From positions 1,883 to 65,882 of the forward strand of contig CAZBKZ010000007.1 in assembly GCA_964492615.1 (NCBI GenBank): a stretch of DNA of 64,000 nt. The letters run 5' to 3'. Made by a program: the position numbers and the translations under genes. The notes below the pieces were generated by a model. That model ran no database searches and had not been told where the DNA came from. It worked only from the letters and a program-made list of their open reading frames with translations. Of this stretch, positions 1 through 64,000 are shown one piece after another (positions within the stretch are counted from its first letter, which is position 1; the number at the start of each line of letters is the position of its first letter). The DNA comes from an uncultured Syntrophomonadaceae bacterium (GTDB taxonomy: Bacteria > Bacillota > Dethiobacteria > DTU022).

Positions 1-969
1 TTGAAAAAACTGTATATACTGAAAAAAATACTCCAATCGCTCTTAACGATCTTTTTTGTCCTGATTTTCAATTATTTTTTATTCAGAATCATGCCCGGCG
101 ATCCCCTGGCTATGATTATGCGCAATCCCAGGGCTTCAGCGGAGGCTATTGAAAAAACCAAGGAGTTATTCGGCCTGGGCGAGGCCTGGTATATGCAGTT
201 TCTAATCTACCTGCAAAACCTCTTCCAGGGCGATTTTGGTCTCTCTTTTATCTATAAAAAAGATGTTCTTGAAGTAATCTGGGATAAGATCCTGCCCACG
301 GTAATCATGGTCGGTCTGGCCCAGATCGTGGCGATTATTATCGGGGTTCTGCTCGGAGTGATTGCTGCCTGGAAAAGGGGTACAAAAATTGACGTAATCT
401 CACTCAGTTTCTCCCTGATCACCTATTCAATGCCCACCTTCTGGCTGGGGATCATCCTGATCTCCATTTTCAGCATTGGTCTGGGCCTCTTCCCCACTTC
501 CGGCATGCTGACCCCTGGTAAAACATTTTTAAGCACCCTGGATATGATCAGGGATGGAACAGTGCACCTGGTACTGCCGGTTCTTACCCTAAGCCTGGTT
601 TTAATCGGCGAGTACGCCCTGACTATGAGGAACACCCTGCTCGATGTGCTGACCGAAGACTACATGACTACAGTCAGGGCCAAGGGTTTCGACGATAAAT
701 ACATGCTGAAAAAACATGCCGTACCCAATGCCATGTTGCCCATGATTACAATTATTGCCATTAACCTGGGGCTGACCATAGGCGGGGCCATCCAGGTGGA
801 AACTATATTCTCCTGGCCGGGCCTGGGCAGGCTCATGTACGAAGCGCTGAACGGCAGGGATTACCCCCTGCTGCAGGGGATCTTTCTGCTGATTACCATT
901 AGTGTGATCCTGGCCAACTTGATCGCCGATATTACTTACAGTTACCTGGATCCCCGGGTTAAGAGCTGA
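1..969 (+). CDS. Peptide/nickel ABC transporter permease (OppB/DppB family)
   Basis: N-terminal 'RIMPGDP', multiple TM segments, EAA-like loop 'TVRAKG', C-terminal 'LDPRV'; TTG start at window edge. Confidence 0.9.
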   Translation: MKKLYILKKILQSLLTIFFVLIFNYFLFRIMPGDPLAMIMRNPRASAEAIEKTKELFGLGEAWYMQFLIYLQNLFQGDFGLSFIYKKDVLEVIWDKILPTVIMVGLAQIVAIIIGVLLGVIAAWKRGTKIDVISLSFSLITYSMPTFWLGIILISIFSIGLGLFPTSGMLTPGKTFLSTLDMIRDGTVHLVLPVLTLSLVLIGEYALTMRNTLLDVLTEDYMTTVRAKGFDDKYMLKKHAVPNAMLPMITIIAINLGLTIGGAIQVETIFSWPGLGRLMYEALNGRDYPLLQGIFLLITISVILANLIADITYSYLDPRVKS

Positions 970-975
970 GGTGCT

Positions 976-1857
976 GTGATGAATACAATCAAACAGGAAA
1001 TGCGAAAAAAAAGAGTTGAAGCCTTTTACCAGAGTTTCCGTTCAAACAGGATGGGTATGATCGGCGCTGTAATTCTGATCTTTTTTATAGTCATCTCTAT
1101 ATTCGGCCCGCTCTTCTTCCCCTTCAACCCGCTGGAGTTCGGAGAACCGGGCAATGTTCTGCGACCTCCAGGAGGCAGCCACCTGCTGGGAACAGACAAC
1201 CTGGGCCGGGACATTTTCAGCAATTTGCTGGCCGGCGGCAGGGTATCGTTGATGGTGGGGCTGCTGGCAACGGTTATCTCCATGTTTCTCGGTACTTCTA
1301 TCGGGGTGGTCTCGGGCTTTGCCGGCAGTAAAACTGACATGATTTTAATGCGTATAACCGATTTCTTCCTGGTTTTACCCTGGCTGCCGCTGGTTCTGGT
1401 TTTGGCAGCCATTCTGGGCACAAGCATCTGGAATATCATCCTGGTTATCGGTCTCACCAGCTGGGCCGGAACGGCCCGCGTGGTTAGATCGCAAACATTA
1501 TCTTTGAAAGAGCGGCCTTTTATCGAAAGGATACGCTCGATTGGAGCCGACGACAAAACAATAATTATCCGGCACATTTTGCCCAACGTTTTTCCGCTGG
1601 TTTTTGCCAATACAATTTTGATCACCGCCGTGGCAATCCTTTCGGAAACAACCCTCAGTTTTCTCGGCCTGGGTGATACCACCCGTTCAAGCTGGGGCAT
1701 GATGCTTCATTACGCGTTTCAATCGGGCGCAGCCAGTTCCGGGGCTTACTGGTTTTTCCTGCCCCCCGGCATCTGTGTTGTGCTGGTTGTGCTGGCCTTT
1801 ACCTTCCTCGGGTATGCCTTTGACGAAATGTTGAACCCGAAACTTAAAAGGAGATAG
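976..1857 (+). CDS. Peptide ABC transporter permease (OppC/DppC family)
   Basis: 'HLLGTDNLGRD', 'LSFLGLG', 'SWGMML', terminal 'LNPK'. Confidence 0.9.
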   Translation: MMNTIKQEMRKKRVEAFYQSFRSNRMGMIGAVILIFFIVISIFGPLFFPFNPLEFGEPGNVLRPPGGSHLLGTDNLGRDIFSNLLAGGRVSLMVGLLATVISMFLGTSIGVVSGFAGSKTDMILMRITDFFLVLPWLPLVLVLAAILGTSIWNIILVIGLTSWAGTARVVRSQTLSLKERPFIERIRSIGADDKTIIIRHILPNVFPLVFANTILITAVAILSETTLSFLGLGDTTRSSWGMMLHYAFQSGAASSGAYWFFLPPGICVVLVVLAFTFLGYAFDEMLNPKLKRR

Positions 1858-1859
1858 CG

Positions 1860-2828
1860 ATGGAACTGCTGCAGATTAACAACCTTAAAACTTACTTCGA
1901 AATTTCTGCCGGCACCGTTAAAGCAGTCGATGATGTCAGCCTGACCCTGAACTACGGGGAATCTCTCGGCCTGGTCGGCGAATCAGGGTGCGGCAAAACC
2001 ACCACCGCGCTTTCGATTAACAACCTGCTGCCTGATGAAGGCAGAATAGTTTCCGGGGAAATCCTGCTGGAAGGGAAAAACCTGGTTGAAATGAGCGATC
2101 GTGAAATTAAGAAAATTCGCTGGAATGATGTTTCGATGATTTTCCAGGGAGCAATGAACGCATTAAACCCGGTTATGAAAATCGGCGACCAGATCGCTGA
2201 AACAATCGTATTACACCAGAAAAGCTCATTCAGAGAAGCGCTTAAAAAAGCCGAAGAGCTTTTCGCCCTGGTCGATCTTGAACCAAAACGTATTTCAAAC
2301 TATCCCCACGAGTTTAGCGGCGGTATGAAGCAGAGAGCGATGATCGCCATGGCCCTGGCCTGTAACCCAAAGCTGGTAATCGGTGATGAGCCGACAACCG
2401 CTCTTGATGTTATGGTCCAGGCCCAGATTTTAAACCTGCTCTACAGGCTGAGGCAGGAGTTGAATATGGGGTTAATCCTGATTACCCATGATCTCTCTAT
2501 CCTGGGAGAAACATGTGATAAAATTGCGGTGATGTATGCCGGAAAAATTGTCGAATCAGGCGATGTAGAAGATATCTTTAACCGCAACAAACATCCTTAC
2601 ACGCATAAACTGCTCTCTTCTTTCCCCAACATTCACCGGGAAAGAATCATGCCTGAGGCAATTGAAGGAATACCCCCGGATCTGATCAACCCGCCACCTG
2701 GCTGCAGGTTCCATCCCAGGTGCCCCTATTGTATAGAGATCTGCCGGAGCGAAGAGCCGGCAATGACCATGGAGAGCAAAGGCCATTATTACGCCTGCCA
2801 CCTGGGGGGTGTGCACAATGGAAAATAA
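1860..2828 (+). CDS. Peptide ABC transporter ATPase (OppD/DppD family)
   Basis: Walker A GESGCGKT, FSGGMKQR, DEPTTALD, C-terminal GCRFHPRC domain. Confidence 0.92.
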   Translation: MELLQINNLKTYFEISAGTVKAVDDVSLTLNYGESLGLVGESGCGKTTTALSINNLLPDEGRIVSGEILLEGKNLVEMSDREIKKIRWNDVSMIFQGAMNALNPVMKIGDQIAETIVLHQKSSFREALKKAEELFALVDLEPKRISNYPHEFSGGMKQRAMIAMALACNPKLVIGDEPTTALDVMVQAQILNLLYRLRQELNMGLILITHDLSILGETCDKIAVMYAGKIVESGDVEDIFNRNKHPYTHKLLSSFPNIHRERIMPEAIEGIPPDLINPPPGCRFHPRCPYCIEICRSEEPAMTMESKGHYYACHLGGVHNGK

Positions 2829-3822
2829 GAATAAAATTATTTCGGTTAAAGATCTTAAAGTTCAATTTCAGATCAAGCAGTCTTTTCTGCACGAGCTCTT
2901 TGCAAAGAAGCAGAAAATTGTTAAAGCTGTTGACGGTATCAGCCTCGATATTCACCAGGGAGAAATAGTATCCCTGGTCGGCGAAAGCGGCAGCGGAAAG
3001 ACCACACTGGGCAAAGCCATACTAAACCTGACCCCGATAACCTCCGGAGAAGTATTGTTCAAAGGTAAAAAGGTAGAACATACCAATAAAAGAGAACTGA
3101 AGCGTTTCAGGCAAAAAGCGCAAATGATTTTTCAGGATCCCTACCAGTCGCTCGACCCGAAAAGCATGATTATCGATACTGTGGCGGAACCGCTCGAGGT
3201 TAATAATCTGCTTAAAACTGCAGCCGAGAGGAAGGAAAAAACAGTTAAAGCCCTGGAGGGCAGCGGTCTGGCCCCGGCCGAAAACTATCTTTACCGTTAC
3301 CCGTACGAGCTGAGCGGAGGGCAGCGCCAAAGGGTGGCAATTGCCGGCTCGATTATCCTGGATCCCGACTTCATCGTAGCTGACGAACCGGTCTCCATGC
3401 TCGATGTTTCCGTGCGAACCGGCATCCTGAAGCTCTTGCTGGAGCTTAAGAATGCCCGCAACCTGGCCTTTCTCTTCATTACCCACGACCTTTCCCTATC
3501 CTGGCTCATATCGGACCGGATCGCCATCATGTACCTGGGTAAGATAGTCGAAATTGGCCCGGCCGACGAGATAATAAAAAACTGCCGCCATCCTTATACC
3601 CGGGCCCTGCTCAGTATCATGCCCATTCCAGAGGTGCATCGCAACAGGAACAGGCAGGTTCTTAAAGGTGAAATACCAGACCCGACTGAAATACCCCGGG
3701 GCTGCCGTTTTAATACACGCTGCGAATTTGCCCATGACAGATGCTATAACGAAGAACCGCAGTTTACAGCGATCAGTGACAACCACGATGTTGCCTGCCA
3801 CCTGGCAGCAAAGGAGCAATAA
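2818..3822 (+). CDS. Peptide ABC transporter ATPase (OppF/DppF family)
   Basis: GESGSGKT, LSGGQRQR, DEPVSMLD, GCRFNTRC; ATG at 2818 after GGGGGTG RBS. Confidence 0.92.
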   Translation: MENKNKIISVKDLKVQFQIKQSFLHELFAKKQKIVKAVDGISLDIHQGEIVSLVGESGSGKTTLGKAILNLTPITSGEVLFKGKKVEHTNKRELKRFRQKAQMIFQDPYQSLDPKSMIIDTVAEPLEVNNLLKTAAERKEKTVKALEGSGLAPAENYLYRYPYELSGGQRQRVAIAGSIILDPDFIVADEPVSMLDVSVRTGILKLLLELKNARNLAFLFITHDLSLSWLISDRIAIMYLGKIVEIGPADEIIKNCRHPYTRALLSIMPIPEVHRNRNRQVLKGEIPDPTEIPRGCRFNTRCEFAHDRCYNEEPQFTAISDNHDVACHLAAKEQ

Positions 3823-5018
3823 TGGAGAAAATAAATATACTTGAAACCTTTTCAGAAGAAGAAGTTTTCGACCTTACTGCAGAACTGGTGCGAATACCAA
3901 GCTACACCGGCCTGAAAAACCAGGAACAAGCAGTTGCCGCCCGCATATTCGACTTTTTTCAGAAAGAAGATATTGAAGTTTTTTACCAGTATCCCCTGGA
4001 CAACCGGCCAAACGTTATTGCCCGGATCAGGGGTAATGCAGAAGGCAAATCGCTGATGCTGAATGGCCATATGGATACAGTCCCTCCATACAACATGACC
4101 GGGGATCCCTATTCCGGTTCAATCATGATGGGCAACCTGTACGGACGGGGCAGCTGCGACATGAAGGGCGCTTTAGCCTGCATGATGGGAACTATGGCAG
4201 CCATCAAGCGAAGTGAAATCGTCCTGGAAGGAGACCTGGTTTTTGCCGCCGTCATCAACGAGGAACAGAAAAGTGAAGGAACAGAATATATTGTTAAACA
4301 CGGCCCTTACACCGATGCCGCAATTATAGGGGAACCGACCGGTCTTAATATTGCTGCCGGCCACCGGGGCCTGGAGTGGATTCAGATTGAAGTAATAGGC
4401 AAAACCACTCATGGTGGGACTCCGCACGAAGGAGTTAACGCCATTTCCAAGGCTGCCAGGTTAATTAACACTATAGAAAAAGAATTATTGCCAAAGTTCA
4501 AAGAACGCAGGCACCCGCTGATCGGTGAACCGCTGCTAAACTTCGGTGTTATAGAGGGCGGTGACCAGCCCAGCTCAGTCGCGGGATACTGCAACATCTA
4601 CATCGACCGGCGCTGGACCCCGCTCGAAACTTTCGATATGGTAATGGAAGACTTTAAGCAGATTATTGATCAAATCAACCGCGAAGATGAAAATTTCAGG
4701 GCCGTGGTAAAAAGATATTTTGATAATGACGATATGATGCTGCACAAACCGTTGGAAACTGACCTGAACGATCCAATAGTTAACTCTCTCCGTAAAGGGG
4801 TTCGCTCATCGCTAAGCAGGGAAGCGGAAATCGTTTCCTTTTTAGCCTGGACAGACGCATCGCTTTTAAGCAATTTTGCCGGGATAACCAGCGTTGTCTT
4901 CGGACCGGGGCACCTGAAAAAAGCTCACAGTGAAGATGAATACATTGAACTTGATCAGCTGGCGGGGGCTTACCGGGCTTACACCCTGGCTGCACTCGAC
5001 TACTGTGGGGGCAAATAA
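3822..5018 (+). CDS. M20 family metallopeptidase/deacylase (ArgE/DapE-like)
   Basis: GHMDTV, GRGSCDMKG, NEE, GEPT, AHS metal-binding motifs. Confidence 0.88.
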   Translation: MEKINILETFSEEEVFDLTAELVRIPSYTGLKNQEQAVAARIFDFFQKEDIEVFYQYPLDNRPNVIARIRGNAEGKSLMLNGHMDTVPPYNMTGDPYSGSIMMGNLYGRGSCDMKGALACMMGTMAAIKRSEIVLEGDLVFAAVINEEQKSEGTEYIVKHGPYTDAAIIGEPTGLNIAAGHRGLEWIQIEVIGKTTHGGTPHEGVNAISKAARLINTIEKELLPKFKERRHPLIGEPLLNFGVIEGGDQPSSVAGYCNIYIDRRWTPLETFDMVMEDFKQIIDQINREDENFRAVVKRYFDNDDMMLHKPLETDLNDPIVNSLRKGVRSSLSREAEIVSFLAWTDASLLSNFAGITSVVFGPGHLKKAHSEDEYIELDQLAGAYRAYTLAALDYCGGK

Positions 5019-5022
5019 ATTA

Positions 5023-6357
5023 ATGACAGAAAAAATTATTAAAGCAGTAATCAACACCCGCGATGAAATTATTAAAAATTCGATTGATCTAATCAACATT
5101 CCGAGCCTGACCGGCGATACCGAGGCAAATATCAAATGCCTCAAATACCTGGCCTCTATTGCCGGCAGCGAGGGAATTAATTGCTCTTACAGCAAAAAAA
5201 AAGATTGCCTGGTGCTGGAAATCGGCAGTGGTAAAGAAACAATTGGTGTGCTGACCCATGTTGACGTAGTCGGTATCGGAGACCTGAACAAATGGAAAAC
5301 CCCACCCTTTGAAGGATTATTCGACGGAAAGTTTATAACCGGCAGGGGCGCTATGGACGATAAAGTGCCTACGGCAATTATATTTAATATATTACGCTCC
5401 TTTAACCGCAGCGCTGTTAATTGCAGGCGGCGTCTGCAGTTAATAGTCGGCACCAGCGAAGAAGGTGAATGGAGCGACATGGAGAGCTTCAGGAGCGAAT
5501 TTAACATACCCGATTTCTCCTTTACTCCTGACGGGGCCTTCCCCATTCACAACATTGAAAAAGGTTATTGCGATGTGGAGATTTCTATTCCCCTGGAAGC
5601 CGATTTCCTGGGAGGAACCATCCTTGAATTGACCAGCGGCGACAGCAGCAACACCATTCCTTCGCGGGGCAGTTTTGTTTATAAAAATCATGCTCAGAAT
5701 AAAACTGTGGTCATAGTCAGCAGCGGTTCCTCAATTCACAGTTCGCTGCCCGAAAACGGTGAAAATGCCCTCACTAAGCTGGCCTGGTTGATAAAAACTC
5801 ACGGGCTTAAACATCCCCGCCTTAACACTTTTTCAGACTTTATCCTGGGCATGCACGAAGACTATTACGGGTCCTTCCTCGGTTTTGATAATGAAGAAAC
5901 CAACTACAACGATGAATATACCGGCAGAACCGCGGCTAACCCTACCGTGCTCAACTACAGCGAGGGAACCCTGGTTTTGAACATCAACATCCGCCACAAG
6001 TATGGTGTAACCAGGGATGATATTGATCACCTCTTCCACCGGCTAAGCGATAAATTTGGCTTTAGATACCGCATTGTTGGTTACCAGGAACCACTCTACG
6101 TAAGCCGCACCAACCCCTTCTTTGAGATTATGAACAGGGCTTACGAGACAGTTACAGGGCTGGAAGGCGGCTTTACCCTGGCCCGGGGTACTTCCTACGC
6201 CAAGGCGCTGCCGAACAGCGTATGCTGGGGCCCGGTCTTTCCCGGTGAAGAAGATTCCTGTCACCGGGAAAATGAAAGAATCAGCCTGAAGAGTGTGATG
6301 CAGTGCACTGAAATATACAGCCGTTTTCTGCTGGAAGCTTCAGTTACAACAGTTTAA
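5023..6357 (+). CDS. M20 family dipeptidase (PepV/Sapep-like)
   Basis: HVDVV, GRGAMDDK, SEE, FTPDG, C-terminal HRENE; start moved to ATG 5023 to avoid overlapping the upstream gene. Confidence 0.82.
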   Translation: MTEKIIKAVINTRDEIIKNSIDLINIPSLTGDTEANIKCLKYLASIAGSEGINCSYSKKKDCLVLEIGSGKETIGVLTHVDVVGIGDLNKWKTPPFEGLFDGKFITGRGAMDDKVPTAIIFNILRSFNRSAVNCRRRLQLIVGTSEEGEWSDMESFRSEFNIPDFSFTPDGAFPIHNIEKGYCDVEISIPLEADFLGGTILELTSGDSSNTIPSRGSFVYKNHAQNKTVVIVSSGSSIHSSLPENGENALTKLAWLIKTHGLKHPRLNTFSDFILGMHEDYYGSFLGFDNEETNYNDEYTGRTAANPTVLNYSEGTLVLNINIRHKYGVTRDDIDHLFHRLSDKFGFRYRIVGYQEPLYVSRTNPFFEIMNRAYETVTGLEGGFTLARGTSYAKALPNSVCWGPVFPGEEDSCHRENERISLKSVMQCTEIYSRFLLEASVTTV

Positions 6358-6382
6358 TTAACAATCAGCTTATGTGACAACC

Positions 6383-6417
6383 GGCCCGGCCAACAGGAAG
6401 GAGTCGGGCTTTTTTTT
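6383..6417 (+). terminator. Rho-independent terminator of the peptide-uptake operon
   Basis: GCCCGGC...GTCGGGC stem followed by a T run. Confidence 0.7.
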
Positions 6418-6458
6418 GAGAATAATATAATTAAACTAACAGGGGGAGGATAACTAAG

Positions 6459-7103
6459 ATGGAAAAATCTTTTACCGTGCTGGTTGATAATAACAGTCTT
6501 ACTCTTTCCAGGCTGGAAACGGACCCATACGGTACCAATACCTACCTGCTCAGGTGTGCAAAATCAGGACAGTGCGTGTTGATCGACGCGCCCGGCAATG
6601 CTGAAACCGTTATTGACGAACTGGGCGATAGCCGGGTTCAGTACATCCTGATGACCCATGCCCACATGGATCATACAATGGCCCTGGAAGAACTGATTAA
6701 ACTGCCGGGAGTTAGCCTGGCCGCTCATCAAGGCGAAATAAAGGCCTTGCCTGTTCAGGCGGACCGCCTGCTCGAAGACGGCGACCTGCTGCATTGCGGG
6801 GAACTTGAAATTAAAGTAATCCACACCCCGGGCCATACGCCCGGCGGGCTCTGCTATTTAGTTGACGGTATACTGCTCGGAGGCGATACACTTTTTCCCG
6901 GAGGACCCGGTAAAACCGCTTCGCCGGAGAATTTAAGTACACTGCTTGCTTCAATCAAAAATAAAATTTTAACCCTGCCTGCCCAAACCGTTATCTATCC
7001 CGGGCACGGCGACCCTACGACAGTGGCAGAACAGCGTCCCAAAGTGGAGGCTTTCCTGGCCCGCGGTTACGACAGCAACCTCCATGGAGATGTAACCTGG
7101 TAA
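6459..7103 (+). CDS. MBL-fold metallo-hydrolase (glyoxalase II-like)
   Basis: THAHMDH, HTPGHTPG, GDTLF, YPGHG motifs; GGAGG RBS. Confidence 0.88.
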   Translation: MEKSFTVLVDNNSLTLSRLETDPYGTNTYLLRCAKSGQCVLIDAPGNAETVIDELGDSRVQYILMTHAHMDHTMALEELIKLPGVSLAAHQGEIKALPVQADRLLEDGDLLHCGELEIKVIHTPGHTPGGLCYLVDGILLGGDTLFPGGPGKTASPENLSTLLASIKNKILTLPAQTVIYPGHGDPTTVAEQRPKVEAFLARGYDSNLHGDVTW

Positions 7104-7107
7104 GCAG

Positions 7108-7806
7108 TTACCAGGGAAACTCAACCCGGTGAAAAGCTTCGGCCAGATCAAAATCCTGGTCGCGGGCTGAATCTTCGGCTCGCTGACGCAGCCATTGTTC
7201 AACGGATTCAAACTGGTGGCCGCCTACCTGGCTCTGGTGACAGCGCAGGGCAGCCAGCTTGGTATTAAAAGTATCTGTAATATCGGAAAAATAGTTGGGG
7301 TCTTCACTGGCCCAGAGTAATATATCCTTTACCTTATGAGGCATCAGCCCCGCTTTAAACAGATCGGGGTAAGCCAGGTGATCACGGGCAAAGGGAAAGG
7401 CTGCATCAAGCACCACCTGCCCCGTTATGCGGTGGTCGCGGTGCCAGACATAGCGGCGGTAAGGGTCGGCAGTAACCAGGGTTTCCGGTTGAAAAGTACG
7501 AATCCAGCGCACGATATCCTTGCGGAATTCAGCTGTATCCTCAAGGGTCTGGTCTTCATACCCTAGGAAGATTACTTCTTTCACCCCGAGAAGATCTGCC
7601 GCCGCCTGCTGTTCTTTTTTTCTTGTTTTAGCCAGCTCTTCAGGTCTGACCGTGTAATCTGAACTGCCTTTGCTTCCATCGGTGCAGATCAAATAGACTA
7701 CTTTTTTACCTTCTTTTACCCAACGGGCCACCGAACCGGACACGCCAAACTCTGAATCATCCGGATGGGGTGATACAATCATTATATCGGCTTTTCTGTC
7801 GATCAT
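7108..7806 (-). CDS. PIG-L family deacetylase (MshB/BshB-like)
   Basis: SPHPDD and HRDH zinc motifs, terminal HQSQ and AEAF. Confidence 0.88.
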   Translation of the reverse strand: MIDRKADIMIVSPHPDDSEFGVSGSVARWVKEGKKVVYLICTDGSKGSSDYTVRPEELAKTRKKEQQAAADLLGVKEVIFLGYEDQTLEDTAEFRKDIVRWIRTFQPETLVTADPYRRYVWHRDHRITGQVVLDAAFPFARDHLAYPDLFKAGLMPHKVKDILLWASEDPNYFSDITDTFNTKLAALRCHQSQVGGHQFESVEQWLRQRAEDSARDQDFDLAEAFHRVEFPW

Positions 7807-7846
7807 ATTGATGCTCCTTCATCCTGTTGTTTGTTATGGCAGAATA

Positions 7847-9052
7847 TTAACGTCCACTTAACTGCTGGAATTTCAACGATTGAACCAGTTTTTCCGCTAC
7901 GCTATGCCAGTTATAAGGGGCAAGGCATGAATCAATAGAGACCGGGACAAGACGATTCTCCCCGAGATAGACTTTTCTGATTGCCGCTGCCCATGCTGCA
8001 GGACTGCGGTCGCCTACCAGTTTAACAACCTGTTCACCGGCCTCCCCTTCAGCCAGTTCCGGTATTACTCCAACCGGACCGGAAACCACCGGGGTTCCAC
8101 AGGCAATTGATTCAAGTGCAACCATGCTGAAACTTTCATAAAAAGAAGGGATTACGGTAACATCCGCCGCACTGTAATAAATAGGCAGCTCTTTATGTTC
8201 AATCCGGCCGGTAAAATGCAGCCTGTCGGAGACACCGCGTGAAGCAGCCAGCTCTTTCAAGGCTGCAATTTTTGCTGCATCGGCGGAATCGCCTCCGACA
8301 ATAATCACCCGGAAGGGGTCTTCCAGGGGCAGCAAAGCAGCAGCTTCAATTAGCAGTTCAAAACCTTTAACAGGCTCAATACGCCCTACGGCAAGCATTA
8401 CTTTATAACCGCTCACCCCCGCTTTTTCCCTGGCCCGTTTTCGCTCCAAAGGGGTGAAATGCGCACGATTAATACCGGAACCGATTACAGCAACCCTTTC
8501 TTTCGGCAGGGAAAAGTATGAACAAACCTTTTCCTGCTCAAGCCGGGAAGCGGTAACTACCATATCACAACCGGCAGCTAATTTATTTTCTTCCTCAAGC
8601 CGCAGCATCGGTTCGTGTTCACCGCTGCAGCTTTCATTCTTAGCCCGGCCCAGGGTATGAAACATGACCAGGTGGGGAAGCTTCAAATCCCTGTTCAAAG
8701 TTCTGCCTGCCAGGCCGGAAAGCCAGTAATGGCTGAAGATGAGGTCGTAGGAAACCTGGCTGCGCCTGATGAAAGCACCAATTTGTGCTGCCAGCTGACT
8801 TGCGTTACTATAAAGTTCTTCTCTTGATGCTCCTGATCTCTTTTTTTTAATGGTAATCAGCCGCACTGCTGAAGAACCAATCTGCTGTGGAGTTTCACCA
8901 TTAAGCTCCGCCCCTGTAAAGATATCAACGCTGTGGCCCATTTCATCGAGAGCCTGCGACAGGCCGAGCAGGTAAGCGCTCATGCCGCCGGTATCCCTGG
9001 TGCCCATCGGCCCCAGCGGTGAGCTGTGCACACTTAAAAAGGCCATTTTCAT
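7847..9052 (-). CDS. GT4 glycosyltransferase, MshA-like
   Basis: N-terminus 'SVHSSPLGPMGTRDTGGMSAY', 'SHYWLSG', 'MFHTLG', 'VGRIEPVKG', 'ESFSMVALE' match the MshA subfamily pattern. Confidence 0.82.
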   Translation of the reverse strand: MKMAFLSVHSSPLGPMGTRDTGGMSAYLLGLSQALDEMGHSVDIFTGAELNGETPQQIGSSAVRLITIKKKRSGASREELYSNASQLAAQIGAFIRRSQVSYDLIFSHYWLSGLAGRTLNRDLKLPHLVMFHTLGRAKNESCSGEHEPMLRLEEENKLAAGCDMVVTASRLEQEKVCSYFSLPKERVAVIGSGINRAHFTPLERKRAREKAGVSGYKVMLAVGRIEPVKGFELLIEAAALLPLEDPFRVIIVGGDSADAAKIAALKELAASRGVSDRLHFTGRIEHKELPIYYSAADVTVIPSFYESFSMVALESIACGTPVVSGPVGVIPELAEGEAGEQVVKLVGDRSPAAWAAAIRKVYLGENRLVPVSIDSCLAPYNWHSVAEKLVQSLKFQQLSGR

Positions 9053-10068
9053 TGCCTGCTTCCCCCACCCGCGTCCAGCTCTATGGTAACGGTATAATTC
9101 GGCACCTCGACTCCGCCCAGGCGGGATTTGTATACTTCCGGACCTTTAAGAAAGTCAAAAACCCGGTAACCTCGCTCCACGCTGTCCCTGATACAGAGAA
9201 TCTTAGAAAGCAGGCCCACGCTGAGGTGAGCGTATTTTTCGTGATACCCGCTGTTGTAAAGATAAACGCGGCTGTCATAAACAAAATATAGAACGGCAGC
9301 GGCAGGTTCCCCGTTTACCTCGAGCAGGCCATAACGTGAAAGGCCGACCCTGGAAGTGTTATGGATTAACGCCTGGAAATACTCTTTCATTTGCTCCGTC
9401 ATAAAATCGGCCTTATCGGGGTTTTCATTAAAGAGTTCAAGAAAACGCGGTATAAATGTAACCGGGTCGCCTGTTTTACCCCGGCCGGTTTCACCGATCG
9501 CCTCATACCTGTAACCATTGCTCTCATTTTCCAGTTTGCGCAGCTTTCGCCTTACCTCGTGCCTCTGCTTTTTATTAAGGAATAGCAGGTATTCCTCCCA
9601 GGATCGGGCCAGGGGCACTTCCGACGACATAGTATCAGCGACATAAAAACCTTTAAACCGGTTCCGCTTTTCTGCAGCAAAAAATCCACTAAAAACTGCC
9701 GCATCCGGACGCTGCGATTCCAGAATAAGCGTGCCGGTTCCTTCTGCAGAGAGGGCCGGTAACAGTGCATCAAAAAAAGCTTCTTCTTCGCCCGGTTTTA
9801 TGATGAAATCAAGGTAGTCACAGACATCCGCACTGCCGATCAGGCGGGCAGTTTTGCCGTGGAACATGAGCGGGGCAAGACCGATCAGATCCTCTCCCTT
9901 CCAGACCGAGCGCAAGGCTGGTTCATATCTGCTTTCGCCAAAAACGCTCCACCATGATTCAATCCAGGACGGCAATATAAAAATTACCGGCCAGCTGAGC
10001 AGCCGGCCTTCGTCACGGTAAAGTCCTGGCAAAGATTCAAGTTTTTCTTCTTTAACCTGCAGAGACAC
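9049..10068 (-). CDS. GNAT-family protein (CelD/BcsL, Acetyltransf_6-like)
   Basis: 'CDYLD', 'SWEEYL..LNKKQRHEVRRKLRKL', 'YNSGY', 'FDFLKG.E.YK'. Confidence 0.8.
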   Translation of the reverse strand: MSLQVKEEKLESLPGLYRDEGRLLSWPVIFILPSWIESWWSVFGESRYEPALRSVWKGEDLIGLAPLMFHGKTARLIGSADVCDYLDFIIKPGEEEAFFDALLPALSAEGTGTLILESQRPDAAVFSGFFAAEKRNRFKGFYVADTMSSEVPLARSWEEYLLFLNKKQRHEVRRKLRKLENESNGYRYEAIGETGRGKTGDPVTFIPRFLELFNENPDKADFMTEQMKEYFQALIHNTSRVGLSRYGLLEVNGEPAAAVLYFVYDSRVYLYNSGYHEKYAHLSVGLLSKILCIRDSVERGYRVFDFLKGPEVYKSRLGGVEVPNYTVTIELDAGGGSRQ

Positions 10069-10098
10069 TGCTTTTTCTCCCCGTTCTGTTAATTTTCT

Positions 10099-12003
10099 TT
10101 ATTTTAAATAGATCACAATGTGAATCATGCCGCAATCCCATTTGCGATCATAGCGCAGACCAAGCTTATCAATCAGTTTTAAAACAGTCATATTTTCTGG
10201 CATCACGTCGGCTGTAAAAGTGTGCAAACCTTCGCTCTTCGCCACTGTTACCAGGTGGGATAACAGTTCAAAACCGATCCCCTTACCCTGAAAATCATCC
10301 CTGACTACTATTGATGCTTCAGCCGACAGAGTATCTTCACCGATACAGTACTGGGCTATGCCGGCAATTACTTCCTGATCAAGGTCTTTCTTAACCGCCA
10401 GGATAGCCATTTCACGGGTGTAATCGATCACTATAAAATGCTTTTGAAGCTCGGCATGCGACATCTGGCGCCTGAACGTCAAAAAACGGCTGTAAAAACT
10501 ATTATCTGAAAGGGAATAGTAAAAATCCTTGATTAAGGGTTCGTCGCTGATTTTCACCGGACGCATAAAGAGCCTCACATTGCGTTTGGTGGTACGATGA
10601 GCTTCCAGGTGTTCGGGATACTGCCCTTTTTCGCCGGGCAGAAATGCCTGATCTTTATAAATAAGACACCTTTTTTTAGCCTCTTCGATCAGCCAGGGTC
10701 GAAACTTGGGGTGAGCAATGGCTATCAGGGACATGGCTCTTTCACGTATATTTTTACCATGCAGGTGCGCAATGCCGTACTCGGTAACCACGTAATGAAT
10801 ATCGCCCCTGGTCAGGGTCACTCCGGCTCCCTCCTTCAGGGCAGGGACGACCCGTGAAGCTTCTTCATCGCGGGTGGTGGACTGCAGGGCAAGAATATTT
10901 TTGCCACCCCTGGCTAAAACCGCGCCGCGCATGAAATTCGCCTGCCCTCCGATGCCGCTGTAGAAAGTACTGCCCAGTGATTCAGCTGAAGCCTGCCCGC
11001 TTAAATCCAGTTCTAAAGCGCTGTTGATAGCGGTCATCCTTTCCTGGTCGGCAATAACCAGGGGATCGTTTGTGTAATCGATCTCCTTGAAACGGATACA
11101 GGGGTTATCATGCAGGTAATCATAGGTTTCATGGCGGCCCATGCAAAATGAGGCAACCGTTATTTCACGGTTCCTGTTTTTACAGCTGTTGTTAACCACG
11201 CCTTTCTTAACCAGGTCAACTAAACCATCGCTGAGCATCTCGGAATGTACACCCAGGTTGCGCTTATCTCCAAAACAGGAAAGAATACCGTTTGGAACAC
11301 TGCCGTAACCGATCTGGATTGTGTCACCATCCTCGACGATCTGCGACACGTATTGGCCAATCTTTTTAACAATTTCTCCATCGAGGGAAGGAGGAATATA
11401 TTCAAGCAGGGGTTCGTCATGGTGCACAAAGTGGTCTATCTTTGAAGCATGGATAAAGGTATCACCATGCACACGCGGCATCCGGTTGTTGATCTGGGCA
11501 ATAACCAAGTCAGCATTTTCAGCAGCTGCCCTGGTTATATCAAGGCTGATTCCCAGGCTCACAAAGCCGTGTTCATCAGGCGGAGAAACCTGGATTAAGG
11601 CTACATCAACCGGCACCTGGCGGTTACGGAACATTTCGGGCACTTCGGATAAAAAAATTGGTGTATAATCGGCCAGGCCCTCGTTAACAGCAGTACGGCT
11701 ATTATGACTGATGAAAAAAGAATTCTGCCTGAAAATGTTCTTAAACTTTTCATCATAATAAGGGGTAACCCCGAGCGTCCAGACGTGTAAAATCTCGGTG
11801 TCGTAAAAAGCCTTCGGGTTTGATTCAACATATTCAACCAGGGTGCGGACCAGGTATTGAGGTTCCGCACAACCGGTAGATATAAAAATACGGTCACCAG
11901 CCCTGATTTTGCAGTAAATATCATTCAATGAGGCAAATTTTTTTGGGTAATTTTCGCGCAGTGCATCTATACCGTTAATATTAATCACCTTCCCTCGCCC
12001 CAT
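10099..12003 (-). CDS. Acetyl-CoA hydrolase/CoA-transferase fused to a C-terminal GNAT domain
   Basis: QVSPPD, HSEM (catalytic Glu), SGIGGQ, VTEYGIA; C-terminal 'VRDDFQGKGIG' GNAT motif A; start uncertain. Confidence 0.85.
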   Translation of the reverse strand: MGRGKVININGIDALRENYPKKFASLNDIYCKIRAGDRIFISTGCAEPQYLVRTLVEYVESNPKAFYDTEILHVWTLGVTPYYDEKFKNIFRQNSFFISHNSRTAVNEGLADYTPIFLSEVPEMFRNRQVPVDVALIQVSPPDEHGFVSLGISLDITRAAAENADLVIAQINNRMPRVHGDTFIHASKIDHFVHHDEPLLEYIPPSLDGEIVKKIGQYVSQIVEDGDTIQIGYGSVPNGILSCFGDKRNLGVHSEMLSDGLVDLVKKGVVNNSCKNRNREITVASFCMGRHETYDYLHDNPCIRFKEIDYTNDPLVIADQERMTAINSALELDLSGQASAESLGSTFYSGIGGQANFMRGAVLARGGKNILALQSTTRDEEASRVVPALKEGAGVTLTRGDIHYVVTEYGIAHLHGKNIRERAMSLIAIAHPKFRPWLIEEAKKRCLIYKDQAFLPGEKGQYPEHLEAHRTTKRNVRLFMRPVKISDEPLIKDFYYSLSDNSFYSRFLTFRRQMSHAELQKHFIVIDYTREMAILAVKKDLDQEVIAGIAQYCIGEDTLSAEASIVVRDDFQGKGIGFELLSHLVTVAKSEGLHTFTADVMPENMTVLKLIDKLGLRYDRKWDCGMIHIVIYLK

Positions 12004-12117
12004 TTTATCAATTTGGCCCCGTTGTAGCAACAGATGCCCTGTATCCTGCCTGTAGCAGGCTTCAGAAAGAAAAGGTATAATAATAATATATGTGAAGAAA
12101 ACCGAAGGAGGCAAATA

Positions 12118-12774
12118 ATGAAACTATACCTGGATACGGCCAATATTGAAGAGATAAGGGAAGCCGTCGAATGGGGTGTAATCTGCGGAGTTACAACAAA
12201 TCCTTCCCTGGCGGCCAGGGAGGACGAAGATTTTGCTCAAATTTTACCGGCTATCTGCGATCTGGTTGATGGACCGGTTAGTGCAGAGGTTCTCTCACTC
12301 GATCATGAAGGCATGATCAAAGAAGCCAGAATCCTGGCCAAAGTTCACCAGAACGTGGTTATTAAAATCCCCATAATTCCGGAAGGAATGAAAGCAGTTA
12401 AAGTTCTTGCTGCCGAGGGAATCAAAGTTAATGTAACTCTGGTATTCTCAGCCAACCAGGCCCTGCTGGCCGCAAGGGCAGGAGCTGCCTATATAAGCCC
12501 CTTCATCGGCAGGCTTGATGATATCGGCCATACCGGCGTGGAGCTGGTCCGCGATATTGTAGATATAATAGACCTGCACGACCTCGAGTGCGAAGTTATA
12601 GCCGCCAGCATCCGTCACACCGAGCACGTCCCGGCGGTAGCCCTGGCCGGGGCACATATTGCTACCCTGCCTTTTAAAGTGTTACAGCAGATGTTTAAAC
12701 ATCCTCTTACCGATATAGGAGTTGAAAATTTCCTGAGGGACTGGAACAAGGCCCAGGAGAAGAAAAAAGCATAA
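12118..12774 (+). CDS. tal: Transaldolase / fructose-6-phosphate aldolase (MipB/TalC type)
   Basis: [31 protein letters not shown]; AGGAGG RBS before ATG 12118. Confidence 0.9.
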
Positions 12775-12809
12775 CCTTGCCCCCGGGGCGAGGTTTGTAA
12801 GGAGATAGC

Positions 12810-13823
12810 ATGACTAAAATCCGTTCAATTGGCAGCATCATCTTGTTGGCTGCTGCCTTATTCCTTGTAATTAATGCATTCCTGCTCCTTTCTGAAGCAG
12901 GGAATGAAAACTCAGGTGAAACCGAAGTGGTCAGGGGGCAGACTATCACCCCCTATTTTTCCACGGATGAAGGTCAAAAAGCTCCTGTCGAAATATATTA
13001 TTACCCCGCGGACCCCTCTCCCGGTGATTTTTTGCTGGTTGAAGCCGGCCCTGTTGATGAGAACAAACCTTTTTTTATTGATTTTGATTTTCAGGGCGAG
13101 ATAACCGGTTTTTACCATGCCGGAGGGCTTTTGTATACCATTATTGCGATCAGCTGCGATGCCGAAATTGACAGCTACAGTCTTGAATTAAAAGAGGGAA
13201 CCCGGCAGTCGCCGGGCGCTGTGCAGACCCAAAGCAGTCTGACCCTGGCTGAAAAAGAGTTTCCCCTTTCCCGGTTCAGCATGCCGGCTGAAAGGACAGA
13301 AGGCTGGACTGCGGAGCGGCTGGCAGAAGATCGTGAAAAAGTGCGGCTGGCCAGGGCAGAGAGCGAGCCTTATCCCCTCTGGGAAGGTTTATTTGTTTCC
13401 CCTCTAGAAGGACGTATCACCTCGGAATACGGGGCAATCCGCATTATAAACGACAACCCTCCCCGCCGGCACATGGGCATTGATATCGGGGCTCCCGAGG
13501 GAGAACCGGTTGTTGCTCCAAACCACGGTATCGTGCGTCTGGCCGAGTTTTTACTCTCAGGCGGCAACACTGTTATTATTGACCACGGTATGGGACTGTC
13601 CAGCACTTACATGCACCTGCATACAATCGAGGTTGAAGTTGACAGCATAGTTGAAAAGGAACAGTTGATCGGTACAGTAGGTATGACCGGTTATGCTACA
13701 GGCAACCACCTGCACTGGGAGGTAAATATCGACCAGACTGCTGTGAACCCACAGCAGCTACTGGGAAATGACCTGCGCTGGATTCCGCCTGCTTATACAG
13801 CTGCTTTTTTGCATAGCCAGTAA
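12810..13823 (+). CDS. M23 family peptidase with N-terminal signal/TM anchor
   Basis: HMGID, DHG, YMHL, HLHW motifs; hydrophobic N-terminus. Confidence 0.88.
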   Translation: MTKIRSIGSIILLAAALFLVINAFLLLSEAGNENSGETEVVRGQTITPYFSTDEGQKAPVEIYYYPADPSPGDFLLVEAGPVDENKPFFIDFDFQGEITGFYHAGGLLYTIIAISCDAEIDSYSLELKEGTRQSPGAVQTQSSLTLAEKEFPLSRFSMPAERTEGWTAERLAEDREKVRLARAESEPYPLWEGLFVSPLEGRITSEYGAIRIINDNPPRRHMGIDIGAPEGEPVVAPNHGIVRLAEFLLSGGNTVIIDHGMGLSSTYMHLHTIEVEVDSIVEKEQLIGTVGMTGYATGNHLHWEVNIDQTAVNPQQLLGNDLRWIPPAYTAAFLHSQ

Positions 13824-13858
13824 ATACAGAACGAGTGATTCGGGATTGGAGGATATTT

Positions 13859-16639
13859 ATGTACGACATTGCCATTATCGGAGCAGGTATTATTGGAACA
13901 GCCCTGGCCAGGGAATTGTCAAAATACAGGCTCAACCTAATTTTAATTGAGAAAGACAGCGATGTGGCCAACGGCACCACCAAGGCCAACAGCGCCATTG
14001 TTCATGCTGGATTCGACCCCGATCCGGACAGCCTGAAAGGCCGCTTAAACGGGGAAGGAAACCGCCTTTTTAAAGAGCTCTGCCGTGAGCTGGATGTGCC
14101 TTTTCACAGGATCGGTTCACTGGTGATTGCATTTTGCGATGAGGAAATGAAAACCCTTGAGGAACTTTATCATCGCGGCCAGGAAAATAAAATTCCCGGT
14201 TTAAGAATTGTTGGCAGGCAAGAGCTGCATGAGATGGAACCAAACCTGAGCGATGAAGCATGCGGGGCTCTATATGCGGCAACGGCTGCCATTACCGACC
14301 CCTACCTGCTGGCCATAGCCCTGGCCGAAAGCGCCGTCGAAAACGGAACCGATATTAAACTAGACAGTCCTGTTAAAGCAATAAAGAAAGTGGACGGTTG
14401 TTTCCACATCAGCTGTAACAGTGAAACAATAGAGAGCCGTTACGTGGTAAATGCAGCAGGCCTCTTTGCAGACCAGATCAACGAAATGCTTAATCCACCT
14501 TCGTTTAAAATAAAGCCGACCAGGGGCGAATATTTTCTACTCGATAAGAAGACCGGTCATCATGCCAGGCACGTTTTGTTCCCTTGCCCGACTAAAGCCG
14601 GCAAGGGAGTATTAATCTCTCCCACTGCGCACGGCAACCTGATTATAGGGCCAAACGCCGAAACGGTTGATGCACCCGATGCCCTGCAGACAACGGCCGG
14701 AGGCCTTGACTTTGTTCGTCGGAATGCGGAAAAAATTAAAAAGAATCTGCCCTTCAATGATGTAATAACCAGCTTCAGCGGGCTGAGGGCTAAAACGGAT
14801 CGTGGCGATTTTATAATCGAGGAATCTACCGACTCACCCGGCTTTTTTAATGTTGCCGGAATCGAATCCCCTGGGCTGGCAGCAGCCCCTGCCATAGCTG
14901 TTTACGTAGCCGGACTGCTGCAGGAAAAGGCAGGATCTTTCGAAACAAAGCAATCTTTTAAAGCACGGCCTAAGAATCACACCCCCTTTATGTCTTTGGA
15001 TGACGATACCAGGGCAAGAATGATTGCCGAAGATCCCCGTTACGGCAGAATATTATGCCGATGTGAAAACATTACTGAAGGTGAAATAGTAAGGGCAATT
15101 CAGGGACCGCTCGGGGCCAGAACGGTAGACGGGATCAAAAAAAGAGTCAGGCCGGGCAGCGGGCGCTGCCAGGGTGGTTTCTGCGGGCCCCGGGTGATGC
15201 AGATCCTTGCCCGTGAGCTGGGCAGGGAAATGCCTGAAATAAAAAAAGATAACCCCGGTTCATACATACTGACCGGGACAACCAAGGGTAAAGAGGTGGA
15301 ACAAAGAGAACCCGGCGCTGTCGGCAAATGCCCTCCTCCCACCTCCAACCTTAAAATTGAAGACAAGGTCAAAGAAAAATACGAACTGGTTATAATCGGA
15401 GGCGGTCCAGCTGGTATGGCAGCAGCCGTGGCAGCGCGTGAAGAAGGTATCGAAGATATCCTGGTCATCGAACGGGATCATGAACTGGGCGGTATTTTGC
15501 AGCAATGCATCCATAACGGTTTCGGCCTGCACCAGTTCAGGGAAGAACTGACCGGGCCCGAGTACGCCGAACGCTTCATCAATTTACTAAAGGAAAAAGA
15601 AATCACCTGCAAGCTGGATACCATGGTTCTATCTGTCGGCCAAGATAAAACTATCACCTATATAAACACTGCCGACGGTATAACCACCATTCAGGCCGGA
15701 TCCATAGTGCTGGCCATGGGCTGCCGGGAAAGAACCAGGGGAGCGATCAATATCCCCGGAACCAGGCCGGCCGGCATTTTTTCTGCAGGTACAGCCCAGC
15801 GTTTCGTTAATATTGAAGGGTACATGGTGGGACGCAAAGTTGTTGTGTTCGGTTCGGGCGATATCGGCCTGATCATGGCCCGGCGCATTGTATTGGAAGG
15901 CGGTGAAGTGGTTGCCGTTATCGAACGTAAGCCGTATTCCGAAGGTCTGGTCCGCAACTTTGTCCAGTGCATCCAGGATTTTGACATTCCCATGCTGTTG
16001 GAACATACCATTGTCGATATAAAGGGAAAAGACCGGGTGGAAGGAATCACCATAGCAAAAACCGACAGCAGCAAGCGGCCGCTGCCCGGCACGGAACGGG
16101 ACCTTGAATGTGATACTATTCTTTTTTCGAGAGGTTTAATACCTGAAAACGAACTCTCCAAGAGCGCAGGAGTTAAACTTCACCCTCACACAGGCGGGCC
16201 GGTGGTTAATGAAGCGATGGAAACAAGCGTGGAAGGTATTTTTGCCTGCGGCAACGTGGTTCACGTCCACGACCTGGTCGACTGGGTCACTGACGAAAGT
16301 TATAAAGCCGGCAAGGGTGCAGCTGCTTATGTCAGGGACAAAAACTCCAGGCAAAAAGATTTTCAATTTAAAACCAGTCCGCTCAGCGGAGTGGGCTATA
16401 TAGTGCCCCACCTGGTTCGACCCGGGCAGATGGGTGAAACCCTGGAAATGTACATGCGGGTTAAGGGTAACCACGAAAACGCAGCCCTGTTGGTTAAAGC
16501 AGACGGACAACTAGTTAAAACAGTAAAGAAAAAAGTACTTACCCCGGGTGAAATGGTCGTGATCAAAATGAAAAAGAGCGAGCTGCCTGAAAACAGTTTT
16601 GAAGAACTAAGCATAGAACTGTCCGGGGAGGCGAAATAG
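13859..16639 (+). CDS. Fused GlpA/LhgO-like FAD oxidoreductase (with BFD-like [2Fe-2S]) and NAD(P)/FAD-dependent oxidoreductase
   Basis: GAGIIG; CRCE...GRCQGGFC BFD motif; second Rossmann fold GGGPAG, QCIHNGFG, GSGDIG, ACGNVVHVHDLVD in one continuous frame. Confidence 0.85.
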   Translation: MYDIAIIGAGIIGTALARELSKYRLNLILIEKDSDVANGTTKANSAIVHAGFDPDPDSLKGRLNGEGNRLFKELCRELDVPFHRIGSLVIAFCDEEMKTLEELYHRGQENKIPGLRIVGRQELHEMEPNLSDEACGALYAATAAITDPYLLAIALAESAVENGTDIKLDSPVKAIKKVDGCFHISCNSETIESRYVVNAAGLFADQINEMLNPPSFKIKPTRGEYFLLDKKTGHHARHVLFPCPTKAGKGVLISPTAHGNLIIGPNAETVDAPDALQTTAGGLDFVRRNAEKIKKNLPFNDVITSFSGLRAKTDRGDFIIEESTDSPGFFNVAGIESPGLAAAPAIAVYVAGLLQEKAGSFETKQSFKARPKNHTPFMSLDDDTRARMIAEDPRYGRILCRCENITEGEIVRAIQGPLGARTVDGIKKRVRPGSGRCQGGFCGPRVMQILARELGREMPEIKKDNPGSYILTGTTKGKEVEQREPGAVGKCPPPTSNLKIEDKVKEKYELVIIGGGPAGMAAAVAAREEGIEDILVIERDHELGGILQQCIHNGFGLHQFREELTGPEYAERFINLLKEKEITCKLDTMVLSVGQDKTITYINTADGITTIQAGSIVLAMGCRERTRGAINIPGTRPAGIFSAGTAQRFVNIEGYMVGRKVVVFGSGDIGLIMARRIVLEGGEVVAVIERKPYSEGLVRNFVQCIQDFDIPMLLEHTIVDIKGKDRVEGITIAKTDSSKRPLPGTERDLECDTILFSRGLIPENELSKSAGVKLHPHTGGPVVNEAMETSVEGIFACGNVVHVHDLVDWVTDESYKAGKGAAAYVRDKNSRQKDFQFKTSPLSGVGYIVPHLVRPGQMGETLEMYMRVKGNHENAALLVKADGQLVKTVKKKVLTPGEMVVIKMKKSELPENSFEELSIELSGEAK

Positions 16640-16641
16640 CA

Positions 16642-17022
16642 ATGACTGAAAATAACCATAATGAAAAAGAGATTATCTGTATCCTGTGCCCGTTGGGCTG
16701 TAAAATGCTCGTCTCAGAAAAAACCGGTGAACCCGAAGAATTTACCCTGCGCGGGCAGCAGTGCAAAAAAGGGCGCGATTATGCCCGCGAGGAGTTCACC
16801 AACCCCACCAGGACCCTTACCACAACTATTGCGATTAAAGGTACTGTGTTGCCCAGGCTGCCGGTAAAAACAAGTAAACCGATCCCGAAGAAAATGATCT
16901 ACGCCGCCGCCGAAGAAATAGCGGGAGTGGAAATAGAAGGGCCTGTAAAAATGGGCGATGTGATCATCAGCGACCTGCTCGGCAGCGGAATTGATGTTGT
17001 AGCGTCACGCAGTCTGGAATAG
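16642..17022 (+). CDS. DUF1667 domain protein (CxxC metal-binding partner of the oxidoreductase)
   Basis: CILCPLGC, CKKG, PTRTLTTT, LPVKT. Confidence 0.85.
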   Translation: MTENNHNEKEIICILCPLGCKMLVSEKTGEPEEFTLRGQQCKKGRDYAREEFTNPTRTLTTTIAIKGTVLPRLPVKTSKPIPKKMIYAAAEEIAGVEIEGPVKMGDVIISDLLGSGIDVVASRSLE

Positions 17023-17043
17023 GTTTAAAGCAGTCGCGGCAGT

Positions 17044-18294
17044 CTAGCGCAAAACCATTTTTTCAGGAAAATCCCGGCGGCGGGAGGTATTCCACATTTT
17101 GTCGATATAGGCCGTGGTGTAAATCTGCTCTATATCATGAAAAAGGTTAATGCCCTTGTCGGTTAGCAGGTAGTTGTCACCGGAGCGGTTGATAAACCCC
17201 AGCCTGGTGGCCAGATGAAGATCGGGTCCGAACATCTGCTCGATTTCTGTTCCGAATGTATTATAAAATTTTTCTCTGTTGAACTTCAGGTTGTAGGCGC
17301 TCCAGAAGAGATGGTACACTGCTCTCTGCCTTGGGCTAAAATCAAGGGTAAGCGAAGTCGGCAGCAACCCGTTCTCCACCCTGTCGATATAAGCCCGCAG
17401 AGAATGGCTGTTTATTTTAAAACTAGCGGGCAAAAGTGTGGCAGCAGAAAGACCGAAGCCCAGGTACGCTTCCCTGGTCACCGAAGAATATTGCTGCGTG
17501 CCGGGCCGGGCAAAAGTCCATACCGAGGTTCTCTCCAGGTTATTCTCCCTGCAGTAAAGGGTTAGTGCTTGCAGCATTTTCTTTTTCTCTGGAGCAGGCA
17601 TCGGTTTATAGTTATTGTGGGAATAAGAAAATTCGATAAAGGGATAGGTGGAAACCTGGGTTGCCCCGTGAAGAAAAGCTGTGGCCAGGTCATTAGTCAG
17701 GGTCTGGCTGTTCTGACCGGGTATGGCAAATATTAAATCAACATCTATCACATGAAAATGGCCTTCCCTGACAAGGGCCATTTTCTCTAAATAGTTAGAA
17801 CTGCTCCTGCCCAGCTTTTCCAGGCAGTTGTCGTTAAAAGACTGAAAACCTACTGAGACCATATTTACACCGGCTGCTTCAAGTTTCTGCAGCACCGACG
17901 GGCTTATATCATCGGGATGAAGTTCTACTCCAATTCCTCCGGATATCTTAAAATAATAGCCTAAGTGGTCGATGATTTCTGGAAGATGTTCGATCATCGT
18001 GACCGGCGTTCCCCCTCCGAAATAAAGACTGGTCGCCTCCCTCCTGCCTGCCCCGTTGCGGCAGACCAGTTCTATTTCCTGCAACAAAGCCGCCCTGTAT
18101 AACTGTGCCTTTTCCTGGTCATAGAGTTCTTTACAGTAGGGGCAAAATGAGCAGACAGACCTGCAGAAAGGAATATGCACGTAAAGCCCAAGCGCCTGCG
18201 GAGAATGGTAATCAAGGGTTGAAGCAAAACGGTTGTGGAATACAAAGGGTTTAAAGGAGCGGGTAAGAAAAATTCTGAGCGCTGAGGTTAACAA
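17044..18294 (-). CDS. Radical SAM protein, HemN/coproporphyrinogen III oxidase-like
   Basis: LYVHIPFC..VCSFCPY (CxxxCxxC), YFGGGTP, DLIFAIPGQ. Confidence 0.82.
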   Translation of the reverse strand: MLTSALRIFLTRSFKPFVFHNRFASTLDYHSPQALGLYVHIPFCRSVCSFCPYCKELYDQEKAQLYRAALLQEIELVCRNGAGRREATSLYFGGGTPVTMIEHLPEIIDHLGYYFKISGGIGVELHPDDISPSVLQKLEAAGVNMVSVGFQSFNDNCLEKLGRSSSNYLEKMALVREGHFHVIDVDLIFAIPGQNSQTLTNDLATAFLHGATQVSTYPFIEFSYSHNNYKPMPAPEKKKMLQALTLYCRENNLERTSVWTFARPGTQQYSSVTREAYLGFGLSAATLLPASFKINSHSLRAYIDRVENGLLPTSLTLDFSPRQRAVYHLFWSAYNLKFNREKFYNTFGTEIEQMFGPDLHLATRLGFINRSGDNYLLTDKGINLFHDIEQIYTTAYIDKMWNTSRRRDFPEKMVLR

Positions 18295-18364
18295 GAATAC
18301 TTGCCTCCCGGCCGGGTGATTTCAAGTTTATCTTACCTTCTTTGTCCGCAAACAGCAATCTAAA

Positions 18365-19699
18365 TTAACGGGGAGAGGCTTCCTCCCCGTCAGCAGCCTG
18401 AAAATAATTTCTGAAGAAGAAATGACCGATCAACGCACCGATAACTGCTGCAAAAACCCAGCCAAAGCCGGCCGCGCCACCCGGAAAAAAGTTTCGCAGG
18501 GCAAGCATAGTATCTCCCCCACCCAGCAGAACAGCATATCCGCCGAATCCCTCAAGAAGCCCCCATAAAAAAGCGGCCATGGCAGATCCTGCCCGCGCCC
18601 CTTTCAAAGAGGGAGCAATAACAATAAAAAGGACTATAACTATAGCCGGGGGGTAAACCATATCGAGGATCGGTGCGGTTAACCTGATGATCTCCTCCAG
18701 GCCGACCATGCTGACCAGACCGCTTAAAAACAGGGTTACTGCGGTGCAGGCCACGTATGGAAGTTTACCTCCCGAAGCTTCTTCAAAATATGCAGCAGTT
18801 CCCCCGCCAAGCCCTACTGCCGAGGTAAGGGCGGCAAAAAGCAGGGCAACATTAAAGACAACTCCACCGATTGGGCCCCAGAGCTCTAGAATAATCGTAG
18901 CATAGAGCCTGGCATAAGTAATATCAAGAAAAAGTTCTCCCGTAGAGGCGCCGACCAGCATCTGGGTGAAATGGCTTGTGCCGAGCAGCAGAAAACCTAT
19001 GCCAGCCGTAATAACCAGGTAGCGGTTGAGGCTCTTTTCTTTCAAGCCGTGACTGCCGCTCAAACCGGCGATGACCAGGGTGGCAAACATCAGGGCCGCC
19101 GGCAGGTCCATTGTCTGGTAGCCATTCAGGAAACCATAGGTAAAGGGGTGTTCTGAATATAAAGGTGGTATCCATTCGGCCAGTGGTGAAACCAGGCTTC
19201 TAATTACCACGGCTGCAATGGTGACAAGCAGTACCGGCAGCAGGTAACGGGCAATTTTATCGATAACCTGGCTTCTGCGGTAAAGAAACCAGAATGCAGC
19301 AACATAGTAAAGGATCGTGAAAAGCAGCATACCCCAAAAAGGTGAACTTTCGAACCCCAGAATCTGGCAGATAGCATCCCAGGCTGCCGCGCTCATGCGC
19401 GGTATGGCAAAGAGCGGGCCCAAAACCAGAACTGTTAAGCCGCCAAAAACCTGGGCAAATGTGCGGTTAACTGAAAGATTTGCGATATTGAACAGGGTTC
19501 CTTCTTTCGAAACAGCAAGGTAGGCCAGCCAGGGAAAGATTACTGCTGAAATAAAAATACCCAGGTAAGCCAGTATAACTGCACTGCCGCTCTGCTGCCC
19601 CCAGGTAACAGGCCAGAGCATGCACGAACCTCCAAAATGCATGGCAAATACAGAACCGCCGATCGCTGCTGCAGTAAGTGGTTTCAACTGGTTTGACAT
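18365..19699 (-). CDS. Branched-chain amino acid:cation symporter (BrnQ family)
   Basis: FAMHFGG, GPLFAIPR, GYQTMD, ~12 TM segments. Confidence 0.82.
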   Translation of the reverse strand: MSNQLKPLTAAAIGGSVFAMHFGGSCMLWPVTWGQQSGSAVILAYLGIFISAVIFPWLAYLAVSKEGTLFNIANLSVNRTFAQVFGGLTVLVLGPLFAIPRMSAAAWDAICQILGFESSPFWGMLLFTILYYVAAFWFLYRRSQVIDKIARYLLPVLLVTIAAVVIRSLVSPLAEWIPPLYSEHPFTYGFLNGYQTMDLPAALMFATLVIAGLSGSHGLKEKSLNRYLVITAGIGFLLLGTSHFTQMLVGASTGELFLDITYARLYATIILELWGPIGGVVFNVALLFAALTSAVGLGGGTAAYFEEASGGKLPYVACTAVTLFLSGLVSMVGLEEIIRLTAPILDMVYPPAIVIVLFIVIAPSLKGARAGSAMAAFLWGLLEGFGGYAVLLGGGDTMLALRNFFPGGAAGFGWVFAAVIGALIGHFFFRNYFQAADGEEASPR

Positions 19700-19814
19700 C
19701 TGGTTCTTCGAACCTTTCATATTGTAAATATATTTGAGCAACGTGTTGCAATGCCATTAACTTAACATATTGGCTATTGAATCGCAAGATAGAAACCATG
19801 CTGTTCCATTAAGG

Positions 19815-20663
19815 CTATTCAATTCCGATCCTGAAAATATCTTGCAAAAATGTATCAGGTTGTTTCCCCGAAGCGCTGTACTCAAAAATACCCAGGCCAA
19901 CCAGGTTAAATTTCTCATTTAATCTTTTAATTAAGCTTAGCAGGGTTTGCGGCTTTAAACCGCCCGTTACCGGAACAGGAACATGGGGAAATTCTTCCGG
20001 GTCCAGCACGTCAAGGTCTAAATGAATATAAATATTTCCATCCATTCCGGAACCAGGATTGCTGAGCATGGAGTTTTCAACTGCCGTTATTAAACTTTCA
20101 CATCCTGCTTCAAGTTCTTTAACCTTCAGCACTTTTAAATCTGTTTTTTCAATATATGCGGTTTCGGCTGGATCAAGATCACGCAGCCCGGCCATAATCA
20201 CTTGAACAGGCTTCAGAACCGAGGGAAGCAAGCTTATGATAGTTGGGTCACCTTCTCCAAGTAATGTTCTGGCCGGCATGCCGTAGAAATAGCCGCTGGG
20301 CGAACTCCGGGGGGTATTCAAATCCCCGTGTGCATCAAACCAGATAACGGTCAGCCCTTCGTTATAAACTGCATTTAAATATGCTATGGGCAGCAGCCCT
20401 GCATCACATCCGCCACCGAGAGTAAAAATCTTTTGCGGCCGCTGAAAATCAATCAGCCTGGCGACATCTCTCATCTGCAGTAATATATCATCATAGCCGA
20501 AAATATCATTCTTTTTATCTGTGACAGGGCTGGTGCTTACGCTTACTTCTTCTAAGCCCACCTGCCCGGCGAGGTATTTCTTAAGCTCTACTGCCCCGTA
20601 ATATGGAGACAGGTCCGGACCACTACCCTGCCACTGAGGATAAAACAGATTTAGTTTTTCCAT
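19815..20663 (-). CDS. Arginase/ureohydrolase family protein
   Basis: LGGGC, WFDAHGD, HLDLDVLDP motifs. Confidence 0.82.
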   Translation of the reverse strand: MEKLNLFYPQWQGSGPDLSPYYGAVELKKYLAGQVGLEEVSVSTSPVTDKKNDIFGYDDILLQMRDVARLIDFQRPQKIFTLGGGCDAGLLPIAYLNAVYNEGLTVIWFDAHGDLNTPRSSPSGYFYGMPARTLLGEGDPTIISLLPSVLKPVQVIMAGLRDLDPAETAYIEKTDLKVLKVKELEAGCESLITAVENSMLSNPGSGMDGNIYIHLDLDVLDPEEFPHVPVPVTGGLKPQTLLSLIKRLNEKFNLVGLGIFEYSASGKQPDTFLQDIFRIGIE

Positions 20664-20900
20664 GCTGCTGCTTCCTTTCGCAACCTTAAAAGATTTATAT
20701 GCCTATATATAGCATAGCAACAATTCTACCTAACAGCACAGTAGCCTAATATCATAAAACATTATGATCCTCTTTATTCATCCTTCAGTTTTTACATGCA
20801 ACCGGTAAATCCAATTTCCCTAAATAAATTCATATCCAAATAATGAAAAGGCTGAAGACAAAAACAACAATTTGCTCAGACAGCAGCAAACCAGAGCACT

Positions 20901-22652
20901 TCAATCATCATAGCTGTTAAATTTATCTGGCAACCCACATAAACCTTCTATACAATCCGTTTCATTTTGAGTCGGCAACCATTTATCAATTGAAGCAGTT
21001 CCCAGGTGGCGATAGTCTGTAGCTATAAATAACGGACTTGTCTCTCCTCCTACCACAATTATCCTGATCTGTTTCGGGTCATGATACTGATTGATTAGCT
21101 CCTCATTATTAAGCCTGCTCCAAGTGCTATATGGCTCCACCCCTCTTTCAGCTTCTGATCCTAACAACATCTGTACCGTATCGGCAGCCCAAAATTTACC
21201 TGCTTCTATTTTTATACTGTTTGACAAATGAATGCTGAATTCTTCTTTTGTTTTGAACCCTTGTTTGTCCTTCAATTCCTTTGCTACTAGCGGATCCATA
21301 ATAATAGTCGCATTTGAGTATACAGATGGTATCGCTTCATACAAAATATTCATTTCTTCGGTTACTGAACGGTTGGAGGGTGCTCCAGAACTATTTATAA
21401 GCGTCCAACCACGGAATAGGCTAACAGCGTTATCTTCCTTTTTATAACCATTCTGAACATGAAAAGGCTGCCAACAACTCCTTTTTTCATTTTCCGCAAC
21501 ACACATATTGTTGTATGTAAAATTATTACCCAACGAACTCCATAATGTTTTCTTGTATTGTGAAAAACCCCAGCAGTGACTAATCAATGTCCAAGCTCTA
21601 CCAATTACTGCATTTGCTTTATTTACAGCGCTGAAAGCAGCTAAACCTGAATTGATTCCAATCTTTTCTGCAATTGGTCCATTAACCAGGACCATGGATC
21701 CAAAGGGAGTAGTAGAGGGCCGCAATGACGGTTCAGCCATAGAAGCTATAGCAAGAATAACTGGCAAATATTCTGTTTCAGCTCCAGCCATTACTGCTAT
21801 GGTTGCAATATTTGCTACTGTCGATTTTACTACTTCGTTTGTATCTTCAAGAAAAACTTCGGCAACTAATTCGTCAGGATTAACATTTGTGCCTTCTAAC
21901 ATCTTTCTCACTCTTTCTTCAGTAGGCACTATTATAGGTAACCCTTCAGTCCATCCTTTTTTATAAAAAAGAGCTTGTAGGTTTTCTTCAGTATCCGGGC
22001 CAATCAAGTTATTACAATCTTCTTGCCTTGCCGATGAATTGGGTTTAGCTCCAGCTTTTATTGGATTTACCATTTTCGTCAGCAAATCCATAATTCCTAT
22101 GTTTACTGGTTTTCCACTATGGGGATCATCGCCAGAAATATAATCGTATAATGTGTCCTGGGCCACTCCAACTACTGGATGAGGAGTGTAAACAAATTGT
22201 AAAACTTTCCCTATCGGATTCATATCAACAACTTTTTTATATTCAATAGTTGAAATTGGGGCTACGGGAACTCCATATTTACCTTCCAATTTGATCGTAG
22301 ATGCAGCGACCGCTGCAGCACAACCCGGTCACCCTGCTACCCCTAAAATGGCAGCATCGCCCTTTTCACTAATTTCCTTCCAAAGTTTTTCACAGTTCTC
22401 ATCTTCCATAAATACATTTCCCGGTTTCCTTTTCCTGACAGTTCTTACAGTTGGGTAGTAGTCGCTAAACCATTTTTGAAGGGCAAGCATAAAATAAGCA
22501 CTGCCTCCGAACCCGGTATCCACAAGGTAAACAGTTTTTCCCTCCAGTGTTGATAATCTGTTCGCCGGCGAAAAATCAACTTCTTCGGACTTACTTAAGA
22601 CTTTATCACCTGATACAGGACTTATAGCATAAATCTTTTTAGTTGATTTCAT
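20901..22652 (-). CDS. Selenoprotein, UGSC-like family, 583 aa; Sec at codon 108 (UGA 22329-22331) in a U-P-G-C motif
   Basis: The 107-aa and 462-aa ORFs are in the same frame, separated by one TGA; readthrough gives ...AILGVAG-U-PGCAAAVAASTIKLEGKYGVP; AAGGAG RBS only at the upstream ATG; SECIS-like hairpin follows. Confidence 0.85.
22302..22317 (-). promoter_or_regulatory. Bacterial SECIS element
   Basis: UGCAGC-GGUC-GCUGCA hairpin starting 12 nt after the UGA, with a G-first loop as in the E. coli fdhF SECIS. Confidence 0.8.
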
Positions 22653-23051
22653 AATGTCACTCCTTTTTCGGTTTCGGAATGGTACGCAGAATTTTTTTCG
22701 ATTATCGTGGAAATCAAATATTGTCTAATAGTATAACATAATCCTATATCTATAATAGGCTTCTATTTATTCTGTAAAAAACGCCTAAAAATAGTTATTC
22801 TAACCACCCGAGCCAATAGAAAAATAAATTGTAATTGATTCATCCAGCCTCGAGGAAGTGTGCTTTTATATAATGATTACTTGTCCCTACCCTCTCCTGT
22901 AAAGTATCAATTCCTGCTAGGAATTAGCTCAGTAGCTTTAACCTGCCTTTTGACAATGATCAACCTGAGAGCTTATAATACTAATTAATAATATTTATTA
23001 TTCGGGTACCTGCATTGCATCCATATCATATTTGAATATCACCAAGGCGGG

Positions 23052-25715
23052 ATGAACTTGGATATTGTGAAGACAAAGATTTCCCCCCCTGTCAAGGATG
23101 CAACATTCCTGGAAAGACATAACCTTATTTCCAGGTTAAACCAATGGCCGGACAAGAAGCTTACTCTGATTTCGGCTTCCGCTGGCAGTGGTAAAACCAG
23201 CCTGGTTAGTATGTGGATCCACAAGCTGATAAGCAATAAAGCTGACTGTAACGTTGCCTGGTATACCATTGATAAACACGACAACGATCCAGTTCGTTTT
23301 ATCCGTTATTTACTTTTTTCGCTACAGGAAGCTGGATACTGCGGTTTTAGTGACAGACTTAACAGTTTCTCGGAATTGCACAACATGCACCTTACCGAAA
23401 CCATGGCTTATATTGTCAGTTTACTCATAGACAACGATGACAATACTCCCCTTATTATTGTTCTTGATGATTACCAGACTATATACTCCCAGATAATACA
23501 TGAAGGAATAAATTTTTTATTGCGCTACCTTCCTTCTCACATCCATATAGTCATTTTAACTCGTAATGACCCTCCCTTGAACCTATCTTCACTGAGAGTA
23601 AAAGATCAGTTAATAGAGATCCGAACAGAAGATTTAAACTTTGATTATACTGAAAGCGAAGTATTTCTCAATAAACATCTACAGAATGACCTTGACCAGG
23701 AAACTATTGCCATGTTGCATAGGAAAACTGAAGGTTGGATAACAGGTCTTCAACTAACAGCATTATCTTTACGCAATAATAAAAAATCAAATAACCTTCA
23801 GTTGAATGAAGGAAACCATTTGATTGTCGATTACTTAATGGAAGAGGTTTATTCACAGCTTTCTGAAAAAATGCAGTCATTCCTTCTTCAAACTTCCATT
23901 TTAAGTCGATTTACTGTTTCTTTATGTGAATATGTTACCGGAATAGAAGAGAGCTACGAATTAATTGAGGCGCTCAGACGAGACAATCTTTTCATAGTAC
24001 CACTTGATCACGATGGGGAATGGTTCAGGTACCAAAATCAATTTTCTTATTTTTTACAGAGAAGGCTTCCTATAAATAACCAGGATAAAATGTGTGAGTT
24101 GCATACCAGAGCAGCCAACTGGCACTATAAAAAAAGACTTCGTCATGAGGCTTTTGATCATGCTGTTTCATCTCAAAATCCTGAATTAATTAATAAACTT
24201 GCGGAGGGTTATGTTGAAGAGCTATGGATAGCCGGTGAACATGCCCTCTTAATGGAACGCATGTCGCAAATCCCGGAGCCGGTAATGGAGAAAAATGCTC
24301 ATTTACGATTATTTTGGGCTTTGTTACGAATGGATTATGGGAAAATAGATACAAAACTACTAAAAACAGTTTTTTCCGAAAGCGCGAATAGCTTTTCAAG
24401 CAAAGAACTGGGTATGCTTGAAACAATCAGGGCTTCTTACGGCAACATTATTCAGAAATCAGAGATCATCAAAAGACATGCATCTTCGGCTATTGAACAT
24501 TTCAGTCGTTCTAATCCTGTATGGCAGAACAACGCCATATGTGTTCTTGCCCGGAATTATTATCTTTCAGGTGACCTGCAAGAAGCAGAAAAATACTTCC
24601 GTTTCGCATATCGTGAATCAATCTTAAATAGAAGTAGAAATATTGACTATCAGGCAGCATTTCATCTTGCCGATACCCTTCGGTCACAAGGCAGGTTCAA
24701 GGAAGCAAAAACACTCTGTCTTGAAAAATTGAAAGAAATAGAAAGCTGTGGCCTCTACCAGTTATTATACTCTGGTAGTTTTTACGTTGTCATGGGTGAA
24801 ATTTCCTGTGAAGAAAACGATATTAAATCGGCGCTTACCTATGGAGTGAAAAGTATAAAATTAGCAGAACAAAGAAACAACAGTCTCTCTCTGTGCATAA
24901 GCTACAAAAAACTGCTTAACACTTATATATCTATTAGAGATTACGATAAGATCAAAACCATATTAAATAAACTTCTTTCTTTAAAGAATAACACCTTTCT
25001 TCCTTCATGGATTGAAACAACTTTTCGCCTTGCTCAATCTGTTTTATATATACTGGATGAGAAAAACGATGAAGCGATCCAGGTTCTTCAACCGCCAAGT
25101 ATAAACAATAATTCAACCACAAAATTAACTAACGAAGACATAAGGGAATTACTATTCCTCTCTCGCCTGTATCTTCAAACCGGCAACCCCGGCAAGGCCG
25201 AACCTATCATTAAGAAGCTTAAGTTCAGACTGGCGAAAAATAACCGCTGGACATCATATCTAAATTGCCTTATTAATGAAGCTGCATACTGGGAACAGAT
25301 GGGAAATGAACAAAAAGCAGAAGAATGCGTTTGTGAAGCTCTGGAACTTGGTTTCCAAAAAGAATACTTGCGGACTTTTATCAATGCAGGCCCATTGCTG
25401 CAGTACAGGATGAGCAAGTTGAACCGAATGAATAAGCTTAGCAATTATGGTAAGAACATCTTAAATTATATTGAAACAGATCTATCTTCCAGAGCTGATT
25501 GCATTAACACCAACACTCAACTGGATCCACTCAGCCCAAGAGAATACGAGATCCTTAAGCTTTTACCCACCCAGTTATCCTACCCTGAAATTGCGGACCA
25601 CCTTTACATTTCCTATAGCACTGTTCGTTCACATGTAAAAAATATATACATGAAGCTAAATGCACACAGCCGCCTTGAAGCAGTAAATATTGGTCGCGCG
25701 CGCGGTTTAATCTAA
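23052..25715 (+). CDS. MalT-like (STAND ATPase-TPR-LuxR) transcriptional regulator
   Basis: TKISPP, SAGSGKTS, LDDY, TEGW, C-terminal 'LSPREYEIL...TVRSHVKNIYMKL' LuxR HTH. Confidence 0.9.
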   Translation: MNLDIVKTKISPPVKDATFLERHNLISRLNQWPDKKLTLISASAGSGKTSLVSMWIHKLISNKADCNVAWYTIDKHDNDPVRFIRYLLFSLQEAGYCGFSDRLNSFSELHNMHLTETMAYIVSLLIDNDDNTPLIIVLDDYQTIYSQIIHEGINFLLRYLPSHIHIVILTRNDPPLNLSSLRVKDQLIEIRTEDLNFDYTESEVFLNKHLQNDLDQETIAMLHRKTEGWITGLQLTALSLRNNKKSNNLQLNEGNHLIVDYLMEEVYSQLSEKMQSFLLQTSILSRFTVSLCEYVTGIEESYELIEALRRDNLFIVPLDHDGEWFRYQNQFSYFLQRRLPINNQDKMCELHTRAANWHYKKRLRHEAFDHAVSSQNPELINKLAEGYVEELWIAGEHALLMERMSQIPEPVMEKNAHLRLFWALLRMDYGKIDTKLLKTVFSESANSFSSKELGMLETIRASYGNIIQKSEIIKRHASSAIEHFSRSNPVWQNNAICVLARNYYLSGDLQEAEKYFRFAYRESILNRSRNIDYQAAFHLADTLRSQGRFKEAKTLCLEKLKEIESCGLYQLLYSGSFYVVMGEISCEENDIKSALTYGVKSIKLAEQRNNSLSLCISYKKLLNTYISIRDYDKIKTILNKLLSLKNNTFLPSWIETTFRLAQSVLYILDEKNDEAIQVLQPPSINNNSTTKLTNEDIRELLFLSRLYLQTGNPGKAEPIIKKLKFRLAKNNRWTSYLNCLINEAAYWEQMGNEQKAEECVCEALELGFQKEYLRTFINAGPLLQYRMSKLNRMNKLSNYGKNILNYIETDLSSRADCINTNTQLDPLSPREYEILKLLPTQLSYPEIADHLYISYSTVRSHVKNIYMKLNAHSRLEAVNIGRARGLI

Positions 25716-25735
25716 ATATACCCAAACCTCCTAAC

Positions 25736-25764
25736 AATCTGAAAATACCTCAATTGAGGGATGT
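25736..25764 (+). promoter_or_regulatory. 29-bp operator copy 1 (AATCTGAAAATACCTCAATTGAGGGATGT)
   Basis: Identical to 27394-27422; contains palindrome CCTCAATTGAGG; CATAAT lies 17 nt downstream. Confidence 0.75.
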
Positions 25765-25824
25765 ATCAGATAAGTATCAGGCATAATCTGTTAACAAATG
25801 ATACCACTAGGAGGCGTAATAAAA

Positions 25825-26742
25825 ATGCAAGATAAATACTCTCACCTGGTTAAGCCACTTTTAGTTCAACCCCCCCCGGAAAACCTCTACACGGAAACCC
25901 GAGTTTGGATGGAAGGAAAAGATCTTGAAGGTTTTAATGCCCACTTTTCATATGGATTTATTAAAAATCCATCTACTTTTCACCCTGTAGAAGGCTCTAT
26001 TGTTCATCCGTTTGATGAATGCCTTGTTTTTGTAGGCACTAAAAATGACGATTTACTTTACCTGGGCGCAGAAATATCAATCACGCTCGGAGATGAACAA
26101 GAGGAATATACTTTTTGTAAACCGTCCGTTGTTGTAATACCTAAAGGAATGCCTCATGGCCCTGTTACAGTTAAAAGTATAGATCGACCAATCGTACATT
26201 ACAGCATTGGCCTCGCCCCCGAATATAAAGCAGAAATAATTAACAATAAAACTATTGCTGCCAAGACTAACAGCAATAAATACAGCCATCTGATCAAAAC
26301 AATCAAACCTTTAGAAACATTGGATCCTGAAGGAAACCCAAGGAATCCTCAAGTAGGTCAATTGGGACCAGGAAACGCTGATCAGATAATGTGGGTTTAC
26401 GGAGAAGACCTTGAAGGGCTCGAAGTTAATTTCACATGGGGTTTTTATTCTCAGTGCGGTATCTGGCATCGAGGTGGTACAGCACATACACATCCTGAAG
26501 AAGAAATTTTAGTTTTTCCCGGTTTGAACCCTGATGATCTTAATGATTTCGGGGCAGAATTGGAAATTGCCCTGGGATACGAATTTGAGAGGCACATCAT
26601 CAATAGCCCTACCGTCGTTATCTGCCCTCAGGGCTTTCCTCACAACCCAGTCGTAGCAAGATGGGTAGATAATCCTTATGGATTTATAGTCTGCTGCCTG
26701 AGTGGCGAACATGATTCGCCTTGGGTAGATATCAAGGAATAA
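25825..26742 (+). CDS. Uncharacterised bicupin-like protein (two internal repeats)
   Basis: Repeats begin 'KYSHL'; motifs HPFDE...PKGMPHGP and HTHPEEE...PQGFPHNP; AGGAGG RBS. Confidence 0.7.
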   Translation: MQDKYSHLVKPLLVQPPPENLYTETRVWMEGKDLEGFNAHFSYGFIKNPSTFHPVEGSIVHPFDECLVFVGTKNDDLLYLGAEISITLGDEQEEYTFCKPSVVVIPKGMPHGPVTVKSIDRPIVHYSIGLAPEYKAEIINNKTIAAKTNSNKYSHLIKTIKPLETLDPEGNPRNPQVGQLGPGNADQIMWVYGEDLEGLEVNFTWGFYSQCGIWHRGGTAHTHPEEEILVFPGLNPDDLNDFGAELEIALGYEFERHIINSPTVVICPQGFPHNPVVARWVDNPYGFIVCCLSGEHDSPWVDIKE

Positions 26743-26773
26743 ACAGCTTTTATTATGATTGGAGGGTTACTAT

Positions 26774-27223
26774 ATGAGTAAATCACTTTATGAGGACTAT
26801 ATCCTCAGAGATATTCAGCTTCACGGACATCCACATGAAGACGATGTAGAATACCCGGTAATGGCTATGAAAACACTTACAGACTACGGAAATCACGGGT
26901 GCGCCTTAAGCTGGTGGCCAATTAGTAAACCTATGGCTATGGTAAAAGATACTCACTCTCATGACTTTGATCAGTATTTAATGTTTATTGGTGGTGACCT
27001 TACAAACATGAATGAGCTGGGTGGTGAAGTAGAACTGACTATTGGGCTTCCAGGGAAAGCACTTGAAACCATTACATTTACAAAAGCCACCACTTTTTTT
27101 GTGCCAGCCGGCATGTTACATGGACCACTTTACTTTAAAGAAATAAAGAATCCCCTGAAGCCAATATTGTTCCATGATTTCTTCTTTGCCGGAGAATATA
27201 GTAGAAAAGTTGAATCTGTTTAA
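26774..27223 (+). CDS. Uncharacterised monocupin-like protein of the same family
   Basis: HSHDFDQYL..IGG, LGGEVELTIG, PAGMLHGP; GGAGG RBS. Confidence 0.7.
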   Translation: MSKSLYEDYILRDIQLHGHPHEDDVEYPVMAMKTLTDYGNHGCALSWWPISKPMAMVKDTHSHDFDQYLMFIGGDLTNMNELGGEVELTIGLPGKALETITFTKATTFFVPAGMLHGPLYFKEIKNPLKPILFHDFFFAGEYSRKVESV

Positions 27224-27393
27224 GCAATCCCGGTTTATTCCTGATTACTGAATAAAGTAGTATATTTTTCAACATAACCCTAAGAACGTGCAATCCGGCC
27301 TTACATTGAAGTCATAGTATAAGCGGAAGTGTAAATTAAGCATAAGGTTATTTGTTGTTTAAGATATTTAAAAATGATTACTGTTCTTTCAAT

Positions 27394-27422
27394 AATCTGA
27401 AAATACCTCAATTGAGGGATGT
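27394..27422 (+). promoter_or_regulatory. 29-bp operator copy 2
   Basis: Exact copy of 25736-25764; AATAGT (-10-like) at the same 17-nt distance. Confidence 0.75.
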
Positions 27423-27482
27423 GCTGAATCAAAATTAACAATAGTTTTATAGTAAGTCATGATACAAGGAGGATCTAAAAGC

Positions 27483-28418
27483 ATGGATAAAGAGTATTCC
27501 CATTTGATTAAACCCTTGGTTGTTAAAAGCCCTCCTGAAGGATTATACCCAACGGAGCCCCGCTTTTGGATGGAAGGAAAAGATCTAGAAGGTTTTCAAG
27601 GCCATTTTTCATACGGTTTTTATAAAAAACCGACCACATTACACCCTACAGAGGGATCAGTTGTTCACCCCCATGACGAATGTCTGGTATTTGTAGGAAC
27701 AGATCACACTAATATACTGTATTTAGGTGCTGAGGTATCGATAGAACTCGGAGAAGAACGGGAAGAACACATTTTTAACGAGCCTACAGTGATAGTCATC
27801 CCAAAAGGTCTTCCTCACGGACCAGTAAAAATCAACAAAGTTGAAAAACCAATAATACATTATAGTATAGGTTTAGGACCCGAATATAAAGCAGAAATAC
27901 TTTATGAAAACGCCACTAAACCTAAAACAAATAGTAATAAATATAGCCATTTGGTCAAAAAATTCATTTCGCATCCTGAACCAGGATCTTCAATGGCTGA
28001 TATTGCAGACGAGAAAGGAGTAATGCATGCTTCTACAGGCGGAGTAGGCCCTGGTAATGGCGATGAAGTAGTCTGGGTCTTTGGTAAGGATCTTGAAGGC
28101 CTTGAAATCAACTTCAGCTGGGGTTTTTATACCCAGTGCGGTAAATGGCATAGAGGAGGTGAAGCTCACACCCACCCCGAAGAGGAGATCCTGGTCTATG
28201 TTGGACTTGATCCCGAAAACATCGATTACCTTGGAGCAGAGCTGGAACTTGGCATGGGGAAAGATTATGAACGTCATATCTTTAACACTCCCACTGTGGC
28301 GATTTGCCCACAAGGATTCCCACACCTTCCGCTTATAACAAGATGGGTTGACAAGCCATATGGTTTCTTCGTTTGCTGCCTGAGCGGAGACCATGACTCG
28401 CCCTGGGTGGAGGCTTAA
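27483..28418 (+). CDS. Uncharacterised bicupin-like protein, paralogue of 25825-26742
   Basis: Shared blocks WMEGKDLEGF, DECLVFVG, QCGxWHRGG.AHTHPEEEIL, CCLSG.HDSPWV. Confidence 0.72.
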   Translation: MDKEYSHLIKPLVVKSPPEGLYPTEPRFWMEGKDLEGFQGHFSYGFYKKPTTLHPTEGSVVHPHDECLVFVGTDHTNILYLGAEVSIELGEEREEHIFNEPTVIVIPKGLPHGPVKINKVEKPIIHYSIGLGPEYKAEILYENATKPKTNSNKYSHLVKKFISHPEPGSSMADIADEKGVMHASTGGVGPGNGDEVVWVFGKDLEGLEINFSWGFYTQCGKWHRGGEAHTHPEEEILVYVGLDPENIDYLGAELELGMGKDYERHIFNTPTVAICPQGFPHLPLITRWVDKPYGFFVCCLSGDHDSPWVEA

Positions 28419-28481
28419 TATCGTGAGATTGCTTATTATGGTTTTTCACGTTTACAAATTCATACCATCGGAGGTAAAGTT

Positions 28482-29576
28482 ATGAAAAAAAGCACTTTAA
28501 TGTATATTGCTTTAATCTTAATTATGGGCTTGTTATTTATCAGCGGTTGTTCAGGAGACACTTCAACACCTTCCGAATCAGAAGCTGAAAGTGAAGGCCC
28601 TGAGGAGATTGCTGAAGGACCAACAGCAGATGAACCCATTAATCTTGTTTTTGCAACATGGGAGCAGCCTACTACCGCGCTGGGTGTAATCTATCAAGAA
28701 GCAGCTGATCGCATTGAAGAAGAAACAGGTGGCAGAGTAGTAATGGAATGTTATTTCTCCGGTTCGTTACTGGAATACGCAGATGTGTTCCCCGGCGTTG
28801 CCTCTGGAAGGGCAGACATTGCCACAGCAATTTCATCTATGGCAACGGGAAAACTTAACCAGATATTTGATCAACCATACATAGGTATTCCTGATCAGGT
28901 AGAAGCAACAAAGGCATTTAAGGAGCTTTTAGTAACACGTCCGGAATTTCAGGAGGAAATGGAGCAGAACAACACACGGTGGATCAGCTTGCGAGCTATG
29001 CCCCCATACTGGTTACATACTGTTACTAAGCCAGTCAGAGTTCCTGATGATCTGAGGGGAACTAAGATAATGGCCAGTGGAGACACAATTGTTGATGTTT
29101 CTGGCGGTGCCTCCATTAATGCAGCTCCACCAGATATGTACATGAACCTTGAAAGAGGTCTCGCTGACGGACAAATTACCCACTGGAATGCAATAGTAAC
29201 CTTTGGCTTAAAAGAGCTATTTAATTACCATACCAGTTTCGGAGGTCCTCAAACCGGCCTGAAAGCCAGTGCAATCGGCTGGGTTATCAACCTTGACACC
29301 TGGAACAGCCTGCCCTCTGATATACAGGATATAATTGTTGAAGTATATGAATGGGCTGATATTGAACTAGGCAAACATGCTGAAGGCCAGGATGCTATGG
29401 CATGGTCCCGTGAGCAAGGTCATGAATTCATCGAGGTTACCGGTGAAGATCTCATACCCTGGGAAGAAGTTGCACAGCCAACAGTAGATAAATGGATCGA
29501 GGACGCAACAGCTGCAGGTTGGCCCGCCGCTGAAATCTGGGATTATTTTGGCGAATTAATTGAAAAACACAGGTAA
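28482..29576 (+). CDS. dctP: TRAP transporter substrate-binding lipoprotein DctP
   Basis: Lipobox 'FISGC', acidic linker, 'GRADIA', 'PDDLRG', 'YMNLERG..DG', 'WNSLP.D.Q'. Confidence 0.85.
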   Translation: MKKSTLMYIALILIMGLLFISGCSGDTSTPSESEAESEGPEEIAEGPTADEPINLVFATWEQPTTALGVIYQEAADRIEEETGGRVVMECYFSGSLLEYADVFPGVASGRADIATAISSMATGKLNQIFDQPYIGIPDQVEATKAFKELLVTRPEFQEEMEQNNTRWISLRAMPPYWLHTVTKPVRVPDDLRGTKIMASGDTIVDVSGGASINAAPPDMYMNLERGLADGQITHWNAIVTFGLKELFNYHTSFGGPQTGLKASAIGWVINLDTWNSLPSDIQDIIVEVYEWADIELGKHAEGQDAMAWSREQGHEFIEVTGEDLIPWEEVAQPTVDKWIEDATAAGWPAAEIWDYFGELIEKHR

Positions 29577-29652
29577 AATGAATATTTTATTATACAAAAT
29601 AATATGATTTATTTAATAAATAACAGTTAAAAATCATTTATTAAAGGCTTGG

Positions 29653-29691
29653 GACTGCAAGCGCAGCAATGATACATCTGCGCTTGCAGTC
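29653..29691. repeat. 14-bp perfect inverted repeat between dctP and dctQ
   Basis: GACTGCAAGCGCAG-N11-CTGCGCTTGCAGTC; no T tract. Confidence 0.8.
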
Positions 29692-29747
29692 TATAGAAAT
29701 AGCACATACCCATATTACATCTCTCTCCAATCATTCAGGATTAAGGG

Positions 29748-30242
29748 GTGATAAATTTGAGAAAAGCTGAAAAACTTATCTACTGGATAAGTGAAACATC
29801 AGCGATTATAGCAACAGTAGTGTTAATCCTCCTGATGCTCATTACCGTCAGCGATGTATTAATCCGCACTTTTTTTAACGAAACTATTCTTGGAATTGTT
29901 GAACTTACCGAAATGATGATGCCTGTTATAGGCTTTCTCGGTATAGCTTGGTGCGCTTTGCAGGGTGGTCATGTTGCAGTAGATATCCTGATTAGTTCGC
30001 TGTCTGAAGGAAAACAAAAAGTTTTTGATATTTTAAATTACCTGTTAGCAATTGTGATTACTTTTTTAATTGGTTGGCATACTCTGCAGCAGAGTTTCTT
30101 TATTAAACAGATTAATGTTGTAACTGATAGCCTGGACCTTCCAAAATACCCATTCATGATCATCGCCGCAGTAGGTTTCTTCTTAATGACTCTTGCTGTA
30201 TTTATCCTATTATTAAAAACATTTGAGCGGAGGGAGCACTAA
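29748..30242 (+). CDS. dctQ: TRAP transporter small permease DctQ
   Basis: 4 TM segments, 'DVLIR', 'GGHVAVD'. Confidence 0.85.
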   Translation: MINLRKAEKLIYWISETSAIIATVVLILLMLITVSDVLIRTFFNETILGIVELTEMMMPVIGFLGIAWCALQGGHVAVDILISSLSEGKQKVFDILNYLLAIVITFLIGWHTLQQSFFIKQINVVTDSLDLPKYPFMIIAAVGFFLMTLAVFILLLKTFERREH

Positions 30243-31537
30243 TGTCACCTGAAATGATCGGCGTTATTGGAATAATAATTCTTGTAATAATGTTATTCAT
30301 GCGATTATGGATTGGCATTATACTTGCTGTAATTGGTATGGTTGGCTATGCCCTCCTAACTAATTGGGATAGATCTCTTTTAATGATCGGCACTGAACCA
30401 TTTAGTCATGCCGCTACATATGCGATATCAGCAATGCCGCTTTTTATATTAATGGGCATGGTCGTATCTGTTACCGGGATTGCCGGCGATATGTATCAGG
30501 CTGCCCGTAACTGGATTGGTCATGTACGTGGCGGGTTAGCCATGGCCACTGTAATAGCCTGTGGTGGTTTTGCTGCAGTAACCGGTTCAAGCATGGCCAG
30601 CACTGCTACAATGGGAAAAGTTGCTTATCCTGAAATGATAAAATATAAATACAATGAGCGTCTGGCTGCAGGCTGTATTTCGGCTGGAGGCACCGTTGGT
30701 ATACTTATTCCTCCTAGTATAGGTTTTATTATATACGGACTCTTCACTGAAAATTCTATTGGCAAACTATTCATGGCGGGTATACTGCCTGGCTTAAGTG
30801 AAATACTTTTTTATATAATAACTATCTTTATTGTGTGCCGCTTTAAACCACATTATGGACCACCGGGACCAAAAGTAGTTTTAAAAGAAAAAATAGTTTC
30901 ACTCAGGGGCGTCTGGTCAATAGCAGTCCTTTTTATATTGGTTATTGGTGGCATATATGGAGGATTTTTCACTCCAACTGAAGCAGGTGCTATAGGCGCT
31001 TTTGGAGCTATTGTCATTGCCCTAGCCACTCGCAGAATAACGATCAAAGGTTTAATGAGAACTTTTCGCGAAACCGCACAAACAACTGCTATGATCATGA
31101 TTATGATTGCCGGCTCGATGATCTTTAACCGCTTTATCACTGTAAGCAAGTTACCGGTCGCTATGGGTGATTTCGTAGCCGGCCTTGATGTCTCTCCTAT
31201 TATGATCATGGCCGGTATTGTTCTACTTTACCTTGTAATAGGATGTTTTGTAGATATTATTGCAGCGATCGTCTTAACTTTACCTGTGATATACCCAATT
31301 GTGATGATTTTAGGTTTTGATCCATTTTGGTTTGGTGTTATTATGGTGAGATTAATGGAAGTAGGCGCCATTACTCCCCCCATGGGCCTTAATATTTTTA
31401 TTCTTGCCAAGACTATTAACATACCTGTTGGAACTATATACCGAAGTGTTTTTCCTTTTGTTGTAGCAGATTTTGTGAATCTGGCATTTTTAATTGCCTT
31501 TCCTCAAATCTCTCTCTTCCTGGTTAACCTTATGTAG
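30242..31537 (+). CDS. dctM: TRAP transporter large permease DctM
   Basis: PLFILMG, GILIPPS, FTPTEAG, ITPPMGLN. Confidence 0.92.
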   Translation: MSPEMIGVIGIIILVIMLFMRLWIGIILAVIGMVGYALLTNWDRSLLMIGTEPFSHAATYAISAMPLFILMGMVVSVTGIAGDMYQAARNWIGHVRGGLAMATVIACGGFAAVTGSSMASTATMGKVAYPEMIKYKYNERLAAGCISAGGTVGILIPPSIGFIIYGLFTENSIGKLFMAGILPGLSEILFYIITIFIVCRFKPHYGPPGPKVVLKEKIVSLRGVWSIAVLFILVIGGIYGGFFTPTEAGAIGAFGAIVIALATRRITIKGLMRTFRETAQTTAMIMIMIAGSMIFNRFITVSKLPVAMGDFVAGLDVSPIMIMAGIVLLYLVIGCFVDIIAAIVLTLPVIYPIVMILGFDPFWFGVIMVRLMEVGAITPPMGLNIFILAKTINIPVGTIYRSVFPFVVADFVNLAFLIAFPQISLFLVNLM

Positions 31538-31592
31538 TTATTAAAATATATTTGAAGATAAGAACATTGGTAAAAGATGTAAAGGAGTAAAC

Positions 31593-32735
31593 ATGATGAA
31601 ATATAATAAATTCAACAATATGGAATGGGTGGCATCAGCTCTGGGTTTTAGCGCAGACTCCCTTCCTGTACCTAAGCAAAAACTAAAAACCACATCTCAT
31701 CAGGTAATCGAATTACTCCAGTATTGTCTTGATAAAGGGGTTAACTATCTTGATATCGGTTATCCCTACCATCTGGGAGAAAAAAAGTACATGTCCGGTA
31801 TCATCAGTCAAGTAATTAGTGACTTTCCGAGAGATTCAGTAAAAATTGCCTTAACCATTCCCTCTTACTCGATAAAAACAGCCAATGATTTTGAGCTATA
31901 TCTAAATATGCAGTTAGAATGGTTAAAAATTGAAAAAGCAGATTTTTGCCTGCTGGGCATGTTGAACCGCGATAATTGGCCTGTTTTAAATAAGCTTAAT
32001 GTTTTGGAGTGGGTTGAAAAAGCACGGTCAGATGGACGCATTGACAAAATAGGCTTTTCTTTTCATGATCACTTTCAAATTCTTAAAGAGATAATTGCTG
32101 CCTACGACCATTGGGCAATTAGTCAGTTTCAATATAGTTATGTGGACGAAAATCATGATCCTGGAAGTAGCGGAATTGCATATGCTAGCAGTAAAGATTT
32201 GGCTGTTGTTATCAGTGAACCGCTACACAAAAAAAGACTGAGTAATAGCTTACCTTCTGAAGTTTTAAAACTGATCAGTTCTTTTCCTGCATACCATTCG
32301 CCCACTACCTGGGCTCTGCAATGGGTTTGGAATCATCCAGAAGTTTCAGTTGTTCTAGGTGAAATGTCCAATATAACCGAGGCCGAAGAACATATTTCCG
32401 CAGCTAACACGTTTAATCCGAACAGTTTAACAATCAAAGAACTGATAGCATATGAGAAAATCAAAGATTATTTTAAATCTAAAATAATTGTTCCCTGCCC
32501 CTCATGCCGTCCTTGTATGCCTTGCCCTCAAGGCATCGACGTTCCACGAATATTCGAGATATACAATGATGCTGCCATATATAATGATTATAGGACAGCC
32601 CGAAAGATCTACGCTGATGAAAATCATAGAATTGAGCTGTGCAATGAGTGTGGGAGTTGTGAAAAATCCTGTGCAAAGAGGCTGACAATAATTCAATACC
32701 TGAAACAAGCACAAATTGCGCTTGAAAACGATTGA
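31593..32735 (+). CDS. Aldo/keto reductase-fold protein with C-terminal 4Fe-4S dicluster (degenerate active site)
   Basis: SALGF, D..YPYH, IGFSFHD, QYSY.D; CPSCRPCMPCP and CNECGSCEKSC. Confidence 0.8.
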   Translation: MMKYNKFNNMEWVASALGFSADSLPVPKQKLKTTSHQVIELLQYCLDKGVNYLDIGYPYHLGEKKYMSGIISQVISDFPRDSVKIALTIPSYSIKTANDFELYLNMQLEWLKIEKADFCLLGMLNRDNWPVLNKLNVLEWVEKARSDGRIDKIGFSFHDHFQILKEIIAAYDHWAISQFQYSYVDENHDPGSSGIAYASSKDLAVVISEPLHKKRLSNSLPSEVLKLISSFPAYHSPTTWALQWVWNHPEVSVVLGEMSNITEAEEHISAANTFNPNSLTIKELIAYEKIKDYFKSKIIVPCPSCRPCMPCPQGIDVPRIFEIYNDAAIYNDYRTARKIYADENHRIELCNECGSCEKSCAKRLTIIQYLKQAQIALEND

Positions 32736-33148
32736 AACATATTTTGAAATAACAGAGTTTATAAGCTGGCCTTTCACTGCCAAAGAATATTGCATTCAAG
32801 CGATAATCCCACTAAAGCTTTCTTATGTGCAGTTAGATCGCCCACCGTAATAGCGGAATAATGGCACCATCTTTTATCAATATTTTTTCTTTAGGCAATC
32901 TGGATTGTTTGTGAATTATATAAATGACGACAAGTAAGCAGCATGAAGTGTGGATGTTGAAATGCCAAACCAAAAGCCTGTTTTTCATCTCGTAACTGAA
33001 AAACAGGTACATCTTATCACAGTTCTAACATTCCATATGTAGATCTTTTGAGAATTAGTGATGTTTTAAAATATTTCTGTAACGGCCTCACCGCATCAAG
33101 TAATTTAACCGTTTCCGGATGTTATGAATATTAAGTAGCTGATCTCTT

Positions 33149-34123
33149 TTAGAGAACTTCTTCCAAAACCCTGACAAAATTACCGTGGCAAATCTTGATC
33201 ATCTCTTCCCTGCTGAAACCGCATTTCTCCAGCATTTCACGCAGGCAGCTAAACTTTTCCACATTCTCCAGCCCTTCCGGGGTGCTGGTTATGCCGTCAA
33301 AATCAGAACCAAAACCGACACTTTCAACACCGGATACCTCGGCAATATGGCAGATATGCCTTATAACATCATCTGTTGTTGTCTGCCCCGTTTGCCTGAG
33401 AAAATCAGGGCAAAAGTTTATGCCCACCATACCGCCTGCTTCAGCCAGGGCACGCAGCTGTATGTCGCTTAAATTGCGGGGATGATCGCACAGGGCACGG
33501 GCGCATGAATGTGAAGCAACCACCGGTCTTTCTGAAAACTGCAGAACATCCCAGAAACCGGCTTCGTTAAGGTGAGAAAGGTCAATCAGCATACCGAGAT
33601 TATTCATTCTATCAATAACCCTGCGGCCAAAAAGCGACAGGCCGTTTTTACTGTATTTTTCCCCCACTCCATCAGCGATAGCATTACGCTGGTTCCAGGT
33701 TAAGCCGAGAGCCCTTACCCCCAGCCGGTAAATCAGATCAAGCATAAAAAGGCTTTCTCCGAGAATTTCTCCTCCTTCTACACTGACTAGAACACCGGTT
33801 TTGCTGCCGCCGAGCCTGCGCAAATCGCCCTTTTTACTAATTAGAAAAAGCCTTCTCCTGTTGACCTCGATAAAGTTCAGGGCTGATTCAATCAGCTGCA
33901 GACCTCTCCATGTTGCCTGGGTGGGCTTATGCTCGCTCTCTATGTACATGGCCATTATCTGCAACCCCAGGCCGGCTTTTTCTGCCCCGGCTATACTCCA
34001 GTGACTGCAACCATCAGGCTTGCGCAGATCGCTTTTTCCTGCCTGGTAATTGATTATACTGTCGTTGTGCCCGTCGGCAATCCAATATTCATGCAATCCG
34101 ACCAATCCTCCACTCGCTTGCAT
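33149..34123 (-). CDS. Membrane dipeptidase (peptidase M19 family)
   Basis: DGHND, VEGG, LTWN, DLSH, ASHS, RNLSD, GSDFDG; exact start uncertain. Confidence 0.88.
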   Translation of the reverse strand: MQASGGLVGLHEYWIADGHNDSIINYQAGKSDLRKPDGCSHWSIAGAEKAGLGLQIMAMYIESEHKPTQATWRGLQLIESALNFIEVNRRRLFLISKKGDLRRLGGSKTGVLVSVEGGEILGESLFMLDLIYRLGVRALGLTWNQRNAIADGVGEKYSKNGLSLFGRRVIDRMNNLGMLIDLSHLNEAGFWDVLQFSERPVVASHSCARALCDHPRNLSDIQLRALAEAGGMVGINFCPDFLRQTGQTTTDDVIRHICHIAEVSGVESVGFGSDFDGITSTPEGLENVEKFSCLREMLEKCGFSREEMIKICHGNFVRVLEEVL

Positions 34124-34204
34124 TTTTCCTTTTGTAGTCTATCTTACCATATTTGTGATATTATAATGGAATTGCAGCAGAAATCGGCTTGAACCGGAGT
34201 TGTC

Positions 34205-34882
34205 ATGAAGCTAAATTTTGAAGCGCTTAATGTTCGCAGAATAATTATCCGTTACCTGGTTTTTTTCGGAGGTCTGTTTTTGGTGGCCAACGGGGCTGTA
34301 TGCACGATCAATGCCAGCCTGGGAGTAAGCCCCTGGGATGTATTCCACATAGGAATGGCCAACCAGACAGGGTTGACTATCGGCCGTATCCACCAGTTAA
34401 CCGGTTTTACAGTGCTGGCAGTCAGCTACTTTTTTAAAGTGCGCATCCATATCGGGACACTGCTGAACATGATTTTCCTCGGCCTGTTTATCGACATGGT
34501 AATTACCCTGGATTACCTGCCCTATCCGGATCAGATCTGGACTTCCATTCTGCTCTACCTGGCCGGGGTTATCTTGTTCGGCCTGGGTGTTGCCTTTTAC
34601 ATCAGCCCCAACTTGGGAGCAGGCCCCCGCGACAGTCTTATGCTGGCCCTGACCAGGATAACCCGCCTGAAGACGGGAGTGATCCGCACCATAATGGAAA
34701 TTGCTGTTGCCGTTATCGGCTACCTGCTCGGCGGTCCACTCGGCATTGGAACAGTTCTTTTTGCCCTTACCCTGGGTTTTTTCATGGAAACAGGCTTCAG
34801 CCTGGTTAAATGGATCAAGAAAAGTGCCCTCTTTAGAACAGTCTGGTGCAACAGTTTACCCCGCTCCGGCAGCACCGGTTAA
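34205..34882 (+). CDS. YczE/YyaS/YitT family membrane protein
   Basis: LGVSPWDV, LGAGPRD, GGPLGIGT. Confidence 0.82.
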   Translation: MKLNFEALNVRRIIIRYLVFFGGLFLVANGAVCTINASLGVSPWDVFHIGMANQTGLTIGRIHQLTGFTVLAVSYFFKVRIHIGTLLNMIFLGLFIDMVITLDYLPYPDQIWTSILLYLAGVILFGLGVAFYISPNLGAGPRDSLMLALTRITRLKTGVIRTIMEIAVAVIGYLLGGPLGIGTVLFALTLGFFMETGFSLVKWIKKSALFRTVWCNSLPRSGSTG

Positions 34883-35103
34883 GTAGAAGGTGCAAAATTA
34901 GGGAACCCTCTGAATGAATCTTCATGTTCAATTAAGCTGTTCATCTGCCGGAAAATTTTTTAATATCCAGATTTTTAGAGGAGATCGATAATATTTGTTT
35001 GAATTATTGTAGGTGGCAGGACAACGCGCAAATACAGTATAAAATAGAAAACAGTTAACATTATATAATCCCGGCCAACGAAAGAATGTAGAGGCGTTCC
35101 GTT

Positions 35104-36384
35104 ATGTATACCAGCGACCTGGACCTAGTTGGACTGGCACTCGAAAATCAGACCCCGCCTGTATGCTCTTACAAGCGGGGAAAAGTTCTATACTGGCAGG
35201 GTGACCCGGTAGAAAATTTATATGTAATAGATAAAGGAGCAGTAAAAATATCTTCCATCTCCGGCACGGGACGGATTTACTCCCACGGGATTTTAGGAAC
35301 CGGTCATTTAATTGGCGCTACAGATTACTTCCTCGATGGAATTCATGAAACAACTGCAGAAATATGTACTGAACAAACCCGGTTGTTCACTTTTACAGTT
35401 AAACAGTTTCAAAACCTCATAAATGGTAACCCAAATTTTTCTGCTATTGTTATGCGCGAATTGGCTAAAGAAGCGAAAGTGCATCTATGCAAAGCACAGG
35501 AATTAAGTTTTCTCGATGTGCAACAGCGCTTAATGCACAGTCTGATATCCCTGGCGGGAGAACACGGTTTAAAAACTGAGGAAGGCGTTGAAATTGGAGT
35601 TAATATCACCCATGAAGATATTGGGGAAATGATCAATGCAAACCGCACTACAATCACACTATGCCTGCAGGAACTGAGAAAACTTGGCTATATCAGGAAT
35701 GAAGGTAGACGGATTATCCTGATCCCTATTGAACATATGGACCTTCTCGATCAGTTGAGTGAAGCAATTCTAACAGGTGAAATGGGTGAAGCCGCCGACC
35801 TGGCTTCAGAAGCGGTCAAGGAAGGAATAGATCCGGTCATTGTTTTAAACTCGCTGTTAAATGGAATGAAAAGGATAGACCGCAAGTATACACAGAGACA
35901 ATTGGACATCAATGATATCATCTGGTCTTCCATGCACATGAAAGATGCTTTACCGGTTATCGAAACAGCGATTCAAAAGGAAGGCCTTAAACTCAACCAC
36001 CTCGAAAGAATTGTGTTGGGAACAGTCCAGGGTGATATACATGATATTGGTAAAACCGTGGTTTCTATGCTGTTCAGGGCACGTGGATTCGAGGTTGTTG
36101 ACCTTGGAGTAGATGTGCCTGCCAGGCAGTTTGTTGAAGCAGTAAAAAAATACAGACCGGGCATCCTGGCCATGTCTGCTTTTCTTACCTCTACCCAGTG
36201 CGAAATGAAAAAAGTTATTGATAAATTAAATAATATGGCATTACGCAACGGGGTTAAAATAATGATTGGGGGTGCTTCTGCTACTTCCAGGCTTGCCAGA
36301 GAAATAGGGGCAGATGGACATGCCCCCGATGGCAGGGGGGGTGTCGAATTAGCTTGGGGCTGGTGCAGTAACCCCGGCAATTAA
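35104..36384 (+). CDS. CRP/FNR-family regulator fused to a corrinoid cap and B12-binding domain
   Basis: cNMP domain (QGD..E.LY.I..G.VKI), HTH 'THEDIGEMINANRTTIT', then 'GTVQGDIHDIGK', 'SAFLT', 'MIGGA'. Confidence 0.88.
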   Translation: MYTSDLDLVGLALENQTPPVCSYKRGKVLYWQGDPVENLYVIDKGAVKISSISGTGRIYSHGILGTGHLIGATDYFLDGIHETTAEICTEQTRLFTFTVKQFQNLINGNPNFSAIVMRELAKEAKVHLCKAQELSFLDVQQRLMHSLISLAGEHGLKTEEGVEIGVNITHEDIGEMINANRTTITLCLQELRKLGYIRNEGRRIILIPIEHMDLLDQLSEAILTGEMGEAADLASEAVKEGIDPVIVLNSLLNGMKRIDRKYTQRQLDINDIIWSSMHMKDALPVIETAIQKEGLKLNHLERIVLGTVQGDIHDIGKTVVSMLFRARGFEVVDLGVDVPARQFVEAVKKYRPGILAMSAFLTSTQCEMKKVIDKLNNMALRNGVKIMIGGASATSRLAREIGADGHAPDGRGGVELAWGWCSNPGN

Positions 36385-36431
36385 TACTTCAGCCGGGAAT
36401 CAAAAACGCCTTTACTAAATATAATAATTTG

Positions 36432-36455
36432 AAGCGGCTAAAAAAGCCGCTTTTT
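36432..36455 (+). terminator. Rho-independent terminator after the regulator
   Basis: AAGCGGCT-AAAAA-AGCCGCTT followed by Ts. Confidence 0.7.
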
Positions 36456-36456
36456 G

Positions 36457-36499
36457 TTGTTGTCCAGACAACAAACGTCATAGCTGGTTAAGGTAAAAT
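36457..36499 (+). promoter_or_regulatory. CRP/FNR-type operator (TTGTTGTC-CA-GACAACAA) with -10 TAAAAT
   Basis: Perfect 8-bp inverted repeat, TGTTG-N6-CAACA core, centred ~41 nt upstream of the inferred +1. Confidence 0.7.
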
Positions 36500-36527
36500 T
36501 AATAAAAACAGTGGAAAGGGGTATGGC

Positions 36528-37724
36528 ATGCCTAACCTGATATTAACTATGGTGAAAGCCCTGGCTAAAAAAAAGCTACAGTTTGGTAAGCTCAGCGGAC
36601 TTGAACGATTCATGTTGGCACAAGCCGGTCTGCCGGATCGCATTCCTACAATGCTGGCTGCAACAAACATTGAGCCCTACATGCTGAATCCGCAATACAA
36701 CTGGAAATCAACAGTGGAAAGCTTGGAAGCCAATATTGCTCTTGCCGATCAGGTCTGCGCGCAGTTTGATTGTGACCTGGTTTTTGTGCCGGTATGGATG
36801 GGAACAATGGGTATGGGAGCAGCTGACCTGGGTACTGAATATAAGATTTCTAAGAAAAGGGTTCCCTACCCTGTTGCTTACCCGATAAAAAGCATGGAAG
36901 ATATCGTGAATATTAAACCACCTGAAGAAGTTTCGGGCTATTTGAAGATGTTTTTTGATGTTACCCTGGAGATTCAAAAGCGCCATCCCGAACAATTTTC
37001 TCCTCTCGCACTTGATGGCCCCTGGGATCTGGCCATGCTGCTAAGGGGAGACGACAAGCTTCCATTCGATATGCGCATTCACAAAGATTACATGGAGACT
37101 GATGATCCGGTAAGGAAAGAAAAGATAAGAAAGCGCGGCAATCCCGAGATTTACCCGGCTATTATGAATCTGACTACCCGTCTGGTAATCAGGCATTTTG
37201 AGCTGGCTAAAAAACACGGCCTCCCTTTGTTCGGAGCATCTTTGGTAGACCAGTATGCAGCCAGCCCGATTTTAAGCCGCAATGATTATGTCAGGTATGT
37301 TCTGCCCTATATTGAAAAGGTTTGGCTCTACCAAAACAAAAAACTGGGCATTCTTGCTCCCTGTGCTTCTCCGATGGAAATGAAAAAAATCCTTGAAACA
37401 GAACCTGCAGGTATAAACCACCAGATATCATGGTCAAATTACATCTTTCCAACCACTCCGGAAGGTGTAACACTGCCTGAATATGACAAACCGGTATTTG
37501 AACTGGCAAAAATACATAAAAAATGTTTTATGTATATCGTTCATGGCAAATTCCTGCGGGACGCATATGAAGATGAAATCGAGGCGCTGATCAAGCGGAT
37601 ATGCACCCTGGCAACAAAAATGCGAACATCGATTACAATCTCTCTCAGCGCAATTACGCCGGACACCGACCTGGATAAGATCCATAAAGTCTTTTATCTG
37701 GTTAAGAAATACGGGAGGTATTAA
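36528..37724 (+). CDS. UroD/MtaA-fold corrinoid methyltransferase-like protein
   Basis: PDRIP, A.DLG, 'GPWDLAMLLRG', D..AS, Y..YVLPY, terminal 'KKYGRY'; adjacent to a corrinoid protein. Confidence 0.7.
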   Translation: MPNLILTMVKALAKKKLQFGKLSGLERFMLAQAGLPDRIPTMLAATNIEPYMLNPQYNWKSTVESLEANIALADQVCAQFDCDLVFVPVWMGTMGMGAADLGTEYKISKKRVPYPVAYPIKSMEDIVNIKPPEEVSGYLKMFFDVTLEIQKRHPEQFSPLALDGPWDLAMLLRGDDKLPFDMRIHKDYMETDDPVRKEKIRKRGNPEIYPAIMNLTTRLVIRHFELAKKHGLPLFGASLVDQYAASPILSRNDYVRYVLPYIEKVWLYQNKKLGILAPCASPMEMKKILETEPAGINHQISWSNYIFPTTPEGVTLPEYDKPVFELAKIHKKCFMYIVHGKFLRDAYEDEIEALIKRICTLATKMRTSITISLSAITPDTDLDKIHKVFYLVKKYGRY

Positions 37725-37725
37725 A

Positions 37726-38352
37726 ATGCTTAAATCAATTACCGAGGCTGTTCGCGATGGAAATACTTATGATATAGAGGAACTGATCCAGGCTGGCCTG
37801 GATGCAGGGGAAAAACCTTTTGACATACTCCAAGCCATGATGAAAGGGTTGGAGCAGTGTGGAGACAAATTTGAGAATGGAGAGTTTTTTTTACCAGAAC
37901 TGATTATTGCAGGCGATACTTTTAACAATGGAATAGCTATAATCAAGCCGCAACTGGGCCAGGCGACCTTAGGGCAGGCGGGAAAGGTAATTCTGGGCAC
38001 TGTTTCCGGGGATGTCCACGATATTGGAAAGAATCTGGTTGGATTTTTACTTAAAAGTTCCGGCTTTGAAGTTATTGATATCGGTACAGATGTCAGTACT
38101 GAATCCTTTGTTGCTGCTGTTAAAAAACATGAGCCTGATATTCTCGGAATTTCAGCTTTACTGACTACCACTATGCTCAGCATGGGAGAAATAATTATAG
38201 CGCTGGACGAAGAAAACTTACGTAATAAAACCAAAGTAATTATCGGCGGAGGACCGGTTTCAGCTCGTTTCGCCGAAGAAATAAACGCTGATGCATATGC
38301 ATCTGATGCAGCAGAAGGCATCCGAAAAATAAGAACTATGATTGCTAATTAA
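37726..38352 (+). CDS. Corrinoid (cobalamin-binding) methyl-carrier protein, MtaC/MttC family
   Basis: FFLPEL cap motif, GDVHDIGKN, SALLTTT, IIGGG. Confidence 0.92.
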   Translation: MLKSITEAVRDGNTYDIEELIQAGLDAGEKPFDILQAMMKGLEQCGDKFENGEFFLPELIIAGDTFNNGIAIIKPQLGQATLGQAGKVILGTVSGDVHDIGKNLVGFLLKSSGFEVIDIGTDVSTESFVAAVKKHEPDILGISALLTTTMLSMGEIIIALDEENLRNKTKVIIGGGPVSARFAEEINADAYASDAAEGIRKIRTMIAN

Positions 38353-38700
38353 TATAGCACAATTACTGTTGGCTTTATTAGTCATTTTTCACTTTTTGCA
38401 CATAAATTACACAATCCAATATTTTTTCCTAAACTCTATAGCTTGCTTAATACCTCTATATTTGTAAATAAAAAGTGCAACAAAAGCGGGATTTATTTAT
38501 AATTTATAGAAATGCTCCATAATCCTATGAACAACGAAGATATCAAGTAATATTTTTCCACTACCAATGATTTTTGTGCTGCATTTTTTTATATGAAAAG
38601 TATAAAGGCTAATAATTGCAACACTATTGAGATCATTACTTCTTTTTGTTAAAATCTATTTAGTATTTATTTACGGCTGGGAGGCAGTCTGCCCAGTTGA

Positions 38701-38773
38701 CGGAGATTACATTGATCCCGGTCCTCAAAGTGGTCACCTCGAACCGGGGGAGCAAATGGTGAAACCGGCTCCG
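38701..38773 (+). ncRNA. c-di-GMP-II riboswitch
   Basis: P1 CGGAG/CTCCG, CCCGGT/ACCGGG stem, TGGTCACC pairing with GGTGA in 'GGAGC-AAA-TGGTGAAACCGG'; upstream of a surface-protein gene. Confidence 0.68.
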
Positions 38774-38825
38774 CGACTTAAGGTTTTATTTCTTATTCTG
38801 TCGCGAACGGAGGTGACAATAACAA

Positions 38826-41264
38826 ATGACAAAGCATGCGTTGACGGTCAAATTGGTGCTGTCGAGAACGCATTTTTTGATTTTGTTCCTCCTTGCCCTG
38901 CTCCTAATGCCAGCTGTGGTTTTTGCTGAAGGCGATGCTGTTCCGGAAGCAGGTGACAGCAGCACGCAGAGTGAAATAGAGAGCTATGGTGAAACTTCCA
39001 CAGCCGGCGGTTTTGACAGCCCCGTTGATGCTGACCAAAACGACACTTTTAATATTGATAACCCTGAACCTTCTACAACCGAAACTGATTGCAGCCCGGC
39101 AGCTTCTGACCCGGGTGACACTTTTGATACTGACAGCCCGGAAACCACTTTTTTAGAAGAAACGCCCCCGCTTGACAGCGATACTACAAGTTCAGAAGAC
39201 TCTATTGCACCCAACCTTGACAGAGAGCAAAATTCTGCTGGGCAAAACAGTTCCGGTAACTCCTACATCGCAGAAGTAACCTCAGACTTAATAGTGGCAA
39301 CAGGCAAAGATGAAACAGCCTTCACAATGCAGTTTACCGAAGTTGGCCACCACACCCCACTTGGTTCAGTAGAACTGACCCTGCCAGAGAATTTTTCCAA
39401 CATGGACCTGGTAGATGGCTCAATTACCACGCCAGAGGATAAAAACTGGTTTGGCAGTGTCGTTGACCTGGTCTTAAAGCTCTGGGCCGCAGATGAAAGC
39501 AGCTACCTGGGCTACGGCGAGACGGTTTCCGTTACCTTCACTGCCACAACGCCGGAAACACCAACAGGATATACATTTGCCACTAAAGCCTGGACTGATA
39601 ACAGTGCCGGTGATTGTATTGACGGCTTCGGCAATGTTACAAACCGCAATAACATGGCTGAAGGGCACAGTGATCCGCTGGTGTGGATTCTGCACAAGAA
39701 CAGCCCGACGCAAATATCAACAGCCGCTATGCTTAATGGAGCCGTTCGAGCTGACCTTGCCGGCAACTTCATCCAAACAGCGCATATCGATCTGAGCAGC
39801 TATTCCAACTGGGAGCCAATTGGGACCACTGGTAATAGTTTCACCGGCAGCTACGACGGAAATGGTTATACAATCAGCAACCTCACCATTAATCGGCCTG
39901 ATGAAGATAACATCGGTCTTTTCGGTCATATTAGCGGAGGAGCCACTTTAAATAATATCAGCCTGTTGGATGTTACTGTAACCGGCAAGGCAAAAGTTGG
40001 TGGACTGGTCGGGCTTAACTACATGGGCACAATCACCGACTGCTACGCTACTGGCTCTGTAACCGGCAATGAACAAGTTGGCGGACTGGTCGGAAGTGAC
40101 TTAGGCAATATGACTAACAGCTACGCCACGGGTAATGTTGTGGGCAATAATACGGTCGGCGGGCTGGTTGGGCATGTCGGCATGGGCGCAATCACCACCT
40201 GCTACGCTACTGGCTCTGTAACCGGAACCGGAACAAATGTCGGCGGACTGGTCGGGTTGAATTATGGAATAGTCACCAACAGCTACGCCACCGGCCTTGT
40301 AACCGGGAGCGGTAATAATGCTATGGTCGGCGGTTTGGTCGGACATAACTCCCATGGCACTATCAGCAATAGCTACGCCACCGGGGCTGTAAACGGAACC
40401 GGAACCGGAGCTATGGTCGGCGGTTTGGTCGGACGCAACACCCTTGAAACAGGAACCGGCACGGTCAGCAACAGCTACGCCACCGGCCTCGTAACCGGAA
40501 CCGGAGCCGGAGCCATGGTTGGCGGTTTGGTCGGACATAAACTTAGTGGCACTATCACCAACAGCTACTGGAACACTGATTCTTTCGCGGGTTCCGGGAT
40601 TGGTAGCGGTTCTGAAGATGATGACAGTGTGGAAGGCAAAAGCACAGGCGAACTGCAAACTATCAGCTTTCATCAAAACACTCTCGAATGGAACATCGCC
40701 GGTGTTGACGGTTCCTACCCGGTGCTGGGCTGGCAGGTCAACTGGACAAATAACATCTGGTACATGGGCACCCCGCCCAGCAACAACAGCGGTGGTAACA
40801 GTGAACCGGTCTCTGTTGACGGAGGTTCCAATATTTTCTCTTTCCCTGTCCCATTGCCCACCTTACCAGCTGGTAACCTGACCAACATCCCCGGGCCAAC
40901 GGCTAATGCAATTATTACCCCAGCCTTCGTCACCGGCGGCAGCGCGACAGACCTGGTTAAAGCTATCGCAGCCTACAACCAGGCTAAGCAGAGCTATGAA
41001 GCTAACTATGGCAGCATGAACGCTGCAGAAATTGCTGTGGCCGAAGTTGAACTGGCCATTGCAAATGCAGCGATAATGGCTCTGGAGTTCAAGCTTGCTG
41101 CCGATAACGGACAGGCCATTGATCTTGCCGCTCTGGTGGCCGCTTACAATGCGGCCAGGGAGATGCTTAACAACTACCGCGGCCTGCTGACAGCAGATCA
41201 GTTTGCCGCTGCAGAAGCCCTGCTTAAGGCCATCACTGCGGTAATTGTCAAGTTTAGAACCTGA
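38826..41264 (+). CDS. Secreted/surface protein with GLUG-motif repeats
   Basis: Signal peptide ending 'VFA', acidic S/T-rich region, 'WEPIG..F.G.YDGNG', seven GGLVG...YATG repeats; GGAGG RBS. Confidence 0.85.
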   Translation: MTKHALTVKLVLSRTHFLILFLLALLLMPAVVFAEGDAVPEAGDSSTQSEIESYGETSTAGGFDSPVDADQNDTFNIDNPEPSTTETDCSPAASDPGDTFDTDSPETTFLEETPPLDSDTTSSEDSIAPNLDREQNSAGQNSSGNSYIAEVTSDLIVATGKDETAFTMQFTEVGHHTPLGSVELTLPENFSNMDLVDGSITTPEDKNWFGSVVDLVLKLWAADESSYLGYGETVSVTFTATTPETPTGYTFATKAWTDNSAGDCIDGFGNVTNRNNMAEGHSDPLVWILHKNSPTQISTAAMLNGAVRADLAGNFIQTAHIDLSSYSNWEPIGTTGNSFTGSYDGNGYTISNLTINRPDEDNIGLFGHISGGATLNNISLLDVTVTGKAKVGGLVGLNYMGTITDCYATGSVTGNEQVGGLVGSDLGNMTNSYATGNVVGNNTVGGLVGHVGMGAITTCYATGSVTGTGTNVGGLVGLNYGIVTNSYATGLVTGSGNNAMVGGLVGHNSHGTISNSYATGAVNGTGTGAMVGGLVGRNTLETGTGTVSNSYATGLVTGTGAGAMVGGLVGHKLSGTITNSYWNTDSFAGSGIGSGSEDDDSVEGKSTGELQTISFHQNTLEWNIAGVDGSYPVLGWQVNWTNNIWYMGTPPSNNSGGNSEPVSVDGGSNIFSFPVPLPTLPAGNLTNIPGPTANAIITPAFVTGGSATDLVKAIAAYNQAKQSYEANYGSMNAAEIAVAEVELAIANAAIMALEFKLAADNGQAIDLAALVAAYNAAREMLNNYRGLLTADQFAAAEALLKAITAVIVKFRT
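39990..40570 (+). repeat. Intragenic tandem repeats encoding GLUG units
   Basis: Recurring 'gctacgc(c/t)ac(c/t)gg...gtaaccgg...gtcggcgg..tggtcgg' blocks. Confidence 0.8.
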
Positions 41265-41319
41265 TCTTAAAAAATCGCAAGCTCTTTCAACAAGTATTTG
41301 CACCGCCTTACTTATTTCA

Positions 41320-41352
41320 AAAAGCGGTTCCCGGAAACGGGGCCGCCTTTTT
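41320..41352 (+). terminator. Rho-independent terminator after the GLUG protein gene
   Basis: GCGGTTCCCG-GAAA-CGGGGCCGC followed by Ts. Confidence 0.7.
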
Positions 41353-41406
41353 CATTGAATTAGTATACTATCGCTATATAGGTTAAAAAAAAAAGGTAAG
41401 AAATAG

Positions 41407-41568
41407 CATGAGAATTGTCAAACTTTCGGACATGCCGCTATCTCAGTTAAGAAAAAACTCATAAGAACCTTCGTTAAAAGTATGATCCTTGACCCTAAAA
41501 AGCAAGAAGTCAGGGTTACTTACTACCCTGACTTAGTGCAAACTATTGGTGTCGGGAGGGGGACTTGA
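41407..41568 (+). pseudogene. C-terminal remnant of a probable large serine recombinase, reading into the tRNA 3' end
   Basis: Start-less frame 'VKKKLIRTFVKSMILDPKKQEVRVTYYPDLVQTIGVGRGT*' resembles recombinase C-termini. Confidence 0.5.
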
Positions 41569-41631
41569 ACCCCCATGGTTATTACCACACGGCCCTCAAC
41601 CGTGCGCGTCTGCCAATTCCGCCACCCCGAC
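41547..41631 (-). tRNA. tRNA-Leu(GAG)
   Basis: GTCGGGG/TCCCGAC acceptor stem, encoded CCA, D-arm GGCGGAATTGGCAGACGC, anticodon arm CACGG-TTGAGGG-CCGTG, long variable arm, GGTTCAAGTCC. Confidence 0.96.
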
Positions 41632-41652
41632 ATGCTTAAATTGTTCATTAAG

Positions 41653-41681
41653 ATTATAAGGGTTTGGTGTAGTGCAGTCAA
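41653..41681 (-). promoter_or_regulatory. Sigma-A promoter for tRNA-Leu
   Basis: TTGACT-17 nt-TATAAT. Confidence 0.8.
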
Positions 41682-41710
41682 GATTAATCGATTAAAAGAT
41701 TGTGTTTCTG

Positions 41711-41854
41711 CTATTTAAGCTCTCTTTTAAGGTAATGCCAACACCAGCTTACAGCTACCAGTTCCCAGCCTTCACGGCCCAGTTCATTTAACTGACTAGT
41801 TGTGGTTTCGCCGAACCCCCATATAAAAACACATTTGTGTTCAAACTTTTTCAT
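41711..41854 (-). CDS. Small DUF4177-like protein (47 aa), missed by the ORF track
   Basis: MKKFEHKCVFIWGFGETTTSQLNELGREGWELVAVSWCWHYLKRELK; 'LN..G.EGWELV' signature; AGGGGG RBS. Confidence 0.75.
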   Translation of the reverse strand: MKKFEHKCVFIWGFGETTTSQLNELGREGWELVAVSWCWHYLKRELK

Positions 41855-42085
41855 TCATCATCAACCCCCTTGTCAAAATGTGCTTTATTTACTGCCTGTA
41901 TGAGATTTTTCATTTAAATTTACTATAATTCTGCTTAATTAGCAATAGAAATCCTTCAACCTGATCCTGTTTTGCCCAATCAGTTGGAGGGTTTTTCTTT
42001 ATTTAGGCGAAGTGATATGCTGATATTGTTAATCAGCTGGCTGAGACCGGACAGCCTGCAAGAAAAACTTGCTGGAGGTGTAATC

Positions 42086-43999
42086 ATGGACAGGAAAGAA
42101 GAATACAGGAAGCTGCTGACCATCCCTGATGAGATCAGGGATTATAAAAAGTTAACCCTGTCCGGAAATGAATATATTTCAATACCCGAGGTTGACCGGG
42201 CCGGGGGAATAGATTCCGTGAATGTGCTGCGCCTGGACTACCGGGGCCTGCTTGAGTTTCGCGGCGGGGAAAGCAACCGCCTGATCTTGCCTACAGTAAA
42301 AATTAACGGGCAAGAAATAAACCTGGAGGAAAATACCTCCTGGCATTACGAGCTGGACTGGATACCTTCTTTTAAAGCCGGCAACAGTGAAAAATGCATT
42401 ATCAAGGGAGAAATTATAACACCTCCCGAATGCAGAGGTTTTCTATATTGCCTGCAACTGGAAAATTGCAGCGATGCTACTATTGAGATTGAAGCGGGAT
42501 GGAAAGGAAGCTGGGAGAGTTTTAATTATATTGTTTTCAAGCGTCGCGAGGTGGACGGCAAACGCAGGGTTAATCTTGATCAATGGACAAGAAGCCTGGT
42601 TCTTGAAGGAACGGCAGGTCTGCCCCTGGCCGCCCTGGCCCTTGCTGTCGACCGGGATGGAAGCTGGGAACATGATCAGGGTAGCTGCTCTTACAGCTTC
42701 AGCTCTCAATCCAGCCTGGCCCCGGGAGAGAGTTATGAGATATGCCTGTATGCCGCCGTGAACCTTGAAGGTGACGGAGCTGGAACCACCAATATAGATT
42801 TACGCCGCCAGGGCGCGGAAGTATTAAAGAAACAGGCTGTGGAATGGCTGGAACAACACCGGGTTAAAGAGATGGAAGATCAGTTTTCATCCCTGTTCCA
42901 CAGAAACCTTTTCTTTTCTTACTTTTATGCAGTCGGCCGCTGCCTGGAAAGCGAAAATCTTGTTGCCTTAACCTCGAGAAGTCCCCGTTATTACGTCAGT
43001 GCCGCTTTTTGGAGTCGCGACACTTTGCTCTGGAGTTTCCCGGCAATTCTAATGACAGACCAGGCCCGGGGACGCGAACTGCTGATGACAATATTCGAAA
43101 GACATATTGATAATGCAGGTGACCATGCCCACTATATAAACGGCACTTTACTCTACCCCGGTTTCGAGCTGGACCAGCTTGCCGCATATATTCTGTCCCT
43201 TTCTCATTATTTGGAAGCTACAAAGGATTACAGTATTCTCAACGAGGAAATTATTTATGATGGTTTAACCTTTTTGGCGGAAAAGGCCCTGGATAGATTC
43301 GACCCGGAGGTCGGCCTTTACAGCACCTTTCTTGATCCTTCTGATGATCCCGTCTTTTTCCCTTTCCTTACCTACAACAACGCTCTGCTGCAGAGAGCTT
43401 TCAGCTTTCTCGGAGATCTGCAGAGCGACGGCCGCTGGCACTACAAGGGAGACTTTACCATCCTGGCCCGGGAGTTGACTTACGCGATATACGAACACTG
43501 CACTGTCAAGGGCCCTGTGGGAACCATGTTTGCCTGGTCAGTTGACGGCAGGGGACGCTTTTTCATTTACGACAACCCGCCCGGCAGCCTGCAGCTGCTG
43601 GCGCATTATGGTTTTTGCTCGAAAGATGACTCAGTTTACCGTAACACCGTGCGCTGGGTAAGGTCAAAAAACAACCGTTACTTTAACACCGGGGCAAATT
43701 TCGAGGAAGCCGGGTCTATTCATTCAGCCAGATCCTGGCCGATGGGCGCCTGCAATGACCTGCTGTCCTGCAATGCCGGGGCGCTGGATTTTCTGGGCCG
43801 CGCTGAAATGGATAATGGCTTTTTCTGCGAAACTGTTTATCCTGATACCGGCCTGGTTTCAACCGGGGCAGCTTTCGCCTCGGGGGCGGGCTTTTTAGCT
43901 TACTCCCTGCTTAACAAGCAGCAGGAATCATCCTTGTGCTCCACTGATGAACAGGCAGATGAGCTACCGCCGATGCCTGAAGGAGCTGATGAAGAATGA
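42086..43999 (+). CDS. Six-hairpin glycoside hydrolase (GH125-like)
   Basis: WSRD, FELDQL, PSDD, YDN.PGSL motifs; GGAGGTG RBS before ATG 42086. Confidence 0.65.
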   Translation: MDRKEEYRKLLTIPDEIRDYKKLTLSGNEYISIPEVDRAGGIDSVNVLRLDYRGLLEFRGGESNRLILPTVKINGQEINLEENTSWHYELDWIPSFKAGNSEKCIIKGEIITPPECRGFLYCLQLENCSDATIEIEAGWKGSWESFNYIVFKRREVDGKRRVNLDQWTRSLVLEGTAGLPLAALALAVDRDGSWEHDQGSCSYSFSSQSSLAPGESYEICLYAAVNLEGDGAGTTNIDLRRQGAEVLKKQAVEWLEQHRVKEMEDQFSSLFHRNLFFSYFYAVGRCLESENLVALTSRSPRYYVSAAFWSRDTLLWSFPAILMTDQARGRELLMTIFERHIDNAGDHAHYINGTLLYPGFELDQLAAYILSLSHYLEATKDYSILNEEIIYDGLTFLAEKALDRFDPEVGLYSTFLDPSDDPVFFPFLTYNNALLQRAFSFLGDLQSDGRWHYKGDFTILARELTYAIYEHCTVKGPVGTMFAWSVDGRGRFFIYDNPPGSLQLLAHYGFCSKDDSVYRNTVRWVRSKNNRYFNTGANFEEAGSIHSARSWPMGACNDLLSCNAGALDFLGRAEMDNGFFCETVYPDTGLVSTGAAFASGAGFLAYSLLNKQQESSLCSTDEQADELPPMPEGADEE

Positions 44000-45336
44000 A
44001 CAAAGTAAAACAGCTGCCCCTGTGGGGTAAAATTGCCTATGGCGCCGGAGCCGGTGGATACAGTTTGATCGACAGGGTGCTGATCACCTGGCTATTTTAC
44101 TTTTACATAACCAGTCCGCTGGAGGGGGTGGATGCCCTAATGCCTCCTTTCCTCTTCGGTATGATCATGTTTTTCGGCAGGGTTGTTGATGCCGTGGCCG
44201 ATCCGCTTATAGCCCGCTGGTCGGATAACCACCGGGGCCGCCTGGGGCGAAGAATTCCTTTTATGCTGTTCAGCAGTTTTGCTTATGCTGCTGTCTTTAT
44301 CCTGCTCTTCTACCCGCCTGTAGCTGCCATATCTCCCTTAAACAGCCTTTATGTTGCCGTAATGCTGGGGCTTTATTTTGTCCTGTTCACAGCTTATGTT
44401 TGCCCCCACCTGGCTCTGCTGCCCGAGTTGGCCCGCAGCAACCGGGACAGGATCGATCTCTCCACCTTCAGGGCAGTTTTCAGCCTGCTGGGGGTGGGAG
44501 CAGCCCTGATAGGAGCTGGCATACTGATCGGCAAGCTCGGTTTTCATGGCATGGTCTGGTCCATGGCTGCTGTTGGCCTGGTTTTGCTCTGCGTACCTTT
44601 GTTAATCAGGGAGAAAAAATATGCAGAAGCTGAACCGGCAACCCTCGGCCTGATCGAAGCTATAACCACAACTTTTAAAAATCGAGCATTTTTGATTTAC
44701 CTGATCGGCAATGTCACCTTCTGGCTCGGGTTTAACATTGTAACCTTAAATATTCCCCTCTATGTGACAATTCTGCTGCGGGGTACAGAGGACGACACCT
44801 CGATCTATTTTGGAATTGCTTTTGTGGTGGCCCTGCTGTTCTTCCCCGTGGTGAATATACTTTCCAAGAAAATCGGTTTAAAAGTAATGATGATGTTTGC
44901 CCTAATCGCTTTCATGGCTCTTCTGCCCCTCTATTTCTTCCTTGGCCAACCGCTTCCCGGCTTAAGCCCGGAAGTGTTCGCCTATCTTCTTTTAGCCCTG
45001 ACCGGCCTGCCGCTGGCGGTAATTTTTATCGTGCCTGATGCTATTGTGGCGGCTGTTTCGGACCTGGAGGTTAAACTATCCGGACAGAAGCGGGAGGCAA
45101 TGTATTTTGGGGCCCAGGGCTTTATTCTTAAGCTGGCAATGGGTTTGTCAACCCTGATTACAGGAGCTCTGCTTCAGCTTTTCGGCAGCACGATAACCGC
45201 ACCGCTCGGCATTCAGCTGACCGGTCCGGTATCAGCTCTATTTATCCTTATTGGTGTTCTGGTATTTGCCCGCTATCCGGAAGAAGAGGTTATGTCTTAC
45301 CAGCGGGATAAGGTAAATCAAAACAGCGAGGTGTAA
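43996..45336 (+). CDS. MFS transporter, GPH/MelB family
   Basis: DAVADP...SD..R.RLGRR.PF, ALLPEL, REAMYFG. Confidence 0.85.
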   Translation: MNKVKQLPLWGKIAYGAGAGGYSLIDRVLITWLFYFYITSPLEGVDALMPPFLFGMIMFFGRVVDAVADPLIARWSDNHRGRLGRRIPFMLFSSFAYAAVFILLFYPPVAAISPLNSLYVAVMLGLYFVLFTAYVCPHLALLPELARSNRDRIDLSTFRAVFSLLGVGAALIGAGILIGKLGFHGMVWSMAAVGLVLLCVPLLIREKKYAEAEPATLGLIEAITTTFKNRAFLIYLIGNVTFWLGFNIVTLNIPLYVTILLRGTEDDTSIYFGIAFVVALLFFPVVNILSKKIGLKVMMMFALIAFMALLPLYFFLGQPLPGLSPEVFAYLLLALTGLPLAVIFIVPDAIVAAVSDLEVKLSGQKREAMYFGAQGFILKLAMGLSTLITGALLQLFGSTITAPLGIQLTGPVSALFILIGVLVFARYPEEEVMSYQRDKVNQNSEV

Positions 45337-45339
45337 ATA

Positions 45340-45816
45340 ATGTCTGACAGTCCGGCCCTGGAGAGGGCAAAAAAATATCTGGATAAGCACAACCTCGGGC
45401 TTTTACCCCGGGAACATGAACAAACTACTAAAACAGCGGTTGAGGCGGCTGAAGCGCTCGGAGTAGAAGTGGGGCAGATCGCTAAAACCATTCTCTTCAA
45501 GGCGAAAGAATGTTACGGCCTGTTTGTCGCTGCCGGCGATATAACCATAGACAGTAAAAAGGTTAAACATCTGCTGGGAGGCGGCAAGATCCGCATCGCC
45601 AGGCCGGATGAGGTTGAAGAAAAAACGGGCTACCGTGTCGGTGGAGTCTGTCCTTTTGATATCGACCCGGAGATTCCAATCTTCCTGGACAACTCGATGA
45701 AACGTTTCGACAAAGTATACAGTGCAGCCGGTTCGAGTCACTCATTCCTGCCGATTACCCTGGAGCAGCTGAAACAGGTGACCGGCGGAGAAATTGTTGA
45801 CCTGCAGAAAGATTAA
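45340..45816 (+). CDS. YbaK/EbsC family aminoacyl-tRNA deacylase
   Basis: IAKTI, TGYRVGGVCPF, SAAGS. Confidence 0.88.
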   Translation: MSDSPALERAKKYLDKHNLGLLPREHEQTTKTAVEAAEALGVEVGQIAKTILFKAKECYGLFVAAGDITIDSKKVKHLLGGGKIRIARPDEVEEKTGYRVGGVCPFDIDPEIPIFLDNSMKRFDKVYSAAGSSHSFLPITLEQLKQVTGGEIVDLQKD

Positions 45817-46859
45817 AGCAGACGGTAAGCTTCGTTAAGGGTCTTCAGGATAGCAGGGTTTTTGTCGCGCCAGGGATGTTCGCTGCGCAAATCCTGCAGA
45901 GCTTCCAGGTTCAGGTCAGCCACTGCAATTGCATCCCCGCAGGGGTTCTCTGTTTCGGCTAAAACACCGCTGTGGTCAGAGGTTAGCTCCAGGGGGGCAA
46001 AGATACCTGCCTTTCCGGTAAAGGTGAATCCGGCGGCATTGCCAACCAGGGCGCTCTTAACTCCGTAGAGAGCGCTTTCCTGCACCCGGGGCCAGATACC
46101 GCGCAGAGCCAGCCAGTAGTTATATTCTTCCAGGTTAGCTATCGGCAGGAGAGCAATATCCACACCGTCAGCCTCAAGAAGACGAAATGTTTCAAAATAG
46201 GTTGCGTCCATGCAGACCGGCATGGCCAGGGTGCCAAATCCGGTATTAAAATGCCTGAAGCAGTTCCCCTTCTTCATTTTCCATTCCACTTCCATCGGCA
46301 GCAGGTGAACCTTATCCTGGCTGCCAAGCAGTTTTCCTCCGGGGCCGTAAAGGAAAGAACGATTTACCAGATCCTTTCCATCAGCAAGGGGATAGCTGCC
46401 GGCCATAATATAAATTCCGTATGCGGAAGCCAGCCTGGAAAATAAAGTATCGATGAAGGGCATTACAGCAGGGGTCATAAAGTTAAAAATGTCAGCCGGA
46501 CTGATTGCAGGCTTCTCAGCAGAGGAGTTTGGCGTGTTCAGCCCATTATCCATTTGATCTACTCCCGGAAGCAGGCCAAAGAGCGGCAGGCTGTTATACT
46601 CGGGAAAGACCACGATCTGTGCTCCCAGCCGGTGCGCTTCCTTAACTCTTTCGTGCGCACGGGCGGCATAGTGAAGAGGGTTTTTATAAAGCTCCAGTTT
46701 TACCTGCAGGGCTGCAACCCTGATTTTTCTTTTATCCGCAACCATGGGCGCAATGTTACATGGCAGTTCACCCTTCAGAAAACGTCTGAGGCGGGCCGGG
46801 CGAAACAGCCAGACCAGGTAACGCTGAAATAGTTTTTCTTTTAAACGGTCGAGTAACAT
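45813..46859 (-). CDS. Carbon-nitrogen hydrolase (nitrilase superfamily), intact triad
   Basis: FPE, QDKVHL, VCMD (Glu-Lys-Cys). Confidence 0.85.
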   Translation of the reverse strand: MLLDRLKEKLFQRYLVWLFRPARLRRFLKGELPCNIAPMVADKRKIRVAALQVKLELYKNPLHYAARAHERVKEAHRLGAQIVVFPEYNSLPLFGLLPGVDQMDNGLNTPNSSAEKPAISPADIFNFMTPAVMPFIDTLFSRLASAYGIYIMAGSYPLADGKDLVNRSFLYGPGGKLLGSQDKVHLLPMEVEWKMKKGNCFRHFNTGFGTLAMPVCMDATYFETFRLLEADGVDIALLPIANLEEYNYWLALRGIWPRVQESALYGVKSALVGNAAGFTFTGKAGIFAPLELTSDHSGVLAETENPCGDAIAVADLNLEALQDLRSEHPWRDKNPAILKTLNEAYRLL

Positions 46860-46881
46860 GTTTTCTCCCAGTCTTTCCTCT

Positions 46882-47733
46882 TTAAGAGTGTTCTAAAGCG
46901 CCATAAGCATGGGGATTGAGCAGCCCGAGCAGGGGATAGCGCTTTTTCAGGGCCTGCCGCGCAGCTTCATTAATATTCCCAGCAGCGTATGGATCTCCCG
47001 GGTAGCGGCGGCAAAGGTAACCGCTCTTATCCTGGGTAATTTCACAGGGTCCGTGTATTATGGGTGCCGCGGCAAAAATACGGCCAGCCATACTGGCGCA
47101 GAGAGGGGCTTCAACAGCCCAGAACTGGTTCTGCTGAACCTGGGCCCAGATACCGGCCGCCTGGGACCAGCAGTTAACCCCGGCATCAAGAGCGCCGCAG
47201 TGCAGCACAAGATCGGCTCCCTGCAGGGCCAGCAGGCGCCCCGTTTCAGGGTGACGGGCATCGCAGCCGATTAAGAGACCTACCTTAAGCTCTCCCACCT
47301 TAAAAAGCTTCAGTTCCTCACCCCTCGAAAAACCTAATTCTCTCTCCTCCCGGTTGAGGTGGGTCTGTCGCTGCACAGCAATAACCCTGCCTTCGGGGTT
47401 AAAACAGCAAGCGCAGTGATAAATATTTTGGTTACATACTTCCAGGTAAGTTCCGGGAACCAAGTACAGGCCTAGTTCTGCGGCAAGTTCTGAATGGAGA
47501 CTGAGAAATTCTTCATTCCACTGTTCCAGCCGAGGCGGCATTTCATTCAGCAGATCGCAGAAAGCAGGCGATTCATCATACCGGCCGGATGAAAAAGCGA
47601 GCAGCAGCGAACTATAGGCCGGGAGTACGGCCAGGTCTGCTTCAGTTTCAAGGAGAGTTTTTTTCAGGCTAAGACAATATTCAGCGGGGGATGACAGATT
47701 TATTCCACTTAAAGTGAGGGCTGCTAAACGCAA
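46882..47733 (-). CDS. Carbon-nitrogen hydrolase-fold protein with degenerate triad
   Basis: LPA, QRQTHL, IGCD at triad positions; TTG start at 47733 after AGGAAGTG. Confidence 0.7.
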   Translation of the reverse strand: MRLAALTLSGINLSSPAEYCLSLKKTLLETEADLAVLPAYSSLLLAFSSGRYDESPAFCDLLNEMPPRLEQWNEEFLSLHSELAAELGLYLVPGTYLEVCNQNIYHCACCFNPEGRVIAVQRQTHLNREERELGFSRGEELKLFKVGELKVGLLIGCDARHPETGRLLALQGADLVLHCGALDAGVNCWSQAAGIWAQVQQNQFWAVEAPLCASMAGRIFAAAPIIHGPCEITQDKSGYLCRRYPGDPYAAGNINEAARQALKKRYPLLGLLNPHAYGALEHS

Positions 47734-47749
47734 ACTGCTTTCACTTCCT

Positions 47750-48355
47750 TTAATAGCTGCCTGCAAACAATTTGTCCCAGAATTGATCCACCTGGGCAGC
47801 GGTCTGGGCCAGGGGGCCGCTGTTGTCAATGATCACCGCGGCATCCTTTTTCTTTTCTTCGATAGACATCTGGGCCTTAATCCGCTTTTCGGCATCAGCC
47901 CTGCTGAGCTGATCACGCATCATCAGGCGTTCAACCTGGACCTGGCGGGGCACGTAAACCAGTAAAACAAGGTCGACCATTTTCTGCATACCGGCCTCGA
48001 TCAATAGCGGAATATCATAAATGAGGATGCCCTCCGGATCTTTTTCCCTGATTTCTTCGGCCAGAGTTAAAAATCGCCGGCCAACCCAGGGGTGAACGAT
48101 TTTATTCAGTTTGTCGAGCATACGGCGGTCGTTAAAAACAATATTGCCCAGCTTAAGGCGATCGATGCTGCGGTCGGGAAGTAGAATTGTTTCACCGAGC
48201 CATTTAACTATTTCCCGCCAGGCGGGTTGATCCGGTTCAACCGCTTCCCTGGCCAGACGGTCGGCATCGAGCAGGTGAGCTCCCTTCGCTTCCAGCATTT
48301 TGGCTACTGTGCTTTTCCCTGAGGCGATACCCCCGGTTAAACCAATTATACGCAT
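47750..48355 (-). CDS. coaE: Dephospho-CoA kinase
   Basis: GLTGGIASGKST, DAD, IVHP, IPLLIE. Confidence 0.95.
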   Translation of the reverse strand: MRIIGLTGGIASGKSTVAKMLEAKGAHLLDADRLAREAVEPDQPAWREIVKWLGETILLPDRSIDRLKLGNIVFNDRRMLDKLNKIVHPWVGRRFLTLAEEIREKDPEGILIYDIPLLIEAGMQKMVDLVLLVYVPRQVQVERLMMRDQLSRADAEKRIKAQMSIEEKKKDAAVIIDNSGPLAQTAAQVDQFWDKLFAGSY

Positions 48356-48359
48356 CTGG

Positions 48360-49208
48360 TTATTTCTTCCTTTCCTGCCCTGGTTCAGGCTGACAGCAGG
48401 GACAGTAATAGGTTCCCCTGCCGGCTACAACTGTTTTGATGATTTCTGCTCCGCAACGAGTGCATTTTTCACCGGCGCGGTTGTATACTGCAAGTTTGTT
48501 TTGAAAATCGCCCAGGGCCCCGGCAGCATTGCGGTAATCACGAAATGATGTGCCCCCGTAAGCGATGCCGTCTTCAAGGACAGCTCTGATCGACCGGTAG
48601 AGATTTTTTCTTTCATCTTTACTGAGGGTATAAACCTGTCTGTTCGGGTTAAAACCACAGCGGAATAGGCATTCATCGGTATAAATATTGCCCATACCGG
48701 CAGCAAAAGCCTGGTCCAGCAGAAGTGCTTTCAGACCCCGTTTTTCTCTTTTAGTCAGCAATTTTTCAAACTCTTCACAATCTAGCTCGTTGTAAATATC
48801 AGGACCGACATTTTTTAGTACAATCTCTTCAAGTTCTTTTTCACTGCTCACATACCAGAGGCGACCAAAACGACGCATATCAGCATAATGCAGGGCTGAA
48901 CCATCTTTAAAGGGCAGTGACAGGCGGAGGAACCTTTCCCCTGTAAAGCAACCGTCAGACGAGTAAATCAGGTTTCCGGTCATCCGCAGGTGGACAACGA
49001 GAATGCCTTGATCTAGGTTGATAAACAGGTACTTCCCCCTGCGGGTAACCTTTTCTACTTTTTTGCCTTCCAGGGCCACTATAAAATCTTCCGGTGCCGG
49101 ATTTTCTATGGTTCCTGGAAAGTGGATCACCGGACAGGAAAATACTTTCCCCGGAATCAGCTTTTCCAGTTCACTTCGTATTGTTTCAACTTCGGGCAGT
49201 TCCGGCAA
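48360..49208 (-). CDS. mutM: Formamidopyrimidine-DNA glycosylase
   Basis: PELPEVE after TTG start, RRGKY, HLRMTG, GNIY.DE, C-terminal zinc finger. Confidence 0.95.
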   Translation of the reverse strand: MPELPEVETIRSELEKLIPGKVFSCPVIHFPGTIENPAPEDFIVALEGKKVEKVTRRGKYLFINLDQGILVVHLRMTGNLIYSSDGCFTGERFLRLSLPFKDGSALHYADMRRFGRLWYVSSEKELEEIVLKNVGPDIYNELDCEEFEKLLTKREKRGLKALLLDQAFAAGMGNIYTDECLFRCGFNPNRQVYTLSKDERKNLYRSIRAVLEDGIAYGGTSFRDYRNAAGALGDFQNKLAVYNRAGEKCTRCGAEIIKTVVAGRGTYYCPCCQPEPGQERKK

Positions 49209-49225
49209 TTTATCTATCTCCCCGG

Positions 49226-51898
49226 CTAAAGTTTTTTTAGTTCCTCCCAGTTGGCGCCCCATTTCAGGTCGACCTGCAGAGGAACGGAAAGCTCGAAAGC
49301 CTGTTCCATTTCCTTTTTAATCATCGGAGCAAAAAAGTTCAGTTCGGATTCGTCAATTTCAAAAAGCAGTTCATCGTGAATCTGCAGCAGCATTGCTGCC
49401 TGAAAACCGCCCTGATCGATAATATTGCTAATCCTGAGCATGGCCAGCTTGATTATATCGGCGGCAGTACCCTGGATTGGGGTGTTCAGGGCCATCCGTT
49501 CGGCAAAGCTGCGGGTATTGTGGTTGGATGAATGAATTTCGGGCAGGTAACGGCGACGGTTGAGCAGGGTCGTAACGAAACCCTGTTCACGGGCCTGTTT
49601 AATAATTGCTTCCATGTAAGCCTTTACGCCGCTGTAGCGCTCAAAATAGCTGTCTATATAAGTTCGCGCTTCGGCACGGGGTATCTTCAGACCCTGGGCC
49701 AGGCCGTAATCGCTGGAGCCATAAATTATACCGAAGTTAACCGCCTTGGCTTTTTCGCGCATCAGCGGAGTCACTTGATCCACGGAAACTGCGTTCACCT
49801 CGGCGGCAGTACGCCGGTGGATATCCTGCCCTGTTTGAAAAGCTTCAATGAGGATTGGGTCTTGAGAAAGATGGGCCAGAACACGCAGCTCAACCTGGGA
49901 ATAGTCGGCGGCAAAGAATATACGGTTTTCGCCAGAGGGGATGAAAGCTTTCCTGATCCTGCGCCCCTCTTCCAGACGGATCGGAATGTTCTGCAGGTTG
50001 GGATCGCTGCTGCTTAGACGTCCGGTGGCAGTGGCAGACTGATTGAGGCGGGTGTACAGTTTCTGTTCCTGCGGGTCGATCAGTTCAATCATACCTGAAA
50101 GGTAAGTTCCCTCCAGCTTGGATAGCTGCCGGTAGTGCAGGAGCAGGGCAGCTATATCATGCTTCGGGGCAAGTTCTTCCAAAACCCGGGCATCGGTGGA
50201 ACGGCCGGTCTTGGTTTTACGGATAACGGGCAGACCCAGTTTATCGAATAAAACAGCGGCAAGCTGTTGCGGTGAATTAATATTAAATTCTTCTCCGGCC
50301 AGCTGGTGTATTTCCTGCTCGAGCTGCTCCAGGCGGCTGCATATATCAGCTGACAGCTCTCGCAGGTAAACAGCATCAACTTTCATGCCGCGCCTCTCCA
50401 TTGAAGCGAGAACCATGCTCAAAGGCAGTTCCAGGTCGAAAAGCAGTTGTTCCAGCCCCTGATCCCGCAGCTGCCCTGAAAGGTTTTCAGAGAGAAGAAA
50501 CAGCTGCCTGGCTTCTTCGGCCAACCATGGCGCGCGGTCTGAAAGAGTGGTTTTTCTTTTTTCAGCAGCGCTTTGCATTGGTATCTCCAGGCCCAGGTAG
50601 CGCTGTAACAGATCGGGAAGGTTATAACGCCCGGCGGCAGGGTCAACCAGGTAAGCGCCCAGCAGCGTATCGAATTTAACTGCGGGCAGCCCGGCTCCCT
50701 GGCCTAAAAACAGGTGGCATAACTGCTTGGCATCATGAATGAGCAGCCTTACTTTACGCTCTCCCAGCTTTTTGACCCATTCCAGGGCTTTAAGGTTGTC
50801 GTGTTCAACATCAGAAATGATATAGTAATATGCTTTTTGATCGTTACTGGCGAAAGCAACAGCCGTAAGGGACTGTTGCCAGGGAGGCCTGCCTTCTTCC
50901 TGCTCAAAACGCAGGGCCAGGGTTTCCTCTTTTTTAACCTGTTCAAGCTGCTGCTGCAAATCTTTCAGAGATTTCAGCTCTACAGCTTCGGGTTTTTCCA
51001 ACCGGTTATCTGCTTTTCCACTCGTCGCTGCTTTTATTCGCCTGGCCAGGTTATTAAAATCGAGCTCGTTAAAAATGCCCAGCAGTTTTTCGTGATCGGG
51101 CTGGCGATAACGACATTCATCTTCATTGCATTCCAAGTTTACATCGCGACGCAGGGTAACCAGGTTTTTACCGGTTTCAAGCTGCTCGCGGTGTGCGGCC
51201 AAGTTTTGTGCCGCCCGGCCTTTAATGTTGTCAAGGTTATTGTAGATACTCTCAATATCTCCATATTCACTGAGCAGGATGCGTGCAGTTTTGTCGCCGA
51301 TGCCTGGAACACCGGGAATGTTATCGGAAGGATCTCCTTTTAAAGCCTTGTAATCGATAAATTGATCGGGTGTTAAACCGTAGGTTTCCTTCAGTAGAGC
51401 CTTGTCATAGCGCTCCATCTGGCTAATACCTTTTTTTGTAAGCATCACTGTAATCTGGTCACCTACCAGCTGAAGCAGGTCGGCGTCACCCGATACTACA
51501 GTAACCTGCAGCCCCCTGGTGGTAAAATAATCAGCCAGAGAACCGATAACATCATCGGCTTCATAATCGTCAACAATAAAAACCGGTATATGCATGGCCT
51601 CAAGAATATCGCGGGTTCTACCAACCTGCTCGGCCAGTTCTGAAGGCATTTTTTCACGCTGGGCCTTGTATGATTCGTCAATCTTAACCCGGAAAGAAGG
51701 TTTTGCAGGGTCAAAGGCAACAGCTATATAGTCCGGCTTTTCAGTGTCGAGCAGTTTGAAAAGCATATTGGTAAAACCGTAGACCGCGTTTGTATGCTCA
51801 CCGCGGCGATTCTGCAGGGGCGGCAGGGCATAAAATGCCCTGTAGAGCAAGCTGTTGCCGTCTATAACTAGGAATTTTTGCCCTGATTCTGGTGTCAA
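49226..51898 (-). CDS. polA: DNA polymerase I
   Basis: IDGNSLLYRAFYA, GDPSDNIPG, DYSQVELR, AKAVNFGIIYG, IHDEL. Confidence 0.97.
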   Translation of the reverse strand: MTPESGQKFLVIDGNSLLYRAFYALPPLQNRRGEHTNAVYGFTNMLFKLLDTEKPDYIAVAFDPAKPSFRVKIDESYKAQREKMPSELAEQVGRTRDILEAMHIPVFIVDDYEADDVIGSLADYFTTRGLQVTVVSGDADLLQLVGDQITVMLTKKGISQMERYDKALLKETYGLTPDQFIDYKALKGDPSDNIPGVPGIGDKTARILLSEYGDIESIYNNLDNIKGRAAQNLAAHREQLETGKNLVTLRRDVNLECNEDECRYRQPDHEKLLGIFNELDFNNLARRIKAATSGKADNRLEKPEAVELKSLKDLQQQLEQVKKEETLALRFEQEEGRPPWQQSLTAVAFASNDQKAYYYIISDVEHDNLKALEWVKKLGERKVRLLIHDAKQLCHLFLGQGAGLPAVKFDTLLGAYLVDPAAGRYNLPDLLQRYLGLEIPMQSAAEKRKTTLSDRAPWLAEEARQLFLLSENLSGQLRDQGLEQLLFDLELPLSMVLASMERRGMKVDAVYLRELSADICSRLEQLEQEIHQLAGEEFNINSPQQLAAVLFDKLGLPVIRKTKTGRSTDARVLEELAPKHDIAALLLHYRQLSKLEGTYLSGMIELIDPQEQKLYTRLNQSATATGRLSSSDPNLQNIPIRLEEGRRIRKAFIPSGENRIFFAADYSQVELRVLAHLSQDPILIEAFQTGQDIHRRTAAEVNAVSVDQVTPLMREKAKAVNFGIIYGSSDYGLAQGLKIPRAEARTYIDSYFERYSGVKAYMEAIIKQAREQGFVTTLLNRRRYLPEIHSSNHNTRSFAERMALNTPIQGTAADIIKLAMLRISNIIDQGGFQAAMLLQIHDELLFEIDESELNFFAPMIKKEMEQAFELSVPLQVDLKWGANWEELKKL

Positions 51899-51916
51899 TT
51901 AACCGTCTCCTTTGCT

Positions 51917-52390
51917 TTATACGGGAAATTTAAACTGGCTGTTCAGGTCTGCCATTTCAATGGCAGAGGCGGCAGCCTGCCAGCCCTTGTTACCGGACTT
52001 GGTGCCTGCCCTTTCTATAGCCTGTTCCAGGGTATCGCTGGTAATAACGCCGAAAATAACCGGAACACCCGAATCGAGACTGACATGGGCAATACCCTTG
52101 GCCACTTCCGAGGCAACATAATCAAAGTGCGGTGTTGAGCCACGGATAACTGCGCCGAGGCAGACAACAGCATCATAACGCTTGCTGAGAACCGCTTTTT
52201 TGGCAGCCAGGGGAATTTCAAAAGCTCCCGGCACCCAGATGATTTCAATCGAATCTTCGCGCGCTTCATGCCTTTTCAGGCAGTCAATTGCCCCGCTTAA
52301 AAGATGGCCGGATATAAACTCGTTAAAACGGCTGACAACAAGGGCAAAACGGTAATCACGGGCAACAAGCTTTCCTTCAATCGTTTTCAA
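51917..52390 (-). CDS. ribH: 6,7-dimethyl-8-ribityllumazine synthase
   Basis: [22 protein letters not shown]. Confidence 0.96.
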
Positions 52391-52408
52391 TTTAATCTCT
52401 CCTTGCTA

Positions 52409-53650
52409 TTAATTTATCTTGTAGTCGTTATCGCTGTTCCGTTCAAGCTTTAAGTAATGGCCCAGCTTTTCTTTCTTGGTCGAAAGGTAATTGCAATTAT
52501 ACTGGCATGGTTCCACTTCCAGAGGAACCCTTTCGACAATGTTGATGTCGTATCCTTCAAGGCCCTTTATTTTACGGGGATTATTGGTCAGTAATCTGAT
52601 TTTTTTCAGACCAAGGTCAACCATTATCTGGGCACCTACCCCGTAATCACGCAGATCGGCCGGAAAACCAAGCTCCTCGTTGGCCTGAACTGTATCTCTG
52701 CCGGCATCCTGCAACTCATAGGCGCGTATTTTGTTTAACAGGCCAATACCCCGGCCTTCCTGGCGCATGTAAAGCAGTACGCCGGTTCCCGCTTCAGCGA
52801 TCTGCTTCATAGCTGTATGCAGCTGGTTACCGCAATCGCAACGCAGTGAAGCGAATACATCACCGGTCAGGCATTCTGAATGGACACGGACCAGGGTCGG
52901 CTGCTCGGGATCGATATCTCCCATGATCATAGCCAAATGTGTCTGGGTATCAATATTGTTCTCATAAGCGATCAGTTTAAAGTTACCGAAGATGGTCGGC
53001 ATAACGGCAGTAGCTCCACGCCAGACCAGTTTCTCTTTTTTCATGCGGTAGTTAATCAGGTCGGCAATGCTAATCAGTTTCAGGTCATGCTCTCTGCAAA
53101 ACTCGATCAGCTGGGGCAGGCGGGCCATGCTGCCGTCTTCATTAATAATTTCACAGATCACCCCGGCCGGTTCAAACCCCGCCATTGAAGCCAGGTCAAC
53201 CGCTGCCTCGGTATGGCCTGCCCGGCGCAGCACGCCTCCCTCCATTGCTTCAAGGGGGAAAATGTGTCCGGGGCGGCGCAGGTCAGACGGTTTTGTCTGC
53301 GGATCGATCAGGGCCCTGATAGTTTTTGCCCTCTCATGAGCCGAAATGCCGGTGCTGCAGGATCCGACATCAACAGAAACTGTAAAAGCGGTACAATGCT
53401 TGTCAGTGTTCTGTGTTACCATGGGAGGGAGATCAAGCTCCCCGACGCGCTTGGAAGTAAGGGGGGCACAAACCAGTCCGCGGGCATGACGGATCATGAA
53501 ATTTATAGATTCAGGGGTTGCCTGCGAGGCGGCCATGACCAGATCACCTTCGTTTTCACGATCTTCGTCATCGACAACAACCACCATTTTTCCTTTTTTT
53601 AAATCATCCAGAGCTTCTTCAATTGTGTTAAAAGCCATTATCAACTTCAC
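52409..53650 (-). CDS. ribBA: Bifunctional DHBP synthase / GTP cyclohydrolase II
   Basis: [34 protein letters not shown]. Confidence 0.96.
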
Positions 53651-53662
53651 TCCTTCTACCCT

Positions 53663-54328
53663 TTAAAGGTATCCTTTTTCCTGTAACAGGGTCATGGTTA
53701 TATTGTCGCTCTTTTTTCCGGGTGAACCGGAAGAATCAAAGCGGTATTTCAACATATTTTCCACATACTTGCCAATCAAATCGACTTCGAGGTTAACCCC
53801 GGCACCAACTTCTTTGCTGCCGAGGGTTGTTTCGCCTGAGGTATGAGGTATTAAACCAACTGAAAAGTTACCCTGCCCGGTATCGATAACTGTGAGGCTG
53901 ACACCGTCGAGGGCGACAGAGCCCTTGGGTACGATATACGGCATTAACCCGGCCGGACAGTTGAAGGTTAGTAAAATCGCGCTTCCTTCCGGCTTACGGG
54001 CAGTAAGGGTAACCATCGTATCAATATGGCCGCTAACCAGGTGTCCTCCCAGGCGTCCACCAAGGGTCATCGCTCTTTCAAGATTTACCCGGTCCCCGGC
54101 GGCCATGGTGCCGAGAGTTGTTTTTTTTAGGGTCTCGGGCATGGCAAACGCCGTAAAATTGCTGCTGTCGAACCCGACAACGGTAAGGCAGGGTCCACTT
54201 ACAGCAATGCTATCACCCATATTAACGCCGGAGAGCACTTTTTTTGCCTCGATTGTTATATTTACACCTTCGGACGAGGCGCTCACACGACGGATAACTC
54301 CTATTTCTTCAATTAAACCGGTAAACAA
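53663..54328 (-). CDS. ribE: Riboflavin synthase
   Basis: MFTGLIEE, VNLER, GGHLVSGH, VNLEVD. Confidence 0.95.
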   Translation of the reverse strand: MFTGLIEEIGVIRRVSASSEGVNITIEAKKVLSGVNMGDSIAVSGPCLTVVGFDSSNFTAFAMPETLKKTTLGTMAAGDRVNLERAMTLGGRLGGHLVSGHIDTMVTLTARKPEGSAILLTFNCPAGLMPYIVPKGSVALDGVSLTVIDTGQGNFSVGLIPHTSGETTLGSKEVGAGVNLEVDLIGKYVENMLKYRFDSSGSPGKKSDNITMTLLQEKGYL

Positions 54329-54404
54329 ATTATCGCAACCTTCCCGGAGGAACCGTATTTACGGCTCCGTTTTTTTTGCAACTGCCCGGCAGTTCAACAG
54401 AGAA

Positions 54405-55508
54405 TCACTGTTTTTTCGGGTAACCGATTACCAGCATATCGCGATCAAACTGCTTTAACTCAACGTTCTCGACCGACCAGGCCCTGCTGAGCATTTCAAT
54501 TCCACTGCCGGCAAAAGCGGTGGGGCTTTCCCTGCCGCCAATAATTAAAGGAGCGATGAAAACAAACAGTTTGTCGATTAACGATTGCTCAAGAAGGCTG
54601 TAATTAAGGGTTCCGCCGCCTTCAACCAGAACATTGACCAGGTTCCTCTCAGCAAGTTTTATCATCAGGGCTTTCAGGTCTACCCTTTTATCTCTTGAAG
54701 GTAGAATCATTATTTCAACACCTTTTGCTTCTAGAGCACGGCACTTCTCTCTTGAGGCATGCTCAGTAACAGCAATAACTGTCTTCGCCGGCGAACTGTT
54801 CTCCAGCATTTGGGCATCAAGGGGAAACCTGCAGGTGCTGTCGACTATTACCCGCAGGGGATCCATGCCGCTCCCGCCTTCAAGTCTTGTAGTGAGGCGC
54901 GGGTTATCTTTCAACACTGTTTCAATACCGACCATTATGGCATCACAGTGATCGCGGAGTCGGTGAACAAACTGGCGCGCCTTGTCACCGGTTATCCACT
55001 GTGAATTTCCGGTCACCGTACCGATCTTACCATCCAGGCTCATCGCCACCTTAACACTTACATAGGGCATGCCGGTTATAATATACTTAATGAAGGCCTC
55101 GTTAAGCTGACGGGCTTTATCTTCAAGCACTCCCTCTTTAATCTTTATCCCCGCTTCAATCAGGCGGGCAAAGCCGCGCCCCGATACCAGGGGATTAGGA
55201 TCCTGCATTGCAGCCACTACCCTGACAATACCGGCCTTGATGATCGACTCGGTGCATGGGCCGGTTTTTCCATGATGATTGCAAGGCTCCAAATTTACAT
55301 AAAGAGTGGCTCCCCGGGCCTGTTCACCGGCCTTTTTCAGGGCAATAATTTCTGCATGAGGGCTGCCGGCAGCCCTGTGATAACCGCTGCCAACTACTTC
55401 TGAACCCTGGACCACGACGGCGCCAACCATGGGGTTGGGGCTTGTCCTGCCACGACCCTGGCGGGCCAGGTCAAGGGCCATCCACATGAAACGATCGTCG
55501 GCATCCAT
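54405..55508 (-). CDS. ribD: Riboflavin deaminase/reductase
   Basis: PNPMVG, HAE, LEPCNH..TGPC, SLDGK, VEGG. Confidence 0.96.
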   Translation of the reverse strand: MDADDRFMWMALDLARQGRGRTSPNPMVGAVVVQGSEVVGSGYHRAAGSPHAEIIALKKAGEQARGATLYVNLEPCNHHGKTGPCTESIIKAGIVRVVAAMQDPNPLVSGRGFARLIEAGIKIKEGVLEDKARQLNEAFIKYIITGMPYVSVKVAMSLDGKIGTVTGNSQWITGDKARQFVHRLRDHCDAIMVGIETVLKDNPRLTTRLEGGSGMDPLRVIVDSTCRFPLDAQMLENSSPAKTVIAVTEHASREKCRALEAKGVEIMILPSRDKRVDLKALMIKLAERNLVNVLVEGGGTLNYSLLEQSLIDKLFVFIAPLIIGGRESPTAFAGSGIEMLSRAWSVENVELKQFDRDMLVIGYPKKQ

Positions 55509-55530
55509 TTTTATCTTTCACCTCGTCGTA

Positions 55531-55570
55531 AAATAATAAAACCCCGGGCACATATGCGCTTCAGGGTTTT
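55531..55570 (-). terminator. Riboswitch-controlled terminator upstream of ribD
   Basis: AAAACCCTGAAGC...GCCCGGGGTTTT-ATTATTTT; CCCTGAAG is complementary to the riboswitch 5' CTTCAGGG (antiterminator). Confidence 0.75.
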
Positions 55571-55601
55571 CGGCAGGATATTAATATATATTCCGCGCCG
55601 C

Positions 55602-55754
55602 TTCTTCTTCCTTCCAGACTATACTGTCGGCTCCGGATTCACACCGGATCAACCTATTTTTAGGCTCGCGGGCTCAGCTCAGTTTTGAGCATCACCGCCG
55701 GTTCGGAATTGGAGACCTTTTAAAAACAGTCTTCTCACCAGACCCTGAAGATAA
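55602..55754 (-). ncRNA. FMN riboswitch (RFN element)
   Basis: CTTCAGGG..GGTG..ATTCC..ACCGGCGGT..AGCCCGCGA..GATCCGGTG.GAATCCGGAGCCGACAGT..AGTCTGGA.GGAAGAAG upstream of the rib operon. Confidence 0.93.
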
Positions 55755-55814
55755 CGGTTAAGAGAATTATAACACATTTTCTACATATTTCAAATATAGT
55801 AAGCTTGTGCGGAT

Positions 55815-56465
55815 TTACATTTTTTTAAAGTCGGAGATCAGTTGCATCCCATCGGGTGCGCTGAAAACTGCTGAACCGGCTACCAGCACTGTCGCACCGG
55901 CCCGGATGATCTCCGGGGCGGTTTCGCGGTTAACCCCGCCGTCTACCTCAATTTCCACCGCCAGTCCCCGTGACTGAACCTGTTCAGCACAGTAACGGAT
56001 CTTGGGCAGCATTTCCGGGATGAAAGCCTGCCCACCAGCACCGGGATTAACAGTCATCACCAGGACCAGGTCAAGCAGGGGCCAGACATATTCCAGGGAA
56101 GAAACCGGCGTTGCCGGGTTAAGAGCTACTCCTACTTTTATACCGGCATCTCTAATCATACGCAGGGTCCGGTCGAGGTGCTTTGTTGCTTCAACCTGAA
56201 TAGTAAGAAGGTCAACCCCGGCCTTTACAAAAGCATCAACCATGCTTTCCGGATCGCTGACCATCAAATGGGCATCCATGAAAAGAGCGGTGTGCGGACG
56301 CAAAGATTTGACAACAACCGGCCCGATGGTTATGGACGGCACAAAATGGCCATCCATGACATCAAGGTGTACCCAGTCGGCACCATTTTCCCCGATGCGG
56401 GTCACTTCATCGCGCAGCCTGCTGAAATCTGCAGATAGTAAAGATGGCGCTACTTTAACTGTCAT
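55815..56465 (-). CDS. rpe: Ribulose-phosphate 3-epimerase
   Basis: APSLLSADF, HLDVMDGHFVP, DGGVN. Confidence 0.95.
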   Translation of the reverse strand: MTVKVAPSLLSADFSRLRDEVTRIGENGADWVHLDVMDGHFVPSITIGPVVVKSLRPHTALFMDAHLMVSDPESMVDAFVKAGVDLLTIQVEATKHLDRTLRMIRDAGIKVGVALNPATPVSSLEYVWPLLDLVLVMTVNPGAGGQAFIPEMLPKIRYCAEQVQSRGLAVEIEVDGGVNRETAPEIIRAGATVLVAGSAVFSAPDGMQLISDFKKM

Positions 56466-57358
56466 CGGTAATCCTCCTCACCTTTGCCAATTTCAGCGGC
56501 AAAATAACTGTAATGTTCATAACGCATGGGGTTCACAGATTGTCCTACTGCATCTTTAACAGCACAATTTGGTTCTGTTAAATGCCGGCAGTCACGAAAA
56601 GCGCAGCGCCCCTGCAGGGTCTCAAATTCCGGGAAGTAAGCCTTCAGCTCGGCAGGTTTGATGCGTTGAAAGTCCAGCCGGGTAAAACCGGGGGTATCTA
56701 CAACGGAACCTCCGCCTTCAAGGGCAAGTAGTTCTGCATGACGGGTAGTATGCCTGCCCCGCATGATTTTTTCACTGACTTCGCCTGTCTGCAGCTTCAG
56801 ACCCGGTTGAACAGCATTTAACAGGGATGATTTGCCTACCCCGGATGGGCCGGCAAATACCGAGCAAGTGCCGCGCAGAACTGCTTTGAGTTTATCAATA
56901 CCGGTTTCTAATTTGGCGCTGGCATAAAGCAACGGGTAGGGATACAACCAGGTCAGAGTTTCCATAGCTTTCATTTCATCCTGAGTAAGAAGATCAATTT
57001 TATTGACACAGATCACTGTCTGCAGGTTTTCTCTTTCGGCCATCACAGAGAGGCGGCTAACCAGCTGCCAGTCACCGGACGGTTCTTTTTGTGAAGTGAT
57101 TATTACCAGCTGGTCCACATTGACGACGGGCGGGCGGTCTATAAAGTTCCTGCGTGGAAGCTTTTGCTCAATAATTCCCTGAGGGTCGGAAAGAGAAGAA
57201 GAGTTTTTTTCTGGCCTGAAAGAAACCCTGTCGCCAACCAGCAGCGCAGCTTGACCGCGCTTCAAATTACCCCTGGCCTTACAGAGGTATTTCAAACCAT
57301 CTTCAGCAAGGACGGTAAAAAACCCTCCCGCCGCCCTGACCACTCTTCCTTCCAGCAA
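56462..57358 (-). CDS. rsgA: Ribosome small subunit-dependent GTPase A
   Basis: NKID, GPSGVGKSS, GRHTT, DTPG, CxFxDCxHxxEPxC. Confidence 0.95.
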   Translation of the reverse strand: MLEGRVVRAAGGFFTVLAEDGLKYLCKARGNLKRGQAALLVGDRVSFRPEKNSSSLSDPQGIIEQKLPRRNFIDRPPVVNVDQLVIITSQKEPSGDWQLVSRLSVMAERENLQTVICVNKIDLLTQDEMKAMETLTWLYPYPLLYASAKLETGIDKLKAVLRGTCSVFAGPSGVGKSSLLNAVQPGLKLQTGEVSEKIMRGRHTTRHAELLALEGGGSVVDTPGFTRLDFQRIKPAELKAYFPEFETLQGRCAFRDCRHLTEPNCAVKDAVGQSVNPMRYEHYSYFAAEIGKGEEDYR

Positions 57359-57369
57359 ATAAAACCTCC

Positions 57370-59001
57370 CTATTCGCCGACGACCAGGTCGATAAATTGC
57401 CCGGGTAAAACTTCAGTACCGGGCTCCGGCGCCTGTTCGATTACATGGCCTGCCGAACCGACAGAGAAACGATAACGGACGATCGGCACCAGCTCGTTTT
57501 CTTTCAGGTACTTAATTGCTCCATCTTCTGAGTAACCAACCAGGTTAGCCAGTTTAAAAGGCCCACGCCCCTGGCTGACATAAACCACAACCTCATCACC
57601 CGGCGATATGGGGAAAGACTCGCTCGGCACCTGCCGGTAAACAAGCCCTTCGGGTACGTCATCGTTATACTCTTTAACCGGGCTCATGATCAGGCCGAGA
57701 TCGGCCAGAATTGCCCTCGCCTCCATCTCGGTCCGATCGATTAGGTCGGGAGTAACGATAAACTCAGGGCCCTTACTGACATAAAGGTCAATTACCCGAT
57801 CCTGACGGACAACGCGGCCTTCAGGTGGATCAGTCTTGACCACGTTGCCCACCTGTATTTCGTCATCATAAATATAATAAACATCTGAGTTGGGTACCAG
57901 CCCCGCTTCACGCAGGGCAGCGGTGGCATCGTTCTGGCTAAGGTCCCTCACTTCGGGCACACTTATTTCAGGAACAAAAAAGTAGTTGCTAATTACTACC
58001 CCGCCGCCAACCAGCAAGGCAGCAAGGAGTATAAAGAATAAAATCGGCTTAAGCCATTTTCTTTTAAAGGTAGTGAATACATGTTTTTTCGGCACCGCTT
58101 CTTTTGCAGCCCGCGGTTTAAGAACCACCTCGTTATCGCTCTCAACACTGGTATGTCTCCGCTTGGGAGCGACTCTCGGCGTACCCCTGTTTTCGGTATA
58201 AAAAAGATCTTCGAGCAGCTCACCGGCTGTGCTATAACGTTCGGCAATGTCTTTCTGAACCAGTTTCAGGATAATCTGCTCAAGAGCTTCTGGAATTGAG
58301 TCGACCAGACGGCGTGGAGGCACAATTTGTTCCTGTATATGCTTCATGGCCAAGGCTACAGGGCTTTCTGCTGCGAAGGGCACTTTTCCGGTAACCATCT
58401 CGTAAAGAACTATCCCCAGCGAATAAAGGTCGGATTGCTTTCCGGCCAGTTCACCCCTAGCCTGCTCCGGTGATATATATTGGACAGAGCCAATAATTTG
58501 ATCACCAACCGTTACCGTAACCCCATCACCGGCTATGGCAATGCCGAAATCAGTTACTTTAACCTTACCTTCCCGCGAAAAAAGGATATTCTGCGGCTTT
58601 ATATCGCGATGAACAACACCTGCCTGGTGGGCCTGTTCCAGCGCTTCAGCTATCTGACGGGTAATCTTTATCGCCTCGGGAGCCGAAAGCTTGCCCTTTT
58701 CCCTGATGTACTCTTTCAGGTTCTTGCCATCCACGTATTCCATAACCATAAAGTAGGTGCCTTCTTCTTCTCCCACATCATAGATATTAACAATATGCGG
58801 ATGCGATAAAGCCGCAGCTGATTGAGCTTCACGTTCAAAACGACGAACAAAAGCAGCGTCGCCGGTCATCTGGTCTTTCAGTATCTTAACTGCAATTGTA
58901 CGCTTGAGCAGTATATCTCGCCCGCGATAAACGCGGGCCATGCCGCCTTCGGCAATTTTTTCTATCAGTTCATAACGTCCTGCCAGGGTTTTTCCGACCA
59001 T
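57370..59001 (-). CDS. pknB: PASTA-domain Ser/Thr kinase (PknB/PrkC/Stk1)
   Basis: HRDIKPQN, DFG, SPEQARG, TM helix, three PASTA repeats. Confidence 0.95.
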   Translation of the reverse strand: MVGKTLAGRYELIEKIAEGGMARVYRGRDILLKRTIAVKILKDQMTGDAAFVRRFEREAQSAAALSHPHIVNIYDVGEEEGTYFMVMEYVDGKNLKEYIREKGKLSAPEAIKITRQIAEALEQAHQAGVVHRDIKPQNILFSREGKVKVTDFGIAIAGDGVTVTVGDQIIGSVQYISPEQARGELAGKQSDLYSLGIVLYEMVTGKVPFAAESPVALAMKHIQEQIVPPRRLVDSIPEALEQIILKLVQKDIAERYSTAGELLEDLFYTENRGTPRVAPKRRHTSVESDNEVVLKPRAAKEAVPKKHVFTTFKRKWLKPILFFILLAALLVGGGVVISNYFFVPEISVPEVRDLSQNDATAALREAGLVPNSDVYYIYDDEIQVGNVVKTDPPEGRVVRQDRVIDLYVSKGPEFIVTPDLIDRTEMEARAILADLGLIMSPVKEYNDDVPEGLVYRQVPSESFPISPGDEVVVYVSQGRGPFKLANLVGYSEDGAIKYLKENELVPIVRYRFSVGSAGHVIEQAPEPGTEVLPGQFIDLVVGE

Positions 59002-59750
59002 TAAGAGAGTGAACCTCCAATACCCGAGGCTATAACCACGGTTATATTATCGTACCCTCCCCTGGCATTGGCCAGTTCTATCAAACCACTGCCGAATTGA
59101 TCAGGATCGGGATTATCATTATAAAAAGAAAGTATTTCTTCATCACGCACCATGTTTGTTAAACCATCTGAGCAGAGTAAAAGGACAGAACCCGTTTCTA
59201 CTTCCTGTTCAGTTATATCGATCTCCAGCTCACTGCCAACTCCGAGAGCCCTGGTAAGAACGTGGCGCTGGGGGTGATTTACCGCCTCTTCCGGGCTAAC
59301 CTGGCCTGTGTCAACCAGTTTTTCAATCAGGGAATGATCTTTAGTAAGTAAAAATATTTTACTTTCATAAATCTTATAAGCCCGGCTGTCTCCCACATGG
59401 CCGATCGTCAGGCGATTTCCACAGAGAAGCCCTGCAGTCAGGGTGGTTCCCATACCGCGTTTATCCGGATATTTTTCTGATTCAGCCAGGATTTTACGGT
59501 TAGCGCGGACGAGCAGATCCTCAACCAGGCTGCGGGCTTGACCGACTGGAAGAGATGCAGATTTACCCATTTCCTGCCATGTTTCTTCTGCGGTTTCTAC
59601 AGCAATGGCACTGGCCACATTACCGGCGCGGTGCCCACCCATACCATCGGCAACCACCAGCAAGGCTAAATCCCCATCGGCTTTAGCGTAACAATTATCC
59701 TCGTTACGTGAACGTTCAAGACCCTGGTTCGTCAGTCCGGCTACCTGCAA
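59001..59750 (-). CDS. stp: PP2C-type Ser/Thr phosphatase (Stp1/PrpC)
   Basis: NED, ADGMGG, HVGDSR, CSDGL, DNIT. Confidence 0.93.
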   Translation of the reverse strand: MQVAGLTNQGLERSRNEDNCYAKADGDLALLVVADGMGGHRAGNVASAIAVETAEETWQEMGKSASLPVGQARSLVEDLLVRANRKILAESEKYPDKRGMGTTLTAGLLCGNRLTIGHVGDSRAYKIYESKIFLLTKDHSLIEKLVDTGQVSPEEAVNHPQRHVLTRALGVGSELEIDITEQEVETGSVLLLCSDGLTNMVRDEEILSFYNDNPDPDQFGSGLIELANARGGYDNITVVIASGIGGSLS

Positions 59751-59856
59751 ATGTCAAACCTCCATCCATCATATAAAATCAGCTTGTTTAAGTATAGCAA
59801 AGCACAGGCCGATAGGCAAGATTTGCCAGCAAATAAGATTACGGCCTCGGATATTT

Positions 59857-61218
59857 CTACCGCCTGCGCCAGAGGGCGATGAAAAACCCGTCAAGACCGT
59901 GCAGGTCAGGCCAGATATGGTGTGCCGGACCGGGAGCGGTTTTCTCCCGCAGCCCTTCCGGAAGCCGGTCAACAACCGGTTCTTCTATGAATTCGCCGTG
60001 CCCCTGGTTAAAAAGCGAAACCACATCGCTTGTTTCCTCGGGTTCCGTGCTACAGACAGAATAAAGCAGCCTTCCTCCCGGGGGCAGTATGGAAGCAGCT
60101 GCATAAAGAAGGGCAAGCTGTTCTTTCTGGAAAGCAGGTATCTTGCCAGGAAGGCGTCGCCATTTAATCTCCGGCAGACGTCCGATTACACCCAGTCCAG
60201 AACAGGGTGCATCTACCAGCACTGCACCGGTGCTGCCCAGGTTTAACGAAGCAGCCAGTCTGCCATCTCCTTTGATCGCCCTGATTATGTCAATGCCGAG
60301 GCGGACAGCCGCTTTTTCAACCAGCCTGAGACGGGCAGAATGTATCTCAACTGCGTATACCAGCCCTTCATTACTCATTAATTCAGCAATATGTGTGGTT
60401 TTACCGCCGGGAGATGAGCAAAGATCAGTTACTACAGCGCCAGGCTCCACACCAAGCAGGGGGGCAACCAGGGCTGAGCTCTCACCCTGCACCGTAATAA
60501 GGCCCTGTTGGAAAACATTTGATTGAGGCGGAGAATAGCCACTTGATACAATTCTGATCATACCCGGGACAAGAGGGCTTGGCTCAGGAGAGCATCCTTC
60601 TTTTCTTAATAAATCAATTACTTCTTCGGGGGAAGTGCGCAGTATATTCGGCCTGACTGAGAGCGCAGGTTTGAGATTAACAGCCCGGGCCCATGTTTCG
60701 GCCCGTTCAAAACCAAATCTTTTAACTGTTTTAGCTGCCAGCCAGGGGGGAAGGCTGTAGCGCAGCGATAAAAAAGCAACCGGGTTTTGTTTAGCTTCCG
60801 GCCAGGGCAACAAATCTTTTTCCTTTTCCAGGCGACGCAGCACGGCATTAACCAGGCCTGCCACTCCTTTATGACCGTACCTGCGGGACAGCCGCACTGC
60901 TTCATCGATGGCGGCATAAGCGGGGACCCGATCGAGGTAAAGCAGCTGGTAAGCGCTTAAGCGTAATAAATTGCGAATCCAGGGGGTAAGTTTTTCAATT
61001 TTTGTTTTGGAAAACAGGTTAAGCACCCAGTCCAGTGTATTGAGCCGCTGGATAGTGCCTGAAGCCAGCTGAACAGCAAGGGCTTTCTCTTTCACTGGCA
61101 GGCTGCCGGTAATTCCGGGCAAAATCAGGTTGAGGAAAGCCTGGTCTTCTTCATGGCGGACCAGGGCTTTCAGCGCTGCTTCACGAGCCCGGACAATGTG
61201 TTGTTTTCCGCTGACCAC
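59857..61218 (-). CDS. rsmB: 16S rRNA m5C967 methyltransferase
   Basis: NusB-like N-terminus, DLCSSPGGKT, VDAPCSG, YSVCS. Confidence 0.93.
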   Translation of the reverse strand: MVSGKQHIVRAREAALKALVRHEEDQAFLNLILPGITGSLPVKEKALAVQLASGTIQRLNTLDWVLNLFSKTKIEKLTPWIRNLLRLSAYQLLYLDRVPAYAAIDEAVRLSRRYGHKGVAGLVNAVLRRLEKEKDLLPWPEAKQNPVAFLSLRYSLPPWLAAKTVKRFGFERAETWARAVNLKPALSVRPNILRTSPEEVIDLLRKEGCSPEPSPLVPGMIRIVSSGYSPPQSNVFQQGLITVQGESSALVAPLLGVEPGAVVTDLCSSPGGKTTHIAELMSNEGLVYAVEIHSARLRLVEKAAVRLGIDIIRAIKGDGRLAASLNLGSTGAVLVDAPCSGLGVIGRLPEIKWRRLPGKIPAFQKEQLALLYAAASILPPGGRLLYSVCSTEPEETSDVVSLFNQGHGEFIEEPVVDRLPEGLREKTAPGPAHHIWPDLHGLDGFFIALWRRR

Positions 61219-61220
61219 GA

Positions 61221-62177
61221 TTATTCTTTCCCGCCCAGCAGCTCACCGGGTTCAACCCGGTAACCGCAGCAAAAAGAACCGGCGTCCATGGTCTTCTTTC
61301 CTGCCGGCTGCAAGTCAATAATAGTAATCGGTCCTTCACCGGTTAAAACTGTCAGCGAGCTGTCTCCGACAGACAGAATAGTGCCCGGTTCTTTACCATC
61401 AGCTGACGGCGCTATATCGGGAAGGGCTGCTTTCCAGACTTTAATCCTTTTTCCGCGCAATACGGTATAGGCTCCCGGCCAGGGGTTTAATCCGCGAATA
61501 CGGTTATAAATATTCAGAGCGCTACAGCTCCAATCGATCTTTTCATCAAGGGCAGTAAGCGGAGGGGCGTAAGTAACCAGGTTAGGGTCTTGCGCTGTTT
61601 TAGAGGCTGTCCCCGCAGCAAGGGCATTCACCGTTTTAACCAGGAGTGTTGAACCCCGGCCTGCCAGGCGGTCGTGAAGCATGCCTGTTGTATCGTAAAA
61701 TGAAATCTCTTCCTTCTCCTGCATTATAATATCTCCGGCATCAAGTTCACGGATCAAATCAATGATTGTAATTCCGCTGTAAGAAGCTCCATCGATAATT
61801 GCCCGGTGGATGGGAGCCGCTCCCCTGTAGGCGGGGAGAAAAGATGCATGTAGATTGATACAGCCAAGCGGCGGCTGTTCAAGAATGGTTTGAGTCAGCA
61901 ACCTTCCGTAGGCAACGGTTATGATCAGGTCGGGAAACTTACCGTGCAGCCATTCCAGAAATAGCGGTTCATCCAATGACTCAGGCTGCTGCACCTCGAC
62001 CTGGTTCCGCAGGGCCCATTCCTTGGCTGGAACACACTGCAGCTTGCGGCCGCGGCCCATGATACGGTCCGGCTGTGTAACCAACCCCACTATTTTGTGC
62101 GGGGTCATCTGCAGCAGGTCAAGCGATGGAATGGCAAATTCGGGGGTACCCATGAAAACAATTCTCAGTTTCTTCAA
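61221..62177 (-). CDS. fmt: Methionyl-tRNA formyltransferase
   Basis: FMGTPEFA, NLHAS.LP.YRGAAP, LDAGD. Confidence 0.96.
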   Translation of the reverse strand: MKKLRIVFMGTPEFAIPSLDLLQMTPHKIVGLVTQPDRIMGRGRKLQCVPAKEWALRNQVEVQQPESLDEPLFLEWLHGKFPDLIITVAYGRLLTQTILEQPPLGCINLHASFLPAYRGAAPIHRAIIDGASYSGITIIDLIRELDAGDIIMQEKEEISFYDTTGMLHDRLAGRGSTLLVKTVNALAAGTASKTAQDPNLVTYAPPLTALDEKIDWSCSALNIYNRIRGLNPWPGAYTVLRGKRIKVWKAALPDIAPSADGKEPGTILSVGDSSLTVLTGEGPITIIDLQPAGKKTMDAGSFCCGYRVEPGELLGGKE

Positions 62178-62656
62178 GACTGTTCCCCTTCCTGCAAATC
62201 ATCCGGGTCTAGCAGGCGAACTGCCTTATCGGTAAATAATACACCTTCAAGGTGATCTATTTCATGCTGTAAAACCCTGGCCAAAAACCCTTCAGCGGTA
62301 AGGCGAAAAGGCTTCCCCTCTCGATCGAGGGCGGTAACAACAACTCTGGTTGCCCGGGGCACTTCACCGTATGTTTGCGGAACGCTAAGGCAGCCCTCTA
62401 CTCCAAGCTCTTCGCCGTCAGAAGTTTCACAGCGCGGATTAATCAATTCATAAATGGTTTCATCACCATCAAGAGCAATAAGGATGCGCTTTGAAACCCC
62501 AACCTGGTTAGCGGCAAGGCCTACACCGTTCGCCTCCTGCATCGTTTCACGCATGTCGTCAAGCAGGCGTATAACGCCGCTGTTGATTTTCCCTACTTCA
62601 GCCGCCCGCTTGCGGAGCACAGGGTGATTATCTTTTAGTATGTTTCGTAAAGACAT
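62174..62656 (-). CDS. def: Peptide deformylase
   Basis: GVGLAANQ, EGCLS, QHEIDHL; start chosen at ATG 62656. Confidence 0.95.
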   Translation of the reverse strand: MSLRNILKDNHPVLRKRAAEVGKINSGVIRLLDDMRETMQEANGVGLAANQVGVSKRILIALDGDETIYELINPRCETSDGEELGVEGCLSVPQTYGEVPRATRVVVTALDREGKPFRLTAEGFLARVLQHEIDHLEGVLFTDKAVRLLDPDDLQEGEQS

Positions 62657-62756
62657 ATAATTACCGGGTTGAAACCCGGCCAACACCTCGCTTTCGCCGT
62701 TTTTCGTTCGTTTATTATGGTGAAAGGGTCGTGCAGGCCTTTTCACTACTGTTAAA

Positions 62757-64000
62757 TTATAGCACTACAAGAGGGTTAAAATCTACTGTCATGCGCACAG
62801 GCCAGGCCGGTTTGACACTGTGGTATTCCCGGATAACTTTTTTTAAACCGGGAGAGATCCGGGTCAGGGCTTTGCCCTTGATTACTGTCTGCACCCTGAA
62901 CATTTCTTTTATTCTGTAAAGGGAGGCCGGGGCCGGGCCGAGGATTTCGGCACCTTCAACAACAGGCTCTAACAGAGAGGTCATCCAGCTTGCAGCTTCA
63001 AAAACTTTTTTTTCATCACTGCCGCTGAAGAGTAAACGTATCAAATCTGAAAAGGGAGGGTATTCAAGCTGGCGCCTGTTCTCAATTTCCGCCTCATAAA
63101 AAGTATGATAATCGTGCTCCGCGGCAGCCAAAATGCTATAATGCCCGGGGTGATAAGTCTGGACAATTACCCTGCCCCCGCGCTCTCCTCGCGCAGTCCG
63201 TCCAGCTACCTGAGTCAGCAGCTGAAAGGTGCGTTCCGGGGCACGAAAATCAGGAAGGTTAAGGGCAGTATCAGCGGCAACCACTCCAACCAGAGTAACA
63301 TCTGGAAAATCAAAACCCTTGGCAATCATCTGGGTTCCGATTAGAATAGTAGCCGAACGTTCTCTGAACTGTTTGTAATACCGGCTGTGCGCCTGCCTGC
63401 TGCTGGTTGTATCGCTATCCATGCGAATCAGCGAAAGCTGGGGGTAGAGCTTTTTAACTTCATCCTCCACTCTCTGCGTTCCGGCACTGAAATAACGTAT
63501 TTTAATACCCCCGCAATCGGGGCAGCTCTGGGGTACTTCCGCCTCGTAACCGCAGTAATGGCAACACATTCGCTCACGGTCCAGGTGCAGGGTCAGGGAC
63601 ACGTCACAAGAAGGGCAGCGAACCACGTAGCCGCATTCCCGGCACAGGACAAACCCTGAAAAGCCACGGCGGTTAATGAAAAGAAGGGCCTGTTCATCCC
63701 TGCTGACAACTCCTTCCAGTTCCTGCAGCAGGAGGCGGCTGAATATGTGACGGTGATTATCTTTCAGCTCACTGCGCATATCTACTATAGTAACCGGAGG
63801 AAGCTGAGTGGGAGTTACTCTTGAGGGCATGTCCAGGAGCAGGTCTTCTCCCTCTACAGCCCTGTAATAGCTTTCCAGTGAAGGTGTTGCGCTGCCAAGA
63901 AGTAAAACAGCCCGGTGATAGCGAGCTCTCCACCAGGCTACGTCACGGGCATGATAGCGAGGCGCTTCTTCCTGCTTATAAGTGGTTTCATGTTCTTCAT
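62757..64000 (-). CDS. priA: Primosomal protein N' (5' part outside the window)
   Basis: EEHE.TYKQE..PRYHAR, LGSATPS, NRRG, four CxxC pairs, GTQMIAKG, QVAGR. Confidence 0.95.
   Translation of the reverse strand, partial: EEHETTYKQEEAPRYHARDVAWWRARYHRAVLLLGSATPSLESYYRAVEGEDLLLDMPSRVTPTQLPPVTIVDMRSELKDNHRHIFSRLLLQELEGVVSRDEQALLFINRRGFSGFVLCRECGYVVRCPSCDVSLTLHLDRERMCCHYCGYEAEVPQSCPDCGGIKIRYFSAGTQRVEDEVKKLYPQLSLIRMDSDTTSSRQAHSRYYKQFRERSATILIGTQMIAKGFDFPDVTLVGVVAADTALNLPDFRAPERTFQLLTQVAGRTARGERGGRVIVQTYHPGHYSILAAAEHDYHTFYEAEIENRRQLEYPPFSDLIRLLFSGSDEKKVFEAASWMTSLLEPVVEGAEILGPAPASLYRIKEMFRVQTVIKGKALTRISPGLKKVIREYHSVKPAWPVRMTVDFNPLVVL

Follow-up and report, generated by a model that had tools for sequence, protein, structure and literature searches.

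The island and its boundaries

Genes for a selenoprotein, a MalT-type activator, cupin-like proteins, a TRAP transporter and an iron-sulfur protein of the aldo-keto reductase (AKR) fold lie together in one AT-rich block of the genome of an uncultured Syntrophomonadaceae bacterium (a 96%-complete MAG of 94 contigs). Their proximity raises the question of whether they form a single system and, if so, what that system does. A preliminary description of the window, that is, the whole stretch of 64,000 nucleotides that was analysed, had proposed a horizontally acquired module for the uptake and processing of a small molecule, probably not a carboxylate. The features are listed below, with positions in the window.

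20680-33081, no strand, genomic island (present/absent polymorphism), 39% GC; from junction contigs, tblastx to a second genome (L018) and GC content
20904-22652, minus strand, selenoprotein of the UGSC type, 583 aa; from the read-through frame, Pfam UGSC and homologues
22302-22317, minus strand, SECIS-like hairpin with a 5-6 bp G+C stem and a GGUC loop, 11-12 nt past the UGA
22950-22979, plus strand, sigma-70-type promoter preceding the regulator gene, TTGACA-18-TATAAT, 12/12; pattern match only
23052-25715, plus strand, MalT-type activator, 887 aa (STAND ATPase, TPR, LuxR HTH); from Pfam and NCBIfam
25736-25764, plus strand, regulatory box 1, 29 nt, with palindromic core CCTCAATTGAGG, 89 nt before the start of bicupin A
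25825-26742, plus strand, bicupin A, 305 aa from an internal ATG (the ORF opens at 25798)
26759-27223, plus strand, single-domain cupin-like protein, 154 aa, with HxH...Q and PxGxxH motifs
27394-27422, plus strand, regulatory box 2, same as box 1, 89 nt before the start of bicupin B
27483-28418, plus strand, bicupin B, 311 aa; from alignment, structure model and fold searches
28482-29576, plus strand, DctP, TRAP binding protein with a lipoprotein signal (…ISGC); from Pfam and NCBIfam
29748-30242, plus strand, DctQ, TRAP small permease; from Pfam
30242-31537, plus strand, DctM, TRAP large permease; from Pfam and NCBIfam
31593-32735, plus strand, AKR-fold barrel followed by a C-terminal domain with two four-Cys motifs; from Pfam and profile alignment

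The block is indeed richer in AT than its flanks, as had been noticed at the outset. Its GC content (20700-33100) is 39.2%, against a genome mean of 45.2% (sd 2.6 for 12.4-kb windows; z -2.3), and 17 of 1859 genome windows of 12.4 kb are as low or lower. In 1-kb windows, GC varies between 0.365 and 0.454 across 21-33 kb and between 0.468 and 0.522 in the flanks. In contigs from sludge metagenomes, position 20679 was joined directly to 33082 (run X7; 12402 nt skipped) or to 33091 (run X6; 12411 nt skipped), and the depth of the flank contigs was about twice that inside the island (runs X5 and X6). The 12.4-kb island is a discrete insertion/deletion, carried by some strains and missing from others.

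Another Bacillota MAG (L018) keeps the whole gene order of the island at 62-86% protein identity between unrelated flanks, and tblastx similarity to it is confined to 20892-32723. The arginase and M19 genes that flank the island in the window were found at none of the 79 bicupin loci compared. A close bicupin orthologue was present in one of 40 relatives and the selenoprotein in one of the five nearest, the same genome in both cases (G005); the island was not found in the four same-genus genomes searched. Pfam and NCBIfam searches revealed no integrase or transposase among the island ORFs, no flanking repeat pair or target duplication was seen at its ends, and no tRNA lies closer than about 8.5 kb. 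Together, the composition, the empty site in related strains, the L018 copy between different flanks and the absence from same-genus genomes strongly support the horizontal acquisition that had been suggested.

A bicupin and an Fe-S AKR protein form the conserved core

Co-occurrence of the families in other genomes had been set beforehand as the test of whether the island genes belong together. It held for the bicupin and the Fe-S AKR protein, encoded together at 69 of the 79 bicupin loci, but not for the selenoprotein (2/79, one being a 32%-identical paralogue), MalT (4/79) or DctQ/DctM (4/79). Moreover, in 67 of the 77 assessable loci the AKR gene lies directly 3' of the bicupin gene on the same strand, with a median gap of 60 nt. 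Thus, the notion of a single obligate module stands for this adjacent pair, whereas the remaining island genes are seldom linked to it. The conserved core is a metal-binding bicupin followed by the Fe-S AKR protein, and the selenoprotein, MalT and TRAP genes are lineage-specific additions. The neighbourhoods around the pair are otherwise very different; an SDR gene accompanies it at 23 of the 79 loci and a SnoaL-like gene at seven, and other importers (Dpp-type ABC, LIV-type ABC) and inducible regulators (GntR, MalT) flank it elsewhere. Its hosts belong to several phyla of uncultured anaerobes. The bicupin family, with 1053 matches, retains 63-80% identity across phyla; of 151 genomes sampled from one order, 15 have a match.

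Three cupin-type genes are present in the island, as first described, but two of them code for two-domain paralogs (bicupins A and B, 62-64% identical) and only one for a single-domain relative, which is 32% identical to one bicupin domain (E 2e-9) and has orthologues at 17 of the 79 loci. Translation of the bicupins probably begins at internal ATGs (25825 and 27483), since GGAGG lies directly upstream and 311-aa gene calls elsewhere agree. None of the three proteins matched a Pfam or NCBIfam model, even at E<=10, and the bicupin profile found no PDB sequence at E<=10; Cupin_2 is annotated on 12% of one Atlas cluster. Neither for the bicupin nor for the Fe-S AKR protein did we obtain a family name, or a solved relative by single-sequence search, the AKR sequence having no match in the PDB. 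The bicupin model (pLDDT 89.3, pTM 0.89) consists of two double-stranded beta-helix domains and was matched by Foldseek at E ~1e-14 (TM 0.5-0.6, probability 1.00). In VIA-align, many bicupins scored above Z 12, with OxdC (5hi0) at Z 17.5 (rmsd 3.7, 252 aligned), 2h0v at 16.7, 2qjv at 16.6 and 3h7j at 14.6; KduI (9kcz) scored 11.9.

Cupin motifs 1 and 2 are defined by His and Glu metal ligands. The full metal motif is found in the C-terminal domain of bicupin B, as H229-x-H231-x3-E235 and P-x-G-x2-H281, invariant in 29/29 sequences, and a partial one (H62, E66, H112) in the N-terminal domain; W222, H223, R224, C275, C299 and H304 are likewise invariant. The protein thus resembles OxdC, the quercetin 2,3-dioxygenase YxaG, IolB-like proteins and BacB in its two double-stranded beta-helix domains and in the HxH...E...H of the C-domain, but differs from them in sequence (5-14% identity), in its extra invariant residues and in its obligate Fe-S partner gene. 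The O2-dependent chemistry of OxdC and quercetinase is unlikely in the strictly anaerobic lineages that carry the bicupin.

The partner belongs to the aldo-keto reductase fold, in agreement with the first assignment (31593-32735; Pfam). It reached 57.4 bits with Aldo_ket_red (PF00248; cut-off 24), and the family profile matched 5dan at E 7.7e-17 over profile positions 1-270. In the alignment to 5dan, whose tetrad positions we take from its DTAxxY, SK and IHW motifs, Asp and Tyr of the tetrad are retained (D54, Y59), the Lys is replaced by T88, in a non-conserved column, and the His by Gly. The protein is therefore like aldo-keto reductases, with the Thermotoga-type 5dan/6kik as best solved relative, in its barrel and in its Asp and Tyr, and unlike them in lacking the catalytic Lys and His, in an invariant insertion (R126, W129, P130) and in an eight-Cys C-terminal domain. 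The eight cysteines (C302, C305, C308 and C311; C350, C353, C356 and C360) are invariant in 23/23 sequences, and the C-terminus scored 22.4 with Fer4_17 (cut-off 22.2) and below the cut-off with Fer4_9. From these motifs, we predict two 4Fe-4S cluster sites, in a 4Fe-4S dicluster domain.

The bicupin and the AKR protein are also predicted to bind each other. Bicupin B and the AKR protein scored 0.78 (0.78, 0.79 and 0.77 in the individual runs; best of three controls, 0.00), a value that expresses model confidence from alignments built here, not measured binding. Of 80 solved complexes, 58 attained this mark, as did 2 of 110 mismatched pairs. Contacts agree between the runs to at least 95%, with a partner pLDDT of at least 89. 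The predicted interface comprises residues 303-307 and 361-362 of the AKR protein, inside the Cys motifs, and residues 61-64, 108-109, 230-233 and 276-278 of the bicupin, flanking the metal ligands. This model suggests that the two proteins probably work as one enzyme on a small molecule. In pectin and uronate catabolism, the bicupin isomerase KduI and the reductase KduD are likewise encoded together, and they catalyse successive steps. The island pair shares with KduI/KduD the linkage of a bicupin to a carbonyl-reductase-type protein, and KduI is among the fold matches; it differs in that the partner is an AKR-fold/Fe-S protein without the catalytic Lys and His and is predicted to bind the bicupin. 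What is new here is the island as a discrete indel, the bicupin/Fe-S AKR pair as its conserved core with lineage-specific genes added to it, the predicted binding of the two, and the loss of catalytic residues in the AKR protein and of the carboxylate-binding Arg in DctP.

A MalT relative and a repeated 29-nt box

The regulator matched the MalT model NF003420 over residues 6-880 of 903 with 402.4 bits, without reaching the equivalog cut-off of 537. TPR_MalT (PF17874) scored 106.6 bits and GerE (PF00196) 55.6 bits, and at the N-terminus a P-loop is weakly indicated by NPHP3_N (27.5 bits, cut-off 24.8) and, under the cut-off, by AAA_22. By these scores, the protein is a relative of MalT and not MalT itself. 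Its gene is syntenic in L018. Promoter-like sites such as the one that precedes it are not enriched overall (42 found, 38 expected).

The preliminary description had pointed to an identical operator before two of the genes. The box, AATCTGAAAATACCTCAATTGAGGGATGT, is identical in 29/29 bases at its two positions, the coding DNA of the paralogs being about 77% identical. It is found twice each in the window, L018 and L019, with 0-5 mismatches, and all six copies begin 89-91 nt before a bicupin start codon, which bears the observation out; none was found in the remaining 76 loci. The 12-mer core with two or fewer mismatches is not rare (2 found, 3.3 expected by chance), so that the case for the box rests on the 29-nt identity and on its conservation elsewhere. 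The island thus resembles the E. coli MalT regulon and other LAL activators in the full-length MalT match and in a box that recurs upstream of the putative target operons, and a GGGATG within the box resembles the MalT box. It departs from them in its score (402 against 537) and in its proposed targets, which are cupin, TRAP and AKR genes instead of maltodextrin genes.

A TRAP importer with an altered binding protein

The dctPQM genes reported initially occupy 28482-31537, and all three subunits exceed their Pfam thresholds (DctP, 102.7 bits with PF03480 and 81.7 bits with NF037995, cut-off 50). The best solved relatives of DctP are 4n6d and the 7nr2/7nrr/7nsw group, the latter presumably binders of lignin-derived aromatic acids. 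Where 4n6d (…LKGLEVRASG) and 7nr2 (…LEGMKIRGGS) both have Arg, the island DctP (…LRGTKIMASG) has Met, in a column that we equate with R147 of SiaP. The column reads M, M, I, I and I in five bicupin-linked DctPs (the window and four others). The arginine of TRAP binding proteins is described as forming a salt bridge with the substrate carboxylate (PMC11668362). Thus, the transporter is like the organic-acid systems DctPQM, SiaPQM and TarPQM in its three subunits, all above family thresholds, but has Met in place of the salt-bridging arginine, and the alignment supports the earlier suggestion of a non-carboxylate substrate. Uronates, in particular, are unlikely substrates, since the linked DctP lacks the carboxylate-binding Arg.

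A UGSC selenoprotein of a separate family

The divergent arrangement of a selenoprotein and the MalT-type activator was confirmed (20904-22652, minus strand; 23052-25715, plus strand). The frame of the former is open save for one TGA (22329-22331), read as U108 in the motif GUPGC, and ends at a second TGA at 20901-20903. The read-through protein matches Pfam UGSC (PF24696) over residues 25-168, which include U108, with 48.5 bits (cut-off 25); the 107-aa piece 5' of the TGA stays below this cut-off (19.1 bits). Of 10 homologous loci, eight keep the TGA within UxxC, one has Cys and one is ambiguous. The hairpin is not significant on its own, as its single-sequence fold has a z of -0.71 and 43 of 200 shuffles were equally stable. 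The consensus stem of 10 homologues, however, has compensatory changes in three of five pairs, and the GGTC loop occurs in eight of the 10; coding constraint contributes to the conservation of the stem, which overlaps conserved Ala codons. The selA (593 bits), selB (381) and selD (369) genes all exceed their cut-offs and are adjacent on one contig (C4), and selD itself contains a TGA. A tRNA-Sec was not found in the 94-contig, 96%-complete MAG (best Rfam score 42.9, cut-off 47; 38 tRNAs by ARAGORN, none of them Sec).

Zhang and Gladyshev (2008; PMC2398784) describe the UGSC family as UxxC proteins with a likely thioredoxin-like fold and no assigned function, and report a UGSC/Unknown_1 fusion. 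Like UGSC selenoproteins (PF24696, NF041046), the island protein has a UxxC with Sec first and scores above the Pfam threshold; unlike the plain forms, it is a fusion of the N-terminal UGSC domain to an unnamed domain of about 410 aa ending in a Cys-rich tail (CxxGxCGLPD), and it falls below the NF041046 equivalog cut-off (41.5 against 125). This C-domain is also seen fused to AhpC/Redoxin modules. With 4463 matches, mostly gene calls beginning just past the TGA, the UGSC-fusion selenoprotein represents a very large family of its own, found in other genomic settings. It accompanies the island in Bacillota and is unlinked to the bicupin/AKR pair outside Bacillota; in one genome (G042), a family member lies 370 kb from the pair. 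No copy of the 29-nt box precedes the selenoprotein gene.

Proposed role of the island

On balance, we favour a mobile island that provides an inducible uptake-and-conversion route for a small molecule, probably uncharged (without a carboxylate), with the bicupin/AKR pair as its core. The inducer-bound MalT-type activator would act at the 29-nt box 89 nt 5' of each bicupin gene and turn on two units: one would comprise the genes for bicupin A and the single cupin, the other those for bicupin B, DctPQM and the Fe-S AKR protein. The island was found in no RNA run. The substrate would be delivered by the arginine-less lipoprotein DctP to a heteromeric enzyme of bicupin and AKR protein, whose Fe-S clusters may exchange electrons with the cupin metal centre. 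As two of its four catalytic residues are lost, the AKR-like barrel may be a substrate-binding or scaffold part and not an NAD(P)H carbonyl reductase. The selenoprotein could act on the same compound, or on what is made from it, through a selenol/thiol (UxxC) redox or bond-cleaving step. More tentatively, the pair may represent a class of two-subunit, oxygen-independent metalloenzymes, in which clusters on a degenerate AKR barrel feed a mononuclear cupin metal; the substrates would be neutral, possibly aromatic or cyclic-carbonyl compounds, and in Bacillota the enzyme would have been combined into a transferable island with a UxxC enzyme that depends on Sec, a TRAP importer without the arginine and a switch of the MalT type. 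If true, this would be a previously undescribed enzyme class, widespread among sediment, peat and sludge members of the Dehalococcoidales, Thermodesulfobacteriota, Acidobacteriota and Bacillota.

The main rival, which we regard as rather unlikely but serious, is that the pair serves in defence against, or repair of damage by, a reactive compound (quinones, phenolics, electrophilic carbonyls, oxygen-derived species), the island merely coupling it to a transporter and a sensor. At about 12 Dehalococcoidales loci, divergent MarR and MatE genes lie before the pair and an MFS gene after it, with flavodiiron (ODP and flavodoxin) and flavin-reductase/rubredoxin genes nearby; about nine loci have MarR, two ABC exporter genes and FMN reductase ahead of the pair, with glutaredoxin upstream; and at about eight it lies amid housekeeping genes (CobS, CobU, SpoU), as constitutive protection might. 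Given these MarR, efflux and redox neighbours and housekeeping settings, stress defence fits those loci better than catabolism does. The stress genes, however, are mostly on the opposite strand, and a TRAP importer is in or adjoins the operon in the window, L018, L020, L022 and L027. More than 15 further loci have Dpp-type and LIV-type ABC importers, together with binding proteins, beside the pair, and two or three tandem bicupin paralogues with single cupins, SDR and SnoaL-like proteins resemble a multi-step pathway.

Polyketide tailoring commonly involves cupin, AKR, SDR and SnoaL-like proteins, and the recurrence of such genes together (SnoaL-like in seven loci, SDR in 23) could be read as tailoring of a small natural product, with the transporter for export or precursor uptake. 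We consider this improbable, as there is no synthase, synthetase or other scaffold-forming gene in the island or the recurrent neighbour clusters, and TRAP systems that have a binding lipoprotein work as importers. Least credible is an AT-rich stretch of unrelated genes with a TGA-interrupted pseudogene, a reading to which the unremarkable single-sequence hairpin, the tRNA-Sec result and the lack of linkage among most island genes outside Bacillota lend something, and against which stand the gene order kept in L018, the gain or loss of the island as one piece, the box at fixed spacing in three genomes, the conserved UxxC context with its covarying stem, and the presence of selA, selB and a selD with a TGA of its own.

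Gene content and mobility of the island

The block at window positions 20680-33081, which we call the island, differs in composition from its surroundings. From about 20.5 to 33 kb, GC drops to 0.37-0.45 from 0.47-0.52 (1-kb windows), and the block as a whole has a GC content of 39.2% against a genome mean of 45.2% (sd 2.6, 12.4-kb windows), with 17 of 1859 windows at or below its value. Gene by gene, all island genes lie at 37-45%, the arginase gene at 45%, and the branched-chain amino-acid transporter and M19 genes outside the island at 49-51%. The ORF map and family scans gave the following features.

19815-20663, minus strand: arginase-family gene, at the left edge of the island (ORF map and family scans)
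20901-22289 and 22329-22652, minus strand: ORF pair, one interrupted selenoprotein frame (ORF map)
23052-25715, plus strand: MalT-type regulator (family scans)
25798-26742, 26759-27223 and 27459-28418, plus strand: three ORFs unmatched in Pfam and NCBIfam
28482-31537, plus strand: dctP, dctQ and dctM (family scans)
31593-32735, plus strand: Aldo_ket_red protein with a 4Fe-4S dicluster domain, here called the Fe-S AKR (family scans)
33149-34123, minus strand: M19 dipeptidase, outside the island (family scans)

The first and third of the three unmatched ORFs encode two-domain cupins, bicupin A and bicupin B. In a syntenic Bacillota MAG (locus L018), all ten island genes are found in the same order with 62-86% identity, and translated similarity to the 14-40 kb part of the window is restricted to 20892-32723, the flanks being unrelated. 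Among 40 relatives, a close bicupin orthologue was found in one genome alone (G005), which belongs to the same family and another genus; its fragments carry bicupin A, the single cupin, bicupin B and the start of dctP in the order of the window, and it is the sole carrier of the selenoprotein among the five nearest relatives. No close bicupin orthologue was found in four genomes of the same genus, one of which has weak matches (E 2e-8).

Island DNA is present in 19 sludge-metagenome runs from 18 studies, with no RNA run among them. Joints were sought over 19500-34500 in four runs other than the four of the 19 that are possible source runs. Contigs of two runs, X7 and X6, connect 20679 straight to 33082 and 33091 (sides of 69 and 35 letters; likeness threshold 90), and other contigs within the same two runs also cover the island. 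In runs X5 and X6, the contig depth of the flanks is about twice the depth inside the island. SNPs near the joints, together with a loose end at 20679, show that the island-free form is that of a strain which has diverged somewhat. Searches for an integrase, a transposase, flanking repeats or an adjacent tRNA at the island gave nothing, and tblastn found no bicupin match in the PLSDB plasmids. A bicupin tree (quick search only, SH-aLRT support) groups both window copies with L018 and another locus, L019, and gave no supported donor lineage. We conclude that the island block is a mobile unit.

Two further stretches of the window were noted. Left of the arginase-family gene lie a HemN-like radical SAM gene (17044-18294, minus strand) and the branched-chain amino-acid transporter gene (18365-19741, minus strand), both of normal GC and outside the island. 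At 35104-36384 (plus strand), one 426-aa protein has an unusual regulator architecture, in which a cyclic-nucleotide-binding domain and a Crp-type HTH are joined to two B12-binding domains.

The bicupin and Fe-S AKR genes form a conserved core

A scan with the bicupin alignment of one genome per species (GTDB set) gave 107 confirmed stretches, the best 80 of which were kept and correspond to 79 loci, all in MAGs. Using tblastn with the window proteins, we found the Fe-S AKR in 69 of the 79, DctP in six, DctQ/DctM in four, MalT-type genes in four, and the selenoprotein in two (L018 and, as a 32%-identical paralogue, L049); the arginase and M19 genes that flank the island in the window were found in none. 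Of the 79 loci, 77 extend far enough downstream to place the AKR gene, the other two being too short. In 67 of these 77 it comes directly after the last tandem bicupin gene on the same strand (median gap 60 nt); in two others it is 2-3 kb away, still downstream, and in eight it was absent. The greater distance in L018 is due to the insertion of dctPQM, which the window shares. Thus, the conserved core of the island is a bicupin gene followed by the Fe-S AKR gene, a pair of which we found no description in the literature.

About 12 Dehalococcoidales loci have, in this order, a Dpp-type ABC importer, an SDR, a single cupin, divergent MatE and MarR genes, two bicupin genes, the AKR gene and an MFS gene on the opposite strand. 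The core pair is preceded by MarR, two ABC exporter genes and an FMN reductase in about nine loci and by CobS, CobU, GYD and SpoU in about eight; in four, a LIV-type ABC importer and a SnoaL-like gene precede the bicupin. TRAP genes adjoin the pair in the window, L018, L020, L022 and L027, and GntR or MalT-type regulators lie near it in a few loci. Neighbour clusters over the 79 loci include SDR (23), single cupin (17), MFS (12) and MatE (11). In the order to which L035 belongs, 15 of 151 sampled genomes have a bicupin match at E<=1e-40. A heliorhodopsin gene lies just after the Fe-S AKR gene in three Chloroflexota loci (L058, L064 and L093).

The bicupin and Fe-S AKR families

The 314- and 319-aa ORFs are paralogues with 62-64% identity. 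Their starts are probably internal ATGs behind GGAGG, at 25825 and 27483, and public gene calls of 311 aa agree with these. A search with bicupin B returned 1053 proteins at E<=0.001 from 2764 candidates; the best 120 of the 1053 are 63-100% identical, have no recorded Pfam domain and, where named at all, are called 'hypothetical protein'. Where a source is named, it is a MAG of Dehalococcoidales, Moorellales, Thermodesulfobacteriota, Acidobacteria or Firmicutes. In an alignment of 29 sequences (mean column identity 61%), the C-terminal half has an invariant metal motif, H229-x-H231-x3-E235...P-x-G-x2-H281, and further invariant residues (W222, H223, R224, C275, C299 and H304), and H62, E66 and H112 are kept in the N-terminal half. 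The AlphaFold2 model (pLDDT 89.3, pTM 0.89) has a bicupin fold. Its best Foldseek matches were oxalate decarboxylase, seed globulins and MncA (E ~1e-14, TM 0.5-0.6, 8-14% identity), and an independent fold search gave OxdC 5hi0 (Z 17.5), quercetinase 2h0v (16.7), IolB-like 2qjv (16.6), and BacB and AerE (14.6), all too distant to suggest a reaction. The bicupin profile had no match in the PDB at E<=10. The 154-aa ORF is a single-domain relative, 32% identical to one domain of a bicupin (E 2e-9), and has the motifs HxH...Q and PxGxxH. In the tree alignment, the bicupin products of a MAG labelled Bathyarchaeia (L059, 982-1938) and of a Dehalococcoidaceae MAG (L061, 2148-3104) are identical over the columns kept, for which a binning error is a more likely explanation than archaeal occurrence.

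In an alignment of 23 Fe-S AKR sequences, all eight cysteines of two four-Cys motifs (C302, C305, C308, C311-P; C350, C353, C356, C360) are invariant, as are R126, W129 and P130. The single sequence had no match in the PDB; the family profile matched the solved AKRs 5dan and 6kik (E 7.7e-17). In the comparison with 5dan, whose tetrad positions we take to be those in its DTAxxY, SK and IHW motifs, the catalytic Asp and Tyr are kept (D54 and Y59), but a variable position (T88) stands in place of the catalytic Lys and a Gly in place of the catalytic His. As neither the Lys nor the His position is kept, hydride chemistry of the NAD(P)H type has probably been lost from the barrel. Outside the window, contig C11 of the same genome encodes a second Fe-S AKR paralogue with 34% identity (49127-50254), about 8 kb from another dctPM set (37831-40906); this contig gave no bicupin match.

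A predicted bicupin/Fe-S AKR heteromer

Because the two genes are constantly adjacent and both families are unnamed, bicupin B and the Fe-S AKR were chosen for complex prediction. The prediction supported binding, with a score of 0.78 (0.78, 0.79 and 0.77 in the separate runs) against 0.00 for the best of three controls; by a rough calibration (own alignments per partner), 58 of 80 solved complexes scored at least this high, as did 2 of 110 mismatched pairs. The runs had at least 95% of contacts in common, and partner pLDDT was at least 89. On the AKR, the confidently predicted contacts include residues 280-289 as well as 303-307 and 361-362, the last two stretches falling within the two Cys motifs; those on the bicupin side, among them 61-64, 108-109, 230-233 and 276-278, carry or flank H62, H112, H229/H231/E233 and C275/H281. 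As a statement of model confidence, the prediction fits a heteromer in which the clusters and the cupin metal sites would lie within electron-transfer range. We know of no solved cupin/Fe-S-AKR complex that the predictor could have memorised, and PDB sequence searches with the bicupin and the Fe-S AKR returned ordinary AKRs only.

Every fold encoded in the island belongs to a known type: cupin, AKR, ferredoxin-type domain, TRAP, STAND regulator or UGSC. In the accessible literature, no functional description was found of the bicupin family, of the Fe-S AKR that is its obligate partner or of the fused selenoprotein domain. That the core pair represents a new class of two-subunit anaerobic metalloenzyme is a real possibility, though less likely than not.

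Transporter, operator and possible substrate

The N-terminus of DctP has a lipoprotein signal (…LLFISGC); a lipoprotein DctP is expected in a monoderm. The best solved relatives of the protein are 4n6d and the 7nr2/7nrr/7nsw group. Where solved relatives have Arg (LEVRASG, MKIRGGS), the window DctP has Met (TKIMASG), and in the four other bicupin-linked DctPs the same column holds Met (L018) or Ile (L020, L022 and L027). We take this column to be that of the substrate-binding arginine, by reference to SiaP R147 in its LKLR motif, and the protein is presumably kin to binders of aromatic acids. A conserved arginine of the DctP family is salt-bridged to the carboxylate, or sulfonate, of the substrate, as stated in the accessible part of PMC11668362. 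Since this position is not Arg in the bicupin-linked DctPs, a substrate without a carboxylate is likely; uronates and other carboxylates were set aside on the same, weak, grounds. The missing arginine, the company of SDR, SnoaL and AKR genes and the presumed kinship to aromatic-acid binders make a carbonyl compound that is neutral and either cyclic or aromatic a tentative candidate for the substrate.

Every copy of a 29-nt palindromic element (core CCTCAATTGAGG) begins 89-91 nt upstream of a bicupin start codon. Two copies were found in each of the window (0 mismatches), L018 (1-2 mismatches) and L019 (4-5 mismatches), and none in the other 76 loci or in the intergenic region between the selenoprotein and malT genes. 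Conservation of the element greatly exceeds that of the intergenic DNA around it. It co-occurs with a MalT-type gene in the window and in L018, the L019 contig being too short to tell, and the MalT-type regulator is the obvious candidate for its binding. A promoter made of the TTGAGG of the element and a downstream -10 was rejected, as the spacing of about 22 nt is unsuitable; a perfect TTGACA-18-TATAAT lies upstream of the regulator gene. An Rfam scan of 20000-34000 at E<=1 gave a chance miRNA match only and no riboswitch.

The main rival to a catabolic role is that the core pair protects against reactive aromatic or carbonyl compounds, a view favoured by its MarR, efflux and redox-defence neighbours in Dehalococcoidales. 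The best-supported reading is that the island is an inducible import-and-conversion module with the bicupin/Fe-S-AKR heteromer as its catalytic heart. In Bacillota, the heteromer would have been combined with a switch of the MalT type, a TRAP importer without the arginine and a UGSC-fusion selenoprotein. Three families of the island (bicupin, Fe-S AKR and the C-domain of the selenoprotein) are large and strongly conserved, and lack annotation or solved relatives by sequence; their host lineages, Dehalococcoidales and others, dominate anoxic sediments but have hardly been brought into culture. As a point of entry the window is unusually tractable, with a compact operon, its own sensor, a candidate defined operator and a binding protein open to ligand screening, and natural island-plus and island-minus strains share sludge reactors. 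If the ligand were identified, about one-tenth of the sampled genomes in one order would gain a named pathway, and the fused UGSC selenoprotein its first functional context.

The UGSC-fusion selenoprotein

The two minus-strand ORFs form one frame, in which the sole interruption is a TGA at 22329-22331. The read-through product has 583 aa, with U108 within LGVAGUPGCAAAV. Over residues 25-168, which span the Sec position, the joined protein scores 48.5 bits against Pfam UGSC (cut-off 25), whereas the piece before the TGA alone stays under the cut-off (19.1 bits). The match to the NCBIfam UGSC equivalog is weak (41.5 versus a cut-off of 125), and Pfam and NCBIfam scans gave no family match for residues 170-583.

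When the frames of ten homologous loci were read upstream of the C-domain, eight had a TGA in a UxxC context and one a Cys, one being unclear; the contexts include GUPGC, GUDGC, HUSTC and DUGAC. A G+C stem of 5-6 bp with a GGUC loop begins 11-12 nt past the UGA. Its stability on the single sequence is unremarkable (z -0.71). The consensus structure of the ten homologues is this stem, with compensatory changes at three of five pairs and the GGTC loop in eight of ten; coding and RNA constraints are confounded here, because the stem overlaps conserved Ala-Ala-Val-Ala-Ala codons. We take its spacing and loop to resemble those of the E. coli fdhF SECIS. Outside the window, selA (593 bits), selB (381 bits) and selD (369 bits) are adjacent on contig C4 of the same genome (71792-76165). 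The selD gene has one in-frame TGA, so that SelD is itself probably a selenoprotein. A tRNA-Sec was not found in the 94-contig MAG. We take the gene at 20904-22652 to encode a true selenoprotein.

A C-domain search gave 4463 proteins at E<=0.001 among 8000 candidates scored, with 53-76% identity, all unnamed or called 'UGSC family (seleno)protein'. Most of these homologues have 420-476 aa and an aligned start directly after the UxxC motif, so that these are gene calls cut at the TGA and the UGSC fusion is the rule in the family. In a protein atlas, the C-domain is also fused to AhpC/Redoxin modules in place of UGSC, and the clusters for the selenoprotein and bicupin families are unnamed or UGSC-labelled only. 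C384 and H398 are among the invariant residues of the family alignment, and most members end in a tail, C-x-D-G-x-C-G-L-P-D. One homologue (P0125) has this Cys tail (C-x-D-G-S-C-G-L-P-D...Y-D) three times, as if it were a modular swinging arm. The family profile had no match in the PDB at E<=10, and an AlphaFold2 model of the full protein (27-row alignment) had a mean pLDDT of 40.6. In the accessible parts of their paper, Zhang and Gladyshev (PMC2398784) describe 'UGSC-containing' proteins as a major aquatic selenoprotein family with UxxC, a likely thioredoxin-like fold and unknown function, and mention a 'UGSC/Unknown_1' fusion in a supplementary figure; the accessible part of a 2026 review (PMC13188914) still has the UGSC family as uncharacterised.

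An Acidobacteriota MAG (G043) has 67 matches to the UGSC-fusion family. Its family genes form tandem arrays adjoining genes for TonB-dependent receptors (CarboxypepD_reg plus outer-membrane barrel), as in L115 (G043:C12:186000-205900) and L119 (G043:C4:150000-169900), and their products have signal-peptide-like N-termini and the motif HUSTC. In the genome of the window, contig C64 carries a tRNA with anticodon CTA (98-169), called tRNA-Pyl by ARAGORN, and just after it a gene for a PylS C-terminal domain (321-1046; 346 bits, cut-off 178). The organism thus seems to decode both selenocysteine and pyrrolysine.

Follow-up and report, generated by a model that had tools for sequence, protein, structure and literature searches.

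GrdB, selenoprotein B of glycine/sarcosine/betaine reductase, is a subunit of a substrate-specific reductase component. In the E. coli fdhF SECIS, the hairpin starts about 11 nt after the UGA and has a G-U-containing apical loop; to our knowledge, no Rfam model exists for fdhF-type bacterial SECIS. The R1 protein of class Ia ribonucleotide reductase has a C-x4-C tail, and high-Mr thioredoxin reductase has a C-terminal tail which acts as a redox shuttle. The UGSC proteins were described in 2007 and 2008 (Zhang and Gladyshev, 2007, 2008; PMC1976440, PMC2398784). In the parts of the published accounts drawn on here, they constitute a selenoprotein family whose function is listed as unknown and which is classed with the thiol oxidoreductase-like selenoproteins (PMC2398784, PMC13188914). 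In the metagenomes of the ocean sampling (GOS) they ranked with the most abundant selenoprotein families, at 255 Sec forms and 21 Cys forms, and UGSC fused to a conserved unknown domain, termed Unknown_1, is also reported (PMC2398784).

The gene analysed here is a new member of this known, uncharacterised family. Novelty is lower than the preliminary description implied, as UGSC selenoproteins and a fusion of UGSC to an unknown domain are already in print in the portion of the literature consulted (PMC2398784). What is added, at the level of sequence, is a link of the Sec module to GrdB, an unannotated domain of 350 aa and a conserved C-x-x-G-x-C tail.

Gene layout and the Sec/Cys codon

The window, a stretch of 64,000 nucleotides from an uncultured Syntrophomonadaceae bacterium, carries the whole selenoprotein gene on the minus strand (20901..22652). 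From ATG 22652 to the true stop TGA (20903-20901) there is a single frame of 583 codons, and its sole interruption is TGA 22331-22329. The list of open reading frames contains a 107-aa ORF (22329..22652, minus strand) ending at this TGA and a 462-aa ORF (20901..22289, minus strand) in the same frame; as had been proposed, read-through with TGA as U yields a 583-aa protein (...AILGVAG-U108-PGC-AAAVAAS...). A Shine-Dalgarno-like element, AAAGGAGTG (22658..22666, minus strand; GGAG at 22663-22660), can be read from the sequence ahead of ATG 22652-22650, with a spacer of 7 nt. TTG 22289 is the sole in-frame start past the TGA and has no ribosome-binding site ahead, in agreement with the earlier assignment of such a site to the upstream ATG only; ATG 22276, close to this TTG, is out of frame. 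A scan for promoters and terminators found nothing on the strand of the gene.

In tblastn searches, matches cross the TGA in 80 of 80 related loci from many phyla, running from about residue 30 to residue 558 in one frame, instead of the two halves being consistently separate genes. The codon aligned with the proposed selenocysteine codon U108 (22329..22331, minus strand) is TGA in 68 of these loci, a Cys codon (TGC or TGT) in 11 and Leu (CTA) in one, bearing out the expectation that Cys or Sec would be found there in homologues. The full-length Cys forms contain CSTC, CPGC or CGSC and are uninterrupted proteins of about 560 aa. Among 40 loci checked for in-frame TGA codons, exactly one is present in 34 and none in 6. 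Cys111 (TGT, 22320..22322, minus strand), the proposed resolving Cys of U-P-G-C, is likewise conserved, with Cys at the position +3 from Sec/Cys in 79 of 80 loci; the exception (locus L049) has LDTN. The distribution of the gene is patchy: it occurs in none of four same-genus genomes and in 2 of 30 relatives, and a 67%-identical copy from a same-family genome has the same TGA.

Public protein collections hold the gene only as a truncated hypothetical protein of 462 aa (P0003, 100% identical), so that standard annotation does split it, as anticipated. All of the 120 closest database proteins start at query residue 112 or later, which is the pattern expected of gene calls truncated at the TGA. 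Because the gene and these 120 closest relatives are all stored in truncated form, a widespread selenoprotein subfamily is systematically mis-called.

The SECIS-like hairpin and the selenium machinery

The proposed SECIS upper stem-loop, UGCAGC-GGUC-GCUGCA (22302..22317, minus strand), is present as originally described, starting 12 nt after the TGA: TGCAGC lies at 22317-22312, GGTC at 22311-22308 and GCTGCA at 22307-22302. Counted from the U of the UGA, the 6-bp stem and its GGUC loop span +15..+30, with the loop at +21..+24. RNAfold predicts an extended helix in which a lower stem continues the upper hairpin (22286..22328, minus strand), at -15.8 kcal/mol for the 55 nt from the UGA. By itself, the energy of the hairpin is unremarkable (z = -0.37; 71 of 200 shuffled sequences fold at least as well), and four of the six stem pairs in the window are dictated by the Ala codons of AAAVAA. 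An Rfam search over the region matched no family, returning two chance matches only (E = 2 and 3).

The evidence for this hairpin is comparative and concerns the upper hairpin only, scored as a stem of four or more base pairs that closes the loop at +21..+24 in the same register. Such a stem is found in 43 of 69 TGA sequences and in 1 of 12 non-TGA sequences (Fisher p = 8.6e-4), the significance here and in the other SECIS tests being overstated as the sequences are related. The loops among the 43 are GGUC in 37, AGUU in 4 and GACC in 2, and other clades of the family have shifted registers with GUC or GUG loops. Positions 17 and 28 can pair in 62 of 69 Sec sequences versus 1 of 12 non-Sec sequences, and positions 16 and 29 in 54 of 69 versus none of 12. 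Pair 15-30 is seen as CG, GC, AU, GU and UA, and the covariation score, 0.256 versus 0.151 in shuffles, is reached by none of 500 shuffles. Pairs in which both partners change number 6 versus 5.3 in shuffles, 221 of 500 of which reach 6, and sliding the partner by -3 gives equally good pairing (61.5%). In this comparison, the predicted SECIS-like hairpin is specific to the Sec forms. Because TGA and Cys share the aligned codon and the hairpin accompanies Sec and not Cys forms, the observation goes beyond chance.

Of the four sel genes which the preliminary description would have the genome carry, selA (593 bits), selB (381 bits) and selD (369 bits) are present, each above its curated cut-off, and are clustered (G000:C4:71792-76165); the selD gene itself contains a TGA. 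The fourth, selC for tRNA-Sec, was not found by default ARAGORN in the 94-contig assembly or by a pattern scan of our own, and in a search with Rfam RF01852, in which 150 of 226 candidates were scored, the best reached 42.9 bits, short of the cut-off (47). Relaxed ARAGORN produced 26 unconvincing calls, one of which, labelled SeC, is the SECIS region itself. The draft contains only 38 tRNA genes, with tRNA-Ile and tRNA-Tyr missing too. The genome carries tRNA-Pyl(CUA), indicating that stop-codon recoding occurs there.

We hold it very probable that the locus is one gene, in which UGA is read as selenocysteine to yield a 583-aa UGSC-family selenoprotein. Two independent genes, one of 107 aa ending at a genuine TGA and one of 462 aa starting at TTG 22289, are what ORF calling with table 11 returns and what P0003 represents, and one relative (G021, locus L102) does encode the UGSC part and C-terminal domain in different, overlapping frames. 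Such a division is very unlikely for the present gene, given that the TTG has no ribosome-binding site, that a Pfam UGSC match crosses the TGA, that Cys codons in 11 loci give uninterrupted proteins, and that the 107-aa piece would stop right before the conserved x-x-C. The TGA could also be a nonsense mutation in a pseudogene or an error in a metagenome-assembled genome, as the assembly is a draft and the four same-genus genomes searched are devoid of the gene; recurrence of TGA at the same codon in many phyla and in the 67%-identical copy, conservation of both halves, and the Sec-specific hairpin that follows make this extremely unlikely. Use of another genetic code, in which TGA stands for one of the standard amino acids (Trp or Gly), would be in keeping with the open frame and with tRNA-Pyl(CUA), but is barely conceivable, because TGA ends 7 of the 46 long ORFs of the window as a normal stop, including this gene, homologues align Cys rather than Trp or Gly, and the selA-selB-selD cluster is present.

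Domains, neighbourhood and probable function

The UGSC-family domain covers residues 25-168 (22149..22580, minus strand). Pfam PF24696 UGSC matches at 48.5 bits versus a cut-off of 25, and the match spans the UGA, so the original label of UGSC-like was apt; in a whole-genome search with PF24696, the match scores 44.3 bits and includes one TGA. The equivalog cut-off of NCBIfam NF041046 UGSC_fam is missed (41.5 versus 125 bits), and NCBI names some homologues of 450-490 aa 'UGSC family (seleno)protein'. In the predicted model (pLDDT 90.6, pTM 0.90), DSSP assigns a strand to residues 100-106, followed by U108 and a helix at 109-126, placing U108-x-x-C111 at the start of this helix; the order around the motif is beta-alpha, repeated four times. 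Foldseek at the domain level points to Rossmann/flavodoxin-like folds (7te2, probability 0.97; 1dqs, 0.95; 3t5p, 0.93), and no thioredoxin is among the matches listed for the predicted model. The view of the motif as a thioredoxin-like C/UxxC is thus not borne out; by sequence, the Sec module lies closest to GrdB.

In an hhalign comparison (A2 against 8 GrdB sequences), residues 86-195 match GrdB 329-427 over 96 columns with a probability of 82.7% (E = 9.5e-6). Conversely, Pfam UGSC matches the region past the GRDB model in three of three GrdB sequences read through the UGA (E = 4e-4 to 3e-3). The Sec module is thus remotely homologous to the C-terminal part of GrdB, which bears the Sec, with all scores below family thresholds and short of membership. 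The GRDB domain PF07355 has no match in the protein or in the genome. Searches of the genome recovered none of GrdA, GrdB and GrdE, the GrdA search having been run without a positive control; with this proviso, replacement of GrdB by the present protein in a glycine reductase was rejected for this genome, as GrdA and GrdE were not found.

The UGSC domain is followed by a conserved C-terminal domain of about 350 aa (residues ~216-560; 20973..22007, minus strand), which belongs to no Pfam family (none of 62 members matches one) and has no convincing solved fold. D236, T244, R352, E387, E389 and H398 are among the residues that are invariant, or almost so, in this domain, which has no conserved Cys and is also found in stand-alone proteins. 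A sequence search of the PDB with the family profile gave nothing significant (E = 0.73 and 1.1), and the nearest ESM Atlas clusters are without annotation. The sole Foldseek match in the PDB, for the whole model as for this domain alone, is the class I (Fe-S) fumarate hydratase fold (E = 3e-4 to 5e-3), which is ruled out by TM scores of 0.13-0.23, an rmsd of about 17 A and the lack of conserved Cys for an Fe-S cluster. Kinship with GrdE or GrdB was also rejected for this domain: the GrdE probability is 0.2%, and a 55% GrdB match of the domain profile is confined to UGSC columns that longer rows brought in.

The protein ends in the tail motif C567-I-E-G-L-C572-G-L-P-D (20925..20954, minus strand), read from the translation, which contains the DCIEGLC noticed at the outset. 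Of the 120 closest database homologues, 103 have a C..G.C tail, but only 6 of 80 genome loci do (74 of 80 being without it), and, judged by sequence comparison, the C-x-x-G-x-C tail is conserved within the subfamily. Model confidence in the tail is low (mean pLDDT 58 for residues 561-570, below 50 for 573-583), and it looks flexible. The tail may constitute a second redox centre, as originally suggested.

A thioredoxin reductase (TrxR)-like flavoprotein is a neighbour in 16 of 81 loci, selD in four and selA in four; 19 extra family copies lie near the 81 loci, the family being multi-copy, with tandem duplication in some genomes. The neighbours in the window, an arginase-family gene, BrnQ and a MalT-like regulator, recur in none of 80 loci; the neighbourhoods of the closest clade have no shared theme, and no conserved neighbour is shared with the locus in the window, whose local context is uninformative.

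The protein is probably a selenol/thiol reductase. On the mRNA started at ATG 22652, UGA 22331-22329 would be decoded as selenocysteine by SelB and tRNA-Sec recruited by the GGUC-loop hairpin 12 nt downstream. The N-terminal alpha/beta UGSC domain would place U108-P-G-C111 at a helix N-terminus, and this domain would be fused to the ~350-aa conserved domain and then to the flexible C-x-[DE]-G-x-C-G-L-P-D tail. The Sec selenolate might attack a substrate bound at the C-terminal domain; Cys111 might resolve the adduct to give a selenenylsulfide, which the tail dithiol, a thioredoxin-type system or both could re-reduce.

Sec may be correctly assigned in a protein that is no substrate reductase: the UxxC would then be a carrier of thiol-disulfide (or selenium/metal), the C-terminal domain would serve docking or regulation, and the likeness to GrdB would reflect a shared fold only. 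The published classing of UGSC as thiol oxidoreductase-like, in the parts of the accounts drawn on here, accords with this (PMC2398784, PMC13188914), as do a C-terminal domain without conserved Cys or recognisable catalytic fold and the adjacency to selD or selA in some loci, which could point to selenium handling. Polar residues such as D236, R352, E387, E389 and H398, (nearly) invariant in the domain, are typical of an active site, and this domain also stands alone. Multiple copies and tandem duplicates are common to many substrate-diversified enzymes, and GrdB, to which the Sec module is most closely related, belongs to a substrate-specific reductase component. With these points against it, a carrier role is rather unlikely. 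A tentative possibility is that UGSC proteins of the long form make up a new class of selenoenzyme, combining a GrdB-like Sec/Cys module, a 350-aa catalytic domain not described before and, in this subfamily, an RNR-like dithiol tail in a three-centre redox relay. The relay would bring about reductive cleavage of a small substrate, perhaps derived from an amino acid, independently of the glycine reductase complex and with electrons supplied by a thioredoxin-type system. The GrdB link, the unannotated conserved domain that makes up most of the protein, the conserved dithiol tail and the recurrent TrxR-like neighbour are leads that make UGSC function more testable.

Comparison with known systems

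The tail would resemble those of R1 and high-Mr thioredoxin reductase in that two Cys four residues apart sit in a flexible peptide at the C-terminus, with the main redox pair of the enzyme elsewhere; binding of a metal or of a partner may be its role instead, and most of the wider family is without it. The hairpin has a start similar to that of the fdhF SECIS (~11 nt) and a GGUC loop within about a base of the fdhF loop position, although the 6-bp stem in the window shows no evident counterpart to the bulged U of fdhF. With the UGSC family the protein shares a UxxC motif with Sec/Cys interchange and dominance of Sec forms (68:11 here), whereas the motif is U-P-G-C rather than U-G-S-C and the subfamily has the conserved C-x-[DE]-G-x-C-G-L-P-D tail. 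As for GrdB, relatedness is limited to about 100 residues around Sec, the 345-aa GRDB domain proper (PF07355) is absent and the C-terminal domain matches neither GrdB nor GrdE; within the related region, U-x-x-C comes straight after a hydrophobic strand in both proteins (GrdB ...AVILTST-U-GTC...), and in each the motif is followed by LE-x-x-G-[VIL]-P and P-H-P-[LV]-G.

A single gene across an in-frame UGA

On the minus strand, a 107-aa ORF closing with TGA (22329..22652) and a 462-aa ORF (20901..22289) stand in the same frame in the ORF listing, as the preliminary description had stated, and translation from 22652 to 20904 with TGA read as U yields 583 residues with one recoded codon, the proposed Sec U108 (...DAAILGVAG-U-PGC-AAAVAAS...). 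Before the ATG at 22652 stands AAAGGAGTG, separated from it by a spacer of 7 nt, whereas TTG 22289, the sole in-frame start 3' of the TGA, has no ribosome-binding site before it, in agreement with the earlier claim; the nearby ATG 22276 is not in the frame of the gene. The Pfam model of the UGSC selenoprotein family (PF24696) matches residues 25-168, spanning the TGA, with 48.5 bits (cut-off, 25), which bears out the 'UGSC-like' identity first proposed; over that region the NCBIfam equivalog NF041046 reaches 41.5 bits, below its cut-off of 125.

The split of this gene by standard annotation, also predicted from the sequence, is evident in databases. In a search covering 5.8 billion proteins, the best 120 matches are 421-505 aa long with query coverage of 70-81%, and BLASTP alignments of all 120 start at query residue 112 or later, as gene callers halting at the in-frame TGA would yield. 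An exhaustive HMMER search (3,222 representatives at E ≤ 0.001) includes full-length proteins of about 545-570 aa aligned over residues 30 to 558; 17 such proteins are among the 19 rows that were aligned to the query, and at the Sec column some of them have CSTC, CPGC or CGSC and others no Cys.

Genomes, one per species, were also scanned directly; of the 595 stretches confirmed, the 80 best were retained. In all 80, a single tblastn segment covers the Sec position, where 68 loci have TGA, 9 TGC, 2 TGT and 1 CTA, and a Cys follows three residues later in 79. Motif variants among these 80 are USTC (40), CSTC (9), UPGC, UDGC and USSC (6 each), UGGC (5) and seven rarer ones, and the carriers belong to Desulfobacterota, Actinomycetota, Acidobacteriota, Chloroflexota, Bacillota, Alpha-, Beta- and Gammaproteobacteria and Verrucomicrobiota. 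Frames checked in 40 loci contain exactly one in-frame TGA in 34 and none in 6, with no further stops except at one locus (L049), whose 3' extension contains two TAGs. TGA does serve as an ordinary stop in the window, where it ends 7 of 46 long ORFs, including the gene under study. A nonsense mutation or an assembly error at this codon, or two independent genes on either side of it, would not account for the recurrence of TGA or a Cys codon and the continuous frame over these loci; the halves are not consistently separate genes, and codon 108 is TGA or a Cys codon in 79 of the 80, as the single-gene reading had anticipated.

Selenocysteine machinery and the hairpin after the UGA

The selA, selB and selD genes, to which the preliminary description had pointed, are all present in the window's own genome assembly (G000), forming a contiguous cluster outside the window (G000:C4:71792-76165; 593, 381 and 369 bits, respectively). 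selD is itself a selenoprotein gene with one in-frame TGA (...TSAG-U-AAKIGP...) followed by two hairpins. ARAGORN at default and relaxed settings, Rfam RF01852 and a pattern scan yielded no credible tRNA-Sec in this assembly, which has 38 tRNA genes and is also without tRNA-Ile and tRNA-Tyr; a 'tRNA-SeC' called by ARAGORN at 80% thresholds (window 22235-22324; G000:C7:24117-24206) is a false positive, namely the SECIS region itself. ARAGORN also calls a tRNA-Pyl (anticodon CUA) outside the window (G000:C64:98-169), and TAG ends 8 of the 46 long window ORFs. Two stop codons may therefore be recoded in this organism, UGA as Sec and UAG as Pyl.

The hairpin reported initially, TGCAGC/GGTC/GCTGCA, is found at 22317-22302 (minus strand), beginning 12 nt past the TGA, and its GGUC loop and spacing are similar to those of the E. 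coli fdhF element. RNAfold places this 6-bp upper hairpin atop a longer lower stem (55 nt from the UGA, -15.8 kcal/mol). The 71-nt fold is not stabler than shuffles (z = -0.37), 4 of the 6 upper pairs are dictated by the GCN codons of AAAVAA, and no Rfam family matches over the SECIS region; the evidence for a SECIS is therefore comparative.

With the U of UGA numbered 1, at least 4 contiguous pairs around tetraloop 21-24 occur in 43 of 69 TGA sequences (68 loci and the window) vs 1 of 12 non-TGA sequences (Fisher p = 8.6e-4), the tetraloops in the 43 being GGUC (37), AGUU (4) and GACC (2). Pair 17-28 is present in 62/69 vs 1/12 and pair 16-29 in 54/69 vs 0/12, and within the S-x-C motif class, whose peptides are most alike, a 4-bp stem occurs in 36/49 Sec forms vs 1/10 Cys forms. 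In the clades of the remaining 26 TGA sequences the stem register is shifted, as in the UDGC clade (stems of 6-9 bp with GUC or GUG loops) and an acidobacterial clade (GACC-GUC-GGUC). When aligned sequences are compared in this way, the hairpin after the UGA proves specific to Sec forms. In the ungapped 69-sequence alignment, a 9-pair helix has 61.4% paired cells vs 54.7% in shuffles and a covariation score of 0.256 vs 0.151 (0 of 500 shuffles reach either value), figures that are supportive and are not probabilities, as the sequences are related and coding. Pair 15-30 varies as CG (19), GC (11), AU (9), GU (5) and UA (2). Two results from this alignment count against the helix: the number of pairs altered at both positions does not exceed that in shuffles (221/500 reach it), and a -3 slide yields equal pairing (61.5%).

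Domain architecture and relation to GrdB

The family alignment (A2) comprises 63 rows: the query, 39 of the 80 loci in translation, and 17 full-length and 6 truncated representatives. The AlphaFold model built from it (pLDDT 90.6, pTM 0.90) has an N-terminal domain of four beta-alpha units, with U108 between strand 100-106 and helix 109-126. Domain-level Foldseek matches of this model are Rossmann/flavodoxin-like (7te2, probability 0.97; 1dqs, 0.95; 3t5p, 0.93), not thioredoxins, so that the thioredoxin-like analogy drawn at first is not favoured by the predicted fold.

GrdB, the glycine reductase selenoprotein B, was fetched from 12 same-phylum loci and read through its UGA; all 12 conform to ...AVILTST-U-GTC-TRCGATMVKE-[LI]-ER-x-G-[LI]-P...IP-[HY]-PLG.... 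With 8 of the 12, hhalign aligns residues 86-195 of A2 to GrdB 329-427 (probability 82.7%, E = 9.5e-6). Independently, Pfam UGSC is the second-best family on all three GrdB tested, covering the stretch that follows the GRDB model (E = 4e-4, 9e-4 and 3e-3), at 18-21 bits, under its cut-off of 25. These two profile matches lead to the conclusion that the Sec module and the Sec-bearing part of GrdB are distant homologues. In papers that name both, the relevant passages give UGSC and GrdB as separate families. Searches of the window's genome recovered none of GrdA, GrdB and GrdE, and a role of the protein in a glycine reductase complex is therefore rejected here.

The C-terminal domain (residues ~216-560) matches no Pfam family in any of 62 family members and, by family profile, no PDB sequence; its closest ESM Atlas clusters are unannotated proteins of 353-384 aa. 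Modelled alone (pLDDT 91.4), it has class I fumarate hydratases as its sole Foldseek matches, and this assignment is not accepted (TM 0.19-0.23, rmsd ~17 Å); kinship with GrdE is likewise dismissed, profile comparison showing no relation. Polar residues that are invariant in it, or almost so, include D236, T244, T255, N347, R352, E387, E389, H398 and D556, and no conserved Cys is found in this domain in the family alignment. The C-x-x-G-x-C tail noticed earlier is found as D-C567-I-E-G-L-C572-G-L-P-D. Among the 120 closest database homologues, 103 have this C..G.C tail (consensus in the printed rows, roughly E-C-x-D-G-x-C-G-L-P-D...Y-D), against only 6 of the 80 loci (best 80 of 595), which are more distant; all six are of UPGC or UDGC type. 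The end of the tail is modelled with low confidence (mean pLDDT 58 for residues 561-570, <50 for 573-583).

Genomic context and a proposed catalytic cycle

The gene is present in 2 of 30 relatives of the window's genome and in none of 4 within the same genus, indicating that it is accessory and patchy. In one carrier the copy is 67% identical and retains the TGA; in the other, from the same order (L102; G021:C364, ~1498-3286, minus strand), a canonical D-U-G-S-C module and the C-terminal domain lie in overlapping, different frames, owing either to a natural split or to a linker frameshift.

Downstream in the window lie an arginase-family gene (19815-20663), a BrnQ-type transporter and a HemN-like radical SAM gene. 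A divergent MalT/LuxR-type regulator (23052-25715, plus strand) has a perfect sigma-70 consensus upstream (TTGACA, 18 nt, TATAAT; 22950-22979, plus strand); beyond it are three successive ORFs without Pfam match (314, 154 and 319 aa; 25798-28418, plus strand) and TRAP transporter genes (DctP, 28482-29576; DctM, 30242-31537). A 934-aa fusion of DAO-type FAD oxidoreductase, BFD-like [2Fe-2S] and pyridine nucleotide-disulphide oxidoreductase is encoded at 13835-16639 (plus strand). Of the arginase-family, BrnQ-type, HemN-like, MalT/LuxR-type and TRAP transporter genes, none recurs at the 80 other loci. BLASTP clustering of neighbouring ORFs from 81 sources gives as most frequent a ~315-aa protein (16 loci), two scanned representatives of which are thioredoxin-reductase-like (Pyr_redox_2, E = 1e-36 and 1e-37); selD-like and selA neighbours occur in 4 loci each (one representative of each scanned), and 19 additional paralogues adjoin the gene. 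In Alpha- and Gammaproteobacteria MAGs (L068, L070, L074, L077, L097), the homologue stands beside selD-like, TrxR-like and selA genes, and it may be a principal client of the Sec machinery in these genomes.

Publications on the UGSC family date back to 2007-2008, so that the gene adds a member to a known selenoprotein family, described in the relevant passages as abundant, functionally uncharacterised and sometimes fused to an unknown conserved domain (PMC1976440, PMC2398784); supplementary Figure S1A of the latter may bear on prior description of the fusion partner. A 2026 review still has the family as uncharacterised (PMC13188914). The initial observation correctly picked out a mis-annotated gene, which belongs to a U-P-G-C, tail-bearing UGSC subfamily; the present analysis adds the GrdB link, the identification of the C-terminal domain as an unannotated unit, and the conservation of the tail.

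Beyond the established features (one frame, the Sec/Cys position, the Sec-specific hairpin, the sel genes, the UGSC domain and the homology linking the Sec module to GrdB), a catalytic cycle can be proposed. U108 as nucleophile would attack a substrate bound by the C-terminal domain, and C111 would resolve the adduct, leaving a selenenylsulfide to be re-reduced via the tail dithiol and/or a thioredoxin system. The TrxR-like neighbours found in clades that lack the tail would fit thioredoxin-type re-reduction. C-terminal shuttle tails occur in ribonucleotide reductase and thioredoxin reductase, and by analogy with these enzymes we infer that the tail dithiol might re-reduce the selenenylsulfide.

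Follow-up and report, generated by a model that had tools for sequence, protein, structure and literature searches.

We describe here a real, widespread and unstudied family of regulators in which a CRP-type transcription factor is joined to a B12-carrying module, and which may represent a new way to sense B12 chemistry. New here is a conserved palindrome between the regulator gene and a B12-dependent methyl-transfer operon. The representative analysed is encoded in a stretch of 64,000 nucleotides (the window) from an uncultured Syntrophomonadaceae bacterium. Taken as a whole, we lean towards reading it as a local, probably activating CRP-type regulator that responds to the state of its own corrinoid. 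To our knowledge, the B12-dependent protein regulators described so far are only light sensors or antirepressors (CarH/LitR, AerR), other B12 sensing being carried out by riboswitches. That no CRP-type B12-binding regulator has been characterised, as an earlier note on this DNA had stated, agrees with our full-text literature search, which found none described; the supplementary tables of PMC11796333 and PMC8717448 could list one. The B12-module fusions named in the available parts of these two papers (SignatureFinder and photoglobin) involve MerR, ANTAR, HTH_17, GAF, DGC and MEDS, none being Crp-type, and the available part of a preprint on the mlp gene cluster (PMC10418091), which is about different URO-D methyltransferases, mentions no regulator of this type.

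Results

A CRP-type transcription factor fused to a complete corrinoid module

The product of the regulator gene combines, in this order, a CRP-type sensor barrel, a dimer helix, a winged HTH, a corrinoid cap and a B12 Rossmann domain, and each of its four Pfam domains scores over the curated cut-off (Table 1). This bears out the proposal of the earlier note that a CRP/FNR factor is fused here to a complete corrinoid module, directly upstream of a methyltransferase and a corrinoid protein. HTH_Crp_2 together with B12-binding occurs in every one of the 120 best homologue clusters, and the set of four domains is complete in 114 of them. An assembly artefact is ruled out by the origin of the homologue clusters in NCBI, JGI, ENA and Logan assemblies, and the window's own sequence is present on 12 contigs. 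The family occurs in MAGs of anaerobes from the Anaerolineae, Dethiobacteria and Bacillota.

The AF2 model of the regulator has a mean pLDDT of 85.7 and a pTM of 0.81, the latter suggesting a defined domain arrangement. It places the strands of the barrel at residues 20-98 (pLDDT about 80-94), helices at 110-127, 136-154 and 170-193 and the wing strands at 197-206, with lower confidence in the hinge (125-135) and the HTH (pLDDT 47-77). In a Foldseek comparison, no solved structure matches the full-length regulator along its whole length.

Table 1. Features of the regulator locus (positions in the window)
Feature	Position	Strand	Details
Regulator gene	35104..36384	+	Intact ORF, 426 aa
cNMP_binding-like beta-barrel, residues 22-107	35167..35424	+	PF00027, E 3.2e-12, 46.7 bits vs cut-off 27.5
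HTH_Crp_2 winged HTH, residues 141-207	35524..35724	+	PF13545, E 6.6e-12
B12-binding_2 four-helix cap, residues 214-286	35743..35961	+	PF02607, E 1.4e-8
B12-binding Rossmann domain, residues 302-406	36007..36321	+	PF02310, E 3.2e-21
Intrinsic-terminator-like hairpin and T-run after the regulator gene	36431..36453	+	9-pair stem (5 G-C), loop of 5, tail TTGTTGTTGT
Predicted operator TGTTGTCCAGACAACA, 5-6-5 palindrome	36458..36473	.	Perfect 8+8 inverted repeat over 36457-36474
Predicted -10 box TAAAAT of the methyltransferase operon promoter	36494..36499	+	Operator centre at about -40.5
URO-D-superfamily methyltransferase-like protein, 398 aa	36528..37724	+	Pfam URO-D, E 2.4e-9
Stand-alone corrinoid protein, 208 aa	37726..38352	+	DVHDIG, cap and Rossmann domain; Pfam; TIGR02370, E 1.4e-58

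The sensor barrel and the DNA-binding domain

In the CRP/GlxR subgroup, cAMP is held by the Glu of a G-E-L motif and the Arg of R-S/T. Aligned with the cAMP-bound GlxR and Mtb CRP, the regulator reads G-A-T for G-E-L and E-T-T for R-T-S, both cAMP-contacting residues being replaced (Glu by Ala, Arg by Glu), and by this alignment the pocket of its barrel is no cAMP pocket. The barrel motif GAT..LDG.HETTAE is conserved throughout the family, and its HETTAE portion may serve a ligand of its own, possibly the real signal. Cysteines occur at positions 21, 88, 129, 187 and 421, of which only C187, located in the recognition helix, is conserved; the FNR-type N-terminal cysteine cluster for [4Fe-4S] is absent from the alignment of 93 family members.

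The recognition helix (ANRTTIT) is strongly conserved in the same alignment, with A179, N180 and R181 invariant and T182, T183 and I184 each kept in at least 90% of members, and it remains constant as ANR[TSA]TI across regulators despite their varied target operons. A conserved linker, EGRR..I.P.EH, ties the HTH wing to the corrinoid cap. Unfused CRP relatives at 40-45% identity share the same recognition helix, so that B12 is probably not required for the N-terminal half to function.

A corrinoid module of the methyl-carrier type

Corrinoid proteins carry the canonical motif DxHxxG-x41-SxL-x26-28-GG, the spacing of which fits the regulator (D311-I-H313-D-I-G316, S358-A-F360-L361, G389-G390). 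Of the motifs that the earlier note had called intact, DIHDIG and GG stand, whereas its label S-x-x-L fits the sequence S-A-F-L only loosely, because the SxL position reads S-A-F here, with F in place of the L of the family consensus SAL. D311, H313, G316, S358, G389 and G390 are invariant among the 93 aligned members, and [DE]xHxxG is kept in 130 of 131 fetched fused members; in a distant member, P0137, neither the Asp nor the GG motif is retained. These motifs point to cobamide binding by the regulator.

Profile comparisons indicate that the module is far more like methyl-carrier proteins than like CarH (TIGR02370, E 1.6e-46; MtgC, 3.1e-49; CarH, 1.2e-7). Its scores lie below the cut-offs of TIGR02370 (158.2 vs 215.3 bits), of the MtgC models (167 vs 370 bits) and of the CarH model NF052513 (31.4 vs 400 bits). 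Among PDB sequences the module matches 1y80 best (4.9e-42), and also MttC, to which it is superimposed by Foldseek with a TM of 0.84; the best solved relatives of the Rossmann domain are 1y80, MttC (7xcn), 4jgi, MtmC (3ezx) and MtaC (2i2x).

The Rossmann consensus of the family nearly equals that of stand-alone corrinoid proteins. The cap consensus reads VDRRY..GEIDLPDV in the regulators versus VGEKF..GEYFLPEL in stand-alone corrinoid proteins, position 259 being D in 94% of the former and G in 95% of the latter. The module is 33% identical to the adjacent corrinoid protein, and the two fall into separate clades of a quick tree; the neighbour is thus not its closest relative, and a special pairing between them is unsupported.

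A conserved palindrome between the regulator and the methyl-transfer operon

All 14 regulator genes with enough downstream DNA, i.e., that of the window and 13 others in 12 loci that hold the whole regulator plus downstream DNA, are closely followed by a palindrome. The pattern TGTYG-N6-CRACA has a single match in the window, where it takes the form TGTTG-N6-CAACA and 0.20 matches are expected. It occurs in one of 99 corrinoid-protein loci that lack the regulator (665,928 bases in total); the negative controls included 80 stand-alone corrinoid-protein loci from a metagenome scan with B12-motif patterns, in which no fused regulator was found. Outside the count of 14 are a locus that ends at the regulator (L013), one with a degraded copy (L021) and one with only 116 bases downstream (L023), which has no 5-6-5 site and carries the same half-sites about 27 bases apart. 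The link that the earlier note had drawn between the regulator and the neighbouring methyltransferase system thus gains a conserved predicted operator between the two.

When the 14 promoters are aligned, a -10-like hexamer falls in the same column in 12 of them, which puts the centre of the palindrome at -41.5; in the window it is one base closer, and one promoter (L016) is ambiguous. The TTG of a -35 element TTGACA is found in none of the 14, the best match being four of six bases. A partial element, cAGACA (4 of 6), overlaps the right half-site in eight promoters, 17 bases from the -10, and in the window's clade TTGACA matches at most two of six. A centre near -41.5 without a good -35 characterises class II promoters that depend on an activator (CRP, FNR, NtcA, CprK). 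With an inferred start site, the predicted operator would have the geometry of class II activation by CRP, FNR or NtcA.

A wide regulon was rejected, as the exact operator pattern is not enriched genome-wide (eight matches, two of them intergenic, vs 16 for the reversed control pattern). Autoregulation was rejected likewise: with a weight matrix built from the 14 sites, no site in the 350 bases preceding each of 16 regulator genes exceeds the background (95th percentile 12.0), the best score being 9.1 and those of the window 7.6 and 5.8.

Target operons and host genome

In all loci examined the regulator adjoins methyltransferase, activase or corrinoid-protein genes. The operator is followed in nine cases by genes for a URO-D-like methyltransferase and a corrinoid protein, in four by RACo, a corrinoid protein, a URO-D methyltransferase, a pterin methyltransferase and DUF1638 or variants of this set, and in one by a corrinoid protein and a URO-D protein. 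The downstream operon therefore varies among regulators while the operator is constant; the methyltransferase types of different operons are about 24% identical to one another, and the regulator tree does not track operon type. For the window's methyltransferase-like protein, the annotations of 242 homologues go no further than "uroporphyrinogen decarboxylase family" or "hypothetical". It has no PDB relative by sequence or profile, and its family has no invariant Cys or His.

The host genome encodes one RACo, three pterin-type MT2 homologues and about 12 corrinoid proteins, together with CbiC, CobS and four cobalamin riboswitches. It is therefore probable that the host produces cobamide and already gauges the cofactor level through RNA, so that pure availability sensing by the regulator is somewhat less needed. 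No B12 riboswitch is found in the window at gathering scores. A genomic island was considered and rejected on composition (locus GC 0.452 vs genome mean 0.451); the flanks of the locus are GC-rich, and the window is GC-poor at 23-33 kb.

Discussion

Proposed mechanism

The regulator very probably acts locally on the predicted operator, and the position of this site makes it a probable activator; that the state of the corrinoid is its signal seems rather likely. We infer a regulator dimer and a coupling of the cap to the HTH. A CRP-like dimer would bind TGTTG-N6-CAACA, whose centre precedes the start of the corrinoid-methyltransferase operon by about 41 bases, and, judging from this position, would most likely activate transcription like class II CRP, FNR and NtcA. 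The corrinoid module would read the signal, with cobamide bound His-on via an Asp-His-Ser triad and the four-helix cap, joined to the HTH wing by the short conserved linker, lying over the upper face of the cobalt. A change of upper ligand or of cobalt oxidation (methyl-Co(III) vs Co(II)/Co(I)) would, as in methionine synthase and CarH, shift the cap relative to the Rossmann domain, and this shift would re-orient the DNA-binding domain.

The triad and the methyl-carrier-type module are equally compatible with methylation, cofactor-availability and redox sensing. The input that we prefer, already raised in the earlier note, is that the operon's methyltransferase, when supplied with substrate, methylates the reduced corrinoid of the regulator, whereby the pathway would report its substrate through its own chemistry; as an input this is speculative and somewhat unlikely. 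The fuller scheme, in which the regulator is a pseudo-carrier whose cobalt is methylated by the operon methyltransferase and reset by a methyl acceptor or by side oxidation, is likewise tentative and on the unlikely side. If true, the flux through the methyl-transfer pathway and its redox health would determine expression, and the regulator would be the first DNA-binding protein signalled by an enzyme-catalysed change of bound B12. The scheme would also explain how one regulator family serves different methyltransferases with an unchanged ligand pocket, and would make the AraC-corrinoid fusions considered below a second invention of the same principle.

Alternative explanations

The two sensor domains could instead form an AND gate, the barrel binding a substrate or metabolite and the corrinoid module reporting the presence of cobamide (holo vs apo), in which case the B12-dependent pathway would be made only when able to work, by a logic like that of EutR, which requires both ethanolamine and adenosylcobalamin. 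No reading of a B12-binding domain is simpler than this one, which is favoured by the presence of two sensors in one protein, by the strongly conserved non-cAMP pocket motif and by the unfused relatives with the same recognition helix, from which the barrel would seem able to sense by itself. However, the pocket motif is the same across operons with different methyltransferase types, as would be expected of a shared ligand and less so of substrates that change from operon to operon; genes for cobamide synthesis and four B12 riboswitches are present in the host; and the full triad and near-carrier Rossmann consensus exceed the needs of mere binding, although CarH-type sensors also keep the His. 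We consider the gate quite unlikely. Sensing of redox state or oxygen, where the state of the bound cobalt (Co(I), Co(II) or Co(III)) would report reducing conditions without methylation by a neighbour, is very unlikely: the occurrence of the family in MAGs of anaerobes, the position of the reductive activase RACo as first gene after the operator in type B operons and the frequency of redox sensors among CRP/FNR relatives (FNR, CooA) speak for it, but an FNR-type cysteine cluster is absent, only C187 being conserved, and by sequence this reading is indistinguishable from the preferred one, signalling by methylation of the regulator's corrinoid. That the module no longer binds B12 and serves as a decoy, docking the methyltransferase, activase or corrinoid protein and switching partners, would fit its constant vicinity to such genes and the motif losses of P0137, yet the near-universal [DE]xHxxG and the binding motifs invariant in 93 sequences make this highly improbable. 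Barely conceivable is a light sensor of the CarH/LitR type, in which photolysis of the upper ligand alters oligomer state and DNA binding. All alkyl-cobalamins are light-sensitive, and the available parts of PMC11796333 and PMC8717448 present HTH-fused B12 modules as photoreceptors; but the AdoCbl cap signature of CarH given in the available part of PMC11796333 (GxxW and EH, i.e., W131, E141 and H142) has no counterpart in the family consensus, from which W-x9-EH is absent, the CarH model is far from its cut-off, neither the 60 top-ranking PDB sequence matches nor the listed Foldseek matches include CarH, and the target operons of these anaerobes encode methyltransferases instead of carotenoid or photoprotection functions.

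The sign of regulation can be weighed separately. Bound to the palindrome, the regulator might cover the -35 region and block RNA polymerase until released by a corrinoid or ligand signal; the operator does overlap the -35 position, where such sites can also repress, and eight of the 14 promoters have cAGACA 17 bases from the -10. The centre at -41.5 in 12 promoters, the lack of the TTG of a -35 in all 14 and the poor -35 match of the window's clade argue against repression, which we regard as somewhat doubtful, and for the activation preferred here.

Significance

The family offers a dark, anaerobic CRP-type regulator with a methyl-carrier-type B12 module, a predicted operator and an adjacent target operon, so that one protein, a 16-base site and a neighbouring enzyme make cobamide availability, redox and methylation sensing directly testable. 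It provides a handle on the control of methyl-group metabolism (O-demethylase-like systems) in the poorly known Anaerolineae and related anaerobes of digesters and sediments, and possibly a B12-responsive activator part for anaerobic synthetic biology.

Comparison with known systems

With CarH/LitR the regulator shares the combination of a DNA-binding domain, a four-helix cap and a B12 Rossmann domain with a His lower ligand, and the idea that an upper-ligand change moves the cap and alters DNA binding. In contrast, CarH/LitR have an N-terminal MerR HTH, whereas a Crp HTH precedes the module here and no MerR match is found; they are tetrameric repressors, while the regulator, from the position of its site at -41.5, is likely an activator; and its module is of the methyl-carrier type, its targets being methyltransferase operons of anaerobes. 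AerR/PpaA antirepressors have a B12 module without a DNA-binding domain and act on CrtJ/PpsR, while by its architecture the regulator has a Crp-type HTH of its own.

The N-terminal half resembles GlxR, Mtb CRP and NtcA in its barrel, helix and wHTH (E 1e-17 to 1e-21 to structures), and the 16-base 5-6-5 palindrome has the outer TGT/ACA of the CRP-class site TGTGA-N6-TCACA. It differs from that class in the inner bases of the half-site (TGTTG), in the Ala and Glu at the cAMP Glu/Arg positions, in the lack of FNR cysteines and in the 215-residue corrinoid module that follows the wing. CprK is a CRP/FNR regulator of genes for corrinoid-dependent reductive dehalogenases that senses an organic substrate directly and has no B12 domain; as CprK is generally described, the two would be alike as activators with a non-cAMP barrel, corrinoid-enzyme genes as targets and a palindrome near -41.5.

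Methyltransferase-cognate corrinoid proteins (MtaC, MttC, MtmC, MtgC, 1y80 and 4jgi of D. hafniense) share the cap/Rossmann fold and DxHxxG-SxL-GG, and they also resemble the regulator in their neighbours (URO-D and pterin methyltransferases, RACo). Unlike them, the module is fused to a transcription factor and falls below the TIGR02370 cut-off, the G-x-x-F and F-L-P of their cap are replaced by D-R-R-Y and D-L-P, and in the quick tree it forms a lineage apart from stand-alone and adjacent corrinoid proteins.

EutR/PocR-type control and B12 riboswitches likewise tie the expression of B12-dependent pathways to the cofactor, but they belong to other protein families or are RNA, and have no corrinoid-protein module. 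Also comparable are uncharacterised AraC-corrinoid fusions such as P0221 (804 aa: GGDEF_2, HTH_AraC, B12-binding_2 and B12-binding, with canonical VGxxF, FVPE and DLHDVG), which make up Atlas clusters with 974 and 52 members, largely from Bacillota, and which also join a transcription factor to a methyl-carrier-type module, although with another DNA-binding family and another domain order.

Domain architecture and family

The regulator gene is intact and encodes 426 residues, and the four-domain fusion read in the earlier note (cNMP domain, Crp HTH, cap and B12 Rossmann domain) is borne out by Pfam. The DIHDIG and GG motifs are likewise present (D311-I-H313-D-I-G316 and G389-G390), while the SxL motif has to be corrected to S-A-F in this protein (S358-A-F-L361; family consensus SAL); the spacing is that of the canonical B12 motif. 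Residues D311, H313, G316, S358, G389 and G390 are invariant in the family alignment (n=93), and [DE]xHxxG is retained in 130/131 fused members. The linker from HTH wing to cap (EGRR..I.P.EH) is conserved and the recognition helix ANR[TSA]TI nearly invariant.

Of 8000 candidates scored in a search across 5.8 billion clustered proteins, 594 matched at E <= 0.001. HTH_Crp_2 and B12-binding occur together in all of the best 120, and all four domains in 114; as these 120 come from four independent sources, the assembly artefact considered in the earlier note is very unlikely. Among 50%-identity representatives, an exhaustive search recovered fused forms in 15 full-length and 3 partial clusters, below which rank stand-alone proteins of two kinds, corrinoid proteins that match the C-half at ~40% identity and CRP-type proteins that match the N-half at 40-45%. 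The few names among the best matches are 'cobalamin-dependent protein' (Anaerolineae/Anaerolineales, Dethiobacteria) or mis-annotations, e.g., 'MtbC1'. The family is real, conserved and uncharacterised.

Table. Features of the window, domains of the regulator, and operon arrangements in comparison loci (L numbers, from other genomes).
Feature	Location	Evidence	Remark
Regulator gene	35104..36384 (+)		
cNMP_binding	regulator residues 22-107	Pfam, E 3.2e-12	over curated cut-off
HTH_Crp_2	regulator residues 141-207	Pfam, E 6.6e-12	over curated cut-off
B12-binding_2	regulator residues 214-286	Pfam, E 1.4e-8	over curated cut-off
B12-binding	regulator residues 302-406	Pfam, E 3.2e-21	over curated cut-off
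Intrinsic-terminator-like hairpin	36431-36453		before operator
Predicted operator core TGTTGTCCAGACAACA	36458-36473		inside perfect 8+8 inverted repeat
URO-D-family protein	36528..37724	Pfam	next gene after regulator
Corrinoid protein	37726..38352	Pfam	after URO-D-family gene
c-di-GMP-II-GAG riboswitch (RF03169)	38695-38778 (+)	46.6 bits, gathering 40	end of methyltransferase operon; directly 5' of GLUG-repeat protein
812-aa GLUG-repeat protein	38826..41264		signal-like N-terminus
tRNA-Leu(gag)	41547-41631 (-)		
FMN riboswitch	55598-55756 (-)	92.6 bits	
GC-poor stretch	23000-33000	GC 0.386-0.40, genome mean 0.451	also holds three ORFs without Pfam family
MalT/LuxR-type regulator	23052..25715		in GC-poor stretch
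TRAP transporter DctPQM	28482..31537		in GC-poor stretch
Aldo-keto reductase with 4Fe-4S dicluster tail	31593..32735		in GC-poor stretch
Type A: regulator, URO-D-like methyltransferase (~400 aa), corrinoid protein	window, L011, L012, L018, L019 first copy, L020, L022, L024, L040		
Type B: regulator, RACo (reductive activase), corrinoid protein, 1-2 URO-D methyltransferases, pterin-binding methyltransferase, DUF1638	L014, L015, L017, L016		L016 cut short
Third: regulator, corrinoid protein, URO-D protein	L019 second copy		

Genomic context

Among 35 loci from species-representative genomes, the fused regulator is found in 15, all from Chloroflexota MAGs except two from 'Bacillota' MAGs. Comparison of ORFs and Pfam matches defined the arrangements tabulated; the regulator is always first in a corrinoid methyl-transfer operon, though the operon type differs, and the window has, as first read, a methyltransferase and a corrinoid protein directly downstream. 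Upstream genes vary between loci, and the content of the GC-poor stretch has no conserved adjacency to the regulator elsewhere.

One Chloroflexota MAG (L019) carries two paralogous fused regulators (874-2142 and 5932-7221, ~5 kb apart), with separate operators (TGTTGTGCAGGCAACA and TGTCGTCCAGACGACA) and separate operon types. In a Bacillota MAG, L021:6001-6801 is a degraded copy, with an in-frame stop within the conserved 'LDVQQR' and with no B12 Rossmann part that can be recognised. In three MFD MAGs (L018, L020 and L022) the methyltransferase or regulator is broken into 2-4 overlapping ORFs, probably by assembly frameshifts; operator and gene order are intact there. MtaA-type thiol methylases have a His-Cys-Cys zinc site; the type A methyltransferase family, to which the window's URO-D-family protein belongs, lacks any invariant Cys or His across 59 aligned sequences and is thus without this site. 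Sequence and profile searches found no PDB relative of this enzyme or of the type B enzyme of L014.

The host genome (2.77 Mb, 94 contigs) encodes one fused regulator, about 12 corrinoid proteins, one RACo, three pterin-type methyltransferase homologues, one DUF1638 protein, CbiC, CobS, four cobalamin riboswitches and a single-copy type A methyltransferase. Its regulator falls among Chloroflexota copies (support 100/100), the fused form at E <= 1e-60 is absent from a sample of 400 further genomes of the same phylum (6 from the same family), and the look-alikes of its DNA polymerase I are from Bacillota (a lead only); together these make a transfer between phyla possible. GC content gives no sign of such a transfer.

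Predicted operator and promoter

A palindrome, TGTYGN6CRACA, lies just 3' of the stop codon in 13/13 regulators from the 12 loci with a whole regulator and downstream DNA, and has no further match in these loci (141,572 bases); among 99 control loci with a stand-alone corrinoid protein only, 665,928 bases in total, the sole match is in L091. The 64-kb window holds one match vs 0.20 expected, and at least one arose in 17/100 shuffles. No comparable site was found 5' of the regulator genes themselves. Outside the count are L013, which ends with the gene, the degraded L021 copy, and L023 (Thermoflexia, the most divergent at 38% identity), which has no such site in 116 bases of downstream DNA. At L023:7218-7334, half-sites TGTTGCC and GGCAACA stand ~27 bases apart and reach into the next start codon, not forming a 5-6-5 site.

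The host genome has 8 exact matches vs 16 for the reversed control, only two being intergenic (that of the window and C1:34248), and the regulator therefore looks local rather than global. The match at C1:34248-34263, TGTCGATCAAGCGACA, lies ~65 bases away from where a 150-aa minus-strand ORF starts.

When 14 promoters are aligned on the palindrome, a -10-like hexamer (TAnAAT, CATAAT, TATGAT, etc.) occupies the same columns in 12; the window's TAAAAT is one base nearer the palindrome, and L016 is ambiguous. If transcription begins 7 bases beyond the hexamer, the palindrome is centred at -41.5 (window -40.5). Agreement with TTGACA never exceeds 4/6 positions, and the TTG of that element is missing from every promoter. 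Class II CRP, FNR, NtcA and CprK promoters have the same layout. The alignments point to a conserved predicted operator that precedes corrinoid-methyltransferase operons at the spacing of class II sites.

The two halves of the regulator

By sequence, the proteins nearest to the N-half are GlxR (E about 1e-20), M. tuberculosis CRP, NtcA and E. coli CRP. The Glu of G-E-L and the Arg of R-T-S are the two residues that hold cAMP; aligned with cAMP-bound GlxR and M. tuberculosis CRP, the regulator has G-A-T and E-T-T instead, so that neither remains; the motif in their place, 'GAT..LDG.HETTAE', is conserved across the family. An AF2 model (93 sequences; pLDDT 85.7, pTM 0.81) is confident in barrel and B12 module and weaker in hinge and HTH. 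Foldseek matches the halves separately (C-half, MttC, TM 0.84; N-half, CRP, GlxR and NtcA) and finds no solved chain covering both.

For the C-half the nearest proteins are 1y80, a corrinoid protein of Moorella (4.9e-42), MttC, Desulfitobacterium 4jgi, MtmC and MtaC; among NCBIfam models, MtgC (3.1e-49) and TIGR02370 (1.6e-46) score much better than CarH (1.2e-7), all under their own cut-offs. Between 130 regulator modules and 107 stand-alone carriers the Rossmann consensus is almost identical (GTVxGDIHDIGK, SAL.T.T, GG, EIGADGY), whereas the cap differs at family-specific places: 'VDRRY ... GEIDLPDV' in regulators vs 'VGEKF ... GEYFLPEL' in carriers, with D at position 259 in 94% of the former and G in 95% of the latter. 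Judging by methionine-synthase structures, these positions presumably face the upper ligand of cobalt. In a quick tree, adjacent and other stand-alone carriers form one clade (SH-aLRT 98, 41 rows) with the regulator modules outside, which suggests an ancient fusion and a module not recently copied from the adjacent corrinoid protein, with which it shares 33% identity. The regulator label changes three times on this tree, one change being a probable fragment.

Proposed mechanism and alternatives

By its motifs, the regulator belongs to the CRP family and carries a B12 module of the methyl-carrier type, its cAMP contacts lost and its Asp-His-Ser triad retained. It would bind the operator as a dimer and activate the corrinoid-methyltransferase operon; its module would bind a cobamide, and cap movement would pass to the HTH via the short conserved linker. 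The input may be the state of cobalt, and we favour a version, raised in the earlier note, in which the operon's methyltransferase would methylate the regulator's Co(I). This, if true, would account both for the barrel pocket conserved across operons with different enzymes and for the closeness of the module to real carriers.

Other readings are also compatible with the sequence. With the barrel pocket conserved and its cAMP contacts replaced, the regulator may instead combine holo/apo sensing with a barrel ligand. It may sense redox state; neither its sequence nor the family alignment has an FNR-type cysteine cluster. It may also repress rather than activate. Light sensing is very unlikely; the CarH signature residues, as given in PMC11796333, are absent.

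Relation to known regulators

The earlier note knew of no characterised CRP-type B12 regulator, and a full-text literature search covering main texts likewise turned up no account of a corrinoid module joined to a regulator of Crp or AraC type; nor does one appear in the consulted passages of PMC9600662, PMC13602510, PMC8717448, PMC11796333, PMC10418091, PMC9768040 and PMC8630106. An AraC-type protein, P0221 (804 aa), combines GGDEF_2, AraC HTH, B12-binding_2 and B12-binding with canonical VGxxF, FVPE, DLHDVG and SAML motifs, and Atlas clusters with AraC_binding, B12 and HTH_AraC (974 and 52 members) are commonest in Bacillota. Judged by domain content, such AraC-type fusions are a second kind of transcription factor joined to a methyl-carrier-type corrinoid module. 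The CRP-type family, made directly testable by its predicted operator and target, is a new variant in two groups, the B12-dependent regulators and the CRP/FNR proteins.
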